Positions 1 to 64,000 of a stretch of DNA of 64,000 nucleotides are shown here, in pieces. The position numbers and the translations under genes are program-made. Under the pieces are notes generated by a model that saw nothing but the letters and a program-made list of their open reading frames with translations, was not told the origin of the DNA and did no database searches. The stretch comes from Trypanosoma brucei. Its lineage: Eukaryota. Positions within the stretch are counted from its first letter, which is position 1, and the number at the start of each line of letters is the position of its first letter. Location: the NCBI GenBank assembly GCA_000002445.1, contig AE017150.2:640001-704000 (forward strand), given 5' to 3'.

Positions 1-192
1 GGTAGCAAAGATGGTAAGTAACAAAAACAGCAACAATAAAAGTAACGATGCCGACCGCCTTCGACGTTATGAAATTGTGCCGAAAGTTACGAAGCAAATA
101 AGAGCATTGCGCCACAGTGGTTAAAAATAAGTGAAAAAAAAAGGAAGAAAGCAGAGATACGGTGCGAGCTGAATAAATATATTAATATATTA

Positions 193-211
193 ATATATAT
201 ATATATATATT
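193..211. repeat. (TA)n microsatellite
   Basis: atatatatatatatatat read directly. One of more than 20 (TA)n runs in the window (others include about 3121, 21207, 26112, 35476, 35874, 36082, 39455, 43156, 44481, 46660, 48696, 49857, 50556, 50581). Confidence 0.9.
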
Positions 212-893
212 AATTAACTATATGACGGTCCATTCGAGAAAAATATACTTTCCTATTGTATTTATTTAATACACATTGAGACGCAAATGTACCATTTCTG
301 TTATTTCTCTCCTTTCTTCTCTCAGTTTTTTAAAAATCCTGTCATTTTCTCCGTCCCCCTCCCCCCTCCTCTTCTTTTTTCCTTTCCGCACAGTAAACCT
401 TCACGATTTCAAATAAATTGTGCATGTCGAAAAAAAAAACCAGCAAAATATAAATGGAAATGGGGCCGCCCGTAGTGCTGAGTTTTCTATATGACACAAA
501 TGTTTCTTCCCCTCATTTCCATTAAAAAAAATTTTTTTCCCACCCTTCCCGCAAAGACTCGGCCCTCTCTCTTTTTCTTTTTCTCATTTATTCGAACTAT
601 TTCACATTTCCCTCCGGTTGCTCACTCGCTTGCACCATTCTAGTGATGACTGTTTATTTATTTATAATAATTTTTTTTTAATTACAAAAAAAAACATTTA
701 TTTATGTATATTTTAAAAAGGCTTTTGAAGGGGGCCGTCACAAATGATCAATGCAGTTTTCCCTTTTTTTTTAAAAAAAATCACTAAACAAAGGCAGAAA
801 AACATTATTTTTTTTTTCCCCACTCGGTCCAGTAACTCCTCAATAAAAGTTCAGACGGATGGGGGCACACACTTTTCAACCGAGGAAAGTGAG

Positions 894-916
894 TAGGGTT
901 GGGGTTAGGGTTAGGA
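894..916. repeat. interstitial telomere-like hexamer block (TAGGGTTGGGGTTAGGGTTAGGA)
   Basis: Two-and-a-half TTAGGG-type units read directly. Lies in a non-coding stretch downstream of TFIIS2-2. Confidence 0.7.
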
Positions 917-1497
917 GGAGACAACCAAAAACAAAACTAAACAGGACAAAGGATCTTACAACTGAAAAAGAATAATACAAAACAAAACAATAACCGTGGC
1001 AAAAAGAATTATCCAAAACCTACAAGCACATAATTGTGAAGGACAGGGGGAAAAAAAAAGGAAACAAACGAACAAAGACAAAGCACAGAAAAGGCTCACA
1101 TTTGTTTCCCCCCTCCCTCATATCGGTCAAAGAATCGTTTCCATCTATTCGGCGACACCTTTCCTCCCAAACAGGTTGCGCCCCCTTTTTTTTTTCTTCC
1201 CCCCCTCCGCCCCCCTTTTTTTTTAAATACTTTCCCCTCCCCCGGAGTACAAAGCTGTTTTCACATTTTGCAATCTCCTTGTCTTCTTTTTTCTCGTTTT
1301 CGTAGATTTTACCTATTAAATTCACGAGTATTCGCACCTTTTTTTCTTTTCTTTTCTTTCCCCTCCCCTCTGCTCCGTGCCCCACCACCAATTTTGTGTT
1401 TGTTGTAACCATTTTAAATACAAGGTCCATATGGAACTGATTATGGCGAAGCGTCACATGATTAACATAACATTAATATGGCGACCTCCATCGGCAA

Positions 1498-2901
1498 CTA
1501 ATTCTCTGACCAATTATGTTTGCACTTAATGCACTTAATAAATTTAGTTGTCGGTTCATCCGCTGACCGGATCTGTAGTTCTCTCCATTCACATTCCCTT
1601 CCGTGACACTCCGGGCATTCAAAAAGTGAGGTGGTATGCAACAGCGACCGCTCGGTTTCTTCCAAGTTTCTTAGTTTCTCCGTAGTTCGGCGCTCTGCGT
1701 CCTCTTTTTCCTCTTGCGTCATTAGTTCCCAGCGACTGAGTTCGAGAAAATCCTTTCCACTCAGCTCCCCCATCGCCAGCCTGCGCCGTATTTCTGATAA
1801 CCCCGGTTTACTCAAATGCTCCAAAAGATACATGCGGTCCTCCGATCTTGTTACCTCAGCGCATATTTTTTCCGCTACAGATCTGAGATCATCACTTCTA
1901 ACACTAAAACTATGCGGATCCCCCGGTTGGAGAAGCAGCTTCTGCACCCGGTCAACAAACTGTGGTTGTGCCCCTCCTCCAATAGTAATTGGGTTGCCCA
2001 CGCTTTCACTTGTTGACGGTGTTGCCACATCCCGTTCCTCCCTCGTTTGTGAACTGGAAATGGTTCCCCGTCTTTTGTTATGGCGTGCACCGCCGCTCCG
2101 CGCCGTCCCCCCTCTTTTTTTGGCTTCCTGCTCGTACTTGTTGTACTCTTCAATTGCTCTCACAGTTTCCTCCGGTAGTTTGGCTGTCCAAGCGGAGATG
2201 ATACAAGTAGCCAGGCTCCTTTGTTCTTCTAGATCCTTTTTTGACAAGGCCCTTGAAACCGACACACCAATTTTTGTGCGCAAAAGCTGCCGGAGTGTAA
2301 CACTGACGCTCGCAAGTTTCAGAAGCGTGCTGGTAAGCAGAGCCCCGTCGCAGTTATCAGTGGCTTCATCAATATCTTTTTTCCATTGCACCAGTGCGTC
2401 GTCCGATGCGGGGGATAAGTGAGAGCCGGTACTCCTCTGTCGCATCCGGCTCACCTCACGGCTGCGTTTGCCCCCTGCAGTTTGCTGAGTGGCATTGTTA
2501 AGCGAACCCGCTCGCCCGCTTGTCGAAAACGCCCTCTGTGATGTTCCCCTCGGCGCCGTATTTTTTGAATGAGTCGGCTCAAATCGCAATGCGTTGGACT
2601 CCTTGTCCTCCTCTGCGTTACGAATAGCTTGCAGAAGATCCTCATTGGCGGTGACGGCTTTCTCAGATGAGGGCTCAAAAAATGTAATGGCGGAGGAGTG
2701 GCTGTCAACATTTTTATAGGTGGCCTTATTTTGGGTTCCTGGATACGTGAGAACGGTAACCGTAGATGTGCCAGTTTCTGACGACCTTCCGTCAACTCCC
2801 TCCACACCGGTAACTGAAGTGACTTTTGCCGGCCACCACGTGTTAGCTCCAGTCTTTAGCCAGACACGGTCGTTAATATGAAATACTCTTTCTTGAAGCA
2901 T
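1498..2901 (-). CDS. TFIIS2-2: TFIIS-type transcription elongation factor with N-terminal PWWP domain
   Basis: 467-aa ORF. N-terminus carries a PWWP-type motif (RVWLKTGANTWWPAKV). C-terminus is a canonical TFIIS zinc ribbon, CPECHGRECEWRELQIRSADEPTTKFIKCIKCKHNW (CxxC...RSADE...CxxC). The architecture matches the PWWP-containing TFIIS paralogue reported for T. brucei; the gene symbol comes from recalled literature, not a search. Confidence 0.75.
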   Translation of the reverse strand: MLQERVFHINDRVWLKTGANTWWPAKVTSVTGVEGVDGRSSETGTSTVTVLTYPGTQNKATYKNVDSHSSAITFFEPSSEKAVTANEDLLQAIRNAEEDKESNALRFEPTHSKNTAPRGTSQRAFSTSGRAGSLNNATQQTAGGKRSREVSRMRQRSTGSHLSPASDDALVQWKKDIDEATDNCDGALLTSTLLKLASVSVTLRQLLRTKIGVSVSRALSKKDLEEQRSLATCIISAWTAKLPEETVRAIEEYNKYEQEAKKRGGTARSGGARHNKRRGTISSSQTREERDVATPSTSESVGNPITIGGGAQPQFVDRVQKLLLQPGDPHSFSVRSDDLRSVAEKICAEVTRSEDRMYLLEHLSKPGLSEIRRRLAMGELSGKDFLELSRWELMTQEEKEDAERRTTEKLRNLEETERSLLHTTSLFECPECHGRECEWRELQIRSADEPTTKFIKCIKCKHNWSEN

Positions 2902-3242
2902 CTTCTCCCCACAGTTTCCTTAGGCAAATAATGCTGTAAGTTTAAAGGAGTTTTTGCTTTCCTCCACCCTTTCTTTTCTTTCTTTCTCTCTCTTTCTTTC
3001 TATAAATAAATAAGGAAGTACCTTCCTCCCCGTTTGTTCTCCTTCTTGGCGAAAACCCCTCCCCCCACCGTGTGTATCGCAGCTCGGCGAATGGGTAAGT
3101 TCGGCGGCCTTTTTTTTTTAAAAAAACTATATATATATATATAGTTATGTATCGCTCGCCTTTCTCGCTTTCGCTTATATTCCACTAACCGCCTGATTGT
3201 TGTCGCCGCCTTTACTTGCCTTTTTTTTCTGGTTAACTGTGA

Positions 3243-3312
3243 CACGGAAGTGCGGAAAACATTAAAGGAAAAGAAAAAAGAGAGGAAGAAAAAAAAAAAG
3301 AGAAGAGAAACA
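3243..3312 (-). promoter_or_regulatory. polypyrimidine tract (coding strand), candidate trans-splice acceptor/polyadenylation signal upstream of the TFIIS2-2 CDS
   Basis: Plus strand is almost pure purine (aaaggaaaagaaaaaagagaggaagaaaaaaaaaaagagaagagaaa), i.e. polyY on the minus strand. AG dinucleotides follow in the transcript direction, about 330 nt upstream of the ATG. Confidence 0.4.
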
Positions 3313-5132
3313 CATGCTTGAAAATCATGTAGTTGTCCACTTGCTTACTTTTTTTTCTTTATTCTTCTAGTTTGCATACTCTGTTCATCTCACTTCGCGT
3401 CTGCAACGTGGTTTTACATCGTTAGAATTCTCCACTTTGTTGTTTTTTGCTTTTTTATTTTATTTTAAAATCCCCTCTTCCCCCTTTAACGACTACTTAA
3501 CACCTTATTTGAATATGATAATGTACAACTCCTCGCAGGTTCTCCTCCCTTCTGTGAAGAACAACATTCTGATGTTTCCCTCACCAATGTAGTTTACTTG
3601 GACTAGACTTGCTCTTAATTGAATGGTCACAAATGTAAGCCGAATAAAACAAGATATCTGGAATATGCGGCACGCCAATAACAGTCAAAAAAAAAAAAGA
3701 AAACTCGCGTGCAACGGGAGATCAACGGAGTCATTGCCACGCATGTCAAACGACCGTTTTGTTTTGCGTTTTTTTTTCTTTTACTAAACTGACTTTATTT
3801 TTTTTCTTCTTGGTTTTCCTCTTCTTCAATCTCTCCCCCCATCAAAATAGAACACTCACTTATGTCCCTTATTTTGAAATCATCCCTATGCCGTCTATTT
3901 ATATCCGCTCTGTCATTTAGATAGATGTGCGTTATCCTTTAATTGAAGTTGTGAGGGGTTTATCATTTGGCTTGAAATAATAACTTCTTGCTGATTCATG
4001 AGGGCATTAGGCGTTGTTTTTCTGAGACACACAGTTATGAAGTGTAAATACAAAAAAAAAGGGGGGGAGGAAGGGGGAAGGGGGAAGAGATAAATACGGA
4101 TGCAAATGCACTGCGACCATATGATACGATGGAAACAAAATACCCGAAAACATAATCATAAATATACATATACATATACATACGCACACTGGCACTTGGC
4201 GCAGCACAATCACCTTTCCTGAGAATCTCAGTTGTGCTTGAGCGTGTTTATCACGGCAGTTTGCGTCACTGTCCCGGTGGGTTCTCTCTTTCCTACCTTG
4301 TTATGATCTCACCCTCCCTCTTTTTTTTAAAAAAAATTATTATTTTTCTACACTTCATCATTCTGATTCGGTCACTGTGAGAAAATATTCATGTTGTCAT
4401 TTCAGCCTTCTGTTTCCTTATATGGAAGTCGCAGTAAACTATAGGCGTTGATCGGGGTTGAGAGCGCGCGGAAAGACGAGGGAGGGAACATTATTTGTGT
4501 GAGAACTGGTGGAAGGAAAAGACAAATAAAAAAAAAAGAAGACATAGAAGTGAGCTCAAAGCGGAAGCGGATCAAAGACATAGAAAGACATACAAAGACA
4601 GTATGGTGATCATCTTCACAAGCCCAACTCTGGAAGGTTCCACTCAACCACGACAGGAAGATGCAAAACCATTTGGTTTCTCAGTGCATGTGCGAGGCGA
4701 GGTTACGGAGCCAACAGATGCAACAAATAACTTCACTTCACTTTTCTTCTTTTTGCACGTTCCCTTTCCATTTACTTGTGTGTGTGTGTGTTTTTTTTTT
4801 TATAAATTTTAAACTTCACCACTCCCTACTGTCACATCTTCAACGGCCTTTCCCATTCCCTTAACGCGTTCTAAAACCTGGTGAAATCATCCAATCGAGA
4901 GATCGCCTCAGCCTAACACACCAATTTCATACGCCTTCATCGGTACCTAAAAATGCGCTAACCGCATAAACGCTCACCCTCTTCACACAAGCGCACACAA
5001 AATAATAATAATAATATGAAATAATTCATCAACCGTTGCGGTGCTTGTCATTACAGATGTTTCTGCTGCACGTCAAGGTCACTTCACCAACAAAACGTCA
5101 ACAGCAACATAACCAAATGCATGATCGAGTGT

Positions 5133-5153
5133 CAATCAATCAATCAATCAATC
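5133..5153. repeat. (CAAT)5 tetranucleotide repeat
   Basis: caatcaatcaatcaatcaatc read directly, immediately downstream (3') of the 144-aa ORF. Confidence 0.9.
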
Positions 5154-5154
5154 G

Positions 5155-5589
5155 CTAGTAGTTGGGATTTACCTTCGTTACCAGTGCTTCCACTAGTGGA
5201 GAATCCGGGTCGATTGGTGGAAAAATACTTTGCCTTCCCAACACTGTTCCAATGAGGAAAAGTACCACCAACTTCGTGAGGAAGCGAAGGTCCCAAATTA
5301 AATTCACTTTTGTGTACTGCGCGAAGTACTCGCCGGAGGTAATGTAGTGGCATTCGTCAAAGAAACGCACCACACGGTAGTGGAAAAGTTGTCTCTGTTC
5401 AGCCAAGTACCGTTTCGTACTGCTCACCGCTGCGTCAGTTCCGTTGGCGTTGTGTTCGCTGATGGTCTTTTGAATTCCCGCGTCTGTTAGTGCGGCAAGT
5501 TTCTTTGCAGAACGCGCTTGAACCTTACTGGCCGCATTGCATAACGGCGTCATGATCTTACAGGCAACGGCGCACTTCGTGGAAGACAT
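5155..5589 (-). CDS. hypothetical small protein (144 aa) with C-terminal hydrophobic segment; possible tail-anchored membrane protein
   Basis: ORF co-oriented with the polycistron. Non-repetitive composition. Single hydrophobic stretch LTKLVVLFLIGTVLG near the C-terminus. No recognisable catalytic motif. Confidence 0.4.
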   Translation of the reverse strand: MSSTKCAVACKIMTPLCNAASKVQARSAKKLAALTDAGIQKTISEHNANGTDAAVSSTKRYLAEQRQLFHYRVVRFFDECHYITSGEYFAQYTKVNLIWDLRFLTKLVVLFLIGTVLGRQSIFPPIDPDSPLVEALVTKVNPNY

Positions 5590-6501
5590 AACTTATGAGA
5601 GTCGTTCAGCTCACACAATTGCTTCTCTGCTTACTTTTTTTTTTTTGGGGGGTGCGCTCTCTTTCCATGTATGTATACATATATATATATTTTAGAGGGA
5701 GGCCGTGGGGAAGGGAGGGAAAAATTGTTAGAATAAAGCAGGGAATATGACAGCAGTGAGAAGAGGCGAAGCAGCACAGAATTTATATATGCCAGTGTTG
5801 TAAGTGGTTTTACTGTCGTCTCTCTACCAGTGTCGCCGCAGCACGTGGGGATTTAGACGGTTTGGGTAGAAGTAATAACACTGAGACAACGGAGAAGAAC
5901 TTTGACTTAGCAGCGCTTCTGTTTTTTTTTCTTTTCTTTCGCTGTTGCATGTTTTGAGTGTATTCACACTCTTGTATGATTGCCGTTGCCGCTTGCCAGT
6001 TCTATAGAAAAACTCCCCCCACCATTTGTACTAAAATTAGCTGCTCTTTTCTTTCTTTTTAAAAAATTTGAAAGAGCGCTCATATGGTAGGGATGTTGTG
6101 AATGCAGAGATATCCAACGACAACATAATCATCATCCTCTTTTTTACTTACCCCAAATAAGAATTTTTATGGTAAAAATGCGTATAAACTCGGTAAGAGT
6201 AGGACTAAACACAAGGGGCCAAAAAAGTGGTATACTTCAAACGACCACATGTCAGGACGACGCTGACGGCACATTGAATCAGAAAGGGATGTACGCAAAA
6301 CAAACATACTTTTCGCATTTAAATAATAAAAATTCCTTTCCCTTTCTCTTTTCTTCTTTTTTCTTTGATTTTCGTTTTTAACAACAAAAATGTGACTCCG
6401 TTTTGCGGATTCACTCATTTCCTCGTCCGTTTGAGCTACCTCTTCTTCTTTCCGTTACTAAACATACCATTTTATGAAAGTGCACAGCACATGACGAAGC
6501 A

Positions 6502-8919
6502 CTACGTTTCTTTATGTTTCAACCTCTTCGCCAAGAGTGACCCTTCCCGAGGGCCAATGAGATTAGTCACCGTTCCAATGCCTTTTGTCCGTCCCTCTCT
6601 GAAAATAAGCTGTTGCCCAACTTTCATGAACTCCGGTCGGTATAAGAAGTGAAATCGCACAAGTGACCGGTCACCTGTGCGCAGAACCTCTTTTTCCACA
6701 AATACAATTCGTGCTGATTGCCGCACTGTGGTGGAATGAATGACTGGCTCATAGTTCACAAGGATGGTGGTAGAATGATAGAGAATAACAACATCGGCCT
6801 CAAACTGCCAGTACGCCTCTACTGGATGCTTAGGATCTGTGAGTATATTTCCCTTGCGGATTCCCCGACGCTTCTCCTTCTTGAGGCAAAAGGATGCATC
6901 GCAACCGGCTACTGCACGCTGCTGCTCCACTCCCTTAACGTGGATTGATTTAATTTGTACGGTACGGAATCCACCACTGGCATCTGGCCCTAATAGCACA
7001 GCATCATTGACATTAAAGACACCCTGCGTGACGATTCCACCTACAACTGTTCCCACGCCCGCCACAAAAAATGTGCTGTCGATCACCATCTCACGTGGGA
7101 GCTGGCGAGCGTTACGCCAATCCTTCCGCATTGGTAAAAGGTTTAAAAATCGCACTAATGATTGTAGACCCTCGCCACTGACGTTGCTAATTTCAAAGAT
7201 GGGCGTGATGCGGTCGTTTCGAAGATTCTTAGCGGAAAGCACTACGTCATCTACACGACGCACGGGGTACGGCAGCTTTCTGACAGTGGGGACCTTGAGC
7301 AATTTGTGAACACTGGCAAGCGTCTCCTGCCGGATGTTTTCCGGTGTGGAGTCTATACGCGTGATAACGACAAAGAAAGGAATCTTCAAAGCAAGGCATA
7401 AAGCTACGTGCTCCTTTGTCATACGTTGGATACCGTTATTGGCGCTGATGACGACACAGGCATAATCGGGAATGTTACGCGTCATGCCAAGAACGGTCGT
7501 TTTCAAGTACCGCTCGTGTCCAGCGAGGTCATAAAGAGTAAGGACTTTTGAACTCTTTGCCGCAACCTCCTGCCCGAGCTGGTGTGAGTTAATGGTAACA
7601 GGTTTATTACCAATAGGACCATCACCACCACCACCACCACCGCCGCCGTCATTGGGAGTCTCCTCACCAAGACTTACACCGCCTAGAGAGTGCTTAGCAC
7701 CTGCAACCACGTAATTCACCACTTCACCTGCTTCCGAGAAGCCCAAGTGGTTTTCACTCACGCTAGAAGTACGACCCGTCGCGGCCTCGTGCTTGTGTTT
7801 GAAAACAAACGCCCGCGCAGACCCACGACCATTATCGCGACAACCACGTGTCAGTACCGAAGTAAGCGTAGATTTACCGCTATCGACATTCCCACACATC
7901 GCAATACGCATTTCAATATGCTGCTCAACGGATGCACCCTGGCGCACCAGAAACTCCTGCGCAAATACCTTTGTTTTGGTGCCACTGTTACTTGTTTGCA
8001 CTTCACGGGGTTCAGCTAATACGGGTGAGCAACCAACTCCAATACGTGCCGCAGAAGCCTTGAGCTCCCAAACGCGCTTCTGAAATTCTTCCATAGTTGT
8101 TCCCGATATGACAATGAAGCACTCACCTTGTCCTTCCTCCACACGTCCGGCGACAGCGGAGTCACTCAGATCTTCCACACCAATAACATTATTACCGCTC
8201 CCACCATCACCGGTACCATTCTGTGAACCCTTCTCTTTTTGAGTTACAGTAACTTTGTCTACCCTTCGGGATGCGGCTGCGTCAATACGAGTGGGATCGA
8301 CGTGCTCCGATGGGCCGCAAGCTGACTGCAATTTCTTGCGGAGGCTGCACACTACAGCATCAAGAGTTTCTACGAGTTTTTCATTACTCTTCTTGGCGTT
8401 CAACGCTTGAAGAACAATATGAACATTTGAACCTATCAGAGAAGGCAGCTTTTGCTTGCCGTCACTCCCGCTATTGTTAGCCTTATCCGCATTTACCTGA
8501 GGATCACTAGCTTGTTTGTTTGTTTCATCTGCCAACTCCCGGAGCCGAGCAAATTCCGCTTTCGCTGACTCACTCTGGCCGTCCCAAAACAGTGCTACAA
8601 CAAGAACTCGCATGGACGTCATCGGAACGCCATGTTTGCCGCTGTGATGAAACTCATTCAACACCCTGGTCAGGGCGTTTTGAAAGCATCCATTTCCCTC
8701 ACTCCCTCCAGATGCGGCGCGTCCGTTGCTGTTGCTGTTGTTGTTGTTGCTGCTGCTTTTACCACAGGCTTCACTGACGTTATAAAGCATTGCGTGCACC
8801 ACTGGGGGCATGAGATGCTTCTCCGCAACTTCCTTCAACCACTGCCCAACCGTCATGGCTTCAGGCTCCGATAGCACGAGGAAGAGAGCGGCTTCCCTGT
8901 CATGTGATCCGTCAGCCAT
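6502..8919 (-). CDS. GTPBP1-family translational-type GTPase
   Basis: G1 motif GNVDSGKSTL, G3 motif DLAGHERYLKTT and a degenerate G4 ITRID. Followed by EF-Tu-like beta-barrel domains. The DLAGHExYLKTT / TKID pattern is the GTPBP1 signature. Carries poly-Gly (GGGGGGGGDG) and poly-Asn/Ser (SSSNNNNSNSNG) inserts encoded by trinucleotide repeats. Confidence 0.7.
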   Translation of the reverse strand: MADGSHDREAALFLVLSEPEAMTVGQWLKEVAEKHLMPPVVHAMLYNVSEACGKSSSNNNNSNSNGRAASGGSEGNGCFQNALTRVLNEFHHSGKHGVPMTSMRVLVVALFWDGQSESAKAEFARLRELADETNKQASDPQVNADKANNSGSDGKQKLPSLIGSNVHIVLQALNAKKSNEKLVETLDAVVCSLRKKLQSACGPSEHVDPTRIDAAASRRVDKVTVTQKEKGSQNGTGDGGSGNNVIGVEDLSDSAVAGRVEEGQGECFIVISGTTMEEFQKRVWELKASAARIGVGCSPVLAEPREVQTSNSGTKTKVFAQEFLVRQGASVEQHIEMRIAMCGNVDSGKSTLTSVLTRGCRDNGRGSARAFVFKHKHEAATGRTSSVSENHLGFSEAGEVVNYVVAGAKHSLGGVSLGEETPNDGGGGGGGGDGPIGNKPVTINSHQLGQEVAAKSSKVLTLYDLAGHERYLKTTVLGMTRNIPDYACVVISANNGIQRMTKEHVALCLALKIPFFVVITRIDSTPENIRQETLASVHKLLKVPTVRKLPYPVRRVDDVVLSAKNLRNDRITPIFEISNVSGEGLQSLVRFLNLLPMRKDWRNARQLPREMVIDSTFFVAGVGTVVGGIVTQGVFNVNDAVLLGPDASGGFRTVQIKSIHVKGVEQQRAVAGCDASFCLKKEKRRGIRKGNILTDPKHPVEAYWQFEADVVILYHSTTILVNYEPVIHSTTVRQSARIVFVEKEVLRTGDRSLVRFHFLYRPEFMKVGQQLIFREGRTKGIGTVTNLIGPREGSLLAKRLKHKET

Positions 8920-9369
8920 GGGCAGTGCGAGTCAAATGCACTGGTCTCTTTCCCTTCGCTAGACAGTGGGATGAGAGGAGAGTTATACACACTCTAACAA
9001 GAGAAGAAAATAAAACAAAAGGTGGATTTCCTCACTTTACTCTTTTCTTTTTTTTTTATTATTTATTTCTTCAGGTTTTATTTCTTGAGGTTCCTCTCCT
9101 CCACGTTTCCGCCTCCGGAAGAAACTGCCAGCTTGATAACTGAAGTTGTGAGAGAGTCAGAGGAAGAAATGGAGTACAAATGTGCGACAGCGAGTTACAT
9201 AAAACGGTAGCAGGGAATGTGTCACCAAACGATGAGTTACATAAAGAAATAAAGAGGGTGTGAGTGAAAGTCGTAGACTGGAAGAAAAATAAAATAAAAT
9301 AAAAATACGCCACTGCGCGGCCACTTGATGATGAGGGACCACCTCCACTAGCGGTTTCATAACATCGAA

Positions 9370-9480
9370 CCCAAATGGGAAAGAAGAGAATAGGCAAATG
9401 CGAAGGGAGGATGCTGCTAATATCAACAGAAAGGAGGAGGAGAAAGAGGGAATGGGATAAAGGTTTGTATAGTGAAGGAA
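9370..9480 (-). promoter_or_regulatory. polypyrimidine tract region (coding strand) between BEACH gene 3' end and GTPBP1-like gene start; candidate coupled polyadenylation/trans-splicing signal
   Basis: Plus strand is purine-rich (gggaaagaagagaataggcaaatgcgaagggaggatgctgctaatatcaacagaaaggaggaggagaaagagggaatgggataaagg). Located in a 1.36 kb intergenic region. Confidence 0.35.
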
Positions 9481-10278
9481 AGTGGTTGCGTAAGGTCGCA
9501 CAATATAATATACGGATGTATATTTAGATGTATACATCTGTGTCTGGCATTCAGTTGAGTACACACACACAAACGAAAACAAAAAACGGTGTGTGCGACA
9601 GCATGTTCCCCATTACTTTCTCTCTTTTTTTCCTTGTCGAATGGGTAGAAGTGAAAAGTTTTAGGAAAAGAAAAAAAGAAGATGGGTAAATGCTTACAAC
9701 GGGAAGCAGTTTTTTTTCTTTTGTATCGTGTTTATTTCCACTTCTCAACTGCCTGTTTAACCCATTCACGAGCGAAGGGGGGGGTGGAAAATTGGAAAAT
9801 AATTGAACAAACGACACATTTTGATAACACCATTTCCCTCGAGTGGTTCATCACAGCCAACAGCTGTACACATATCCCGTGCCCACATGCATGTCTCAAA
9901 GGGTAATACGATGCAAAAGCGAGAAAAATAGCAACGCCACAGAAAATAAAAAAGGAGGAAAACCCCTAATTGGAAGGGAAATAGATGGAACCAATGAAAC
10001 AACAAACAAATAACGAAATTCCCCTTCCACTCTCCTTATTTTCACTGAAGAGGTGCTAGTACAGTTGCCCACGTTATTCTTCATTTTCGCTGCAATCATC
10101 CCAGCATGTACTCCTCGCTAATGTGTGCTCGAAACTCATCTTTTTTTCAACGAACAAACAAACAACAACAACAACAAACACAAACACAAGCACAAGCAAA
10201 CAAACAATTCCCACCCACTTGAGCCCCAGGGGGCCGCCCTATCCTATCCTATCTGTTCTTGCATCCACGCTTTTCCTA

Positions 10279-13200
10279 CTAAGCTTTTCCCCCATATGGT
10301 GTAGCAAAACTCAGCGCCTTCACCTTGCCGCTTCCGTAACCAATTAAAAACGCCGGTTCACCCCATTGCTGCTGCTGCATTGCCGTTACAGACCCAAGAT
10401 TGGCTTGACAACTACCATCAACAATAATCGCATGGTGCGTCACACTAACGATGTTACCGTGTGTGACCCCATCAGGCGGCAGACGGACTGCCCGCCACAG
10501 CGAAATACTGCCATCCTCATGCCCAGTTAGCAAAAGCTGCGTGCCGTATGCCCACTCCAATGTATTGTACGGAGTCACAGCAGTTATAGCCGCGGTGCAT
10601 GATCCATCAAAACTGTGCACTGCTCCATGCAACTTTCCATTGCCCTGCATTGGTGTTTTAGTACCCTCCGTCGCAGAGAGAGAACCAACTCCGTAGCGAT
10701 CACCGTTGGAATCGAATATTAACAAATGACGTCGTGTAACCACAATAGTGTTTGAAGTCAGAGGGTCGATTACGGAAGCTACCACACGTGAGTCATCTTC
10801 ATCGACAAAAAGGTGACCAAGGGCGTGCACCACGTTAAGGCGGTGTAACATTACGACCCGTTCCTGCTGGACACACCAAACAATGGGGGCGTCATTTCCA
10901 CTAACTGTGAAGCTAACCATTCGGCCGTACTTCGTGTCAATAGTGAGTCCTGCAATGGCGTGCATGTGATGACACAGCGTTGAGCTCAATGTCAACACTC
11001 CACTGTCCATGCTAGGCCTGAGACAATATATTGTGCCAGTTGTGGAACCAACAGCCACCAAAGTCTCCCGACAACATACGCAGGTACAGCTTATATTCGC
11101 GGACGGCTCCAGTAGAGTTGAGTATCGCATTGTTGAAAGAAGATCTCCACCTTTCAGGTCAATGTATATCATAGTATCTGCACCTAAGTCGAAGCAAATT
11201 AGATAATCTTCGTCATCCACAGGTATGAGGTACCTATAGCAACAAGCTATTTCTCCGCTACGCGTGGTGGCGAAACCAACGACAGGCTCCCGCTGAGTGT
11301 TGCAGAATGCCACAGCAGCGACTGGGAGTGTCATTAGGCTTCCAGGAGTGAGGTCCTTCAGGGTGAACCTTGACTGGCGCCCAGCAGCAACAAACTCCAT
11401 CATCAAGTGTACTTTCGGGCTAGGGTCTCGAGCACCATGCAACTTTGAAGTTACTGTTCGCGAGGCAAAACTGCTGGTGGATGCAATAGAGTTGTTGCAA
11501 GCAAAAGAGGAGTTACTACCAGCAGTGTTCGTGCTGTTTTTGTAGCGATGGTCACCCTTCTTTGCTGTGCTGGAGGTACTCACGACTGTGAAAATGCCAC
11601 TACTCAAGCTCGCAGTGGGATTACTTTCACTTGACCCGCTGACGAGCAGGCGCAAGTCGCTTTGTGGGGGATGGTGCTCCTGGAACAACTGCATGGGCGT
11701 TTGTCCGAAGTTGTCAACCTCCGCAACAATTACGTCGATGTCACGTGAGTTTTGGCTTTCTTTCAGCGCCTTCACAACCTCTTCACCGTACGTCATGCGC
11801 TGAAAGACGTTATGGCAGTCCACCGCCAGCTTTCCTCGCCGACAAACACCGAAAACAAGATCGATCCAATGGTGGATTGAGTGCGCAACGCGGTCGCTCT
11901 CCAGTATGTACCGCATCACCGCAGTGAAAACTTGTGCAGAGTCCTTTGCCCACGGCGGAAGCTTCACATCATCCACGGCAGTCCCGTCGGACTTTGTACC
12001 AAAGTTACAACGATTCATATTCACGAGGAACGAGCCGTCCAAAAAGAACTCAGGAGTTAGCTCCTTACAATCCGCCGGCCCATTAACACACGATTGGAAT
12101 GAACCATCGATCGTGTCAAATAGTCGAGAAGCAACATCGAAATCCCCTCCTTGAAAGATACGAGCAAATGTTGTAAAGGGCTCCATGCGAATGAGATAAT
12201 AAAGTACCCCACCGCTGGTGGAGTAATGCGTACCGTGGTGAAAGGGCTGCGTTAGTTCCATTGCGGCAACACCGCCATCGCCAAGTTGTTGTGCTACCTC
12301 CATCATTTGTTGGTATAAATCCTCTACACTTCTGCGCCGCTCCTTTGTTTGTGCCCCCATTGGTCGGGACAAGTCACGATACGTCGAATCCGAGCTGAGA
12401 TCAAGTGTAGAAGATCTGTAGTCCGCAATAACCCAAGGGAAAATGGGGTATTGGTTGTAGTCGAGAATTGTACGGCCTGCGGCGCGGTTGAGGAAAAATA
12501 GGTACTCGAACGTAGAAACAGACCTCCCACCCCAACCTGCCAGCATGTTGCGCATATTTGAGATGCGTTTGCCATGGTCGTGAATGGTACACCGTTGTGT
12601 GCCGATGACTTCCTGTAGCACCTCAAGAAACTCGTCGCGGGCACGAGTGTTCATCGACTGTCGTGGATCCACGAGCGAAAGCATGAGCCCGTCACTGTAC
12701 ATAACGTCGAGAAAAATGGCAGTGTCCTGGTGCATGTAGAGTCCTACTCGTATGCTTCGAATGTTTCTAACTAGGTAACACCAGTAGAGACTTTTGCACG
12801 GATGTCCTGTTGCTTGCCTAACGGATTGAGCCACTTTCGTGCCATCTTCGTGCTCTTCGTGTTCTCGCCGCCGCCGTCCCTTAGTTCCCCCATCTGTGAG
12901 GAACCGTTGCAGTTTGTTCGTCATAGATACTGCAAAACCTCGTGTGGTATTGTGAGACCGCTGCTTTTGACCCTTCTGCACACCTCCTTCGCCCCCACGT
13001 GAGGAGGCGTTCACTTCATCAGTTTCCTCATCGCAGTCTCCGCCAAGGTTATTGCTGCCGTTGCCCTCATAGTCGTACAGGAACACATCGCCCTTTTCAG
13101 TAATGCGCGAGAAGGAAAAAACCTTCACTGCCACATTTGTCACTAGAATGAGACACGGCGCCACATGTATGCCGTTGACACGGAACCCATTACTGATGTA

Positions 13201-16200
13201 ACGCAACACCTCATTCGGTTCTAGGAGATGCTGCAGAAGAACCGCAGCGGAGGACGTTACCTTGCATCGTGGATCAATGAAAGGAACTGAACCGCAATCC
13301 ACATACGGGCGACACCGAACCGCGACAGGTGGGATAAGGGCAGAAATGTGGCAGACCTGCGGCTCGCAGCTGCTGGTGTTGAGTATAGTGATGTGATCCT
13401 CGGCAGAGACACCCTTCATATCATCTGATTCAGCATTCGCAAAAAATGTACTCGCAGTCAATATTGTGGACCGCTTGTGCCTAGAATCGATACGAAAAGC
13501 TTCACTCAAATGAGAGTCACCACGACTAAGTGAACTACGCGGCACTGCTAGCCAGTGTAGCTGTGCGGGTTGTAAGCGTGCAATGGAACCGACTCGTGAA
13601 GAGAACCGCCCATTATATGCCTGCACCAATACTGCGACACTATACCCATTCGACAATTTCGCGGTAGAATTGTAGCTCTCGTTGAACAAGCGCATCTGGT
13701 TAACATAAAATGACCGTTTCTTCAAAAAATGATTCACTGCTAACTCCACTTTCATTTTAAGCCGCCCCGACATAACCGCCTTCAGTTTGGAGGTATTACT
13801 ACTAATGTAAACGTCGAACGCCACGATAGCATTCGTCTCATCTTGCGAAAGTAATGCAGACACAAAGCCTTCGTAGATCGAGACTCGTGAAGCAAGTGAG
13901 TTCACGGTGACAGCTTTCTTTAGGTCCTTGCTTCCTTGGTAAACGAGTGCGATGCGCCGAAGGCACAATGTGATGACCTCTTTGCGCTTTCTGCTGTCCG
14001 GATTCATTGTGTCCTTGGATGATGGATCGTCGTAAACGCGCATCAAACTTCCGATCAAGCACGCCATCAACGGTTTCATAGGCCACGGTGAGTCTAGTAC
14101 ATGGGTAAGCATAGTGTGTATCAGCCCCATCTCCTCTAGACTCATTTCACTTACCGGCTTTCGATTAATGGCCGCGACACAAATCTTAACTATCTGCAGG
14201 CGAATTTCCAGCAAGTCTGAAAGATTCCAAGACACCCTCGCATACAGCAGGAGACGCACAAAGTATGGGGCAATGGTTGAGAGCTCAACTACATGAAAGG
14301 AGAGAAGATCCACCAGAAGATCATTGAAGGCACAGACATTGAAAGCGAATATATTCGAAATGATGCCCGCGTACGCTATGCCTCCATTCATTTCATTTTC
14401 CATGGGAACGCTGGCCGCGCACTCGTCGACCCTCTGTCCATTGTCAGCAAGCGACTCAGTTGATCTTGACAATGGTAACGATGACTTCATCCGCCCACCC
14501 GTTTCGGGGGGCAGCTGTAGTGCAGATTGCGTCTTGGGGCTTTTGCGTGTGGCGACCAGCTCCAGCACCTGATGCATGAAAAAATTGATGAGCACTGATG
14601 CCCCTTCTTCCTCGTTTGCCATGGTACCGGTGATTAGTATCAGCTGGAAAAGTAGATAACCGCAAGCACCATAGGAATAAGGATTAGCCGGCGCTGTCCT
14701 CGCGGGCATCGCTTGCAGCGACGATGCAACGATGTTGCTCAAAATGTCCACGGCAGGTTCCAGCAGAGAAGCAAGGGAATGCGATTGAAGGACATCCGGC
14801 CTCACAACAGATCCTATCGTCTCCGCCAATAGCAAATCCTCATTCCCTTCTTCCTCTTCTAGTTCACACCCATCCCTCTCCTCGAAACCAGTAAAACCCC
14901 TTGCAAACGGAGAAAAGCGTGTTTTTCTGATATCCAGCGACCGCACACTCTCAAAAGGATCGCTAATAAGCGTAGGCGGAGCGGCGTCACTTCTTTCGAG
15001 TGTTGATACTACGGTTCCGGACTGAGGCACATCATCGTGAGTATGAGTAGACTCAGATAACTCAGGAAGGTTTGTCAAAGGCAACGAAGGTGACATGTGG
15101 CACGGTAGAGCCACGTTCTCGACCTCACCGATACCGCTGAGCACATTCTCCTGGGGTGTTGGGGGCACTTTCCTTATTCCGCTTTCCATGGAAGAAGATG
15201 ACCTGCAGCACTTGCCATTCTGCGTTTGGCAATCGTCTCCCTCGACAGATTCCTCGTATGCATCATCTTCATAAGCGTTGTCCTCGCTATCAGCGTACAG
15301 TGGTGTTTTCAAATCAAGAATGCCAAAAATACTGTCTGCAGCAGAACCCTTCTTTCCATCGGTATCCACTTCCTGTTTTTGTAATGCCGAAGTTTCCACG
15401 GCCCCCCTTAACCTCATTATTTCCCGGCAGCCGAAGTCGTGCATGGCGGATGCGAGCTCCCCACTTTTTGCCATTACATCCTCCTTCCGCAGAAACGATC
15501 CGAAAAAAGCAAGCGTCGCCACCTGAAACGGAGATCGCGTCATGAGAGCAAAAGCATTTGGTTGCATAGATATCTGCAACAATGTTTTCAGTATAAATAG
15601 TGTTCCACACATTTCCTCCTTTTGGGCTCTTCCTCTTGCTCCTCCTCCGTCGATCAGAAGGAAAGGGATGTCATTTCTGAGCAGTCGTGCGTACCGTGAA
15701 CGCTGCACGCGGCGCCAAATGTAAGTGGCGATGCCAACAACAATGAACGATGGTCGATGCCACAAACTCCTTGTCACTACCGGCAAAGAGGAATCCTTTG
15801 CCTGCGCCCAATGCTCGCTTGCACCTCCCGCAGCTTCTGGAAGATGTGTGTTACTCGAATCCCTTGAAAGCGTGGGGTTCCACCAGAGCGACGAGCAAGC
15901 GTCAGGGACAGCACCTGTTGGGCGATGCGATAGTCGTTTCACATAAATGCCTAACATCAACCGCGAGCACACCACGGCAAGGTGAAGGTACTTAAACAGT
16001 CGAAAGGAGCGAAGGAGGCGACGGCCCCCCACCTGTGATATAGGCCCCGGACGAAAGAGAAGGGGTCGTGTCAACGACGCACTCAAATGAAGCATTAGCA
16101 ACCTGAAGAAAATTGGAGTTATGGCCGTGTCAGAATCGTGTAATGACGAACCCAGGGCGCTATCCAGCTGCAAATGCAGGGACTTGCTTGAGTGGAGTAA

Positions 16201-19200
16201 GTCCAAGAATCCATCGGCTCCCACGCTATGACCAAGAAGTAAAAGTAAAAGGTCCTCGCTGAAACTGTGTGGCTCCAGGGCGGTGGCTACGGTGGCTGGG
16301 TGTTGCATTACTTCCGCACGGAGCTCCTCGTTGAGCCGCAGCGCCCCAAGGAAGAGGTGTGTAGCGTACACAACGCAGGTAGTTTCTGCAAAGCGCGATA
16401 CACATACGACGAACCAGTTGAGGTCCACGAGACGCGAAAAGACGGAAAGGAATGCGTCACTCACGCGACTACACTCGATGAGGCACCTCAGAATTGCTAA
16501 AGAGACGTTGTAGGCTGTTTTATGTGACGCTTGAATTTGTGTAAAACGAGCTCGCGGAAGTTTCAACCGCTGCTTTTGTTTGCTCTGCGCATCCACCTCT
16601 GCAGGTGTAAGGACGGCTGCTGCTGTCATGAATGAACTCACCAGGTTGGTTTCAAAGCCACACGCGATGATGATGTGCTTTAAATTAGAAATCACACGAT
16701 TCAGGACGGTGAAGGGGAGCGACAGCCGGCTGTAAGACAAACTGTTGAGTATACCATCCACAAAGCGAAATGGGCGTATGTACTGCACGTTGTGATCAGC
16801 AAAACGGCAAGAGAAGACGTCAAACATTTTCCCCACGCGCTCTGTTACGTGCGTAGCGCTTTCGAGTGGCATCGCAGCGAGCAGCTCCATGTCTCCCAGT
16901 AAATGGTCAAAGACAAGACGATTTATAATAAAGGGATGAAATTCGTTGCCTGCCCGCACTTCCGCGGTAGCAAGATGCACCAGACTATCACAGACTGCTG
17001 GTGTGATTAGATGAGCTGAGCGACGAAGATAATAATGCAACATCGCGTAAGTGCGGAAGTCAGTTGCACTAGCATTTGCCGTGCAGCGCAAGGTTGTGCA
17101 CAGGAGTGATGTATTTCGTTCAAGCTCAGCCGAGTCCTTTGATTTCCCTATCCAACGCAGTAAGTGCATAAGTCCACCTCGGTTACTGAAGAAACTCTTG
17201 TAATCGATCCAACAACGCGGTGGCTGAACGCATCCTCCAATTGCTTTAGCAGTGATCATAGAACAACCCTCCGCGCTACGGAACAATGTGTTCAAGAGCA
17301 CTTGGCCGTCATCTACTTCGCATGGGCTGAAGTGCGCAACGCAATCCCCAACAGGGGAGACACTTCGTGACCCTGAAATCTCCCTTGGCACTTCACAGGG
17401 AAGGAGTTTACACACGCCTGCTTCATGACTCCTGCCAGCCAAGTGAGCTTCTACTTGGGGGGTTATAAGTTCTTCCTCCCACAAACTTATGTTTCCAATA
17501 GAATAGAGGGCGTTTGGCACTACCGTGTTGACGAGGCCAATGTGAATCAAAGCCTGCGACCCTGAGTGGAAGTAAGGCAGCGAACACGTACCGATCTTCA
17601 TAGCGTTGAAGTACACACTGACAGTGTGAGCAACACTCATCACGATATGAAAATGTACCCACTCTCTGGGGGCAAGTCCCTTCAGCATTCCGGGTTCGCT
17701 CAACTGCACCGTTTTACCAGCGTACTCAATATGCACGCTCTCGCCCCCCAATAGAAATACGCATGTTGGTGAGCGCAGCGTCCCGTCAATTCCCACGAAT
17801 TGAAAAATATTTACCCGAGGGTATATTTCTTCGAAGCGAAAACATGAAGCCATGGAGAACCCCTTCTTTGGCCACTCCCCAACAGTAATGACCACACCAC
17901 CAGACCAACTGAACCGCATTTCACTACGCTCCGAAGCATTTGACAAAATAGGCGTCCAAAACGCCTTCAAATCTTCCGCATCACCGGAAGAAACTAGTGG
18001 CAACCGCTGCTCCGCTGAGGTGGCATCAAGCTCAAGGTATGGCACTAGTGACGCGTGCCCCATCTCTATTGCCCAGTCCAACAAAGCATCGCAGCGCACA
18101 ACTGCGGTGGCGCGTAACACGTCCCGCACAGCGCGGAGTACATCATTTTCCAACTCCGAGGCATGCACATGCATATGGCGTAGCAGAGGTGGGAGCAACT
18201 CCATGAACACGGGTTTCCTTAGGCAGCAGTTCGGGTGGGGTAGTGACAACTGGCCGTAAGTATTCAACTTAGATGAGGCATTTCCAGCACTGTCATAGGT
18301 CGACATTGCCGCATCGAGAACTGCCTGCACGATGAATACGATGTGCTCCACGCTCTTAATGGAAGCAAGACTGCTGGAGAATACTTGTGCCAGGTTTGTA
18401 TTTGAAAGGTGAGCGCCGAGACCGTAGACGGGCTCAGCTACTGAGAGGAAGCAGAACAGTTGGCGAATGAGTTGCTTGAACTGTTTCAATTGATTGGATA
18501 TCTTCAGCACGCGCTCCATCACTACTATCACGGCATCTACACAATTGAATTTAAATAGCCACACCTGCCGTTCGTATTTGGCAGCAGCGGCAAGCCCGTC
18601 TGAGGTCAGCTGACTGGAAAGGAATGAAAGTAGGTCCAACAGTAGGGCGGGTGACGCCCCGCGAATAAGCTCCTCGAGAACTACATAAACCTCACTATGT
18701 GAAAGGCTACAAGAGAGGGATGCGGATCCTAATCTGGTCAACAGCTCACCCTTGGCTGACACAAGGTTGAGCAACATTTCCAATTCCCTCGCAGAAAGGA
18801 AGCGTGGATTCCTCTGTAGGAGAAGCGCCAACACGCCACGTAAGTGGACAACAATATCATCGCTCTCTTCCAGTTGCTGGTTCCCAGAAAGGCTGACCAG
18901 TTCACCTTTTCCGGAGCTGCTCGCACTCACACCACCATCATCCGCACCACTTCGATGTTCCCGCACTAATATCTGCTGAATAATTGATGTCTCACCGTCG
19001 TCCAAGATGTTTCGCAGAAGTTCCGGAAGAACCTCCTGCGAGCGTTTGATATTTGCTTCGTCGACGTTGAGTGCCAGAACGGTGTACCACAGAGCGGTAG
19101 CTTGGGACATTAAGCGCCGTGACAACTCCCTTTCCTCGTTGGATTCCATGGTGTCAAGATGTTTTAATAATAAGGGCGGGAGTTCTATGATGTCCGCGAC

Positions 19201-21012
19201 GTCACAAGGACGCGGTTGCACGCGAAGTTTACCGTACAAGTGCAACAGTGCCGCGGTGACACGGTGTAACAATGTTAAGAGCACCAGTCTCTCTTCAGCC
19301 TCCATCGGTGTAGAAGTGGACTGCGACCGTCGTACGCATTTGAGTGACAATGAGAGAATGCACTGAACTACACAATGACCTTCCACCGCAACAAAGGCAT
19401 CCTTGCTTCTCATTGTTATTTGTATTAGAGACTCCACAATATGCTCCGTCAATGAAGTCGACATGATGGCAGTCTCGAGTGCGTCCTTGAGTACTTGTGT
19501 GATGCTGCTAGTTATGGTGATGAATGGTTTATTATTGTACCACCACGTGCTGTCCAACTCTGATCCTAGTTGTGAATTTTGCAAAGATTCTTCAGCACCA
19601 CTGTTCCCCAAGAGACCCCCGAGTGACTCATCGCATGCGCCGCCATAAGATTTCGCCCAAAAAACGGATGGAGTACATTGAAGCGTGACAACCCTAAACA
19701 ATGTCGGATCTGCGCTTAGTAACTCAGCGCAGTTCTCTAAGAGCTGCTTCAGACTTCCAGCCATATCATGCTTCAGTTGGTGCCGCAAAAATGCATCACG
19801 GCGAGCGCCAAGGGGTGTGGACGAGCTGCAACCTTTAGTAGAATGCAGCAACTTACACAGCCCCCTCCAAGCAGAAATTACATTCTCGTACATAGCGATC
19901 CGCACTTCCGGAGGTGCATTCACCGGCAAACCGTCTTTCCTTTCTGGCATGAGGGAGCGAGCGCTCAGTTCAATAATGAGACAGAGCGCTGTGATAACTG
20001 TGGGACTCTCGTATCCGGCTGCCATTTCCACAACGATAAGCGCAACCTCCAGTGCCTTTCTGTTGAGTTCGTCGTACACATTGCCACGACCCCTGGTGAG
20101 CAAATCAACCAACTCACCTTTCCCCAACCTCTCCAGTGACTCAGTATTTTGAAAAATCACAGGGAGTGCAAGAGATGGATCAGTTGGGGCTATTGAAACA
20201 GATGAAGTCAACATACCATTATCGTCCTGCAATGGCTTGTCATCGTACACATGTGGACGGATGAGCGAGTTGTGAGCAATACGAATACGGAGCCCATGAA
20301 TCAAGTTGACAACAAGCGGCTTCGGCTCCGTATGCATGAGGGCACGAGCGCAATCAGCGCTAGTCATGGAGCATTCCTCCAATATACCTAAAATCTCACG
20401 CACGGTACAAACTAAAGATGAAGCAAGACCCGTCTGTTTCGCGTATGCGCGCTGCGCGGCACTGCAGAAATCCTGAAACACAGCTGTCATCCACCGGAAG
20501 TGTTGTTGATTAATCAATATGTCGTGCATGTGAATGCAAAGGTCATTTCCCGCATCGCTGTCGCCGTTCATTAATTTGGTACATCTGCTGGGCGTGCAAA
20601 ACGCCCCGATGAAAGATAACACATGATCATTTCCAAGTGATGTTACTCTCTCGAGCAATGTCGCAGAGGAGCTACTGTTCCCGTCATTAGTTAACCTTTG
20701 AGACGCGTAATTCAGTAGTCCCTCGCACAATCGATACAGTAAGCAGCATGCATCGCCAGAAACCTGTGAGAGGAGTTGCAACTTATTCTCCCGCATGATT
20801 CGCCATAATAGAGTTGCTGCTTCCTTCCAACCATTTCGTTCTTCCATTGAAATACCCGCAGCTGATGAGACTGTGCCTGACGAGGAGGTTTTATCATGCG
20901 AAGATTTCATCTCCTGCTCACGCCGACGACTATCTGCAACCTCTAACACACTAGCGGCGCTTTTGAAGAACTTCTGCGCTGTGGAGAGATCAACATCGCA
21001 ACCATTATCCAT
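10279..21012 (-). CDS. BEACH domain-containing protein with C-terminal WD40 repeats (LYST/neurobeachin-like), 3577 aa
   Basis: Uninterrupted 10.7 kb ORF. BEACH core motif ILDYNQYPIFPWVIADYRSSTLDLS. WD40-like repeats at the C-terminus (e.g. LLTGHEDGSISLWR). All other-frame ORFs inside it are short. Confidence 0.8.
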   Translation of the reverse strand: MDNGCDVDLSTAQKFFKSAASVLEVADSRRREQEMKSSHDKTSSSGTVSSAAGISMEERNGWKEAATLLWRIMRENKLQLLSQVSGDACCLLYRLCEGLLNYASQRLTNDGNSSSSATLLERVTSLGNDHVLSFIGAFCTPSRCTKLMNGDSDAGNDLCIHMHDILINQQHFRWMTAVFQDFCSAAQRAYAKQTGLASSLVCTVREILGILEECSMTSADCARALMHTEPKPLVVNLIHGLRIRIAHNSLIRPHVYDDKPLQDDNGMLTSSVSIAPTDPSLALPVIFQNTESLERLGKGELVDLLTRGRGNVYDELNRKALEVALIVVEMAAGYESPTVITALCLIIELSARSLMPERKDGLPVNAPPEVRIAMYENVISAWRGLCKLLHSTKGCSSSTPLGARRDAFLRHQLKHDMAGSLKQLLENCAELLSADPTLFRVVTLQCTPSVFWAKSYGGACDESLGGLLGNSGAEESLQNSQLGSELDSTWWYNNKPFITITSSITQVLKDALETAIMSTSLTEHIVESLIQITMRSKDAFVAVEGHCVVQCILSLSLKCVRRSQSTSTPMEAEERLVLLTLLHRVTAALLHLYGKLRVQPRPCDVADIIELPPLLLKHLDTMESNEERELSRRLMSQATALWYTVLALNVDEANIKRSQEVLPELLRNILDDGETSIIQQILVREHRSGADDGGVSASSSGKGELVSLSGNQQLEESDDIVVHLRGVLALLLQRNPRFLSARELEMLLNLVSAKGELLTRLGSASLSCSLSHSEVYVVLEELIRGASPALLLDLLSFLSSQLTSDGLAAAAKYERQVWLFKFNCVDAVIVVMERVLKISNQLKQFKQLIRQLFCFLSVAEPVYGLGAHLSNTNLAQVFSSSLASIKSVEHIVFIVQAVLDAAMSTYDSAGNASSKLNTYGQLSLPHPNCCLRKPVFMELLPPLLRHMHVHASELENDVLRAVRDVLRATAVVRCDALLDWAIEMGHASLVPYLELDATSAEQRLPLVSSGDAEDLKAFWTPILSNASERSEMRFSWSGGVVITVGEWPKKGFSMASCFRFEEIYPRVNIFQFVGIDGTLRSPTCVFLLGGESVHIEYAGKTVQLSEPGMLKGLAPREWVHFHIVMSVAHTVSVYFNAMKIGTCSLPYFHSGSQALIHIGLVNTVVPNALYSIGNISLWEEELITPQVEAHLAGRSHEAGVCKLLPCEVPREISGSRSVSPVGDCVAHFSPCEVDDGQVLLNTLFRSAEGCSMITAKAIGGCVQPPRCWIDYKSFFSNRGGLMHLLRWIGKSKDSAELERNTSLLCTTLRCTANASATDFRTYAMLHYYLRRSAHLITPAVCDSLVHLATAEVRAGNEFHPFIINRLVFDHLLGDMELLAAMPLESATHVTERVGKMFDVFSCRFADHNVQYIRPFRFVDGILNSLSYSRLSLPFTVLNRVISNLKHIIIACGFETNLVSSFMTAAAVLTPAEVDAQSKQKQRLKLPRARFTQIQASHKTAYNVSLAILRCLIECSRVSDAFLSVFSRLVDLNWFVVCVSRFAETTCVVYATHLFLGALRLNEELRAEVMQHPATVATALEPHSFSEDLLLLLLGHSVGADGFLDLLHSSKSLHLQLDSALGSSLHDSDTAITPIFFRLLMLHLSASLTRPLLFRPGPISQVGGRRLLRSFRLFKYLHLAVVCSRLMLGIYVKRLSHRPTGAVPDACSSLWWNPTLSRDSSNTHLPEAAGGASEHWAQAKDSSLPVVTRSLWHRPSFIVVGIATYIWRRVQRSRYARLLRNDIPFLLIDGGGARGRAQKEEMCGTLFILKTLLQISMQPNAFALMTRSPFQVATLAFFGSFLRKEDVMAKSGELASAMHDFGCREIMRLRGAVETSALQKQEVDTDGKKGSAADSIFGILDLKTPLYADSEDNAYEDDAYEESVEGDDCQTQNGKCCRSSSSMESGIRKVPPTPQENVLSGIGEVENVALPCHMSPSLPLTNLPELSESTHTHDDVPQSGTVVSTLERSDAAPPTLISDPFESVRSLDIRKTRFSPFARGFTGFEERDGCELEEEEGNEDLLLAETIGSVVRPDVLQSHSLASLLEPAVDILSNIVASSLQAMPARTAPANPYSYGACGYLLFQLILITGTMANEEEGASVLINFFMHQVLELVATRKSPKTQSALQLPPETGGRMKSSLPLSRSTESLADNGQRVDECAASVPMENEMNGGIAYAGIISNIFAFNVCAFNDLLVDLLSFHVVELSTIAPYFVRLLLYARVSWNLSDLLEIRLQIVKICVAAINRKPVSEMSLEEMGLIHTMLTHVLDSPWPMKPLMACLIGSLMRVYDDPSSKDTMNPDSRKRKEVITLCLRRIALVYQGSKDLKKAVTVNSLASRVSIYEGFVSALLSQDETNAIVAFDVYISSNTSKLKAVMSGRLKMKVELAVNHFLKKRSFYVNQMRLFNESYNSTAKLSNGYSVAVLVQAYNGRFSSRVGSIARLQPAQLHWLAVPRSSLSRGDSHLSEAFRIDSRHKRSTILTASTFFANAESDDMKGVSAEDHITILNTSSCEPQVCHISALIPPVAVRCRPYVDCGSVPFIDPRCKVTSSAAVLLQHLLEPNEVLRYISNGFRVNGIHVAPCLILVTNVAVKVFSFSRITEKGDVFLYDYEGNGSNNLGGDCDEETDEVNASSRGGEGGVQKGQKQRSHNTTRGFAVSMTNKLQRFLTDGGTKGRRRREHEEHEDGTKVAQSVRQATGHPCKSLYWCYLVRNIRSIRVGLYMHQDTAIFLDVMYSDGLMLSLVDPRQSMNTRARDEFLEVLQEVIGTQRCTIHDHGKRISNMRNMLAGWGGRSVSTFEYLFFLNRAAGRTILDYNQYPIFPWVIADYRSSTLDLSSDSTYRDLSRPMGAQTKERRRSVEDLYQQMMEVAQQLGDGGVAAMELTQPFHHGTHYSTSGGVLYYLIRMEPFTTFARIFQGGDFDVASRLFDTIDGSFQSCVNGPADCKELTPEFFLDGSFLVNMNRCNFGTKSDGTAVDDVKLPPWAKDSAQVFTAVMRYILESDRVAHSIHHWIDLVFGVCRRGKLAVDCHNVFQRMTYGEEVVKALKESQNSRDIDVIVAEVDNFGQTPMQLFQEHHPPQSDLRLLVSGSSESNPTASLSSGIFTVVSTSSTAKKGDHRYKNSTNTAGSNSSFACNNSIASTSSFASRTVTSKLHGARDPSPKVHLMMEFVAAGRQSRFTLKDLTPGSLMTLPVAAVAFCNTQREPVVGFATTRSGEIACCYRYLIPVDDEDYLICFDLGADTMIYIDLKGGDLLSTMRYSTLLEPSANISCTCVCCRETLVAVGSTTGTIYCLRPSMDSGVLTLSSTLCHHMHAIAGLTIDTKYGRMVSFTVSGNDAPIVWCVQQERVVMLHRLNVVHALGHLFVDEDDSRVVASVIDPLTSNTIVVTRRHLLIFDSNGDRYGVGSLSATEGTKTPMQGNGKLHGAVHSFDGSCTAAITAVTPYNTLEWAYGTQLLLTGHEDGSISLWRAVRLPPDGVTHGNIVSVTHHAIIVDGSCQANLGSVTAMQQQQWGEPAFLIGYGSGKVKALSFATPYGGKA

Positions 21013-22199
21013 TCCTCCGAAAACTTCTCTTTCTTATTTTCACTTTTATTTGCTTTCTCACCAGAATGAAAATATTATTCGACTTTCGTGTTATGTCGTT
21101 GTTCTATTTCTTTGCTTCCCGTCCAAATTCACTGTTTAGACGTACCAACGACTACTATACTAATTAATGTATTACTCCAACCTTCCTTCACTCGGCCCCA
21201 AACCTATATATATATATATATATATATAATTTTTTTTTTTGAGGTGTGACGGATATTTTTATTATCCTCTCCTCGCCTTTTCCCGTCTTGGATTTGGAGC
21301 CCTGCCAATATTTCGCCGCTACAACAACAACAACGTCACGAGTTCTCTTCTTTTTTTTTTTGTTGTCTCCTCACCCTTTCCTTCCCCGTTTTTTCAACTA
21401 TATTTTACAAATACAAATATGTATTTGTTGCTTTCGTTTTTGAGAGTCGTGCTTAATATATATATATATATATCTTCAAGCACAAGGAGCAACGCCGTGC
21501 AAATCACTGCAGGTTCACTACGACTTTGCGGCAATACGTGTGGAATGAATTCCCTTTTCTTTTTCTCTGCCGCATCTTTTGTGGTAAATGAAGTACAATT
21601 TATTATCGTATCGTATCAGCATTACGCACATGTGCGTGTATGTGTATATGTATGTGTAATACAACAGAAAACAAAGAAGCGGAAAGAAGAGTAATATTTT
21701 TTAAAAAGGGAAAGTGGTAAAAAAGCATCGAGGAAAATGTGAGAGAACAACTTTTTATTTTTTTATCTTTGAAATGAGGGGGGGGGGAAGTTGAGAAGAA
21801 GACAAATAACACGATTGAACATGACAGTTAATGAAGCGGCAGTGACGCCTGCAGCACAGAATTAAATGGAAAATGAAATGAAATAATAAAAAAAAATTGC
21901 ATGAACACCTCCCCTCACCTCCTCTTCCTTCTACTCCCTTCTTTTTATATTATTATTATTATTTATCCCTCCCTTCTTGCAGAGACTGTAAACAATACTG
22001 GATGAATTTCATTTTATTTTTTTTTAAATTTTCCTTTCCCTTTTCTTTTTTTCCTCCTTTTGAATTTTAATTCTCTTCATTGAAAACTTGTACAAACCCG
22101 TATAAATAAATACACACAAACACACAGTTGTAAATAACTAAATATAATTAATATATTTATATATTTGCATATTGGGAATTATAAACTTACTCGCATTGA

Positions 22200-22700
22200 A
22201 TCCATCATCGTCCCGATGTTGCGAAGATACGAAGCAAAAAAAAAAAAAAGGAAAGAAAAAAAGAAAGAAAGACAGGGAAGACAAACAAACACACACAAAT
22301 AGAGAGAAAGAGAAAGAGAAAGAGAAATAAAGAGGTACGGTCATGCACGGGTAGGTGATAAATAATAATAATAATATTAACAAAAAAAACAATTATGATG
22401 GTAATAACAATAATAGTACAAGATCAACAATATATGTACATATACAAATATAAATATATAAATAAATATATATATATATATATAAGCAAATAAGCAAGGG
22501 AGGGAGAAAGAGGAAGAGAAAGAGGGTAAAAGACAGAAAAATAGGGGGGGGGGGGAGAAAATGAAAATCGAAAATCATAAAAGAGGAAGAGGGGAGGAGG
22601 GGGAAAGAAGAAAGAAAAAAGAAAAAAGAAAAGGACTCACACGATTCGAGCCGAGGGGACTGACAAGTAAAAAAAAAAGAGAAAGCTGATGTACAAACAA
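22200..22700 (-). promoter_or_regulatory. very long polypyrimidine (coding-strand) region in the UBE2S-BEACH intergenic tract
   Basis: Plus strand is about 90% purine over roughly 500 nt, with (GA)n-like and (GAAA)n-like runs plus G12 and A14 homopolymers. Lies 1.2-1.7 kb upstream of the BEACH ATG. Confidence 0.35.
22543..22554. repeat. G12 homopolymer (C12 on transcribed-sense strand); second G10 run at 21778-21787
   Basis: tagggggggggggg agaaaatg read directly, with a nearby G-rich ggggaggagggggaaag. Confidence 0.85.
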
Positions 22701-23361
22701 ATCAAATACACTACAGAAGCCACCCATACAAAACAAACAAACAAGGGTAAATACAAGCGTAAAACTGAATTAAACTAAATAATGAAATGAATGGAAGAAC
22801 ATTTAGATAATACACAGAAAATGAACAGCAGGAGGTGAGAAAAAAAAAGTTAAAAAGAGAATTTTTTAAAAAAAAGATGAGTCACTGGAGTTGGAAATAA
22901 TATAAATGCGGATTCATCACTCACATTACCTCTCTCTTCTTTTCATCATGCCTTGCATGCACTTAATGCTGCTGCGTCTCTCACGCAAACAAATCTGCGT
23001 TACAAAACCGTGGATTCTTTCTTTTTTTAAAAAAAAAATTATTATTTCTCCCCTTTTATATTGAATCCCAAACGGTACGGTGGCAAGTGCCCCAAAACAG
23101 TTCTTCACCTTCACTTATACAAACTTATACAAAATGTTACGTATAAATGAATATACAAATCAAAGAAACAACAACAACAACAACCCTTACTTTAACTTTA
23201 CTTGTGCTCTCTTGCATTTTCATCATTCGTTCGATCATTCTTTTGGTTTTATTATTTGCCTCAAACCTACGCTAATTCTACTCTTATCTCTCTATTTTTT
23301 TTTCTTTACTTTTGCATCACAGTTGTGTGAGCAACGCAAGGGCGGAACAAATTCACATTTT

Positions 23362-23363
<2 letters not shown>

Positions 23364-23433
<70 letters not shown>

Positions 23434-23439
23434 TTTTTC
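23364..23439. repeat. (CT)~31 dinucleotide microsatellite followed by T14
   Basis: ctctctct... run of about 62 bp then tttttttttttttt. Lies in the 3.9-kb ORF-free UBE2S-BEACH spacer. Confidence 0.9.
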
Positions 23440-23509
23440 CCCCTCTCCTTCACCTGTTGTTATAATAAACAAAAATAAATGGTAGGTAACTATAGAAATA
23501 TATATATAT

Positions 23510-23541
<32 letters not shown>

Positions 23542-24927
23542 ACAGTGAAAGTTCGTTACAATTTCAAATAAGCGAAAACAACAGCAACAGCAACAAAACA
23601 GGCAACAAACAGACACACGAAAAATTGAAAAATTAAGTAACGGAGATTTAAAACAAGAACAAAGAAACAACTGGATGCCACCGCTCATGAGCAGAAGGCC
23701 ACAGAAAATTGTTACGCAACTTGAATAAAATGATCGAACAAAAAAGTGAGAAGGTAACAAAAGAAAAAAAAGAAAAAAGAAAGAAGAGAAAATTTATCTC
23801 CTCTGAAGCTCCATCCGACAAATTGATGAAACACAAGTACAAACGGCAGAAGACGCGGAAGAGCAGCCGGAAATTGGCATTTGACGAGTAATTTATTTTT
23901 CTTTAAAAAAAAAAGCAAAATCAAAACACCTTCACATATAAAAATGAAATGAATAGATAAACGAATATTTATATGTTTTAATTATATACCATGATTGATT
24001 TTTTATGTGGCTACTCAACTGCTCAATCTATTTTCCCTCTCCCTCTCTCCTTTTGTTTTGTTTTGTTTTCTTTTTTCTTTTCTTTTCATTTCTTTTCCAC
24101 TGTGCAGTAATAAAAATATTTGAACATTTAAGAAAAAACAAATGCCGACTCGGTTTGTGCTTGCACTGCTCTCAACCCTTCGTTCTATTTTTTTCCTTTT
24201 TTTTCCCCCTACCTCTTAGCGTAAACAAACTGGCACCAAAGTTAACTTTTTCAGTCTACAAATACAATAATATCATACACTAATTTATTTTTTCATCTTG
24301 TCTAATTAGTAAGTCCCCTACTTGTTTTTTTCTTTGTTATCATTATTTGTATACAAACGCCGACTAGGGTAAAAACAAAACAAAACAAAAACAAAAACAA
24401 CAGCAATAAAAATCGACCCCTTGTGCACTCGAATCCGTTTCTTTTGTCTCATTTTTTTAAAAAAAAACTGGAAGGCTTCCCCGCGATGAAATAAAACACG
24501 GGAAGCGAACAAGCGAACAGAAGGAAAAAAAAAGAAACGGCGTTCATGCGTATTTTTAAAAATTTCTTTGACACATTTTATCTTCTGTTGTATACAAGAG
24601 TTTACCTACCATTTCTCACCCCTTTGCTTTAACAATTTTCCACCGCAACGTAAATTAGATGTGCTGGGAACCTTTTTTTTAAAAAATTATTGAAAGATGA
24701 TAATTCTCTTTTTTTTTTCTTTCCTTCTTTTGTTTCTGTTTCTTTTCGTTTTCCACCCCCTTTTCATTCTCTGTTTTGCCTCCCATACAAACCGCAACAC
24801 AACAAAAACATGAAACTCGCTCCCTCCCCCCTCCTACAAAAAAGAAAGAGAAAAAGAGAAAAAAAAAGACACAAAAAAAACAAGAAAAGAAATTGTGATT
24901 AAACTTCATCTATCTCTCTCTCTCCCA

Positions 24928-25683
24928 TCAAATACGTCTGAGTGCTGCCCGCTTCTTCTCCACAGCTTTTTTTGCCGCTGTGGCTGCTGCTGCTGCCGCT
25001 GATGATGATAATGATAATGATGAGGAAGCCGGTAATTCCCCCAATGTCCCTTTATTGTCTACATTGTTCATATGAAGCGAAAGCCTTAAACCACCTCCAC
25101 CCACTGCGTTATTGCTGTCATTTTCCTCCTCATCATTACATTTGCCGCTGCTCGTCACCCCGCCGTTTTCTTGAAAGCCATCGACTCCATTAAAAGGCCG
25201 TTGGGATTCCATTGGAGCCCTCCCACTTTTTATCGCATGTACTTTTGTCATCATATCTGCCTTGCGCCTGTATGCATCATAATCCTCCATCAGGAGCCGT
25301 GCTGCCTCTTCATTTAGCGCACTTTCTGCATTCGGTTCAATAAGAAGACACCGCACAATCGTGAGTACATGCCGCAAACCCAAACTTGGATTCCAGTCCC
25401 TTTTGAGTACATTCACACAAATGTCTCCCTTTTCTGCTATGTTGGGATGAAATATTTTGGTCCGGAATACACCCCGTGGTGGCACCTCCGGATATCCCTC
25501 ATCAAAATGAAACACAACTTGAAATGAGCCGCCAGCGAAGGGAGTTCCTTCAGGTCCAGTGATCTCAAATAACAACTCGCTGAGATCATCAGATCTCACC
25601 AACCGAATCCCTTCCGTGGGATTCGAATTAATATCTTGCACTTGTCGCATTATGAGGTGCATGGCAGCCGGTGAAACGGGCAT
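24928..25683 (-). CDS. UBE2S: ubiquitin-conjugating enzyme E2 S (UBE2S/E2-EPF-like) with basic C-terminal tail
   Basis: UBC fold with HPN motif and catalytic Cys in [56 protein letters not shown] aligns closely with human UBE2S ([36 protein letters not shown]). C-terminal Lys/Ala-rich extension ends KKRAALRRI, resembling the UBE2S C-terminal ...LRRL tail. Confidence 0.8.
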   Translation of the reverse strand: [251 protein letters not shown]

Positions 25684-26966
25684 TGCAAATACGTATGTGC
25701 GAAATCCTGTAAGTTATATCTGTTAATATTAATATCCTCTAATAACAGCAGTAATAGTTGTGGTGATGGTATATATTTTTATTACTATTATTATTACTAT
25801 TGTTATTATTAGTATTAATATATTACACTCAAGAGAATATTCACCTATATCGGTTCAAATCTCTTTTTTCTTGTATTGATACTACTTTTTTCTTTTCGCT
25901 CAGTTTTTCCTTTCTCTGTTGATTATACCCCTCTTGTGAAGTGTGAGACGGTCAAATAATAATAATAATGCACCCACTCCCCCCAAAAAAAAACAGCAAT
26001 AAAAACGAAGTGTCAAAGAAGCAGAAGTGGAGTAGCAGACGATACGGGAAATAAAACCCTGCTGATGAAAGTAAAAAAGAAATATTACTGCTTTAGTATC
26101 TAAAGCATACATATATATATATATATATATATATAGGCGCAAAATAAACATATCATTCACACACAACTCAAATGTACAGATGCAGCCGCGGCGTGAAAAG
26201 AGAGCCGGGGGAGTAAGCGATAGTAATACATTGATTACAGAAACATATTTGTGTCTGCAGCTCTACCACACTCAGAAATGCAGCAAAAACTAAAAAAAAA
26301 AGGTCAGCACACCGACCATCACGACTATTTTTGAGCCCTTTTCCTTTTTCCCCCTTTCTCTCTAACATTGTGTGATATGTGAAAAGACATTAAATAGTAA
26401 TAATAATAATATAAACGTATATTATTTTTAAAACAGTACAAGTGACACCTAATTTTTGCATAGCGCAAAGAACTGAAATAATATTTCTGGCCTTCGTTTG
26501 CTTTTCCCCCCCTCTCCGACCATATTTACGACACGCGTGCCTGAGTGTAATATTACCGCTTATGATCAGTCGGTCATCTCGTTGTGGTACGCCGCCCATA
26601 GACGTCGCCTAGCGAATAACTGCAATACCATTGAAAAAACAAAGCTTAAGAGAAAAGTTAACAGCATTGTTTAAAGAATAAGTAAAGAGATGTTGCAGCG
26701 AAACCCGCAAGTGGTGTTGACGCCTAACTGAAGCTTACATGCGGAATATTTCACATGTTATGGGCGCAGCGGTGGCAACTTCGTGAGTTTTGTGGATAAT
26801 CTCCCGCGCTGCCTGCCACTCTCCTTTGAGAAAATCGTAAAGGTCGGGTATTAAAAGAAAAAAAAATGTACAAGTGCATGCAGAAGGTGAATGGGAATTG
26901 GGATAATTATATACCGCCACATGAGATAAAATTGACGAATGGATTGTGCCCATAATAGAACTCTCA

Positions 26967-28730
26967 TCATCCGTCTGTTTTGACACTATTCGTAGCTAAA
27001 TTTTCTTCTATTTTCTCTTCTCCGTGCCCCTCTTTTAGTTCCGAATTTCTCTCGCTATGTTTCTCGCCGATGGCGAGACAACCTTCTCGGAACTTTCTCA
27101 TCAAATCAACGTCCCACTCACAAGCTTCTATGATTTCAACTTCCCGTGCATGACAACGCTCCATCAAAGCGAACACAAAAAGGTGTTTCTTGGCTCGCTC
27201 CGCGTTCTCTTCCTCTTCAATCGACCGCCGCTTGATCTCTTCTGAAAATAACGCAATATCATCGAGCTCCATCGCGCAGCGTAGAACCGTGCGGCCATGT
27301 TCCTCGAAAAGAGCCAACGCATCTCTGTCATTTTGGCATCTCAAAACAAGTTCTCTAAAAAGCGTTACACCTGTTGCACGTCCACACACCAAGCGCCGTG
27401 TCATTTCAATACCATACAATTTTGGGTATACATCAACCTGAGATTGCATAAACAGCCATGCATGGACTTGTGCCACTTGTGTAAGCAATTGAAACGACTC
27501 CAACTCTACACGGAACAGTGTCTCCATTGTGCTCAACAAGTGGCTAAAAAGTTCTTGCTCAAGAGAAGCATGCTCCTCCATGATCTCGCTGCGTGACTTT
27601 TCCTCGCGCTCGTGAAGTTGCTGCAAGCTAACGCGGTAACGCTCCTTGCGTCCCCTTGTCAGGTACACCCAACGCCTGAGATAATTCTTCAATGGGGCAC
27701 TTCCAAGCAACATGCCTCGATGCACAAAAACAAACAAATCCCAGATGGGTTGGAATGCTTTGTTCTCCTCCTCAAGTACATAACTTCGGTTGATTTCTTC
27801 TCTGTAATTTATCGCCTGGAGTCCATTCAGCATCGTGTCTTGCAGTAATTTTTGCACCGGCTCGCCGTATTCACTCTCCTTGTCACAACTATCCACGAGG
27901 TGCAACGCGCCCAGGTGTTGAGAAAATAACTTAACAGCTTCAAGGTGTTCCTCATCTACAATCGTTTCGCGAGCGACAAGTTCTTCGCGTATGTATGACA
28001 ACCGAAGTGTCGCAAGCTCCCGTGGCCCAAGTGACTTCCACTCACCGTTCACAAGTATTGTCCTCCGTTTAAACCTTGCCTCATCCAGCAATGAGGCGTG
28101 GTTTGCAAAATCTGCTGACAGACGGCTTGCTCGACCGGGAACAAAAACGCTCGGGCCCCATCCTGAACTTGCAGATGAAGCAACACGTGTCTCTGTAGCA
28201 TTATCGCTTATATGAATACCATGGTTACAAAATGTATTTCCCCACGGAGATGGGGCCGTAGGGTAATTCACCGGCGGGCCTTGTGTATGAACTGATGTGC
28301 AGCCGCCGAAGCTCGTTGGCCGGATGATGGAACCTCTATTATTGCTATACCGCGTACCAAGTTTTCTTAAAGCATCGCCAACCAAGTAATCAAGGCGTGT
28401 TTTCAACGACTTGGACCACAATGGATGCTCACTCACATGAACCACCGTCCGCACGTTATACGTTGGGCACGTTGATACTGGTTTAAGCGCTAACTTTTCC
28501 CAAGATGTAAGCGGCCTGCTGAACTGTCCAAACGGCTCAGTGGGCTGATCCCCATAGCTTTCAGTTGGGCAACTTCGATATGTCATGGTGTAATCACGTA
28601 AGCTTTCCCCTTCTACATCACGGCCTTCAGATGACGAAGTTCCCAGGGGGGGAAGAAATGACGTGTGACTCACGCGAGGAGTCTGTGGGCACTCACCAGG
28701 CGGATTCCCATCTCCTTCAGTGTAACTCAT
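26967..28730 (-). CDS. hypothetical protein, 587 aa, no confidently recognisable domain
   Basis: Long ORF co-oriented with neighbours and non-repetitive. C-terminal half predicted helical. Weak, unverified resemblance to GEF-like helical bundles in the segment RELATLRLSYIREELVARETIVDEEHLEAVKLF. Confidence 0.55.
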   Translation of the reverse strand: MSYTEGDGNPPGECPQTPRVSHTSFLPPLGTSSSEGRDVEGESLRDYTMTYRSCPTESYGDQPTEPFGQFSRPLTSWEKLALKPVSTCPTYNVRTVVHVSEHPLWSKSLKTRLDYLVGDALRKLGTRYSNNRGSIIRPTSFGGCTSVHTQGPPVNYPTAPSPWGNTFCNHGIHISDNATETRVASSASSGWGPSVFVPGRASRLSADFANHASLLDEARFKRRTILVNGEWKSLGPRELATLRLSYIREELVARETIVDEEHLEAVKLFSQHLGALHLVDSCDKESEYGEPVQKLLQDTMLNGLQAINYREEINRSYVLEEENKAFQPIWDLFVFVHRGMLLGSAPLKNYLRRWVYLTRGRKERYRVSLQQLHEREEKSRSEIMEEHASLEQELFSHLLSTMETLFRVELESFQLLTQVAQVHAWLFMQSQVDVYPKLYGIEMTRRLVCGRATGVTLFRELVLRCQNDRDALALFEEHGRTVLRCAMELDDIALFSEEIKRRSIEEEENAERAKKHLFVFALMERCHAREVEIIEACEWDVDLMRKFREGCLAIGEKHSERNSELKEGHGEEKIEENLATNSVKTDG

Positions 28731-29477
28731 TTCTTCTTTTTTACAGATATCGAAATATCAGACACGCAGGTACGCCCTGGTGTATTGAGACAAAGAGCCC
28801 ACGTAAACAGTGCAAGAAAAAAAAATAATTATTATAAAGAAAGAAAGGAGGATGCGACTTGAAGCGATAATTCACTCTATCTTCCCCCCCTCTCTCTTCT
28901 TTAGAGTATGTTTCTCCCAGAAAGAAACAAAAACCTAGAAATACTCTATGGTAGAGTGAAAGGTGCTCTACTCACCTCTTCCTTCCTTCCTTCCTTTGAA
29001 CTTTCTTTTCTACTATTGAGTATATTGAAAAATCATAGGTGATGTGACGGAAATATTACAAGCATTTTTTTAAAAATTCATACAGGGATTCAAAAGGAAC
29101 GAGACAAGAAAGAAATATGGTCAAGCGCACCTGCAACATGAGGCAGTACAACGGCTCCAGGACAGTTCACCCTTATAATACACACGAACGCAGGTGGAGT
29201 GAGGGTTCAACACTCCCTTCTGTAACTTCGAGCCTCTCTATTCCAGCTTCACCCACATCAACGGGACAATCTATGGGAGAGACACACATATGACAAATTT
29301 TAACGTGCACTCATTCTATTAACAGAACAGTATGCAGGGCAAAATGGACCTCGTTTCGAGGAACGAAAAAAGAACAAGGAAAAGAGCCGTAATTCCAGTT
29401 TCTGCTGACGCCACGGCAGCAAACGGGCTGGAGATATGGATAGTTGTATAAACGTACGCAAGACACCAGTCAGTCAC

Positions 29478-31703
29478 TCAAGTGAAATAAGTCGAATCGT
29501 CTCGGTTTAGTAGCGATCGATTTGTCCGGCATAACTTATCACTCCCGTCCAGAAGCTCCCTCGTGCGCTCAAACAGAGCCTGAAGGTTCCGCTCCACTTG
29601 GTTTGTTTGCTGCCATTCTGTCTCCTCTAGAAACTGTAGTTTAAGCTCATTTGTGCCTTCCACAACGGCATTCCGCGCCTCAGGAGAGAGGCGTACGAAC
29701 CGACGAAAGCGCAAAGCGTACGCCACATACTGAAACATCGGGTTATTATTGAGACACTTCGACAGACGTATGGAACACTGAGTAGCGTCACGGAAGAGAC
29801 ACGTAGCCACAAGGTTCTCTTCCTTGTCATCCCCACCTGGAATAAGATATAAAATCGTTCGGTCGTCAAAATGACACCGCACCGTGCCATTCGTTAGTGC
29901 GGCAAACGTACCGATCCCATCGATGGCACTTGTGAGGAACACAACACTTCCAGCGGTAGCCGCAGCATTGATTGCGGGGTCGTCGCTTACCATACGCATT
30001 TGCGTACGGTCGATGGCGGCTTCTGCTGCATCTGAAGGTGATATCGGGCCTATGGTCAACCCAGACGTGGAGCATGCGGTGGCACTTCTAGCAATCCTGT
30101 CGGCCCCGTTTGCAAGAGCAAACCTCAAATCAAAGCCCGCTATTTCGTCAAACATTTCCCGTTGCTTTTCTACACGCGCTGCAGCAATATTCCGTTGTGA
30201 TATTTCAATGCAAGAACCACCCACTTCCGGGAGGTAACGACCACGCTGAGCAACAGCAAATGGCGCCTCTTCCAATACACTACTAAAGTAAAGTAGTGAT
30301 CCTCCAGCCCTTGACATGACAACACCATCGCTGTACTCGCCTTCTGGGACTGGCGGTGATGATGGATCTTCTGGAGGGAGTTGACTGTTTCCATTATTAC
30401 TCAACGGTCCCTCATGTTGCTCCGGAGGAATAACAGGTGGGAGGCCTAATAGTCCATCCGCGCTTTGATGGTACACCTTGTATCCACCACTGCGACGCCA
30501 GTGATGCACGACATAACTTTCACCTATTGGTTCCACCAACGCAACGCTTTCATCTTCTCGTATCATACAAAGTACGGATCCGGCTACGAAATATGGTTCG
30601 CGGGGCCCTGACGTTGCTGATGCGTCAACAGTACGAGTATTCTCCCTATTAACACCACTATTCGGCCAACTTGCTTTACGTCCTTCAGGAAGGCACAATG
30701 AATGTCGCACATCTTTGGTCTCGCAAACACCAAGGCCCCAGTAAATTGCATGCGGTACACGACCCATAGGGTCGGCGTCGTAGCGCCACACAACCCGCTC
30801 TCGCGGATTACGTATCTGTCCATTGCACATGGCATTTTGCATCTGTGGGTTGGCAATGAGTGCGTGTACATGATCATACCGGATGGAAGAGAAACGGCAA
30901 GGTTTATGATCTTGCGCTGTGCGAGGTGTTGTCTCGTAGTACATGCGACACTCTTCATCTTCAGTAGCTAATGCTGCGGCCTCTGCTGGGGTATGATCCG
31001 CTGGTAACTCCTCATCGAACTGGAGGGCAACCTCAAGCATACGAATCCACTCACGTGGCGGGTCAATGAGAGGAAACGTTTGCTCCATCCACACATAATG
31101 AAAGGCCCGTAGACTATCAACGGTCCCTGTGATGAACCCCCGTGAATCAGTGGGGCGAACAAAAATAGACCTTGCTCCGCTCCTCTCCACAGCTGGTGCC
31201 GGCCAACGCACTGAAAAAGTCATTCGTCCACCGTGAAGTGTCAGTGAGACACGTCGCAGTGCACACCACAGTGTGGCTCGCGATCCGCAACGCTCAAATA
31301 GCCTTCGGTCAACAGCTACCACGAGAGAGTCAATGGGGCCTGGGTGCCGCCACACTTCACATGGTGTCACTGTGAGCCCAGAAATGACACGTGGATGAGG
31401 AGAGTAGTAATTATATATCTGCAAAGCCTCACTTACCTTTTTCTCGTACTTTGAGAGAGTGAGGGCAGTAAAATAATAATCACCTCCCTTCCCTTCATCG
31501 CCTGTTTCGCTTATGTCAAGACGGCTGCGTGCCCCCATACTTCCATCAATAGCAACAAACGTTTGCATCTCATCACAGAATGAAAGCACCGTGCCATCCC
31601 CATAGACGAAATCTACCGAACTGTCGGTCCACGCACAGGCTTTTACAACATGATCAGCGACGGAAACCTCATTGTAGAATCTGCGAAGACTCATGACAGC
31701 CAC
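29478..31703 (-). CDS. hypothetical protein, 741 aa, no recognisable domain
   Basis: Long ORF co-oriented with the polycistron. Complex amino-acid composition. Internal other-frame ORFs are short. Confidence 0.55.
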   Translation of the reverse strand: MAVMSLRRFYNEVSVADHVVKACAWTDSSVDFVYGDGTVLSFCDEMQTFVAIDGSMGARSRLDISETGDEGKGGDYYFTALTLSKYEKKVSEALQIYNYYSPHPRVISGLTVTPCEVWRHPGPIDSLVVAVDRRLFERCGSRATLWCALRRVSLTLHGGRMTFSVRWPAPAVERSGARSIFVRPTDSRGFITGTVDSLRAFHYVWMEQTFPLIDPPREWIRMLEVALQFDEELPADHTPAEAAALATEDEECRMYYETTPRTAQDHKPCRFSSIRYDHVHALIANPQMQNAMCNGQIRNPRERVVWRYDADPMGRVPHAIYWGLGVCETKDVRHSLCLPEGRKASWPNSGVNRENTRTVDASATSGPREPYFVAGSVLCMIREDESVALVEPIGESYVVHHWRRSGGYKVYHQSADGLLGLPPVIPPEQHEGPLSNNGNSQLPPEDPSSPPVPEGEYSDGVVMSRAGGSLLYFSSVLEEAPFAVAQRGRYLPEVGGSCIEISQRNIAAARVEKQREMFDEIAGFDLRFALANGADRIARSATACSTSGLTIGPISPSDAAEAAIDRTQMRMVSDDPAINAAATAGSVVFLTSAIDGIGTFAALTNGTVRCHFDDRTILYLIPGGDDKEENLVATCLFRDATQCSIRLSKCLNNNPMFQYVAYALRFRRFVRLSPEARNAVVEGTNELKLQFLEETEWQQTNQVERNLQALFERTRELLDGSDKLCRTNRSLLNRDDSTYFT

Positions 31704-32843
31704 AATTCCTGATTTAAGTAGATATAATCGATATTATTAGTTGCTGATTTTTTTAATTTTTCCTTTACTAAAGAAAGTTAATTTATAGTCCCCACCGTAA
31801 CCGGAGGCGTAGCAGTGGGCACTACAGCTCCACCGTTAGAAGTTGACAGATTCACCTTTTGCTAACAAATAAAGTAGAAGCATAATGGAAGGAGAACATA
31901 CAAGACAGGTAATGGCTTTGAAGAGTTGTTGCATTTAAACAACAATGCGACGTAAACAAGCAAACCACCACGGGCGGGGTTGAACAATATGTGTACAAAC
32001 GCCCTCCAAACTTCCACAGTTTCCGAACAATAGTCCTGTCAGTCTTTATTCATTTAAATATGTATTTTTTCATCCCTTCGCGACACACATGCGTGTCCAT
32101 AACGTCACGATGTCAATATTTCAACCATGGTGAAACTGCAACGTGCCACACCCCCGGTGAGATCCGATCCTTCCCCTCAACCACACAAACCCTCCTTTCA
32201 GATATCGATCGCAATACCTCATACCTATTCAAAATCTCTATTACTCTGCCTTACCCCTCATTCTTTCATTTCCTTTCGTTTCTTGAGGGATCATCTCCGC
32301 ATCGCTGCATGAAAAGTAATGATAGGTAATACGAACATGTGCACATACACATGCATGTATAGCGAGAAGAACAATGAAAAGAGAGGAAGGTGTCATATTG
32401 GTAATATCGGCGTCATTGAAAATATCCATCCAAGAGCATGCTGAGGGGCCGGCAGGTACGGGGGAAAACATGGAGCAGGGCGACACCGAGAAAGGACAAA
32501 ATAAAACAAGACAAAAGAGGGAAAGATATTATCCATCCACAACGTACCGGTACAGCACACACGAAGTCGAGAAAAGGAAGAGGGTAAACGGATAAGGTGA
32601 AGTAAACAAAATGTCCTTCGCCGCCCCCTTTTTTTTTCACGGGTTTATATCATCCGTTTGGTGTCTCTTCGTCTGCTTACTTTCACAGTTCCCTTCCCTC
32701 CAGCTTTCCACACCCGCCATTCCCTTCGCGGTGGACTGTTCCGTCGCCGCCAATTCATTTCACGAAACCCACCCACTGACAACCGCGGTTTATCCGAACT
32801 TCCGTTCGTCATATTCTCACTCATTTCCGCATCAGTGCTGGCT

Positions 32844-35345
32844 CTATCGAGGCGGCACCTTCAGTACCTTTATTAACGTCGCCAAAAGATTAATGTCATC
32901 CTCTGTCAATTCATCCTTAAACAATTTAATCGCATTAACAGATGGACGGGAAATGAGTGAGAAGAGTTCATCCGATTTATCAAACTGTCGCCCGAACGTC
33001 ATTCCACTTTCCCCTGAGTTTATTTTAACCGAACACTCGCAGCCCACGCGGCCAACAGTGATGCTCTTCTTATCGCGCTCTAATGACATCACTCGCCCGA
33101 TGAGATGTGGCGTATCGCCCCGCATAAAAGCGAGTGGCGTTCCCGGGTGGAGCTGACCACACTTCACCTTCACAGGGAGAATAATAGGATCGGTGTTATG
33201 GATGGCATCGTCGAGAATGGTGAGTTGTACAGGAAAGACGGCAATTGCGCGTGCCTTATCTTTTTCCCGCTTCTCATACTCGTTTATATACCTTGTGAAC
33301 ATATCAAACAAATGGTAGATGATCTTGGCCTCAAACATATCGATGTCGTTCTTCTTGGCAATGTCTCGAGCGTCATCGGATATCTCAACATCGAAGGCAA
33401 GAACAACAGCGTGACGCGGTGACTTCCGTTTCATGGAGAGGACATTGATCATATGTCTCTTATGCAGTGGCCCAATGGAGGCGCTTGCAACAGGAATCTT
33501 CATTTTGTTCAAAAACGACAACAAGGCTTCCAGAGAACCAAGTGTAGAGCTTTGCACCGTAACCCCAACACCGTCGGGACTCAACTGGTCCGTAATGCTG
33601 TTCGCATCCTTCATCACCTCCTTTGCAACGGCTTCTTTATCGTCTCCCGGCCGCACGACGAGAAGATGCGAACCAGGAATAACATACTCCAGTTCGTTGG
33701 CCGCAATCTTAATTCCCATTGCTGCCTTCATTGTCTTGTGATGAATGTATTCCCCTCTTACTCGAAGTTCCTTCATGGGTTGTGGTGTGAGCAGTGCACG
33801 GATCTGCGTGAACACGGGCCCGTTCTGCCCACAGAGGCAAATATTGTCGCCCTCGTGAAGCTCGCCGTTGATGAGGATGGCATCGATAGTAAAACCATAC
33901 CCCGTTGTGGGCTTCACCTCCAGAATGGTACATTGCAGGTCATCCTTGTATGTAACTTTCCCTTCCATGAACTGTTGCACCAGTTGAACTTCCAACAGAA
34001 TTAGGTCACAAATGCCTTCTCCTGTCTTGGCCGACGTTGGCACAATTGAAACCACCTTTCGCACCTCCTTGTTATGATAGTACAGTTCGGAATTGAGTCC
34101 CTCTGCAAGCAATTCCTGTTTTACTTGAACAAGCCGTGTGCTAAACTCATCACGGACATTAGGCTTCTGTAAGGAAAGCGTTTGCTCAATGTCCATGTCC
34201 TTGTGAGCAACCCAGTCGTAGAGGCGATCCACTTTGTTCAATGCGACGATGAAGGGGCACTTTTTCTCGCGTAGCAGACGGATTGACTCACGCGTCTGTG
34301 GTTCCAACCCGTGCATTATATCCACAACGAGAATAGCGATGTCGCACAAACTGCTTCCACGACTGCGAAGATTTGTGAAGGACTCGTGACCGGGTGTATC
34401 GATAACGAGAAGACCAGGCACGTTCAGCTGATGCTGGTACTTTTGATTGAGATCAGCTGTGGCTTCAACAATTGATTCCCGTGGAAAAAAGGTGGCACCG
34501 ATCTGCTGCGTAATACCACCGGCCTCACCGCCTTGAACGTTAGTCGCTCGAATACGATCCAATAAACTAGTTTTACCAGTGTCCACGTGTCCAAGAACAC
34601 AACAAATTGGCGACCGGAGTTTTGTCACGCTCTCCAATACATGCTCCTTTGCTCGCCTTTCCTCTTCCTTCGCGCGTTTCCGCGCTTCCTTCGCCTTCAG
34701 TCGCTCTTCCACCATCTCAGCACGTCTCTTACGGATACGCTCGTTATTAATTTTACGCTGCTCTCGCCGATCGTCACGCTCCATCATGGCTTCCCAGTCT
34801 TCCTCGTCCACCTCCGCATCGGACTCTGTTGGCTCCGTCACCTCACCGTCATCTTCCACTGGTAGATCCAAACTGTCTTCGTCTGATTCATGACCGGCTT
34901 TGGCTGCCCTCTCATCAGCTGCGTCTTCCTCCTGTTTCTGAGTAGGCTTTTGTTTTTGCTGCTTAGGTCGTGGGGCTTCCCGCTCCTTTTTCTGCTGTTC
35001 CCGAACTTTCTCCACATCAGGAACGATAAAACCGGCGGCAGCCATACGTTCCAGAACATCATTGCGGGACTCCTTGGTTCCCATTTTGCGAGCCAAGCGC
35101 TCCTCTTCCTTCCGCCGCTGACGTTCCCGGGCGCGCTCTTCCTCTTCAAACCTCCGTTGCTCTTCCGCAAGTCGTTCCTCTTCACGCAACCGTTTTTCCT
35201 CTTCCTCCCGTTCCCTGCGAAGCCGTTCTTCTTCTTCCTTTTGCTTCTCCATGTGCTGCTTAAGTTTTGCGATCATCGCGGCGGGAGGCCCGCCCTTGCG
35301 GGCGGGGGCGCCTTTTGGCGCTGCCTTTGGTCCTTTAGGCGGCAT
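32844..35345 (-). CDS. EIF5B: translation initiation factor eIF5B (IF2 homologue)
   Basis: Lys/Glu/Arg-rich N-terminal region followed by a GTPase domain. [38 protein letters not shown] is near-identical to the eIF5B G-domain consensus ([38 protein letters not shown]). Subsequent beta-barrel and C-terminal domains are present. Confidence 0.85.
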   Translation of the reverse strand: [833 protein letters not shown]

Positions 35346-37521
35346 TATCCGTTAAAACGATGTTTCGGCTGGACCGATGGTGGTGCGTGGCGTGCTATGA
35401 AGTAAAGGGTGTAATGGTGTCGGTAGTGGTGATGACGAACAGATAACGTGCGCTAATGGTAATAGTGCTCCGAGCTAACGTATATATATATATATATATA
35501 TCCCAGGCAATCCCCTTTCTTTTTTGCCTTTTCTTCAGAAACTGTGACACGCCACCTACGTTTCCTCCTGTGGTGAGCTGCACCTATTGGCCTCGGCGCC
35601 TTTGATGTTGAATGGCGGAAGAATAACGGTCCGTCCTTCCTTTAATCGCAACGGCGGAAGCGGTTATCGATGAATTGTCGCTGACGTTATTGTTAATGCT
35701 GCTCCTTTAATCTTCTGGTTCAGTTCCACTTACTCTTCTTATTTGATGCAGGAATCTTTAAGTAGGCACAACGTCGTGTTTCAATGCGATGCTCCCGTTT
35801 GTGTTTACTTTATCTTAAAAGATGCCTCTGGAATTACTCCGTGAAAACGGCGGATCCTTTTCGCAATCAACTCAATATATATATATATATATATATAAAT
35901 ATATTCTTCCTTGCCTTCCTGCTTGGACGTGCAATTTCGAATACTCTTCCACAGTTGTCTTTTTTTTTTCTCAGCACACACACACGCAGGCACGTGAGGG
36001 AAACAAATGCAGAGCCCTAACGTTAATTTTACTATTATTGCTTTCGCGTACCTAGTTATTTGTCAATACTCTGTTTCTTATATATATATATATATATATA
36101 TAGACAAATATATTTATTTACAACAAATATATATAATATATACACGTACGTATATGAGGGGACGGATGTGCAGGTATTTTTGTTGTTTAATTCCGGTTTC
36201 TGTCCCGTTGTATTTCGAGAGTACGCGATTTATATCGTCCCCTAACCTTTCCTATGTGATTGAACCGCTTACGTACTGCTGCGGCACTCCTGTTCTGGAG
36301 ATAATTACTTTTTCTTTTAAGAGACTTCAGTGTTGAAATGCTTGCTGCTGCGTATCAAACTATGTGTATATTATATTTGTATACACGTGTATGTGCATGT
36401 GCGTACATGTTAAGAAGTTGAAAACAACAAGAACAACAAAGGAAACGGCAAAGGGACACGATTGTAAAGTTGTGATAAGAAAGGTTAGATATAACAATAA
36501 CAATAATAATAATTTTTTTTTAAAAAGGCGCGTATCGTTCACACAGTGAGCTTCAACAACACAAGCGTACACATTTGTGACGCTCTCTTTCTTCTTTACT
36601 TTCCTTTTCCTCCCTCTTTTTTTTGGGGGGGGGATCTCCCTTCACGAACTAACACAGACAGTTAGTAATATATAAATATAAAAATATGTCAATGGGGTGC
36701 GTGATCATTTCCATTTCCTTTTTCAGCATAGCATCATTCCCTTTCATTGCTTCAAACACACACGCGAAAAGAAAAGCAACAACACCACAAGTTGTGAAGA
36801 GTACCAAACACTTTAAAATATTGCCTAGTGGTGGTGCCGGTAGCGGAAGAAGTAAAGAAAGCAGCGGGAAAGCCTCTCAAAACGTAACGCGGCAGAAAAA
36901 TAAATTAAGTTGAACAAAGAGGAACCACACAAGTACAGGCACATCCCTACAAAAACAACGGTAATACCACTAAAAACAGGTACATGCATCTCAAACGAAC
37001 ACAACCAACAAATCGTAAATGTTGGATCACAACACAAAAAGAATATATACCGCTGCAGCTGTTGTGAAAAGTAAGATGAAAACAAAAAACAAAACAACAA
37101 CGTCAGGCACAAAAGTAGAAAGTTTACTACTAAGTACTCCACAAAAGCGATCATGAGACCGAGTGATATTCCGCGTAATTGTGAATACAAAAAAAAGCGG
37201 GAGAGGGATGAGACTTCTCACCAGAGATTTTCTTTCTCATTTTTTCCTTTTACCTTCATTTCTCCAGTTGGGCATTCACATGTTTGCTTTTTGGATTATT
37301 CGGAGTCACTACGCTGCACTGCCATTATCTGTTCACTCGCCGACAGCACATAATAGTGTAGGTGAAACAAGTAAAACAACCCCTGTACCATGTTAATCCT
37401 ATCCATAAACAGCCAAATATATAAGTATAAATATACAAATATAGATATTTATCTCTTTGTTCAATCTACTCTATTTTATTCCCTCATTAACTGTCTAGAG
37501 AACTGACGAGAAATAAAGATG

Positions 37522-37580
37522 CCCCCCCCCCCCGCTACACACACATACACACATACAGACACACACACGAACACGCACAA
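37522..37580. repeat. C12 homopolymer followed by CA-rich tract (G12 + GT-rich in the minus-strand transcript)
   Basis: gcccccccccccc gctacacacacatacacacatacagacacacacacgaacacgcac. Starts about 60-120 nt downstream of the stop codon of the 503-aa mitochondrial-presequence ORF. Confidence 0.85.
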
Positions 37581-37638
37581 AAATAAAAAAAAGAACAATA
37601 ATAACAATAACACCGAGATCAACAACAACAAGAAATGC

Positions 37639-39150
37639 CTAGTATGCCGAAACGGCAGTCATGGTGTGAACCATAAGTTCCTCCATTCCTTCTTCTAGCG
37701 CTGCCGCAAGTTTGTTACCGTATTCCCACAGTTCGTCCGTAAGTGCAGCTATATCAATCCTTTCAGCCTGTTGGGGTAGCGGCACAATCCACTCATACTC
37801 CAAACGTTCGCCCTCGTCCCCAGCCTTTGTGATGATGAGCGGCGTTCGTTTTGTCTCTACAAGTTGAAGTGTTACACCAGTGGCCGTTTTCTTGGCCCAC
37901 TTGCGAACCACACGCTCACAACAGTACACAACATCACCTAATTCCGGCGATAACACCGACTGCACAGAATCCCGTGTGCTACGTAGTATGTCCGCTTCAA
38001 GGTAAGCATCCGCAATACGTTTCTTGATGGGATGCCTGGCACGCACGACGTAACGCAAATCGGGCATCTTACTGCGAATGTAGTGTGAAACGAAGAACCG
38101 ATCCCACGGTTTGTTCATCATCGTGCACTTAAGTTGACCATTGAGCTCACAATCGAAAAACTCTGCCATGCGACGGATTGTGACTTTATAGCTCGTTGTG
38201 CGTTCCTGTTGGATGCTCATGTTAAGAGCTGCCGCCAGAGACTCCATGGCCGCTACGTTGGATTCGCTCGCAATGGCAAACCAGGCATACGGATGCTGAG
38301 CGTAGAGATGCTTTTGCACTGTCCACAGCGGCATGACATTACGATTTTGCTTTGCCACACTGCGATAGTAAAGTGCCTTACCCGCTCCGATGTTAAGCTC
38401 ACCCGGCATATTCATATTCCAAATATTCATGAGGCACCATTCAAAGGCCATTCGGAATCGCATTTTGTTTGCGTCGTTTGGGGCAACGTGAATTGCTGCC
38501 AGGGCATTCTTCACCTTACTTTGCCCCGGAAGTTTGCTCGGGTCGATACTCGCAATACCCACATCTGTAGCTGTCTCACTGTGCAGAAGCTGAAAGGCTC
38601 GAGGAGAAAGCGGATCATAACGTTCGCCCATTCGTCCAGGGCTTAATTCCATAAAGTCCAACTCACGACGGTCCTCAAAACCGGGTTCTGCACCCCAATC
38701 ACCGTATTCATCCGCTTCTTCCAGCGCATCTTCGGCACGATCATAGTCCGTCACAACAATGGCGTGTGGGTTGTCCTCCTGCGGTACCGTTGCGCTCGCC
38801 TGCTGCTCAGCGGAGAGAATTTCTTCCACCTGCCGCACCAACGCACTCTTTTTTGCACGAGGGTCCACATTTGCCACGCGGCAGTGCTCCTGTAAAAAAA
38901 AAGCAAGTTCCGGTACTGAAAGTGAAAAGAGATTGCCTTCATTCCATAAGCCCCATACGGTGTTACGAGTAATGTGTGAGAAGTCACCGCTGGCTGCCGG
39001 TGCAGCTGCAGAAAAAGACTGCTGACGAGTCGCAATTTGCAGCGGTGCGACTGCTCGGCTAAAGGCACTTGTTGCACCGTTCAAAGCGCTGAATATTTTC
39101 AGGCGCGCGCGCAGCATGTAAAAAAACTTTTTAGAAAGAGAAAAAAACAA
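37639..39150 (-). CDS. hypothetical protein with predicted N-terminal mitochondrial presequence and SAP-like helix-extended-helix motif
   Basis: The second Met gives MLRARLKIFSALNGATSAFSRAV, an amphipathic Arg-rich presequence. SAP-like segment LSVPELAFFLQEHCRVANVDPRAKKSALVRQVEEIL. True start is more likely the second ATG at about 39117 than the first ATG at 39150. Confidence 0.6.
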   Translation of the reverse strand: MFFSLSKKFFYMLRARLKIFSALNGATSAFSRAVAPLQIATRQQSFSAAAPAASGDFSHITRNTVWGLWNEGNLFSLSVPELAFFLQEHCRVANVDPRAKKSALVRQVEEILSAEQQASATVPQEDNPHAIVVTDYDRAEDALEEADEYGDWGAEPGFEDRRELDFMELSPGRMGERYDPLSPRAFQLLHSETATDVGIASIDPSKLPGQSKVKNALAAIHVAPNDANKMRFRMAFEWCLMNIWNMNMPGELNIGAGKALYYRSVAKQNRNVMPLWTVQKHLYAQHPYAWFAIASESNVAAMESLAAALNMSIQQERTTSYKVTIRRMAEFFDCELNGQLKCTMMNKPWDRFFVSHYIRSKMPDLRYVVRARHPIKKRIADAYLEADILRSTRDSVQSVLSPELGDVVYCCERVVRKWAKKTATGVTLQLVETKRTPLIITKAGDEGERLEYEWIVPLPQQAERIDIAALTDELWEYGNKLAAALEEGMEELMVHTMTAVSAY

Positions 39151-41009
39151 ATTAACGTGAAATGAAGGGCCAGGCCACTCCCCGCAACAAAACTACCGTG
39201 CGGTTACACTTGCTCTTCGGACTCACTATCGACTTCGGCAGACTCAAACAAACAAAAAAAACAAACAGTTTTTTTTCTTTCTTAGCCGTCCTGATACCAC
39301 CGTGAGCACCTTAACGGTTCAGCGGTTATATTGTTGAGAATGCCGCGCAGTGTGTTGTGTTGTGTTGCCCCGTTTCTTCCCGTTTGTTTCCGCCCTGCAA
39401 TCAATTAAGAGCCGCTATTATGACACAACTTTTTTTTCCTTCTTCAATTCTCTTATATATATATATATATATATTTCTCTTTCGCTTCCTTTTGTTGTTG
39501 TTTTCCCTTGTTTTATTTTTTAATTATTTCTATCCCGAACTTTATATTATCCTTTAGCTAAGGATTTGTTACCGTGTTGTCTGTCTTTTTTCTCTTTTTC
39601 CTCTTTTTTTACTTCAAGTTCTTACTTGAGCAACTTGAACTTGAAGAACTTTACGTGCAACCCCTCAAACGTCACTTCCTATCCCAATCAAAGCACGTAA
39701 ATAACACCAAAAAACTACTACTATATATAAAAAAAAAGCAAGTGAGCTAAGAGAAAAAGAGGAAGAAGAAAAATTGAAGTATAGGGTGAAGATTAAGGCA
39801 ATGTAATATCCGTGTGGTATGTATGAGGGTGTATGTTACATTTAATATTTAAATACATTATGCATATATAAATATATAAATATACGTTCATTGGCTTGTT
39901 TTATAGACGCGGCCGTGCCGCAGTGATTATTTCATTTCTACCGCCCGATTGAGCCAATCCAGCGTTTGGAAAAGGGATAACTGCCTTTCGCTGTTTTCCC
40001 CACTTTCCCTCAATCCTTATAATAATTTCCAACCTCTTCTTTCTTCTCCTTTGCTCCGTTTTTCTTTTCTTTTTTTTTTCTTTAAAAAAAACTCTTTTAA
40101 ACATTGTTTTCTTTTACCTCTTAGAAAAATAAATATATTATTTCCTTTTTAAAATTTCTTTTGCATCTCTTTCTTCTTTTCTTTTCTTTTGTTTTTTATT
40201 TTTCTTCTCCCCTCGATGTTGTTTTGTTCCTTTCCGTCAAATGTCCAATATTCATCTCTTTTTCCTTCTTCCCTTCCTCATTCATCTATTCGTTTTATTT
40301 ACAAAATTTGCCTTTTGCCTTTTCTCATTTATTTTTTTTTACTTTAATCATTTTTTTCCCTTTCCCTCAATACTTATAATATCCCTCTCTTTTTTTCCTC
40401 GTTTATTTACCCGGAGGCATGTGCAAATTGTTTCGGCCGCCCATCAAGAATTAAAATCAAAAGAAACAGAAAAAACAACAACAACAACAACATCATCATC
40501 ATCACCAACAAGAAACATAAATACACACAAACACACATAAATATATAAATATAAATATATAAATATACATATATGCATTTATGTATTTATTTTATCTGCA
40601 CAGCCATACAACAACAGCTACAACAACAAAAAAACAAAACAAAAACAAAAGCCGTCCAACCACAAAAAGGTGTGACATTGAAGTTTTTAAGAAAAAAAAA
40701 GTGATGACGATGGCGAAGGGAGCGCAACAGTAATAATAATAACAATAATAATAAAACCCCAACAGAAAACTGAAACAATCAAATTAAAACAAAAAAAAGT
40801 TACTTACTGGTATTAACAACTATATTATATAGATTAGTAATAGTGACAATTAGGGCAATAATAACACTAGTATAGCAACAACAAAAATATATATTATATT
40901 CGTGTTTAATTACATAAATTTAAATATATAAATATATTTTAATTATTTATTCACGTGTGCGTGTGTGTGCGTGTGTGTGTTTAGCAGTACAAAATCGAGA
41001 AAGGAAGAA

Positions 41010-41010
<1 letters not shown>

Positions 41011-41042
<32 letters not shown>
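41011..41042. repeat. (AAC)~11 trinucleotide repeat
   Basis: aacaacaacaac... read directly. A second (AAC)6(ATC)4 run at about 40476-40505. Confidence 0.9.
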
Positions 41043-44000
41043 GAAAGGAATTTATTTTATTTTATGGGGATGAGGCCGCTTGTAAGAGAGGTTAGGAGTC
41101 CGAATGAAAATGAAACAGGCTCATAGGTAAAGGAAAGCTGAGCAGCGTAAAGAGAAATAAATTCCGTATTTCATGCAAAAAAAACAAAACAAAACAAAAC
41201 ACATACAAAAATAATATAGAAAAAGAAATATGCGTATTTATTTATTTATGTATGTATTATATGTGCGCCTTCCCCTTTGTACACGTAAACATAAAACATA
41301 AAACATTGCTCAAAAAAGAAAAAAAAAGAAAGAAAGAAGGAAGGGTTATGAAGAGCTGGAAGCACGAACCTGCACGGACAGTCACAAATGTATAACCCAC
41401 AACAAATCAAATCAAATCAGAGCAAAAAAGAAAAAAAAGAAAAAAGGACTTGAATAAAAAGAAAGAAAAAAAGAAAGAAAAAACAGGTCAAAATTGTAGG
41501 TTCCCTCAGACGCATCCGACATGTGCTCTGATCACAGCTCAAACATATCCACAAATAATTTAAAAAAAAACAACACGACAAAATACTTGCGAAAAAGTAT
41601 ATAAACATGTGGAAAATATTTGTATGTTTATAAACTTCTCCAATGGTTTCGCTGACATTATCAAATTCATCACAACTTTTCCCTATTCTCCTCCTTTCCT
41701 CCTTTTATCTCCAGTCACAAAATATATAAGCACACACGCGCGTATTTACACATGATCTTCTCTTTTTTTCTTTGTAGAAAACAACAACAAAAAAATCGAT
41801 ATAAATGATTTAATTAATACATATAAATTAACACAAAAATATACCGAATACACTTTGCCATTATTCCTCTTGTCGTAGCAATTTTTTGTTTGTTTGTGCG
41901 TGCGTGCGGTGGATTTGGTACAAGGGATATTTTACAACATCCCCACACCAATGCGAAGTCAAAAATACGTAAGGAAAAAAAACAGAAAAACAAAATTAAT
42001 AAATTATTTAACGAAATGAATAAATAATTAATTAACCTTGTTTTCTTTTTTTTTTTTCACTACTAGTATTGTTGATGTTATGGTGGAATCTCGTACAATG
42101 TAGGAGGGACAAGAAGAGGAAGAAGAATGATAATATGAATTCATTGAAACGAAACGAAGAACAAAAACAAGAACAAAAAACAAAAACAAAACAAAACAAA
42201 AACCGCCTCACGTCACTGCTTCCCATGCACTTTTAGTGCTTTTGAATAAAAAAAAATGGGAGAGGGGGTGCGCCTCATATAACGCCAGGCGATATAAAAA
42301 TAATTTTAAAAAATTAAAAAAAAAAGATATTTATATCGTTATCATATCATCGGTAACAATCTCCTTTTGCTTGCCTTTTCCTTACTTACTTCCTTCTTTC
42401 ATTTCCTTCCTCCTTACGAGGAAACAATAATAATAATAATAACAATAATAATAATAATAATGAGACACAAACTCACATGCACGAATCCACATAAATACCC
42501 AAATTCATTCAAATGAATGCATACAACAGAACACAAGGTTTTTTTCTCCTTAAAAAAAAAAAAGAAAAAAAAAAAGAAAATCATTGCTGAGAGACGGCGT
42601 GGCATCTATGAAAAAAAAATGTTATTGAGTGAGCGAATAAGTCGGTGAGTCATCGAAAACATTTGGTGCCATTGCGTGCGCATTTTATTTTTCTCTTGTC
42701 TGTTCTTTTTTTTTCTTTTTCTTTACATTAGCAGTATAATTTATGACCGATAGTAATGGTAAAACGAGTCCTTACGTACCCATCCCAAATGAAAATGAAA
42801 ATGAAAGAAAAAAAAAACACGGGAAACGAGAAACATTAAAACAACAACAAGAAAAAAAAGGGAAAGGGAAAAAAACAAATACACAACAAATGATATATAT
42901 TTTTTTAAAAAAAGAAAAAGAACGCATACATTTCCACCTGATTTCCACACTTGAATCATTATTTTCTTTTCCTTTTCTTTCTTTCTTTTTTCCCCTTCTT
43001 CCCTTCCATCCACGTAATTTCCTCTTATTACTAAAACAATAAATAAATATGTCAGCCACTGACGAAATAATGTCAAGGAAATGGAAAAGTAGGAGGAAAA
43101 GGGAAAACAAACAAACAAACAAAAAAGATAAAAGGAAACAAATGCGGTAACATCACTTCCCTGATATATATATATATATATATTTCTCCTTTTTCGCTTT
43201 ATAAAACCCGCTGTTTCCCCCTATTTTCCTTTCTTTTTTTTTTTGGAAAAAAAAATTTCCGCGAGTATCACACTTATTAATATTTATTTAAAATATTAAT
43301 AATAATGATTATTATTATTTCATAAATTACTTTGAATTACTTTTATTTTTACTGCCGTTTCATTGCATTATATATACAAATATATGTATAAATGTGTGTG
43401 TCTATGCGTGTGTTTGTGTGGTTATTATTATTATTATTATTATTATATTTTTTTTGTAAATTACCTCAGCCGGGGCGGTGATGAAAATAATGAGAAACAA
43501 CAATAATAATGGAATTCCCGTACCGATTTAAATACCACACGGAAAACCCATATCTTCACACATAAATCTAAACATAAACATAAACATAAATGAAAAAAGA
43601 AAATGAATATAAACATAAACATAAACACACACAAATATATAAACTATATTATTATATTACATATTTAAGTATTTATGTATTACGTGAGAATAAGAGGAAG
43701 CGAAAATAAAATGAAGAAATAATAAAAGTAAAATTAATTGAATAACCACCCTCAAAAGCAAGCAAACAAACGAAAAAAACAAAAAAAACAAACAACAAAA
43801 CCAATAATAACAACACTAATAATTAATAAAATTACTACCACTGAAACATTTTGAATATGTTACGTGTATGCGTGCATATATAAATATTTGGTAGTTCTTT
43901 TTTTTCTTTCTTTTTTTTTTTAAAAAAAAGATAAATGATAGGCGTGTTTATGGATTGAGGTTGTACTAAAAGAAGGCGAAGGACATTATTTTATTTTGGT

Positions 44001-44477
44001 AGGCACGACATGAGAGAAAAGGTAGAGGTAAACAGCAACAACAAAAGCCGACAAAATCAAAGAAAGAGAGAGAGAGAGAAAACAAAAAAAGCGTATGACA
44101 ACACTTACCACCAAATTAAAGTACCGAATTGAACAAAAATCCAAGTCATAAATTAATTAGCAAACCAATGAAATTGTTTATTCATTAAATTATTTATTAT
44201 TTTTTCCGGAGTTGTTGGCATCCTTCTCATCCATAGTCTTCTTTTTTTAAAAATAATTTATTTACCTTTTCTTCTCTTTCCTACTTTATTCCCCCCTTTT
44301 CTTTATAAAACCATTTCAACTTTATACATCTAACTGTTCAATACGGGAGAGCGCGAAAACGAAAAAAAAACACAAAAACACCAAAAATAAAACCTAATAA
44401 AAATGAAAAAAAAAAGGGAAAAGGAACTGATGAATCCAAACAATCCTTCTCACATTCCCACGCGCCCTACACGTACT

Positions 44478-44518
<41 letters not shown>

Positions 44519-44743
44519 CTGAGTAGCGAATTATACTTGCCCATCAATCAGTTGTTTATTTTCATTTTTGTTTGTTTAATAATTTAATTTGCGTTTATTA
44601 CAAATCTCTTCACTTCGTTTTACCTCCCATTTGTCTTTTCTTCACTTCTGCCCTTATTTTCTTTTTTTTGTTCATATTTCCTATTTTTTAAAAAAATTTT
44701 CGTTCACACGTAATTTGGCTACACCGTGCAACTGTCAAGCAAA

Positions 44744-44786
44744 CAACCAACCAACCAACCAACCAACCAAACAAACAAACAAACAC
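44744..44786. repeat. (CCAA)~7 then (CAAA)~4 compound tetranucleotide repeat
   Basis: aaccaaccaaccaaccaaccaaccaaacaaacaaacaaaca read directly. Confidence 0.9.
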
Positions 44787-46754
44787 ACAGCAATTTTTTT
44801 TTGTTAAATGAGCCGGGAAATATAGAAATCATTAAAAAAGAAAAGAAAGAAAAAGAATGAAAAAGAAGAGGGGAAAGGGGGAGAGACTCATATCATCACA
44901 TGCCTTTCGGATATTATATTAAATACATGCGCAACATCGTACTTGTTTTATTTAATTTGCGTGCATGTGTAATTGAGAGCATGAATTTGCTTCAACCATT
45001 ACAATTAGAAGCGACACGGGACGAATACGACCGCAACTTTTATCCTTTCAATAAATATTCCACACGATTCCGCTGCACTGCGTTATTTAATTTCATTTTT
45101 AAATATTACAAATAAATATATAAATATATATATATTTATTTATATATATTCACTCCACCTTCCCATTCACCTTAACGTTTTTATTGCGCCCTTTTCCCCC
45201 CTCTCCGTTTTCAACTGTGTTTCTCCCACTTTTGAATCACAACACATATTTCTATAAATGTATGTTTGTTATTGATAATTGCTTCACTTGGACCTTCTCG
45301 TTATTGTTTTGTTTTATTTGTCTTTTTGATATTTTATTAACTTTTTAAAAAAAATTTTCCCCTTTTTTCCCATTTCTCTCTTTTCTTCCTTAAATACATT
45401 TATTCAAACATGTTCTTTTTCTCCTCCTCCTCCCCAAAGACACATGCATGCGCTTGCGTATCCTTGTCTTACTTTTTCTTTTTCTCTTTCTTTCTTCCTT
45501 CGAAAAGAAAACTAAAAAAAAAAATTCACCTGTGTTTCGTTCCTCAAAGATCAGATACAACTGTTTCCGCCAATAACAATAATAATGATAGTAACAGTAA
45601 TATCAAAAGGTATAAATAAAATATACAAATATATACCGATATTTCACAATTAATACAAGTAAGTGACGCAACATAGAAAACAAAACAAAACAAAATCGAG
45701 AAGGGAAGCTAGAACAAGAACATATGCACACATACATATACACAGAGACATACACATACATATACACGAATAAAGGTAAATCAAACTGTTAAGGAATGGC
45801 TGAGGGAGTTAAATAAATAAAAAAAAGTAAAGGAAAGAACAACAACAACGAAAACAACAACAACAACAAAGAAACATAACAAAAAAAAGAGAGCTGAGTT
45901 TCCACAAACGTACGTGAACTCTTCTTTATTATTATTATTATTTATTTATTTCTGGCGGGTTGATATCTAATGCCGTTGGCCCTACGACCCACGTGTTTCT
46001 TTCTTTCTACTTTTTTTTTTTAAATTTCTCTCTTCCTTTTTTTTTTTGTGAAACCATTCACTCGTTGATTTCTTTTCCTCATACATTTTTTCTTTCCGTT
46101 TTGTGCGAGTCCACGCTTCGGTATTATTATTATTATCATTATTGTTAGTGTTGGTAGTAGTAGTAGTAGTATTATCCTTGCCCATTTTTTCCTTCCTATC
46201 TCTCTGTCGTTTTTATTTCTTTTTGTCCTCCCGTTCCTTTTTTTTAAAAAAAGATAAACGAAAGGAAAAATCAAAACTAATCGCCATTTCCCACTTGAAA
46301 ACCATCAGGTATCGCCTTATATTTACTTGACACAATGCCCATGCAAAAAAATCCCCCAATTCCTCCAGTTCCACTCCATACATCCACCCGATCCCGCCCT
46401 TCTTTCTTTTTTTAAAAAAAATCTGTTTTATTTGATAACGACAACCCAAATGCCAAACTTTCGATATTGTTTTTTTCTTTTTTTTAACGCTCCGTCACGT
46501 GCCTTCGGCCAGCATGATTTGCATTAACGCTATTTTTTTGTTCCTTCATACATATATGTACAATTCTTCCTGTTCCTCTTCGTATATATTTATATATTTA
46601 TTTCTTCATCTTCCTATTCACTCATTTTCTCTGCTTTCTTCTTTATTTTATTTTTTCTGATATATATATATATATATCATATATTATTTCACTTATTACC
46701 TCTGCCGTTCCTTAAATACACAAACACAGTATATATATATATATGACAGCCATC

Positions 46755-48218
46755 TTAACAGAACATCTGTGGTACCATTGGATAAGACATCATTCCCATT
46801 TGCGCTGTCCCTAACCGCTGCATCGCCGCTGGACTGCTCTCAAATACCTCAATATAACGCGTGCCCATCATTGCACCATTTCTATCAAGTGCCAAAAGCA
46901 CATCATTTCTGTCCTCAACCTCCACGAAGGCTTCTCCCGTCAGACGATTACGCTCATCATAAACCATATGAACCCCTTGCGGCGGGATTTTTACACCAGC
47001 GAAGAACTCCGCAATGGCCTCCTCTGAGGCGCTGTATGGCACGCCACGAATTCGCACAACGAAGGGACTCGGCTGCCGCGCCACCACCAGCGATGACTGC
47101 CCAGGGAAAACTGGAAGAAATGGTGGCGGTGGAGCTCCGCCAGCACCGGGGGGATATGGCGCGGAAGGTCCTTCGGCAACAATTCCTCCACCGCCAACAA
47201 TCCCCCGCTCATCGCTGAACCGGCGATACGGTTGATTGTTCATGGAGTAACGGACATCTCGTCCATCACCACCACCACGCGGATTCATGAAAGAGTTATT
47301 ATGAGGACTGTAGTGATGAAACTGTTGGGCTTGACGATGATGTTGGTGGTTATGGTAGTAGTTTTGCATTTGCGCACTGTGGTGTTGGGCGTGGTGATGG
47401 TTGTTATGGTATTGATGGTGAAATGGCCTCTGGCCCCCAAACCCCAACGGTTGCATGTAACCCTCATAAGTAGTTGGAACAAAAGGGTCAATAATCCGCT
47501 GGACCATCATCGACTCATGGCCCTGGTGGTGCGAAACATCGCCATCCGTGACACTTATTTCATACCCACGACCGCTTCGTCGACCCCGCCGCGAGCGCTG
47601 ACTGGAGGCTCGCATGATGGCATCGCGATCATATACAGTAGAGGGCAGAACTTCAATGTAACGATTGCCCATTGCTTTGCTATGAAGAAGTTTGACACGC
47701 TTCACATCTTCCTCTGATGCGAGCTCAATGAAGGCATCTCCGGTGTTCCTCCCGTCCATGTCACGGCAGATGTCAATGCTCAATACACCTTCCATAGATT
47801 CAATGAAGGTTCGTACATCATCTTCCGTAGCCGCAAAGGGGAGCCCGCGAAGCCGCAGAACGCAAGCCTTATTGCTTTGCTCTTGTTGCTCCATAATACG
47901 CTGTCGCTCCTCCTCTGATGATGTGGAGATCTCAACGTAGCGGGTTTCATCTATGTTTTGGCGATGCAGGCGGTTAATTGCCAACGCCGCGTCCTCCGCG
48001 TTACGAAGTCGAACAAACCCTGTCCCGCGATGAAGGCCCTCAACAAAAAATACAATGGGCTCTTCATCTGCCAAACTAAATGATCCAAAAAACTCCCGAA
48101 TCTTTTCCTCTTTGATGGAGTACGGTAGCCCGTAAAGCCTTAACACCGCGGCTCCCTCTGGCCGGGGACTTTGGCTTCTTTGCTGTTGTTGTTGTTGCTG
48201 CTCAGGAGACTGTTCCAT
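46755..48218 (-). CDS. HNRNPH: hnRNP F/H-like RNA-binding protein with three quasi-RRMs and a His/Gln-rich region
   Basis: Three qRRM signatures LRLYGLPYSIKEEKIREFF, LRLRGLPFAATEDDVRTFI and VRIRGVPYSASEEAIAEFFAG; compare hnRNP F RGLPW/RGLPF/RGLPY. Central H/Q/Y-rich low-complexity segment (HHQYHNNHHHAQHH...). N-terminal poly-Q. Confidence 0.75.
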   Translation of the reverse strand: MEQSPEQQQQQQQRSQSPRPEGAAVLRLYGLPYSIKEEKIREFFGSFSLADEEPIVFFVEGLHRGTGFVRLRNAEDAALAINRLHRQNIDETRYVEISTSSEEERQRIMEQQEQSNKACVLRLRGLPFAATEDDVRTFIESMEGVLSIDICRDMDGRNTGDAFIELASEEDVKRVKLLHSKAMGNRYIEVLPSTVYDRDAIMRASSQRSRRGRRSGRGYEISVTDGDVSHHQGHESMMVQRIIDPFVPTTYEGYMQPLGFGGQRPFHHQYHNNHHHAQHHSAQMQNYYHNHQHHRQAQQFHHYSPHNNSFMNPRGGGDGRDVRYSMNNQPYRRFSDERGIVGGGGIVAEGPSAPYPPGAGGAPPPPFLPVFPGQSSLVVARQPSPFVVRIRGVPYSASEEAIAEFFAGVKIPPQGVHMVYDERNRLTGEAFVEVEDRNDVLLALDRNGAMMGTRYIEVFESSPAAMQRLGTAQMGMMSYPMVPQMFC

Positions 48219-48641
48219 GACGAGTGTTGTGTCTGTTGTAGCTTCGTTTTCAACCAGTAGGGGAAAACCTTTACTTCCCTTCCCTTCCCTCTTCTTCTCT
48301 TCTCTCTTTTTTTTTCCTTCTTACTGCCTTTTTCTCACTTCCAAACAAATTCTGGAATTATTTGTTTGTTTAGTAAGTTAAATCCTAACAGATGTTGTTT
48401 TAACAACAACAACAACAACAACTTTGCTTTCCTTGTTTCTTTTCGCTCTTCCCTCTCTAAATATGTCTTTGATAATATTAATATTGTTTCTCTTCTTCTT
48501 TTTTCCCTTTCGTGCGCGTAAAAAAAAAAAATTATGTTTAGCCTTTCTTTGGTTTGCTTTTACTTTATTTTTTTTTTAAATTTTGATTCCTCTTTTTTCT
48601 TTCCGTGTCTGTTGGGTTCCGCCCTCCGAGCGGATAAACGA

Positions 48642-48714
48642 AAATAATAATAATAATAGTAATAATAATAATAATAACAATAATAATAATAATAATATAT
48701 ATATATATATATAT
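48642..48714. repeat. (AAT)n about 55 bp followed by (AT)n compound microsatellite
   Basis: aataataataataatagtaataataataataataacaataataataataataatatatatatatatatatat read directly. Confidence 0.9.
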
Positions 48715-51132
48715 AAATCCAAATAAAACAAATACCGCCGAAAGTTCACGCAAGGACACACAAACACAAACACACGAAAAAATTTTTCTTTCTGTCACAC
48801 AATATATATGATATCAAATAGAGAAATGAAATGAATGAAAAGAAAAAGAATTACACTTCGAAGATTCTGTTTGTTTCACTTATTAGTTTATTAGTTTCTC
48901 GACTTTAATAATACAACGTAAGAGATTCAAAACAAAAAAAAACTTATAGTCCTAAAATCACAACACAAACTGAAAGGAAACCTCTCCGCCTAATGATACA
49001 ATACAAAGCAAAAAAAAAAAACAACAATAACAACAACAGGAGTATGGTAGCTCAAAAATTAATAACGAAATTATTAATAATAACAATAATAATCGAAGGG
49101 AGGAAAAAAGATAAGTATCGGAAAATCAGCTTAGTGCAGCGGACAAACACAAAAACAAACAAACAAAGCCGGTTGTATGCGTTTATTTATTTATTTAACT
49201 CACCCGACGTTGTTTCCTTTTTTTTTCTTCTTTTTTCTCTTTGATTCCCTTAGCCGTCAAATTACGTTGCCGTTTCGATATGGTAAGGAACCGCTGCCGC
49301 AGTGCGTAATGCTGCTCGCAACTTATTTATCCCAAAAAAAATTTTTTTTTTAAAAAAAGAGAAAATCAAAAACCTTCTTTTCCTTTTATTTTTATTTTAT
49401 TTTATTCTTATCTTGTTTTATTTGTTTGTTTACCTTCTCTTCTTTCACTCGCTGCTTTGTACGTAAGATTCGGTTTCACGCGTAAGCAACCACTAGTTAT
49501 TTGTTGTTGTTGTTGTTATATTTTTATTTTTTTTTTATAAAAAAAAAAACAACCGATTTCTTTTTCTTTCCCCTTTTCTCTCTTTTGATGCTCAAACACA
49601 CACACACACACAGGAATGACGGATTTAGCTGAGTAGGCGGGTTTTTTTTTTCCAGTTACTCTCGCTTTTTTTTTCTTGTTTGGTTGTTTTTCTTCCTTCT
49701 TTTTCGCTTCACCTCTTTTCCTTCCCCCGCACGCTTCCGTTCTTGTCGTTGTTTTGGCGTCTAATCACACAAACGAACAAATAAAACAACAAGTCAAAAA
49801 CACACTAAAGAAAACGAAAACGAAAAAAAAAAAGAAGCGTTACTAAATTAAACTAACTATATATATATATATGTCTCCCTTTTCCAAATCCCTTTTATTT
49901 TTTTTTCTTCTTTTACTTTCTACGAAACTCTACACACGTTTCCCTTTCTTTCTTTCTTTCTTCCACCCACTCCCTTGTGCTCAAACTTCCTCTTCCTTCC
50001 TTCTTTCCTTTAACTCACTGAATGTCTGCCTTCCTTTCTGACCTTTTCTCTTCCTTTCCTTCACTCTTTCCGAGTATTTTTGTGCGTCTCTTTTTTTTTT
50101 TCTTTTCTCTTCTTTTCTTTTTCCCCCTCCCTTCTACTTTCTTCTTACGCTCTCACGTATGCACTGTCACTTGACTGTACACAACACAGACACAAAAGTA
50201 AACAAAACAAAACAAAAAACAAAAAACAAAAAAAAACAAAAAACAGAAGCCCCAAAGTGCCGCTTTGTTTAATTTTATTACCTTTTTTGGTATTTGGTGT
50301 TGTTCTTCGCTCTTAGTTATATAACCTCCGGTACTGTAGGTCGTAAGGGATATAACGTCAATGTATAAATATATAAATCAATATCAATATATTGAGTTGT
50401 TACCACTTAGCTCCCGTCCTGAGGTTTTTGTTCCTTGAACGTGACCTCGCCAGTCGTTTTTTTCCTTCTTTCCTCCCCTTCCTTTTCTTTTCTTCCAAAA
50501 ATCCTTCTAGTTTGTTCTCTCACTTCTCCGTCTCCGTCTGTTTGCTTTTTGAATATATATATATATATATAATTTTTTAGATATATATATATATATATAT
50601 ATGTTGGATCTTCACTATTGTCCCTTCTTCTTTGTTCCCCTTTTAGTTCGGAAATGAGTAATAAGAGATGGGGAAAAAAGAAAACAAATAAATAAATGAA
50701 AGCAAGGGACACGAATATGTATATTCAATTTTTTTTTGCATTGTTTAAATAAGGAACAACGTAAGAGATTAGGGACGTTAGTACAGATAATAACGGTAAT
50801 AACGGCGATGTTGGGAAAGAATTTTGGAAGAATAGAAATACGTTGCCAAAAGATAATATTTGGCTACATGTCCAATGTTTATCCTATCGCGTTGACATGT
50901 GCTTCATCAACGACTGCACAATCACCAAAAGAACGGCGTTCGCACAAAAGCAAAATCAACCATTTTTTCAAAAAAAAAAAATGAAACATTCAAAGAACCA
51001 AACCAAGTCGATATTGTTTCATTTAACCCTTCTCCCCATCCTCCCCCCCCCCAAAAAAGACAACACACACACACAGTCGTACATATCCATTCACTCATTC
51101 ATCACTCTTGCATCAAACGTTGCCGTAATCCT

Positions 51133-52701
51133 TCAAAACTGTGTGAAGAGTAGCGCAGTACTCATGCCGCCAAACCCAAAACTGGTTGAGAGAACTGCTT
51201 CTCCCTTAAATGCACAGGCGGTGGTCCCCTGCACGAGTTGAATGGCGCCGGATGCCGGAAATGATGGGACGTGGAGGTTAACATTTGGTGGAGCCCGCTG
51301 CTCATGAAGTGCCATAACAGCCACTGCCGCTTCGACACTTCCCGCAGCTCCCAACAAGTGACCAATACCGCCCTTCACGCTGCTCACCAACAGCGGTGAG
51401 TTGCGAATAATAGCGGATTTATTATCGCTGCCATCGGTACCGTTTAGAACAGCTTCAATTGCATGGAGCTCCAAGTCGTCTCCAATTGTTCCCGTAGCGT
51501 GTGCATTGACATAAGCAACACATGCAGCAGGAACATCACCACCGTCACGTAAGGCGGAGCGGAGGCACAGCTTTGCCCCGTAACCATCAGGACGCGGTGC
51601 AGCAACATCATGTGCATCGGAGGAGGTACCAAATCCGCGTAACTCAGCAATTATGTGAGCACCCCGTTCCCGTGCGTGTTCCAATGACTCCAAGACCAAA
51701 ACACCAGCACCTTCACCCATAATGAAACCTGCGCGATCTTTGTCGAAAGGACGAGACGCCTCCTGTGGACGGTTATTGTACTTGGTGCACAACGCCCGCA
51801 TGCGTGAGAAACCGGCGATGGCAACGGGAGTAATACACGCTTCAGCAGACCCACAAATGACAACATCAGCACGTCCCTGTTGTATCCAGCTTGCCGATTC
51901 ACCAATACAATGGCCTCCAGTGGCACATGCGCCCACGGAACTACCAACTGGTCCATGGACATTGTACGTCATCGCAACGAGTCCTGTCAGCATATTACCG
52001 AGGATCTTCGGGACGAAAAGGGGGCTGATGCTGTTGTAACGTATCTGTGCGGGATCTGCAAATAGATTATACGCGGCGTCGCACACATCAACGAGCGAAG
52101 GCATACCCACGCCCAAATTCACACCAATGCGCTCCGCGGAACATGATGAAGCGATCCGCCTCTCCGGAGCAGACGACCGTTTAGAGTTATCTGAAGCTGC
52201 CTCATTTGGATGGGCGACGGCCCCCGAAGGTAAAGCACAAAATACGTCTGTACCAATGAGTTTGGCGTGAATAAGTGCCTCTCGCACAGCATGCAGTGCA
52301 AATCGTGTAGCCCGCGTCTCACGGGAAGTGGGTGCAAAGTTAGGCAGGTCGGTTGTTGACACCAACTCTCCGATAACGGGGGCAGCGACCTGACACGGCA
52401 TGGCAGCAAGCAATTCCTCGCGTCGCTTTCCTTTTTCTTCCGTTGTGAGACGCCTGTCAGAATCAATGGAAGAGGGAAAGAAAAATGGTGCTTCTCGCAA
52501 CGCGCGTGTTGCTGACTTTCCCTCGCACAAAGCAGACCATGTGGACTGAGCGCCGACACCTAACGGCGTGACGGCTCCGAGACCCGTAACAACCACACGG
52601 CGGCGCACTTGTGGGGGGAACGTTCCAAATGCCATGCTGTTCTTTTTTCCTCTACCTTCTTTTTGTGTATGCCCCTGCTCAATATGGCCAGTTCTGCGCA
52701 C
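51133..52701 (-). CDS. KAS: 3-oxoacyl-[acyl-carrier-protein] synthase (beta-ketoacyl-ACP synthase, type II FAS; mitochondrial KAS)
   Basis: KAS I/II active-site Cys motif GPVGSSVGACATGGHCIGESA. His motifs NAHATGT and KGGIGHLLGAAG. The N-terminal extension before RRVVVTGLGAVTPLG is plausibly a presequence; true start may be the internal MAFGTF... Confidence 0.85.
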   Translation of the reverse strand: MRRTGHIEQGHTQKEGRGKKNSMAFGTFPPQVRRRVVVTGLGAVTPLGVGAQSTWSALCEGKSATRALREAPFFFPSSIDSDRRLTTEEKGKRREELLAAMPCQVAAPVIGELVSTTDLPNFAPTSRETRATRFALHAVREALIHAKLIGTDVFCALPSGAVAHPNEAASDNSKRSSAPERRIASSCSAERIGVNLGVGMPSLVDVCDAAYNLFADPAQIRYNSISPLFVPKILGNMLTGLVAMTYNVHGPVGSSVGACATGGHCIGESASWIQQGRADVVICGSAEACITPVAIAGFSRMRALCTKYNNRPQEASRPFDKDRAGFIMGEGAGVLVLESLEHARERGAHIIAELRGFGTSSDAHDVAAPRPDGYGAKLCLRSALRDGGDVPAACVAYVNAHATGTIGDDLELHAIEAVLNGTDGSDNKSAIIRNSPLLVSSVKGGIGHLLGAAGSVEAAVAVMALHEQRAPPNVNLHVPSFPASGAIQLVQGTTACAFKGEAVLSTSFGFGGMSTALLFTQF

Positions 52702-53069
52702 GTATACGTTACTGCGTTAAAGGTGTGAGACACCCAGTGGTGATATATATACGAGTTGTGTTTGCCCGTTGTTCTTCTCCCTATGTTTTTGTTACCGTTG
52801 CTACGGTTTCACATGTACCTGTACCAATCTTTCTAAATGAATGAGAAACAACAGTCCACGTTGCCGACACTCCTCACAAGAAAGTGACACCAAACCAGAA
52901 TGTAAATCACTCTTCCCTGCTCCGTAAAGAAACAAAGCCCAGTAAACACCTAGTACACCGTCACCGACGCAAGCACCGCCTTTTAGTTACCACTGTACTG
53001 ATACCATACCACCATTTACACCAGCAAGCAGCAATCGCAACGCGTGTCGCAGTGCAAGAATCACCTCGT

Positions 53070-53639
53070 CTACTTGCGCCTAGAATAAACAGCCTGCGTA
53101 GTTGCCTGCCGCACGTAGGAACCACGTGACAGACCCCGTGAGGCGCTGAAATTTCTCAACCCCGGCAGCATGTGACCTGAAACTATTTGCAATTGGTCCC
53201 ACAACCCGTCTACGGATTGCGCGCCACGCTCCCGGGAAGCCACTGCCCGCGCTCGTACTGATCGTGATTCCATGAGGCCGCGCTGGACGTTAAGAATGCC
53301 TTCACCCCGGCGAATGGCAGCTGAGATTAACTTCGGAGCTGAGAGGTGGCGACGGCTATGGAACTCGTTGCGCAGACGAAAGAGAAGATCCGCACGCTCC
53401 TGAGGTGGGTGCTGATAAATCAGTTTCAGTAAGTCGCGATACAAATGCAACACATCCTGCGCCCGGTAGGGGAAGTTATAAAATGACGGAACCGCCGTAC
53501 CAAGAACCTGCGGCTCACGTCCCCTCGCAAGGCTACGCAGGCAACAAGAAAACATAACCCCGCCTCGGTTCCCGCTTTGGGGAAGGGATATAACAGGGGA
53601 CCTTCGAAAACCGAAATGGTGAAGCTGTGGGCGGTTCAC
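53070..53639 (-). CDS. Complex1_LYR-motif (LYRM family) protein, putative
   Basis: LHLYRDLLKLIYQ ... FRLRNEF fits the L-Y-R ... downstream F pattern of LYR proteins. Small basic protein. Start may be the internal Met (MFSCCLRS...). Directly upstream of the KAS gene in the polycistron. Confidence 0.45.
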   Translation of the reverse strand: MNRPQLHHFGFRRSPVISLPQSGNRGGVMFSCCLRSLARGREPQVLGTAVPSFYNFPYRAQDVLHLYRDLLKLIYQHPPQERADLLFRLRNEFHSRRHLSAPKLISAAIRRGEGILNVQRGLMESRSVRARAVASRERGAQSVDGLWDQLQIVSGHMLPGLRNFSASRGLSRGSYVRQATTQAVYSRRK

Positions 53640-54401
53640 TGTATTTCCGATGTTTCAGTACCGAGCCTGTTAATGAATATATAAACGTAGTTGTATGTGT
53701 AAATGTATATATCTTTACCCACACACGCCACAAACAGTATCGGTAAAAGAGATGAATTACAAGGAATGAACCGTGAAGTTCACGAAAATGCGCTTCCCTC
53801 CCTTTTTCAGTCCCCCTTCTGATATTCGGAGCTTCAGTAGGGCGACCTAGGAAAAGTGCAATGGGGGTAACCACAATTGCGCTGTGTTAAATGCAGGCAG
53901 AGAGTGAAGAGTGTGAGGTAAATGAGATGAGAAACCCGAAGTAGCACAAGACAGATTGCGCGAAATGAAGGTCACAGAAACAGTTATTTCTAAAGTAAAA
54001 CGGAATCTCGAACTACAAAGTAGGTAAAAGTACACGAGGAGTAGAGGCATCAACAGCACTGACGGCCAGAAGTAAAAATAATAAAAAACAGGGAGAACTT
54101 CAAGATGTTACAAACACCGCCAGAGCTAATCTATAAAAAACATTTCACTCTATAACGGCACAAAACGTAAGTGACGCATGTACGCTACACAATAACCCAC
54201 AAATTTTTTGGCTACTCAGTTTCTAATATGACTTTAAGTTTTGGGGGCCTTTTTTTTTATTTTGATTCTACCCAACTCACGTGAACCCCAAGAACGCCCT
54301 CACTTCCACCTGATGAGTATCTTTGATAGTGTCGTGTGTACAGCTTACACGAAACATTTCTCTGCAACCCGTAACTCAGACTCAGGCAACTATCTTTCCC
54401 G

Positions 54402-56840
54402 TCAAATGAACTGAACCCATTCATCTTCGCCAATGGCTTCATAAACAAAGCTGTCACCTTGGAGTTCCGATACTGCCTGCCTAAGTTCCTCCATAGAAAG
54501 AGAGCCGCCCAATCTGGCATGCACATCACTCAGACGAACAGCAGGCTGCCGGTCCTGACGCTGGATGAGGCGAAGCATATTTGAAACGCGAGATAAAGTA
54601 ATCTCCTTTGAACTTTCAGCAGTTGTGAGGGCCATCTCTTCTGCTGGCGACGCGACCGCCCCTGCTGCCGTTTCTTCCACCTCCTGCCTCTGCCTCCGGG
54701 TGTTACCAGCGCCAGAAATGATGTCCACGCCAGCCCCATTTGTTAACCCTTCTGCCGATCGTTTCGCACCTTGGCGCTTTTCCATTGCGGTTGCCTTATT
54801 GTCCTCGGCACGCTGCTGTGAAGCTGCGGTGGCTGCGTGGACGGAGGCACGTAAAAGTTCCATAGCGCTCTTCACATCATCCTCATCGACTGTGGAGGAA
54901 AGCCGCAGTTTGGCATTAGCCGTAGCTAGTCGCACAATTGCTTCTAGAGTACGCGCCGTAACAAAAAACCCATCTTTTGAACCTTCTTGCTGCTCAGCCC
55001 GCAGCTGCACGTAGTGCTGACTTACCAACTGCTGTGAAGCTTCCGTGAGCGTGGGTCGACCCAATTTCGCCAACTGCACGTATGCGCGAAGGAAGTCCAC
55101 TCCAACAATAGTTTCGCCGCTACTTGTTGTGGTCATACGGAAGTCCAAACCACCACCGGCACCACCACCCTGCCTCCCTGACTGTGCCCAAACGGAGTCC
55201 ACACTGTCCACCACTGTTTTAGTAATATTCTGATCAATTTCCACAGGCTCAGCTGTCATGTGGTTCCGAAGTATGTGGCGGCCGATCCTGCGGTTATGTT
55301 CAGACGAGTGTTTGTCCAACACAATAAATGTTAGGTCGAAACGAGAAAGCAGTGACTCGGGGAGACCTACATTGAAGGCTAGACGATGATGAACGCTATA
55401 AAATCCATAAATGGGGTTAGCGGCAGCGAGAACACTGCAGCGTGCGTTAAGTGAAGCATGAATCCCCGCCTTGGCAATTGTCACAGTTTGTTGTTCCATT
55501 GCCTCGTGCATGGCTACCCGGTCCTGAGCGCTCATTTTGTCAAATTCATCAATGCAAAGAATACCGCGGTCAGCAAGAACCATTGCACCGGCAGAGAGTG
55601 AACGTTCGCCCGTGTATGCGTCAATAGAGACAGCAGCCGTTAGACCAACACCAGAGGAACCTTTTCCCGTCGTGCTGAGTGCGAGTGGTGCCACACCGAG
55701 CACAAATCGGAGAAGCTGTGACTTGGCCGTGGATGGTTCACCAACAAGAAGAACATTAATGTCCCCGCGGACGTGAGATTGGTGGGCGACACGCTCCACC
55801 CCCCCAACCATTAGTAGCAGAACGGCCTTCCGTTCATTTGTCATTCCGTAAATGGTGGGTGCAACGGCCATACTAAGCGAATTTAGAACGCCCGCCGGGC
55901 CGTCTGTTTGCGTACACTTCGCTGCGAAGGCAAACAATTTCTCTTCAATTGAAGGTACTCGACGATACATAGTAAAAGCTTGTACAGGTATCACGTGATT
56001 TACCAATACTATGGATTGAAAGCTCTTGTTATCGGAAGTAGTGTATGCCATATAAACTCCCACCAACGTTACACGATCCCCCGGTTTGACAATATCGACC
56101 AAATCGTCATCAAAGCGAAGCTCAACGGTTCGTGGGAGTTGACCAGTTGGCGCCCGTTCAGGTGCCTCCTGCAGGATGGCGCACTGCGAATCCATGAAGG
56201 TTGATAGTCCCAACTCAGTACGCAGGACATTTCCCTCCATATCTGTCTTGGGCATGACATTAACGGTTGGAAGATGTCGGCTGTCAATCATGGGTGTTAA
56301 TTGGTCACGGAATTCTTTCCTACTAAACTTATTTGTCTCCGGGCAGTAATGTACCGTTTCAAGCACCCGCGGGCGGTTAGAGGACTGACGTGTGATAATG
56401 CCTTCGAGAGCCACCATTGTGTTGAGGTGCTGCGCGTACAACTCACGGGGCGAACGCACGGTACCAACAGGCCCCTCGAAGCCAACATGGACGGCACGTG
56501 AACGGTAATCCACCTTCAAATACTCCGGCTGCTGCCTTAGCACTACATCATGCAGGGCAAGCTCTAGAAGCGGAACATATTTTCCAGGCTCACGTATAAT
56601 ACAAGCGCCGAGAGAAGCGCTCTGATTTAGCCCTAAGCCGGCTGTAGTGTCGAAACCGGTTGCCGTGGGTGTGAAGTCCAGCAGGTCACCCATATCGAGT
56701 AATAAGCGGGATCCCGACGCCGCCATCATCTCTTGTACAAGTTGATGATATTTTTCCTCATACCGCTCACTTTCAAAGAAATCAATGAAATGACGCCTAA
56801 TGAGCGTCTGCTCCTCCGTGAGGGTCCTGTTGCTAAGCAT
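54402..56840 (-). CDS. MCM3: MCM family replicative helicase subunit, MCM3-like
   Basis: Walker A GEPSTAKSQLLRFV. Walker B/arginine finger CIDEFDKMSAQDRVAMHEAMEQQTVTIAKAGIHASLNARCSVLAAANP...SLLSRFDL. No N-terminal C4 zinc finger, only VHYCPETNKF. ILQEAPERAPTGQLPRTVELRFDDDLVDIVKPGDRV aligns closely with human MCM3. Confidence 0.75.
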   Translation of the reverse strand: MLSNRTLTEEQTLIRRHFIDFFESERYEEKYHQLVQEMMAASGSRLLLDMGDLLDFTPTATGFDTTAGLGLNQSASLGACIIREPGKYVPLLELALHDVVLRQQPEYLKVDYRSRAVHVGFEGPVGTVRSPRELYAQHLNTMVALEGIITRQSSNRPRVLETVHYCPETNKFSRKEFRDQLTPMIDSRHLPTVNVMPKTDMEGNVLRTELGLSTFMDSQCAILQEAPERAPTGQLPRTVELRFDDDLVDIVKPGDRVTLVGVYMAYTTSDNKSFQSIVLVNHVIPVQAFTMYRRVPSIEEKLFAFAAKCTQTDGPAGVLNSLSMAVAPTIYGMTNERKAVLLLMVGGVERVAHQSHVRGDINVLLVGEPSTAKSQLLRFVLGVAPLALSTTGKGSSGVGLTAAVSIDAYTGERSLSAGAMVLADRGILCIDEFDKMSAQDRVAMHEAMEQQTVTIAKAGIHASLNARCSVLAAANPIYGFYSVHHRLAFNVGLPESLLSRFDLTFIVLDKHSSEHNRRIGRHILRNHMTAEPVEIDQNITKTVVDSVDSVWAQSGRQGGGAGGGLDFRMTTTSSGETIVGVDFLRAYVQLAKLGRPTLTEASQQLVSQHYVQLRAEQQEGSKDGFFVTARTLEAIVRLATANAKLRLSSTVDEDDVKSAMELLRASVHAATAASQQRAEDNKATAMEKRQGAKRSAEGLTNGAGVDIISGAGNTRRQRQEVEETAAGAVASPAEEMALTTAESSKEITLSRVSNMLRLIQRQDRQPAVRLSDVHARLGGSLSMEELRQAVSELQGDSFVYEAIGEDEWVQFI

Positions 56841-57556
56841 CTATATGTCAACCGTCGTATGCTACTGACGCGGCTTTTGTTTCTTTTTTTTTTGTGTTTG
56901 TATGTGTGGTGCTTTACCTTTTCTTTGTTTTTCTTTAATGTTTTTTTTTACCTTTGGTCTCTCCCTCGATTTATTTTACCTGCTATTTTTTTTTTTTTTG
57001 GTTGCCCTCAAAGGTGTACCCACCCCTTCTTCGAGTCCTCAGGTGTCTAAGAAGTTGTCGCGTCAAGTGGGATGAAACTGAGCGAAAAGACACAAACAGC
57101 CGCAAAAATTCGGTAAATTTCCCCACAGCCAAGGTCGGGATTCTGCGTTCGTCCCTAAGCCCGAAAGAATCAATATTGTAAACACCTATTTATTTACTGA
57201 AGGGACAAATTTATCCGAAGAAGGTAAATTTTCTACAGCCTTCTTCTCTTCCTTCATCGTACGCATACATGTGTATGTGTGTATATGTGTGGGTAAACAA
57301 CAGAAAGAGAACAGAACATATATATTAGAGCTCAGTAAAAAAAAGATAATAAAGCGCATCATTTTTTTTTTTTTAACGGGAACATTCAACTAAATAAACT
57401 CTTACACAACCATAGAAGGATGAAACTAAAGGTAAGGGGTGGTGAGAAAGACAAGCCGTACACCACATCCATGAACTCAGAAACAGCAACCACCCACACA
57501 TCTCAACAACGGTAGAGTTTGAAAGAAAAACAAAAAAAACAAGGCATCGTGTTGCG

Positions 57557-58273
57557 TTACGCCGTAATGTTGACACCACTTTCCTCGCGTGTACGCTTCA
57601 CCGCAGTGGGAAGGGCCTCAGAACCCGAGCTAAAACCCATAGCTCCACCACCACCTTTGCGGCCTTCACGATGGCAACTAAGGTTATGTAATTTCTGCAA
57701 CAGTAAGCGGATTTCATTCACTTTCATATCAAGCAAGCCCTCGTCGATATCCCACTCACTAACCAACGCAGTTTCCATTTGCTTAAATGGGGTCGTTAGC
57801 GCATTTGTAAGTTCATTAATCATTTTCTTTGCAGCGGCCTCCCGCTCAGCAGCCTCCTTATTTGCCGCGGCGCTTTTAGCTAGTGACTCTGCTTCTTTCT
57901 GCCGAAGGATCATTTCTGCCATAATGGCTTCCTCACCCACTCCACATTCCCGTTGCTGCTCCTTCACTTCCCGTTGCTCATGTGCCTCCCGTCGCAATTG
58001 CTCATTATATTCCTGACGCTTTATCGGATCGCTAAGCGTCTCCGCTGCAAGTTTCACTCGAAGGAAGGCTTCTCGTGCCTCTGGTGAAGCATCCTTATCG
58101 GGATGAAATAACAGGGCAAAGCGACGGTACGCTCGATGTAAGGCTTGAAGGTCGATACTCTCCGCCACCTCATCTAAAGAAAATATTTCGTAATACGTCA
58201 GTTGCAACACATTGTCCTTGTTAACACTGGTAGAGGAGGACCTATTCATGCTGACCAGTGACCGGGCTACCAA
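57557..58273 (-). CDS. DnaJ (J-domain) protein with C-terminal coiled-coil/charged region
   Basis: J-domain YYEIFSLDEV...LHRAYRRFALLFHPDKDASPEAREAFLRVKLAAETLSDPIKRQEYN with the HPD tripeptide. Followed by an E/K/R-rich helical region. Confidence 0.75.
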   Translation of the reverse strand: MVARSLVSMNRSSSTSVNKDNVLQLTYYEIFSLDEVAESIDLQALHRAYRRFALLFHPDKDASPEAREAFLRVKLAAETLSDPIKRQEYNEQLRREAHEQREVKEQQRECGVGEEAIMAEMILRQKEAESLAKSAAANKEAAEREAAAKKMINELTNALTTPFKQMETALVSEWDIDEGLLDMKVNEIRLLLQKLHNLSCHREGRKGGGGAMGFSSGSEALPTAVKRTREESGVNITA

Positions 58274-58394
58274 TAGAACAAAACAAACCTAAGGTGATAT
58301 TTAACAAGTCAGAAGCGAGGAAAGAATAAGCTCATCACTGGACGTGTACGACCAACAGTGAAACGAACGCAAAAAGAAAAGTATGCTCGGTTAA

Positions 58395-58450
58395 ACCATG
58401 GTGGGGAATGGGGAGAAGGGGGAAGTTAGAAAAGAAATAAATTAGTCGTG
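58395..58450 (-). promoter_or_regulatory. polypyrimidine tract (coding strand) in the 315-bp gap upstream of the DnaJ CDS
   Basis: Plus strand ggtggggaatggggagaagggggaagttagaaaagaaataaattag, i.e. polyY on the coding strand. 120-180 nt upstream of the DnaJ ATG. Confidence 0.35.
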
Positions 58451-58587
58451 AGTAAAAGCCGCCACAGAATAAAACATCGATAGGGCAAAAACCACGCGTG
58501 TATTCATGCATGGATACCCATCCAATACTACACAATACCCACCAATTTTTCTTTTTTTTTTTTTAGACTGCATAATTAGAAATCATG

Positions 58588-59499
58588 TTACAGTAACTCA
58601 TCACAATCCAACTGCACCTCAGCAAAACACTGTTCGAGTGTTTCAAAACAAACATCCATGCTGCTTGCCGGTAATAGCTCTAATGGAGGTAACAGTGACG
58701 GTGCCGGCATTGGGGCCAACGGGCGACTACCACCGCAAACTACTGCGACGCTTAATTCATCCGAGCTACTGGTGAATGGCGAATCGTCATCGCTATAGTT
58801 ATTAAGTCCTCTGCGTGAGTTGCTTTTCTTCGTGCGCGCTTTGTGGCGTCGATGATTACTTTTATTATCACGTGGCACCTGATCGGACGGCGGAGGTTGC
58901 AGGTTGCTGCTTTCAGTTATGCCTCCATGCCCAAGGAATTTAAAATGAAACCCGTCCGAATTCCCTTGGCTGACACTCACAGGATTCCAGGGCGCAGAGC
59001 TCTCAGCGACAGCCTGATGTGCGGGAGAAATATAAAAATCCGATATCGTCTCTGATTCTGCGGTGGGTGTGGGTTGGATATCAAACAAAAAACTACATGG
59101 TTGCTGCTGTTGTTGATGCCTCTGCATGTTTTTCTTGCGGAGTTTCTTATTGTACGGCGCCCCACCGCGACCGGCAGCAAATGGAGTTTTAAGCGAAGCC
59201 GGTCGCGCTTTACCTGAAGATTGTCCATGCCGACCAGTAGGAGCCGAAAGGCTGTCATCCTCCATGTTGGTAAACCACAAGAATTCATGTGGTAATTGTT
59301 GCTGCCTCTTTCGGCGCTGGCGGCGAGTAGTACTTGCACTCTTTTTGCTGCTGCGTCTGCTGCTCCCACGATCGGAGCCACACGTCTCAATGTGAATAGT
59401 TGTACCTGCTGTAAAGACACCAGGGAAGTTATATTCCTCATAACTCACCTGGATGCAGTTCGGCATCTCCCTTTCCCCTCGGCCGTTGCTTTCGTTCAT
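58588..59499 (-). CDS. hypothetical basic Ser/Arg/Gln-rich protein, 303 aa
   Basis: ORF co-oriented with neighbours. A polypurine (plus-strand) tract follows its stop before the DnaJ start, consistent with a processing site. No recognisable domain and partly low complexity, so coding status is less certain. Confidence 0.45.
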   Translation of the reverse strand: MNESNGRGEREMPNCIQVSYEEYNFPGVFTAGTTIHIETCGSDRGSSRRSSKKSASTTRRQRRKRQQQLPHEFLWFTNMEDDSLSAPTGRHGQSSGKARPASLKTPFAAGRGGAPYNKKLRKKNMQRHQQQQQPCSFLFDIQPTPTAESETISDFYISPAHQAVAESSAPWNPVSVSQGNSDGFHFKFLGHGGITESSNLQPPPSDQVPRDNKSNHRRHKARTKKSNSRRGLNNYSDDDSPFTSSSDELSVAVVCGGSRPLAPMPAPSLLPPLELLPASSMDVCFETLEQCFAEVQLDCDELL

Positions 59500-60706
59500 T
59501 ACAAAGCCGGCAGTTTCCTTTTTTTTTTACCAAGAAAAACGCGGCAGTTTTTCGAGGGTTCCTCCTCTACCTAACGGTTTCTGAAGCGCGCTCAGTTGAT
59601 TTTTTCGATGCCCAGAAGCAGTAGGCACGAGTGCGGGCGCCGTAACGGGGAGGGATTCACACTTACCACGTTGCTTGATTGAAAATAACTCTTCTTAGAG
59701 TTATCGGCCGCTATTGTTCTAGTGTAGTTACTGTTGTTTATGCCACGTCTGGCAACTTATGCTTTTATCCCTTTTTTTTTCTTCACAATATATATAATAT
59801 TTATCTTATATCGTGCCAGGATTCTCGGCTAATAAAGGAAAAAATGACACGTGTAATTATGTCCTCTACGTACTATTAATGTCGTTCCTTTTTGCTCCTT
59901 ACAAACTCTTTCTGTCTCGCAGCCACGCGCATGAAAGAGATTAAAAGGAAAAACGATAGAACACGTCATATGCCAATGCCCTGCCGCAACCCACGTGGGT
60001 AAGTTAATCTGGAAAGAAAATTGGGGGGCTGATATAATCCGCCTCCGTCTCCCCGTTTCTTTACCATTTCGACTTCACACCTCCTGCCAAAGGAACTCAG
60101 AGGCAAATACACTCGCTAACAGATTCCCTTTTTACAAATAAATATATGTATATTTGTATTTATATATTTTTTGAACAAAAAAGGAAAAGGGTATTTTTAC
60201 CGCTTCGCTCGTTCACAGAAGCCGAGCAGAGTCAATCAGATGCCGAAGGTACCTCTGAATCACCTGCCCATACTTTTTTGTCTCCTCTTTCCCTGCAACA
60301 ACAGCATTGAAAAGATGCCCAAACACTCGCCAGCAACAGCTACGCCGTAATGCGCAGAAACATCATGCAGCCACGCCAGAACCACAACAGCGAAAACAAC
60401 ATCAAGCAAACGAAGTCTACCAAAAGCAAACTCTTGAAGAAGGAACGGTTGCGGTTTGAGGAAAGATTATTAGCGAGTCTCAACTGAGCACGAGAATGAG
60501 TTATGCTTTCCAAGTTCATCCTGTGCTGTGGCACAACGCCTGGACAGACACGCAGAGGCACCAAGAGAAAAGCTGGTTACCATGCCGTAACGGTTATAGA
60601 GTGGAAGAAGTTCAAAAATCCACACAAAAACTCAAGAGATTTTGTTTTTTTTTCAACACGTAACAATAATAATAGTATAGAGTGGTGACTGCAGCACTGA
60701 AGGTGT

Positions 60707-63700
60707 TCAAGTTGTCGAAGCACCAACCTTCCCGCCGCCATCTTCTGTGATCACACCGCTGCTTTCCGCAGGTGTGTCCTTAACATTGTGGGTAACTTCG
60801 ACCGCGGCCTGCATTCCTGCATCACTTTCCCGCATTAAAAAGTCAACCCACAGTTCAGCAATGCCTGCAGTTGGTTTACCACCATCGCGTTTGGTGATTT
60901 GTGAGGTTCCAGCTTGGGATCTACGGCCTCCCCACATGCTGCTCATAATACCACCAATAAATCGACTCCCGCCACCTCCTTTTTGCTGCTGTCCGGGTTT
61001 GGGGTTTGTGGGGCCCGGTATGAGGCCGGCTTTTTCTTGCGTCGGTTCGTCCCAATTTAGCAAGCCACTGAGAACCTTCAGCATTCCATCCGACTCGGGC
61101 TTACCAGCAACGAAAGCATGAATGAAGTTTACTGTTAGATGACTGATCACACGTTTGTCGATAAGGCTCTCACCGTTCAACTGACGAGCCGTGTCACCGA
61201 GTGCCCTGCGCAGCTCGAGGTGCTTATGGTGCAATGCGCTAATTTCTACATTCTTGGCGGCTAGTTCACGCCGATATCCCTGCATAATCTCATCAACTTC
61301 CTTTTGATGACCTCGTATGCGCTGCTCTGCGTCAGCAAGCTGCCCACGCAGTTCGTCAATCTCCACCTGCAATTCCGCTGTCCGCTCCTCAATGTCTCTG
61401 CTCTTATTGAGGGTAAATGTATCAAGCACCTGCTGTAGATTTTCTGTAGCTTGATGCGACCGCAGCAGTTCCTCATCACGCTCGTGAAGCACACTTCGAA
61501 GTGTTTCGATATCATCCTCCAACCTACGCAATTTTTCTATGCTGACACCGGTACCACTCCCCAGAGCCTGCGTTCCACCAGTCTTGTCGTGATTACTACC
61601 GGTTGCCCCCTCGTCACTTCTGCTTACGTTAAATCCACGAGTAGACACATCCAATGACTGCTCTTCCTTTAGCGATTGTAACTCGTTAGTGACGCTTGCT
61701 AGTAACGTTTGAGTGTTACGATGCTCCTGCGCTTCATCCAGTTGTTGTTGTTTGAGCTCGGCAATTGTCTGTTCACACAGAGAGAGTTCCTCACGAAGCG
61801 CTCCAATAGTCTTCCATGCTTCATTAACCTGCTGTGAGACCGTTGCGTTCACCATGCGGGCATTCTCATATGTGCGTTCCATTTCCATCTGAATATGATA
61901 GGCTTGCTTGTTAGCGTCAACCAGGCGGTTAAACTCATTGACCATGAGATTCACTATATCGAAGAAAGGAATTGGCGTGCCCCCCACCTGTGGAGGAGGG
62001 AACTCTACGTTGGCGTGGACAAGAGAATTCGTAATGTTCTGTTCCAGCTGTTTCTGTGTGTGCAGCAGGCGCGCATTTTCCGATTCCAGTTCCTGCTTAC
62101 GGGTGGTAAGGGCAGATATCAATGACGCACTATCATTATCACTGCCTTTCTTGGATGACGAAGCGATTACGCCCTGCAGCTCCACTATGTGATGTTCGGA
62201 TGAAGCTAATCTGCTTGATAGCCCCGCCACCTCGGACTCGGCATCCATCAGGCGTTTCTTATCGTGTTGTTGCTCTTCTACCAATTTGATCTTTTCCTCT
62301 CTCAGTATAGCAAGTTGTTGTTGTGCCTCATTCAGTTTGCTTTGCAACTCCCGCACAACCTCCTCTTCCCGGTCGTTGCGCCCTTTGATAAACTCCGCCA
62401 CTTTACGATCATATTCTTCTCTTTCAGTGATTTTTAGTCGCTCAATTGCCTCACTTTGACTCTGCTTTGCTTCCTGCAGTTGCCGCCTCAGTAATTCAAC
62501 TTCTTCCGTAAGAATTACGGCTTGCTCGTTGTGACTCCCCGTTGCGTCAGGCACAGTGCCCCCAGGCAACTCGAGGCCGCCCTCGTCATCGCCCCTATGA
62601 TGCCGCTGCTGCCGTGCTGTGGCCAACTCGACAACCAACCGTGTCATTTGCTCTGCCTGATCCTGACACCTACAAAGAACTTCATCTTTTTCGCGTAAGG
62701 CAGCCTCAAGACTCCTCTTTCCCTCCAGTAGGAGCTCCTTTACCCTCTCCCGTTCAACAGTTAGCTTCACCTTGTCATGATCCATCGTTTCCGCAACCTG
62801 TGACATCTCGCTCATTACTTTCCTAGCGGATTCATCACTCGTCCTACTAAATGAAGGGGGCATCGCTGTTAACTCTTCCGCCAATTCATAATCCACATGC
62901 TCACTTGGAAAATAGATCGTAGTAGTATTCCCAGAGTCTGTTTCCTGTGGTGGCGTTTCGCCACTGTTCCCAGTGAGCTTCTTCTTTTTCGCACAACGTC
63001 CCTCGGTTAGGGGCGTCTGCTCATCGATAGTGTTGTACGCGGACAGCGGAGATCCTGCTTGTGGGTTGGAGCTCGCCGCCGCAGTCGCAGTCGCCTGTGT
63101 TTGCATCCAATTTTGAATGTCACCACTTGTACCTATTGCGTTTCCTTCGTGAGTATTCGCAGTTTCTTGCAGGCTGTTGTCACGATACTCTTCGCTATGC
63201 ACTGCCTTCTGCTCCACACATTTTGAATTATCCGATGCGTCCCGGTCACCTCCAGATGTGGATTTGTGCAGTTCCTCCCCAGACCTCGCAGCATTCACGA
63301 AGGGAGGACTATGAACTGTTACACCGGAACAGCTATTCGACATATCACGTTCTGGAAGGGATGTTAATGGTGCTGAGAGTGATGACGATGTTGCCGCCAC
63401 CCGATTTTTCGAGGGCGCTGCGGGCACTGCAACAGCAGGTGTTTCTGTGGCCTCTAAAGAGCGAATTGGGGGTGCTTTATAGGCTCCTGCACCCGCCGTC
63501 TGCCGAGTGGGTGGTGCTACTCGTTCACAAGATGAAGTTATGTTTCCATGACTTCCCCTTTGCTGCGATGCGACTTCTCGTATAAAAGAGCCTGCACTGA
63601 AGTTCGAATGCGCACTGCCAGCTGGTGTGTAAGGGCTATCGCACCGATTATTCCCTGAATAGCAGTCTGTGTGTTGTCCCGCAATGTGTCGACCACTACT

Positions 63701-63883
63701 TTTTCTGGCTGAAGGGCTCCTTTCCGATTGAGCGCCCCCGCCTTGCCCCACTGACACCCCAGTATTGACCTCGTTATGCAAATGACCCTGCTGAAGCACT
63801 TCTTCATCTTCAAACTGTGGAGAGGCGAGTTCTGCAGCTATATCTTTCAACCGCCGCGTAACACCATTAATGTGGTCCCACAT
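60707..63883 (-). CDS. long coiled-coil protein (golgin-like) with conserved-looking C-terminal segment
   Basis: 1058 aa. About 600 aa of heptad-like Q/E/L/R-rich sequence (LQ..LE..L patterns). Ser/Thr/Pro-rich N-terminal region. C-terminal ...DKRVISHLTVNFIHAFVAGKPESDGMLKVLSGLLNWDEP... is loosely GRIP-like, unverified. Confidence 0.7.
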   Translation of the reverse strand: MWDHINGVTRRLKDIAAELASPQFEDEEVLQQGHLHNEVNTGVSVGQGGGAQSERSPSARKSSGRHIAGQHTDCYSGNNRCDSPYTPAGSAHSNFSAGSFIREVASQQRGSHGNITSSCERVAPPTRQTAGAGAYKAPPIRSLEATETPAVAVPAAPSKNRVAATSSSLSAPLTSLPERDMSNSCSGVTVHSPPFVNAARSGEELHKSTSGGDRDASDNSKCVEQKAVHSEEYRDNSLQETANTHEGNAIGTSGDIQNWMQTQATATAAASSNPQAGSPLSAYNTIDEQTPLTEGRCAKKKKLTGNSGETPPQETDSGNTTTIYFPSEHVDYELAEELTAMPPSFSRTSDESARKVMSEMSQVAETMDHDKVKLTVERERVKELLLEGKRSLEAALREKDEVLCRCQDQAEQMTRLVVELATARQQRHHRGDDEGGLELPGGTVPDATGSHNEQAVILTEEVELLRRQLQEAKQSQSEAIERLKITEREEYDRKVAEFIKGRNDREEEVVRELQSKLNEAQQQLAILREEKIKLVEEQQHDKKRLMDAESEVAGLSSRLASSEHHIVELQGVIASSSKKGSDNDSASLISALTTRKQELESENARLLHTQKQLEQNITNSLVHANVEFPPPQVGGTPIPFFDIVNLMVNEFNRLVDANKQAYHIQMEMERTYENARMVNATVSQQVNEAWKTIGALREELSLCEQTIAELKQQQLDEAQEHRNTQTLLASVTNELQSLKEEQSLDVSTRGFNVSRSDEGATGSNHDKTGGTQALGSGTGVSIEKLRRLEDDIETLRSVLHERDEELLRSHQATENLQQVLDTFTLNKSRDIEERTAELQVEIDELRGQLADAEQRIRGHQKEVDEIMQGYRRELAAKNVEISALHHKHLELRRALGDTARQLNGESLIDKRVISHLTVNFIHAFVAGKPESDGMLKVLSGLLNWDEPTQEKAGLIPGPTNPKPGQQQKGGGGSRFIGGIMSSMWGGRRSQAGTSQITKRDGGKPTAGIAELWVDFLMRESDAGMQAAVEVTHNVKDTPAESSGVITEDGGGKVGASTT

Positions 63884-64000
63884 GCGTTAACCTCGCTTCC
63901 CTGCTTCTTCACGGTACTATTTTTATTTTGACCAAATCAAAGTTACTATCCGCTTGCACGGCTACACCGACGTGGTTGATACCCCTCCTCGTTTCGCACC

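What the first reader, a model, noticed from the sequence alone, without database searches (positions are those of the whole stretch)
24928..25683. UBE2S-type E2 retaining the APC/C-docking style C-terminal tail (…KKRAALRRI)
The UBC core aligns closely to human UBE2S ([31 protein letters not shown].E.Y), and the protein carries the Lys-rich C-terminal extension typical of this E2. The ORF ends in ALRRI. In metazoan UBE2S the C-terminal LRRL peptide docks the E2 onto the APC/C for K11-chain elongation. Conservation of both core and tail would imply a UBE2S-APC/C chain-elongation module in an organism whose APC/C composition is divergent.
Basis: partly seen in the sequence, partly recalled or inferred. 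Interest (0 to 1): 0.5.

Follow-up and report, generated by a model that had tools for sequence, protein, structure and literature searches.

The report
Trypanosome UBE2S orthologue with docking tail
This Trypanosoma brucei gene encodes a clear orthologue of the ubiquitin-conjugating enzyme UBE2S, complete with the short basic C-terminal peptide that in humans docks the enzyme onto the anaphase-promoting complex. That peptide is conserved across eukaryotes, so this is an expected, not yet studied, member of a known family.

Summary
Window 24928..25683 (minus strand) is a 251-aa ORF identical to T. brucei TREU927 XP_951601.1/Q586X5, almost certainly Tb927.2.3720, annotated only as "ubiquitin-conjugating enzyme, putative".

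- **Core:** human UBE2S is the best solved-structure match by a wide margin: 165 bits against 97 for the next E2 family. An AlphaFold2 model superposes on UBE2S crystal structures at 0.9-1.7 Å. The catalytic and UBE2S-specific residues are present: HPN, Cys89, Lys94, Cys112, Ile115, Glu125/126, Arg129.
- **Extension:** an acidic, low-complexity, hypervariable linker (aa 151-235) is followed by a 16-aa basic peptide, [16 protein letters not shown].
- **Tail conservation:** 113 of the 120 best homologues (kinetoplastids, green algae, plants, vertebrates) end in L-[KR]-[KR]-[LI]. Trypanosomatids have a terminal Ile.

The tail is a pan-eukaryotic family feature, not a special retention in this organism. 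Docking onto the T. brucei APC/C (which has APC2 and a tentative APC4) and K11-chain elongation are inferred, not shown. The Leishmania orthologue UBC10 can be deleted. This is a new member of a known kind, of modest interest.

The parts
24928..25683 (-). Complete CDS (251 codons plus TGA stop at 24928..24930) of the T. brucei UBE2S orthologue, most probably Tb927.2.3720
   Evidence: ORF listing. Exact-sequence match to XP_951601.1 / Q586X5_TRYB2 on a 1.19-Mb contig. Gene ID inferred from the Burge et al. S1 table and the computed 26.12-kDa mass of the L. mexicana homologue.
25234..25683 (-). UBC catalytic domain, aa 1-150
   Evidence: Pfam UQ_con 1.9e-36, aa 11-144. AF2 pLDDT above 93 over aa 1-150. 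Foldseek TM 0.93-0.96 and rmsd 0.9-1.7 Å to human UBE2S crystal structures. 49.7% identity to human UBE2S over 145 aligned residues.
25441..25449 (-). HPN motif, aa 79-81
   Evidence: Invariant in the 74-sequence alignment. Coordinates verified by translation.
25417..25419 (-). Catalytic cysteine Cys89, equivalent to human Cys95
   Evidence: Alignment to human UBE2S. Invariant column. Codon checked.
25261..25350 (-). Crossover helix and helix-turn-helix, aa 112-141 ([30 protein letters not shown]). It carries the equivalents of human C118, I121, E126, E131/E132, R135, E139 and R147 (here Lys).
   Evidence: Residue mapping. The roles of these residues in the closed E2~Ub state and in APC2 contact come from PMC8804933.
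24979..25233 (-). Low-complexity acidic linker rich in Ser, Ala and Gly, aa 151-235
   Evidence: AF2 pLDDT about 50-60 with no secondary structure. Column entropy about 3.5 bits across homologues. pI 4.7. Length polymorphism between T. brucei subspecies.
25054..25092 (-). [13 protein letters not shown], aa 198-210. This is a degenerate copy of a linker motif, LR-x-[AV]-[ED]-x-x-N, seen in many euglenozoan-type homologues.
   Evidence: Regex survey of linkers. Coordinates verified. Function unknown.
24931..24978 (-). Basic C-terminal peptide [16 protein letters not shown], aa 236-251, the counterpart of the human UBE2S C-terminal peptide
   Evidence: Aligned with ...KKKTDKKRALRRL of vertebrate UBE2S. 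Entropy falls over roughly the last 14 positions. AF2 predicts a helix at aa 236-250 with pLDDT about 72.
24931..24942 (-). Terminal LRRI, aa 248-251, the counterpart of the human LRRL motif
   Evidence: 113 of 120 homologues end in L[KR][KR][LI]: LKRL 55, LRRI 28, LRRL 21, LKRI 7, LKKL 2. The LRRL requirement for APC/C binding in humans is from PMC5717348.

Best explanation
The gene encodes the Trypanosoma brucei orthologue of UBE2S. It has three parts: a canonical UBC catalytic domain (aa 1-150), a disordered and fast-evolving linker (aa 151-235), and a conserved basic C-terminal peptide ending in LRRI.

By analogy with human UBE2S, it most likely works as follows:
1. The enzyme is charged with ubiquitin on Cys89.
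2. Its free C-terminal peptide tethers it to the APC/C platform. In humans the docking site is the groove between APC2 and APC4.
3. The helix-turn-helix face (Glu125/Glu126, Arg129) rests on APC2.
4. Ubiquitin already attached to APC/C substrates, such as the mitotic cyclin CYC6, is extended into Lys11-linked chains that speed proteasomal degradation.

Shown here: orthology, the fold, conservation of catalytic and linkage-specifying residues, and family-wide conservation of the tail. Inferred: APC/C binding, K11 specificity, and the substrates. My confidence in the orthology alone is about 0.95. The confidence given below is for the whole mechanism.
For: Sequence and structure:
- Human UBE2S scores 165 bits, against at most 97 bits for any other E2 family in the PDB.
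- Pfam UQ_con scores 1.9e-36.
- The AF2 model has pLDDT above 93 for the UBC domain. Its 11 best PDB matches are all human UBE2S, with TM 0.93-0.96.
- Every named non-kinetoplastid hit in the top 120 is E2 S or UBC22-like, apart from uninformative 'hypothetical protein'-type names and one hit named UBC20. Only one protein per trypanosomatid species appears.
- Conserved residues: HPN, C89, K94, C112 (=C118), I115 (=I121), E125/E126 (=E131/E132), R129 (=R135), E133 (=E139), with R147 replaced by K.

Functional roles of those residues:
- In human UBE2S, C118 supports the closed E2~Ub state. E131/E132, R135 and R147 are needed for APC2-dependent activity (PMC8804933).

The tail:
- 113 of 120 homologues end in L[KR][KR][LI] after a hypervariable linker.
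- The human LRRL tail is required for APC/C binding and sits between APC2 and APC4 (PMC5717348; PMC8804933).

Supporting context:
- The purified T. brucei APC/C contains APC2, APC11 and a tentative APC4 homologue, and it controls cyclin B/CYC6 stability (PMC3606461).
- The plant orthologue UBC22 makes K11-specific di-ubiquitin in vitro, so this activity is not confined to animals (PMC4892721).
Against: - No E2 is mentioned among the proteins co-purifying with the T. brucei APC/C: searches of PMC3606461 for 'Ubc' and 'ubiquitin-conjugating' found nothing.
- The identification of T. brucei APC4 (AP1) is weak (Pfam E = 0.18), and its RNAi, like that of APC2 and APC11, gave no phenotype. The docking groove may therefore be divergent or dispensable.
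- The L. mexicana orthologue UBC10 (LmxM.32.2770) is not among the genes for which null mutants could not be obtained, nor among those named in the abstract as having life-cycle phenotypes.
- Tb927.2.3720 was not found in the text-held supplements of a T. brucei cell-cycle single-cell transcriptome study.
- The terminal residue is Ile, not Leu, and human E143 and L114 are not conserved.
- In Arabidopsis, ubc22 and apc phenotypes differ. Those authors concluded that UBC22 function is unlikely to run entirely through the APC/C.
Confidence: 0.62

Rival explanations
1. It is a genuine UBE2S-family E2, but in trypanosomes it does not work through the APC/C. It would build K11 (or other) chains on its own or with other E3s. 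The conserved basic C-terminal peptide would then serve another purpose: nuclear import, a different docking partner, or autoubiquitination and turnover control.
For: - No E2 was reported in APC/C purifications.
- The Leishmania orthologue is dispensable.
- Arabidopsis ubc22 phenotypes are not fully explained by the APC/C.
- UBE2S and UBC22 make K11 di-ubiquitin without an E3.
- The KKxxEKKR cluster resembles a classical basic nuclear localisation signal. This is my own inference and was not tested.
Against: - Conservation is strongest at the extreme C-terminus. Leu at position -4 is invariant and Arg at -2 is present in 111 of 113, with a hydrophobic final residue. That is the part needed for APC/C binding in humans, and an NLS or a set of lysine acceptor sites would not require it.
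- The APC2-contacting HTH residues are also conserved.
- APC2 and a candidate APC4 are present in the T. brucei complex.
Confidence: 0.3
2. It belongs to another E2 family (UBE2C, UBE2D or UBE2A-like), and the resemblance to UBE2S is superficial.
For: All E2s share the UBC fold, and UBE2A/B/D/N score 85-97 bits against this protein.
Against: - There is a 68-bit gap in favour of UBE2S.
- Identity to UBE2S is 48-50%, against 28-34% to the other E2 families among the structural hits.
- UBE2S-specific residues and the tail are present.
- UBE2C is not among the 60 best PDB sequences.
Confidence: 0.02
3. The LRRI ending is a chance resemblance in a low-complexity tail and has no function.
For: The preceding linker is low-complexity and evolves fast, even between T. 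brucei subspecies.
Against: - The chance expectation is about 1e-4 per protein.
- 113 of 120 homologues from several eukaryotic supergroups keep the ending, while the linker is unalignable.
Confidence: 0.01

Closest known systems
Human UBE2S (E2-EPF), the K11-specific chain-elongating E2 of the APC/C
   Same: - About 50% identity over the UBC domain.
- Same catalytic residues, donor-ubiquitin residues (C118, I121) and HTH residues (E131/E132, R135).
- Same three-part layout: UBC domain, disordered linker, basic C-terminal peptide.
- The tail KKRAALRRI compares with KKRALRRL.
   Different: - The terminal residue is Ile instead of Leu.
- One extra Ala lies between the basic cluster and the Leu.
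- The linker is longer (85 aa), acidic and unrelated in sequence, and it lacks the vertebrate GPQPKKHAGD motif.
- Human E143 is Ala, R147 is Lys and L114 is Thr.
- Loop 7 reads WNPSL rather than WTAEL.
- APC/C binding and K11 specificity are untested.
Arabidopsis UBC22 and its plant and green-algal homologues (UBE2S orthologues)
   Same: Same family and the same layout, with a tail ending in SLKRL or ALKRL. UBC22 makes K11-specific di-ubiquitin in vitro. Whether a UBE2S-APC/C module exists outside animals is likewise still open.
   Different: Different supergroup. The plant enzyme has genetic phenotypes in female meiosis and the gametophyte, whereas nothing is known for the trypanosome enzyme.
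Leishmania mexicana UBC10 (LmxM.32.2770), listed by Burge et al. 2020
   Same: Direct orthologue: about 60% identity over the UBC domain and a tail ending KKKALRRI. It is listed as the orthologue of Tb927.2.3720.
   Different: It is named only as a generic ubiquitin E2. UBE2S and the APC/C are not mentioned in that paper. It is not among the genes for which null mutants could not be obtained.
Emi1 C-terminal LRRL tail (vertebrate APC/C inhibitor)
   Same: The same four-residue C-terminal motif binds the same APC2/APC4 site.
   Different: Emi1 is an inhibitor that competes with UBE2S. No counterpart was looked for outside this window. No other ORF in the window ends in this motif.
Budding-yeast Ubc1, a functional analogue (from my own knowledge, not tested here)
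   Same: A second, chain-elongating E2 that works on the APC/C after a priming E2.
   Different: It builds K48 chains, has a UBA domain instead of a docking peptide, and belongs to a different E2 family. Yeasts lack UBE2S.

Membership tests
UBE2S / UBC22 family of E2 enzymes | UBC fold with an HPN motif and a catalytic cysteine | tested here: met
   Pfam UQ_con 1.9e-36. HPN at aa 79-81 and Cys89 are invariant columns. AF2 pLDDT above 93.
UBE2S / UBC22 family of E2 enzymes | Closer in sequence to UBE2S than to any other E2 family | tested here: met
   165 bits to human UBE2S against 97 bits for the next family. Among the top 120 database hits, the named ones outside kinetoplastids are 'E2 S' or 'E2 22-like', apart from uninformative 'hypothetical protein'-type names and one named UBC20.
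UBE2S / UBC22 family of E2 enzymes | Reciprocal relation: no other T. brucei protein is closer to UBE2S | tested here: inconclusive
   Indirect only. One T. brucei cluster appears in the top 120, and no other T. brucei E2 scores at or above the 181-188 bits of vertebrate UBE2S. A true reverse search of the T. brucei proteome could not be run with these tools.
UBE2S / UBC22 family of E2 enzymes | Structure best superposes on UBE2S | tested here: met
   Foldseek ranks 1-11 are all human UBE2S, with TM 0.93-0.96 and rmsd 0.9-1.7 Å. UBE2N, UBE2A and UBE2D follow at 28-34% identity.
UBE2S / UBC22 family of E2 enzymes | Residues for the closed E2~Ub state and the HTH face (human C118, I121, E131/E132, R135, E139, R147) | tested here: met
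   C112, I115, E125/E126, R129 and E133 are identical, and R147 is replaced by K141. Their functional roles are from PMC8804933.
UBE2S / UBC22 family of E2 enzymes | C-terminal extension ending in a basic peptide with a terminal LRRL-type motif | tested here: met
   The protein ends ...[14 protein letters not shown]. 113 of 120 homologues end in L[KR][KR][LI]. Ile at the last position is the trypanosomatid variant.
UBE2S / UBC22 family of E2 enzymes | Absence of the canonical RING-binding Phe in loop 4 (the UBE2D F62 position) | tested here: met
   The sequence is Y-P-E-V-P-P, against human UBE2S F-P-A-S-P-P. The alignment to UBE2D F62 rests on my own knowledge. The statement that UBE2S lacks standard RING-binding residues is from PMC8804933. 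Loop 7 keeps a Pro (WNPSL), unlike vertebrate UBE2S.
UBE2S / UBC22 family of E2 enzymes | Lys11-specific ubiquitin chain synthesis | not testable with these tools
   Needs a biochemical assay with Ub-K11R or K11-only ubiquitin. Shown for human UBE2S and Arabidopsis UBC22 only.
APC/C-associated E2 (UBE2S-APC/C elongation module) | Physical, tail-dependent binding to the APC/C at the APC2-APC4 groove | not testable with these tools
   T. brucei APC2 and APC4 sequences are not in the window, and no complex modelling is available. The published APC/C purification text mentions no E2.
APC/C-associated E2 (UBE2S-APC/C elongation module) | The partner complex contains APC2, APC4 and APC11 | not tested
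   From the literature only. The T. brucei APC/C has APC1, APC2, CDC27, CDC16, CDC23, APC10, APC11, AP1 (tentatively APC4, Pfam E = 0.18), AP2 and AP3 (PMC3606461).
APC/C-associated E2 (UBE2S-APC/C elongation module) | Cell-cycle phenotype or cell-cycle-regulated expression | tested here: inconclusive
   Tb927.2.3720 is absent from the text-held supplements of a T. brucei cell-cycle scRNA-seq study. [quoted passage not shown] No direct data exist for T. brucei.

The most novel reading that the evidence does not exclude
The tail-in-groove docking of UBE2S onto the APC2-APC4 platform dates back to the last eukaryotic common ancestor and still operates in the 'minimal' kinetoplastid APC/C. If so, K11 chain elongation is an ancestral part of mitotic exit. 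In addition, the euglenozoan-specific linker motif (LR-x-[AV]-[ED]-x-x-N, degenerate in T. brucei) and the trypanosomatid Leu-to-Ile change at the terminus would mark lineage-specific regulatory or co-evolved contacts, for example a degron or a second APC/C contact. These would stand in for the Emi1- and checkpoint-based control that trypanosomes lack.
Probability: 0.15. Interest if true: 0.5.

Novelty: new member of a known kind. Interest (0 to 1): 0.27.

Why it matters
Which E2 enzymes serve the APC/C of trypanosomes is unknown. That complex has ten subunits, two of them kinetoplastid-specific, and trypanosomes have no canonical spindle checkpoint. Tb927.2.3720 now stands as a specific, testable candidate for the chain-elongating E2, and its four-residue tail offers a clean separation-of-function mutation. 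The conserved tail also gives indirect support to the weakly identified T. brucei APC4, and to the idea that the UBE2S-APC/C module is ancestral in eukaryotes and was lost in yeasts. The practical impact is modest. The assignment follows from a routine homology search, and the Leishmania orthologue is dispensable, so it is not an obvious drug target.

Tried and rejected
- **Tail-only PDB search.** Searching the PDB with the last 26 residues, to align them directly with the UBE2S peptide in APC/C cryo-EM entries, gave no hits at E up to 10. The query is too short and low-complexity. BLASTP against gar UBE2S likewise aligned only the core. The tail correspondence therefore rests on the MAFFT alignments and right-justified statistics.\n- **Literature.**\n - 'UBE2S' plus 'Trypanosoma' returned only irrelevant co-occurrences.\n - The gene ID occurs in one paper, as a table row with a generic name.\n - The Leishmania E2 survey, the trypanosome cullin paper and the TbCDC34 paper do not mention UBE2S or this gene in the main text.\n- **Cell-cycle regulation.** The gene ID is not in the held supplements of the T. 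brucei scRNA-seq cell-cycle study. This is uninformative rather than negative, because long files may be truncated.\n- **Emi1-like competitor.** None of the other 70 ORFs of at least 80 aa in the window ends in L[RK]R[LI].\n- **Structured RNAs.** An Rfam scan of the whole window found nothing.\n- **Linker motif as an APC/C degron.** I considered a D-box (RxxLxxxxN) or KEN-type degron. The spacing does not fit the D-box consensus in most homologues, so I make no such claim.\n- **Functional gene neighbourhood.** I rejected this line. Trypanosome polycistronic units are not functional operons, and the neighbours are unrelated: a BEACH protein, eIF5B, RESC1/2, KAS and MCM.
Full report
**What is there.** Window 24928..25683 on the minus strand is an ATG-to-stop ORF of 251 codons. 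Its translation is identical, residue for residue, to T. brucei brucei TREU927 XP_951601.1 / UniProt Q586X5, annotated "ubiquitin-conjugating enzyme, putative", on a 1.19-Mb contig. The T. b. gambiense and T. b. equiperdum proteins differ only by a two-residue (SL) deletion in the serine-rich run, and equiperdum also has D143G.

The supplementary table of Burge et al. 2020 lists two chromosome-2 E2 genes in T. brucei. One is Tb927.2.2460, the SUMO E2, whose orthologue is 17.1 kDa. The other is Tb927.2.3720, orthologue of L. mexicana UBC10 (LmxM.32.2770), at 26.1 kDa. The L. mexicana homologue found here (P0014) has a computed mass of 26.12 kDa. The gene is therefore almost certainly Tb927.2.3720. 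All long ORFs in the window lie on the minus strand, as expected for one trypanosome polycistronic unit. The neighbours are functionally unrelated.

**Checking the observation.** Three details need correcting:
- Four residues, not two, separate RHVL from CLLI, as in the human protein.
- The extension is not Lys-rich as a whole. It consists of an 85-residue acidic linker rich in Ser, Ala, Gly and Asn (pI 4.7, three Lys) and a 16-residue basic peptide, [16 protein letters not shown] (4 Lys, 3 Arg, pI 11.7).
- The gene is on the minus strand.

**Family assignment.**
- Pfam finds only UQ_con, at 1.9e-36.
- Against all PDB sequences, the six best matches are human UBE2S constructs (2e-47, 165 bits). 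The next family, UBE2A/B, scores 97 bits, UBE2D about 92, and UBE2C is not among the best 60.
- Identity to human UBE2S is 49.7% over 145 aligned residues.
- In a search of about 5.8 billion proteins, the top 120 hits are one protein per kinetoplastid species, many unnamed protist sequences, and then proteins that their sources name "ubiquitin-conjugating enzyme E2 S" (fish, birds, JGI metagenome calls) or "E2 22-like" (plants and green algae). The remaining named hits carry uninformative names, and one green-algal hit is named UBC20. No second T. brucei E2 reaches the 181-188 bits of vertebrate UBE2S. The protein is thus closer to animal UBE2S than to any paralogue in its own genome.
- An AlphaFold2 model built on a 74-sequence alignment has pLDDT above 93 for residues 1-150. 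Its eleven best Foldseek matches in the PDB are all human UBE2S catalytic domains (TM 0.93-0.96, rmsd 0.9-1.7 Å, 47-49% identity), followed by UBE2N, UBE2A and UBE2D at 28-34% identity.

**Functional residues.** I mapped the protein onto human numbering.

| T. brucei | Human | Status |
|---|---|---|
| HPN 79-81 | HPN 85-87 | conserved |
| Cys89 | C95 | conserved |
| Lys94 | K100 | conserved |
| Cys112 | C118 | conserved |
| Ile115 | I121 | conserved |
| Glu120 | E126 | conserved |
| Glu125/Glu126 | E131/E132 | conserved |
| Arg129 | R135 | conserved |
| Glu133 | E139 | conserved |
| Lys141 | R147 | conservative change |
| Ala137 | E143 | changed |
| Thr108 | L114 | changed |

In human UBE2S, C118 supports the closed, active E2~Ub conformation. 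Charge swaps at E131/E132, R135 and R147 are defective specifically in APC/C-dependent activity, because these residues contact APC2 (PMC8804933). UBE2S also lacks the standard RING-binding residues. The trypanosome protein has Glu at the loop-4 position where UBE2D has Phe62; that position assignment is my own knowledge, and the sequence is.

**The tail.** In right-justified comparison, 113 of the 120 best homologues end in L-[KR]-[KR]-[LI]. The counts are LKRL 55, LRRI 28, LRRL 21, LKRI 7 and LKKL 2.
- Leu at position -4 is invariant.
- Arg at -2 is present in 111 of 113.
- Position -7 is always Lys or Arg.
- The linker columns from -45 to -17 have about 3.2-3.7 bits of entropy, close to random.
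- The seven exceptions are two truncated or read-through sequences and conservative variants: VRRI, FRRI, IKRL and KMRL.

All named trypanosomatids end in Ile. The bodonids Bodo saltans and Neobodo designis, green algae, plants and vertebrates end in Leu. The expected chance frequency of such an ending is about 1e-4 per protein, and no other ORF in the window has it. AF2 predicts a helix for residues 236-250 (pLDDT about 72) after a disordered linker with pLDDT 50-60.

The same data show that the tail is a pan-eukaryotic family trait, not something specially retained in this lineage.

**From anatomy to mechanism.** In humans, the LRRL terminus is required for UBE2S to associate with the APC/C. 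It binds between APC2 and APC4, at the site also used by the inhibitor Emi1. The UBC domain rests on APC2, and the APC11 RING presents the acceptor ubiquitin so that its Lys11 attacks the UBE2S~Ub thioester (PMC5717348; PMC8804933).

The T. brucei APC/C purified by Bessat et al. contains these subunits (PMC3606461):
- APC1, APC2, CDC27, CDC16, CDC23, APC10 and APC11;
- AP1, tentatively identified as APC4 (Pfam E = 0.18);
- two kinetoplastid-specific proteins, AP2 and AP3.

That complex controls the stability of the mitotic cyclin CycB2/CYC6. The components of the human docking site are therefore nominally present. The plant orthologue UBC22 makes K11-specific di-ubiquitin (PMC4892721), so the linkage specificity of the family is not restricted to animals.

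On this basis the most likely function is a tail-tethered, K11-specific chain-elongating E2 for the trypanosome APC/C. Only the sequence-level premises are shown here. Binding, linkage and substrates are inferred.

**Evidence that tempers the inference.**
- No E2 is mentioned in the T. brucei APC/C purification paper.
- RNAi of APC2, APC4 and APC11 gave no phenotype there.
- In L. mexicana, null mutants were obtained for all E2 genes except UBC3, UBC7, UBC12 and UBC13. UBC10 is not among the genes named in the abstract as having differentiation or infection phenotypes.
- The gene ID does not occur in the held supplements of a T. brucei cell-cycle scRNA-seq study.
- The Arabidopsis authors note that ubc22 phenotypes are not fully explained by the APC/C.

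Dispensability is not itself contradictory. In human cells APC/C activity is tuned by a combination of three E2s (PMC4785794 abstract). [quoted passage not shown]

The main rival is a UBE2S-type enzyme acting independently of the APC/C, with the basic tail serving nuclear import or another partner. I give it about 0.3. Its weakness is that conservation peaks at the extreme C-terminal L-R/K-R-L/I, and not merely in the basic cluster.

**Comparison with what is known, and novelty.** The protein passes every membership test for the UBE2S/UBC22 family that sequence and structure prediction can address. The biochemical and interaction tests could not be run. I found no paper in the searchable library that identifies a trypanosomatid UBE2S or discusses its tail. 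The gene appears only under a generic name, in a Leishmania E2 list and in one table of a heat-shock mRNA study. This is a new, unstudied member of a well-known kind. The assignment would fall out of any routine homology search, so the surprise value for a specialist is low. The value lies in providing a concrete candidate E2 and a clean tail mutant for the poorly understood trypanosome APC/C.

**Seen in passing.**
- Many euglenozoan-type homologues share a short linker motif, roughly LR-x-[AV]-[ED]-x-x-N. It is degenerate in T. brucei ([13 protein letters not shown], aa 198-210) and absent from plant and vertebrate proteins. Its function is unknown.
- Non-vertebrate homologues keep a Pro in loop 7 (W-x-P-x-L, as in UBE2D), which vertebrate UBE2S has lost.
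- A 7.6-kb stretch (39151..46754) has no ORF of 150 aa or more and no Rfam match.

Noticed in passing
window 25054..25092 (-), aa 198-210; also homologues P0017, P0036, P0037, P0048, P0053 and others: There is a short conserved motif inside the otherwise hypervariable linker of euglenozoan-type UBE2S homologues, roughly (G/P)LR-x-[AVLM]-[ED]-x-[TAN]-N. Examples are LRQAESTN, LRNVENAN and LRSLEGNN; Trypanosoma has LRNASESALN and Leishmania has LT[LP]SEANCHP. A strict regex hits 34 of 122 sequences. The T. brucei copy is degenerate ([13 protein letters not shown]). Plant and vertebrate homologues lack it, and vertebrates have DGPQPKKHAGD instead. It does not fit the D-box spacing, and its function is unknown.
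   Followed up: partly
window 24931..24933 (-), last codon; homologues: The C-terminal residue is Ile in every named trypanosomatid (Trypanosoma, Leishmania, Leptomonas, Lotmaria, Phytomonas, Porcisia). It is Leu in bodonids (Bodo, Neobodo), green algae, plants and vertebrates. This looks like a lineage-specific conservative change that may have co-evolved with the docking site.
   Followed up: partly
window about 24990..25010 (-), aa 221-229: T. b. brucei TREU927 has SSSLSLSSS where T. b. gambiense and T. b. equiperdum have SSSLSSS, a two-residue indel in a Ser/Leu microrepeat. The equiperdum protein also has D143G in the UBC domain.
   Followed up: yes
window 25387..25401 (-), aa 95-99 (RDWNP region, loop 7): Non-vertebrate UBE2S homologues keep W-x-P-x-L after the catalytic Cys: T. 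brucei WNPSL and Leishmania WSPTL, resembling the UBE2D RING-contact WSPAL. Vertebrate UBE2S has W-x-A-E-L. The loss of this RING-binding element may therefore be specific to vertebrates.
   Followed up: no
window 39151..46754: A 7.6-kb stretch between the RESC1/2-family gene (37639..39150, -) and an RRM-protein gene (46755..48218, -) has no ORF of 150 aa or more, only short low-complexity mechanical ORFs. There is no Rfam match anywhere in the window. It is probably a very long 3' UTR or intergenic region.
   Followed up: partly
window 1..64000: All long ORFs are on the minus strand, forming one polycistronic unit. Pfam content:
- TFIIS/PWWP protein (1498..2901)
- EF-Tu-like GTPase (6502..8919)
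- 3577-aa BEACH protein (10279..21012)
- the E2 (24928..25683)
- a 587-aa protein with no Pfam match (26967..28730)
- C5orf34-like protein (29478..31703)
- eIF5B-like GTPase (32844..35345)
- RESC1/2 RNA-editing protein (37639..39150)
- RRM protein (46755..48218)
- beta-ketoacyl synthase (51133..52701)
- MCM (54402..56840)
   Followed up: partly
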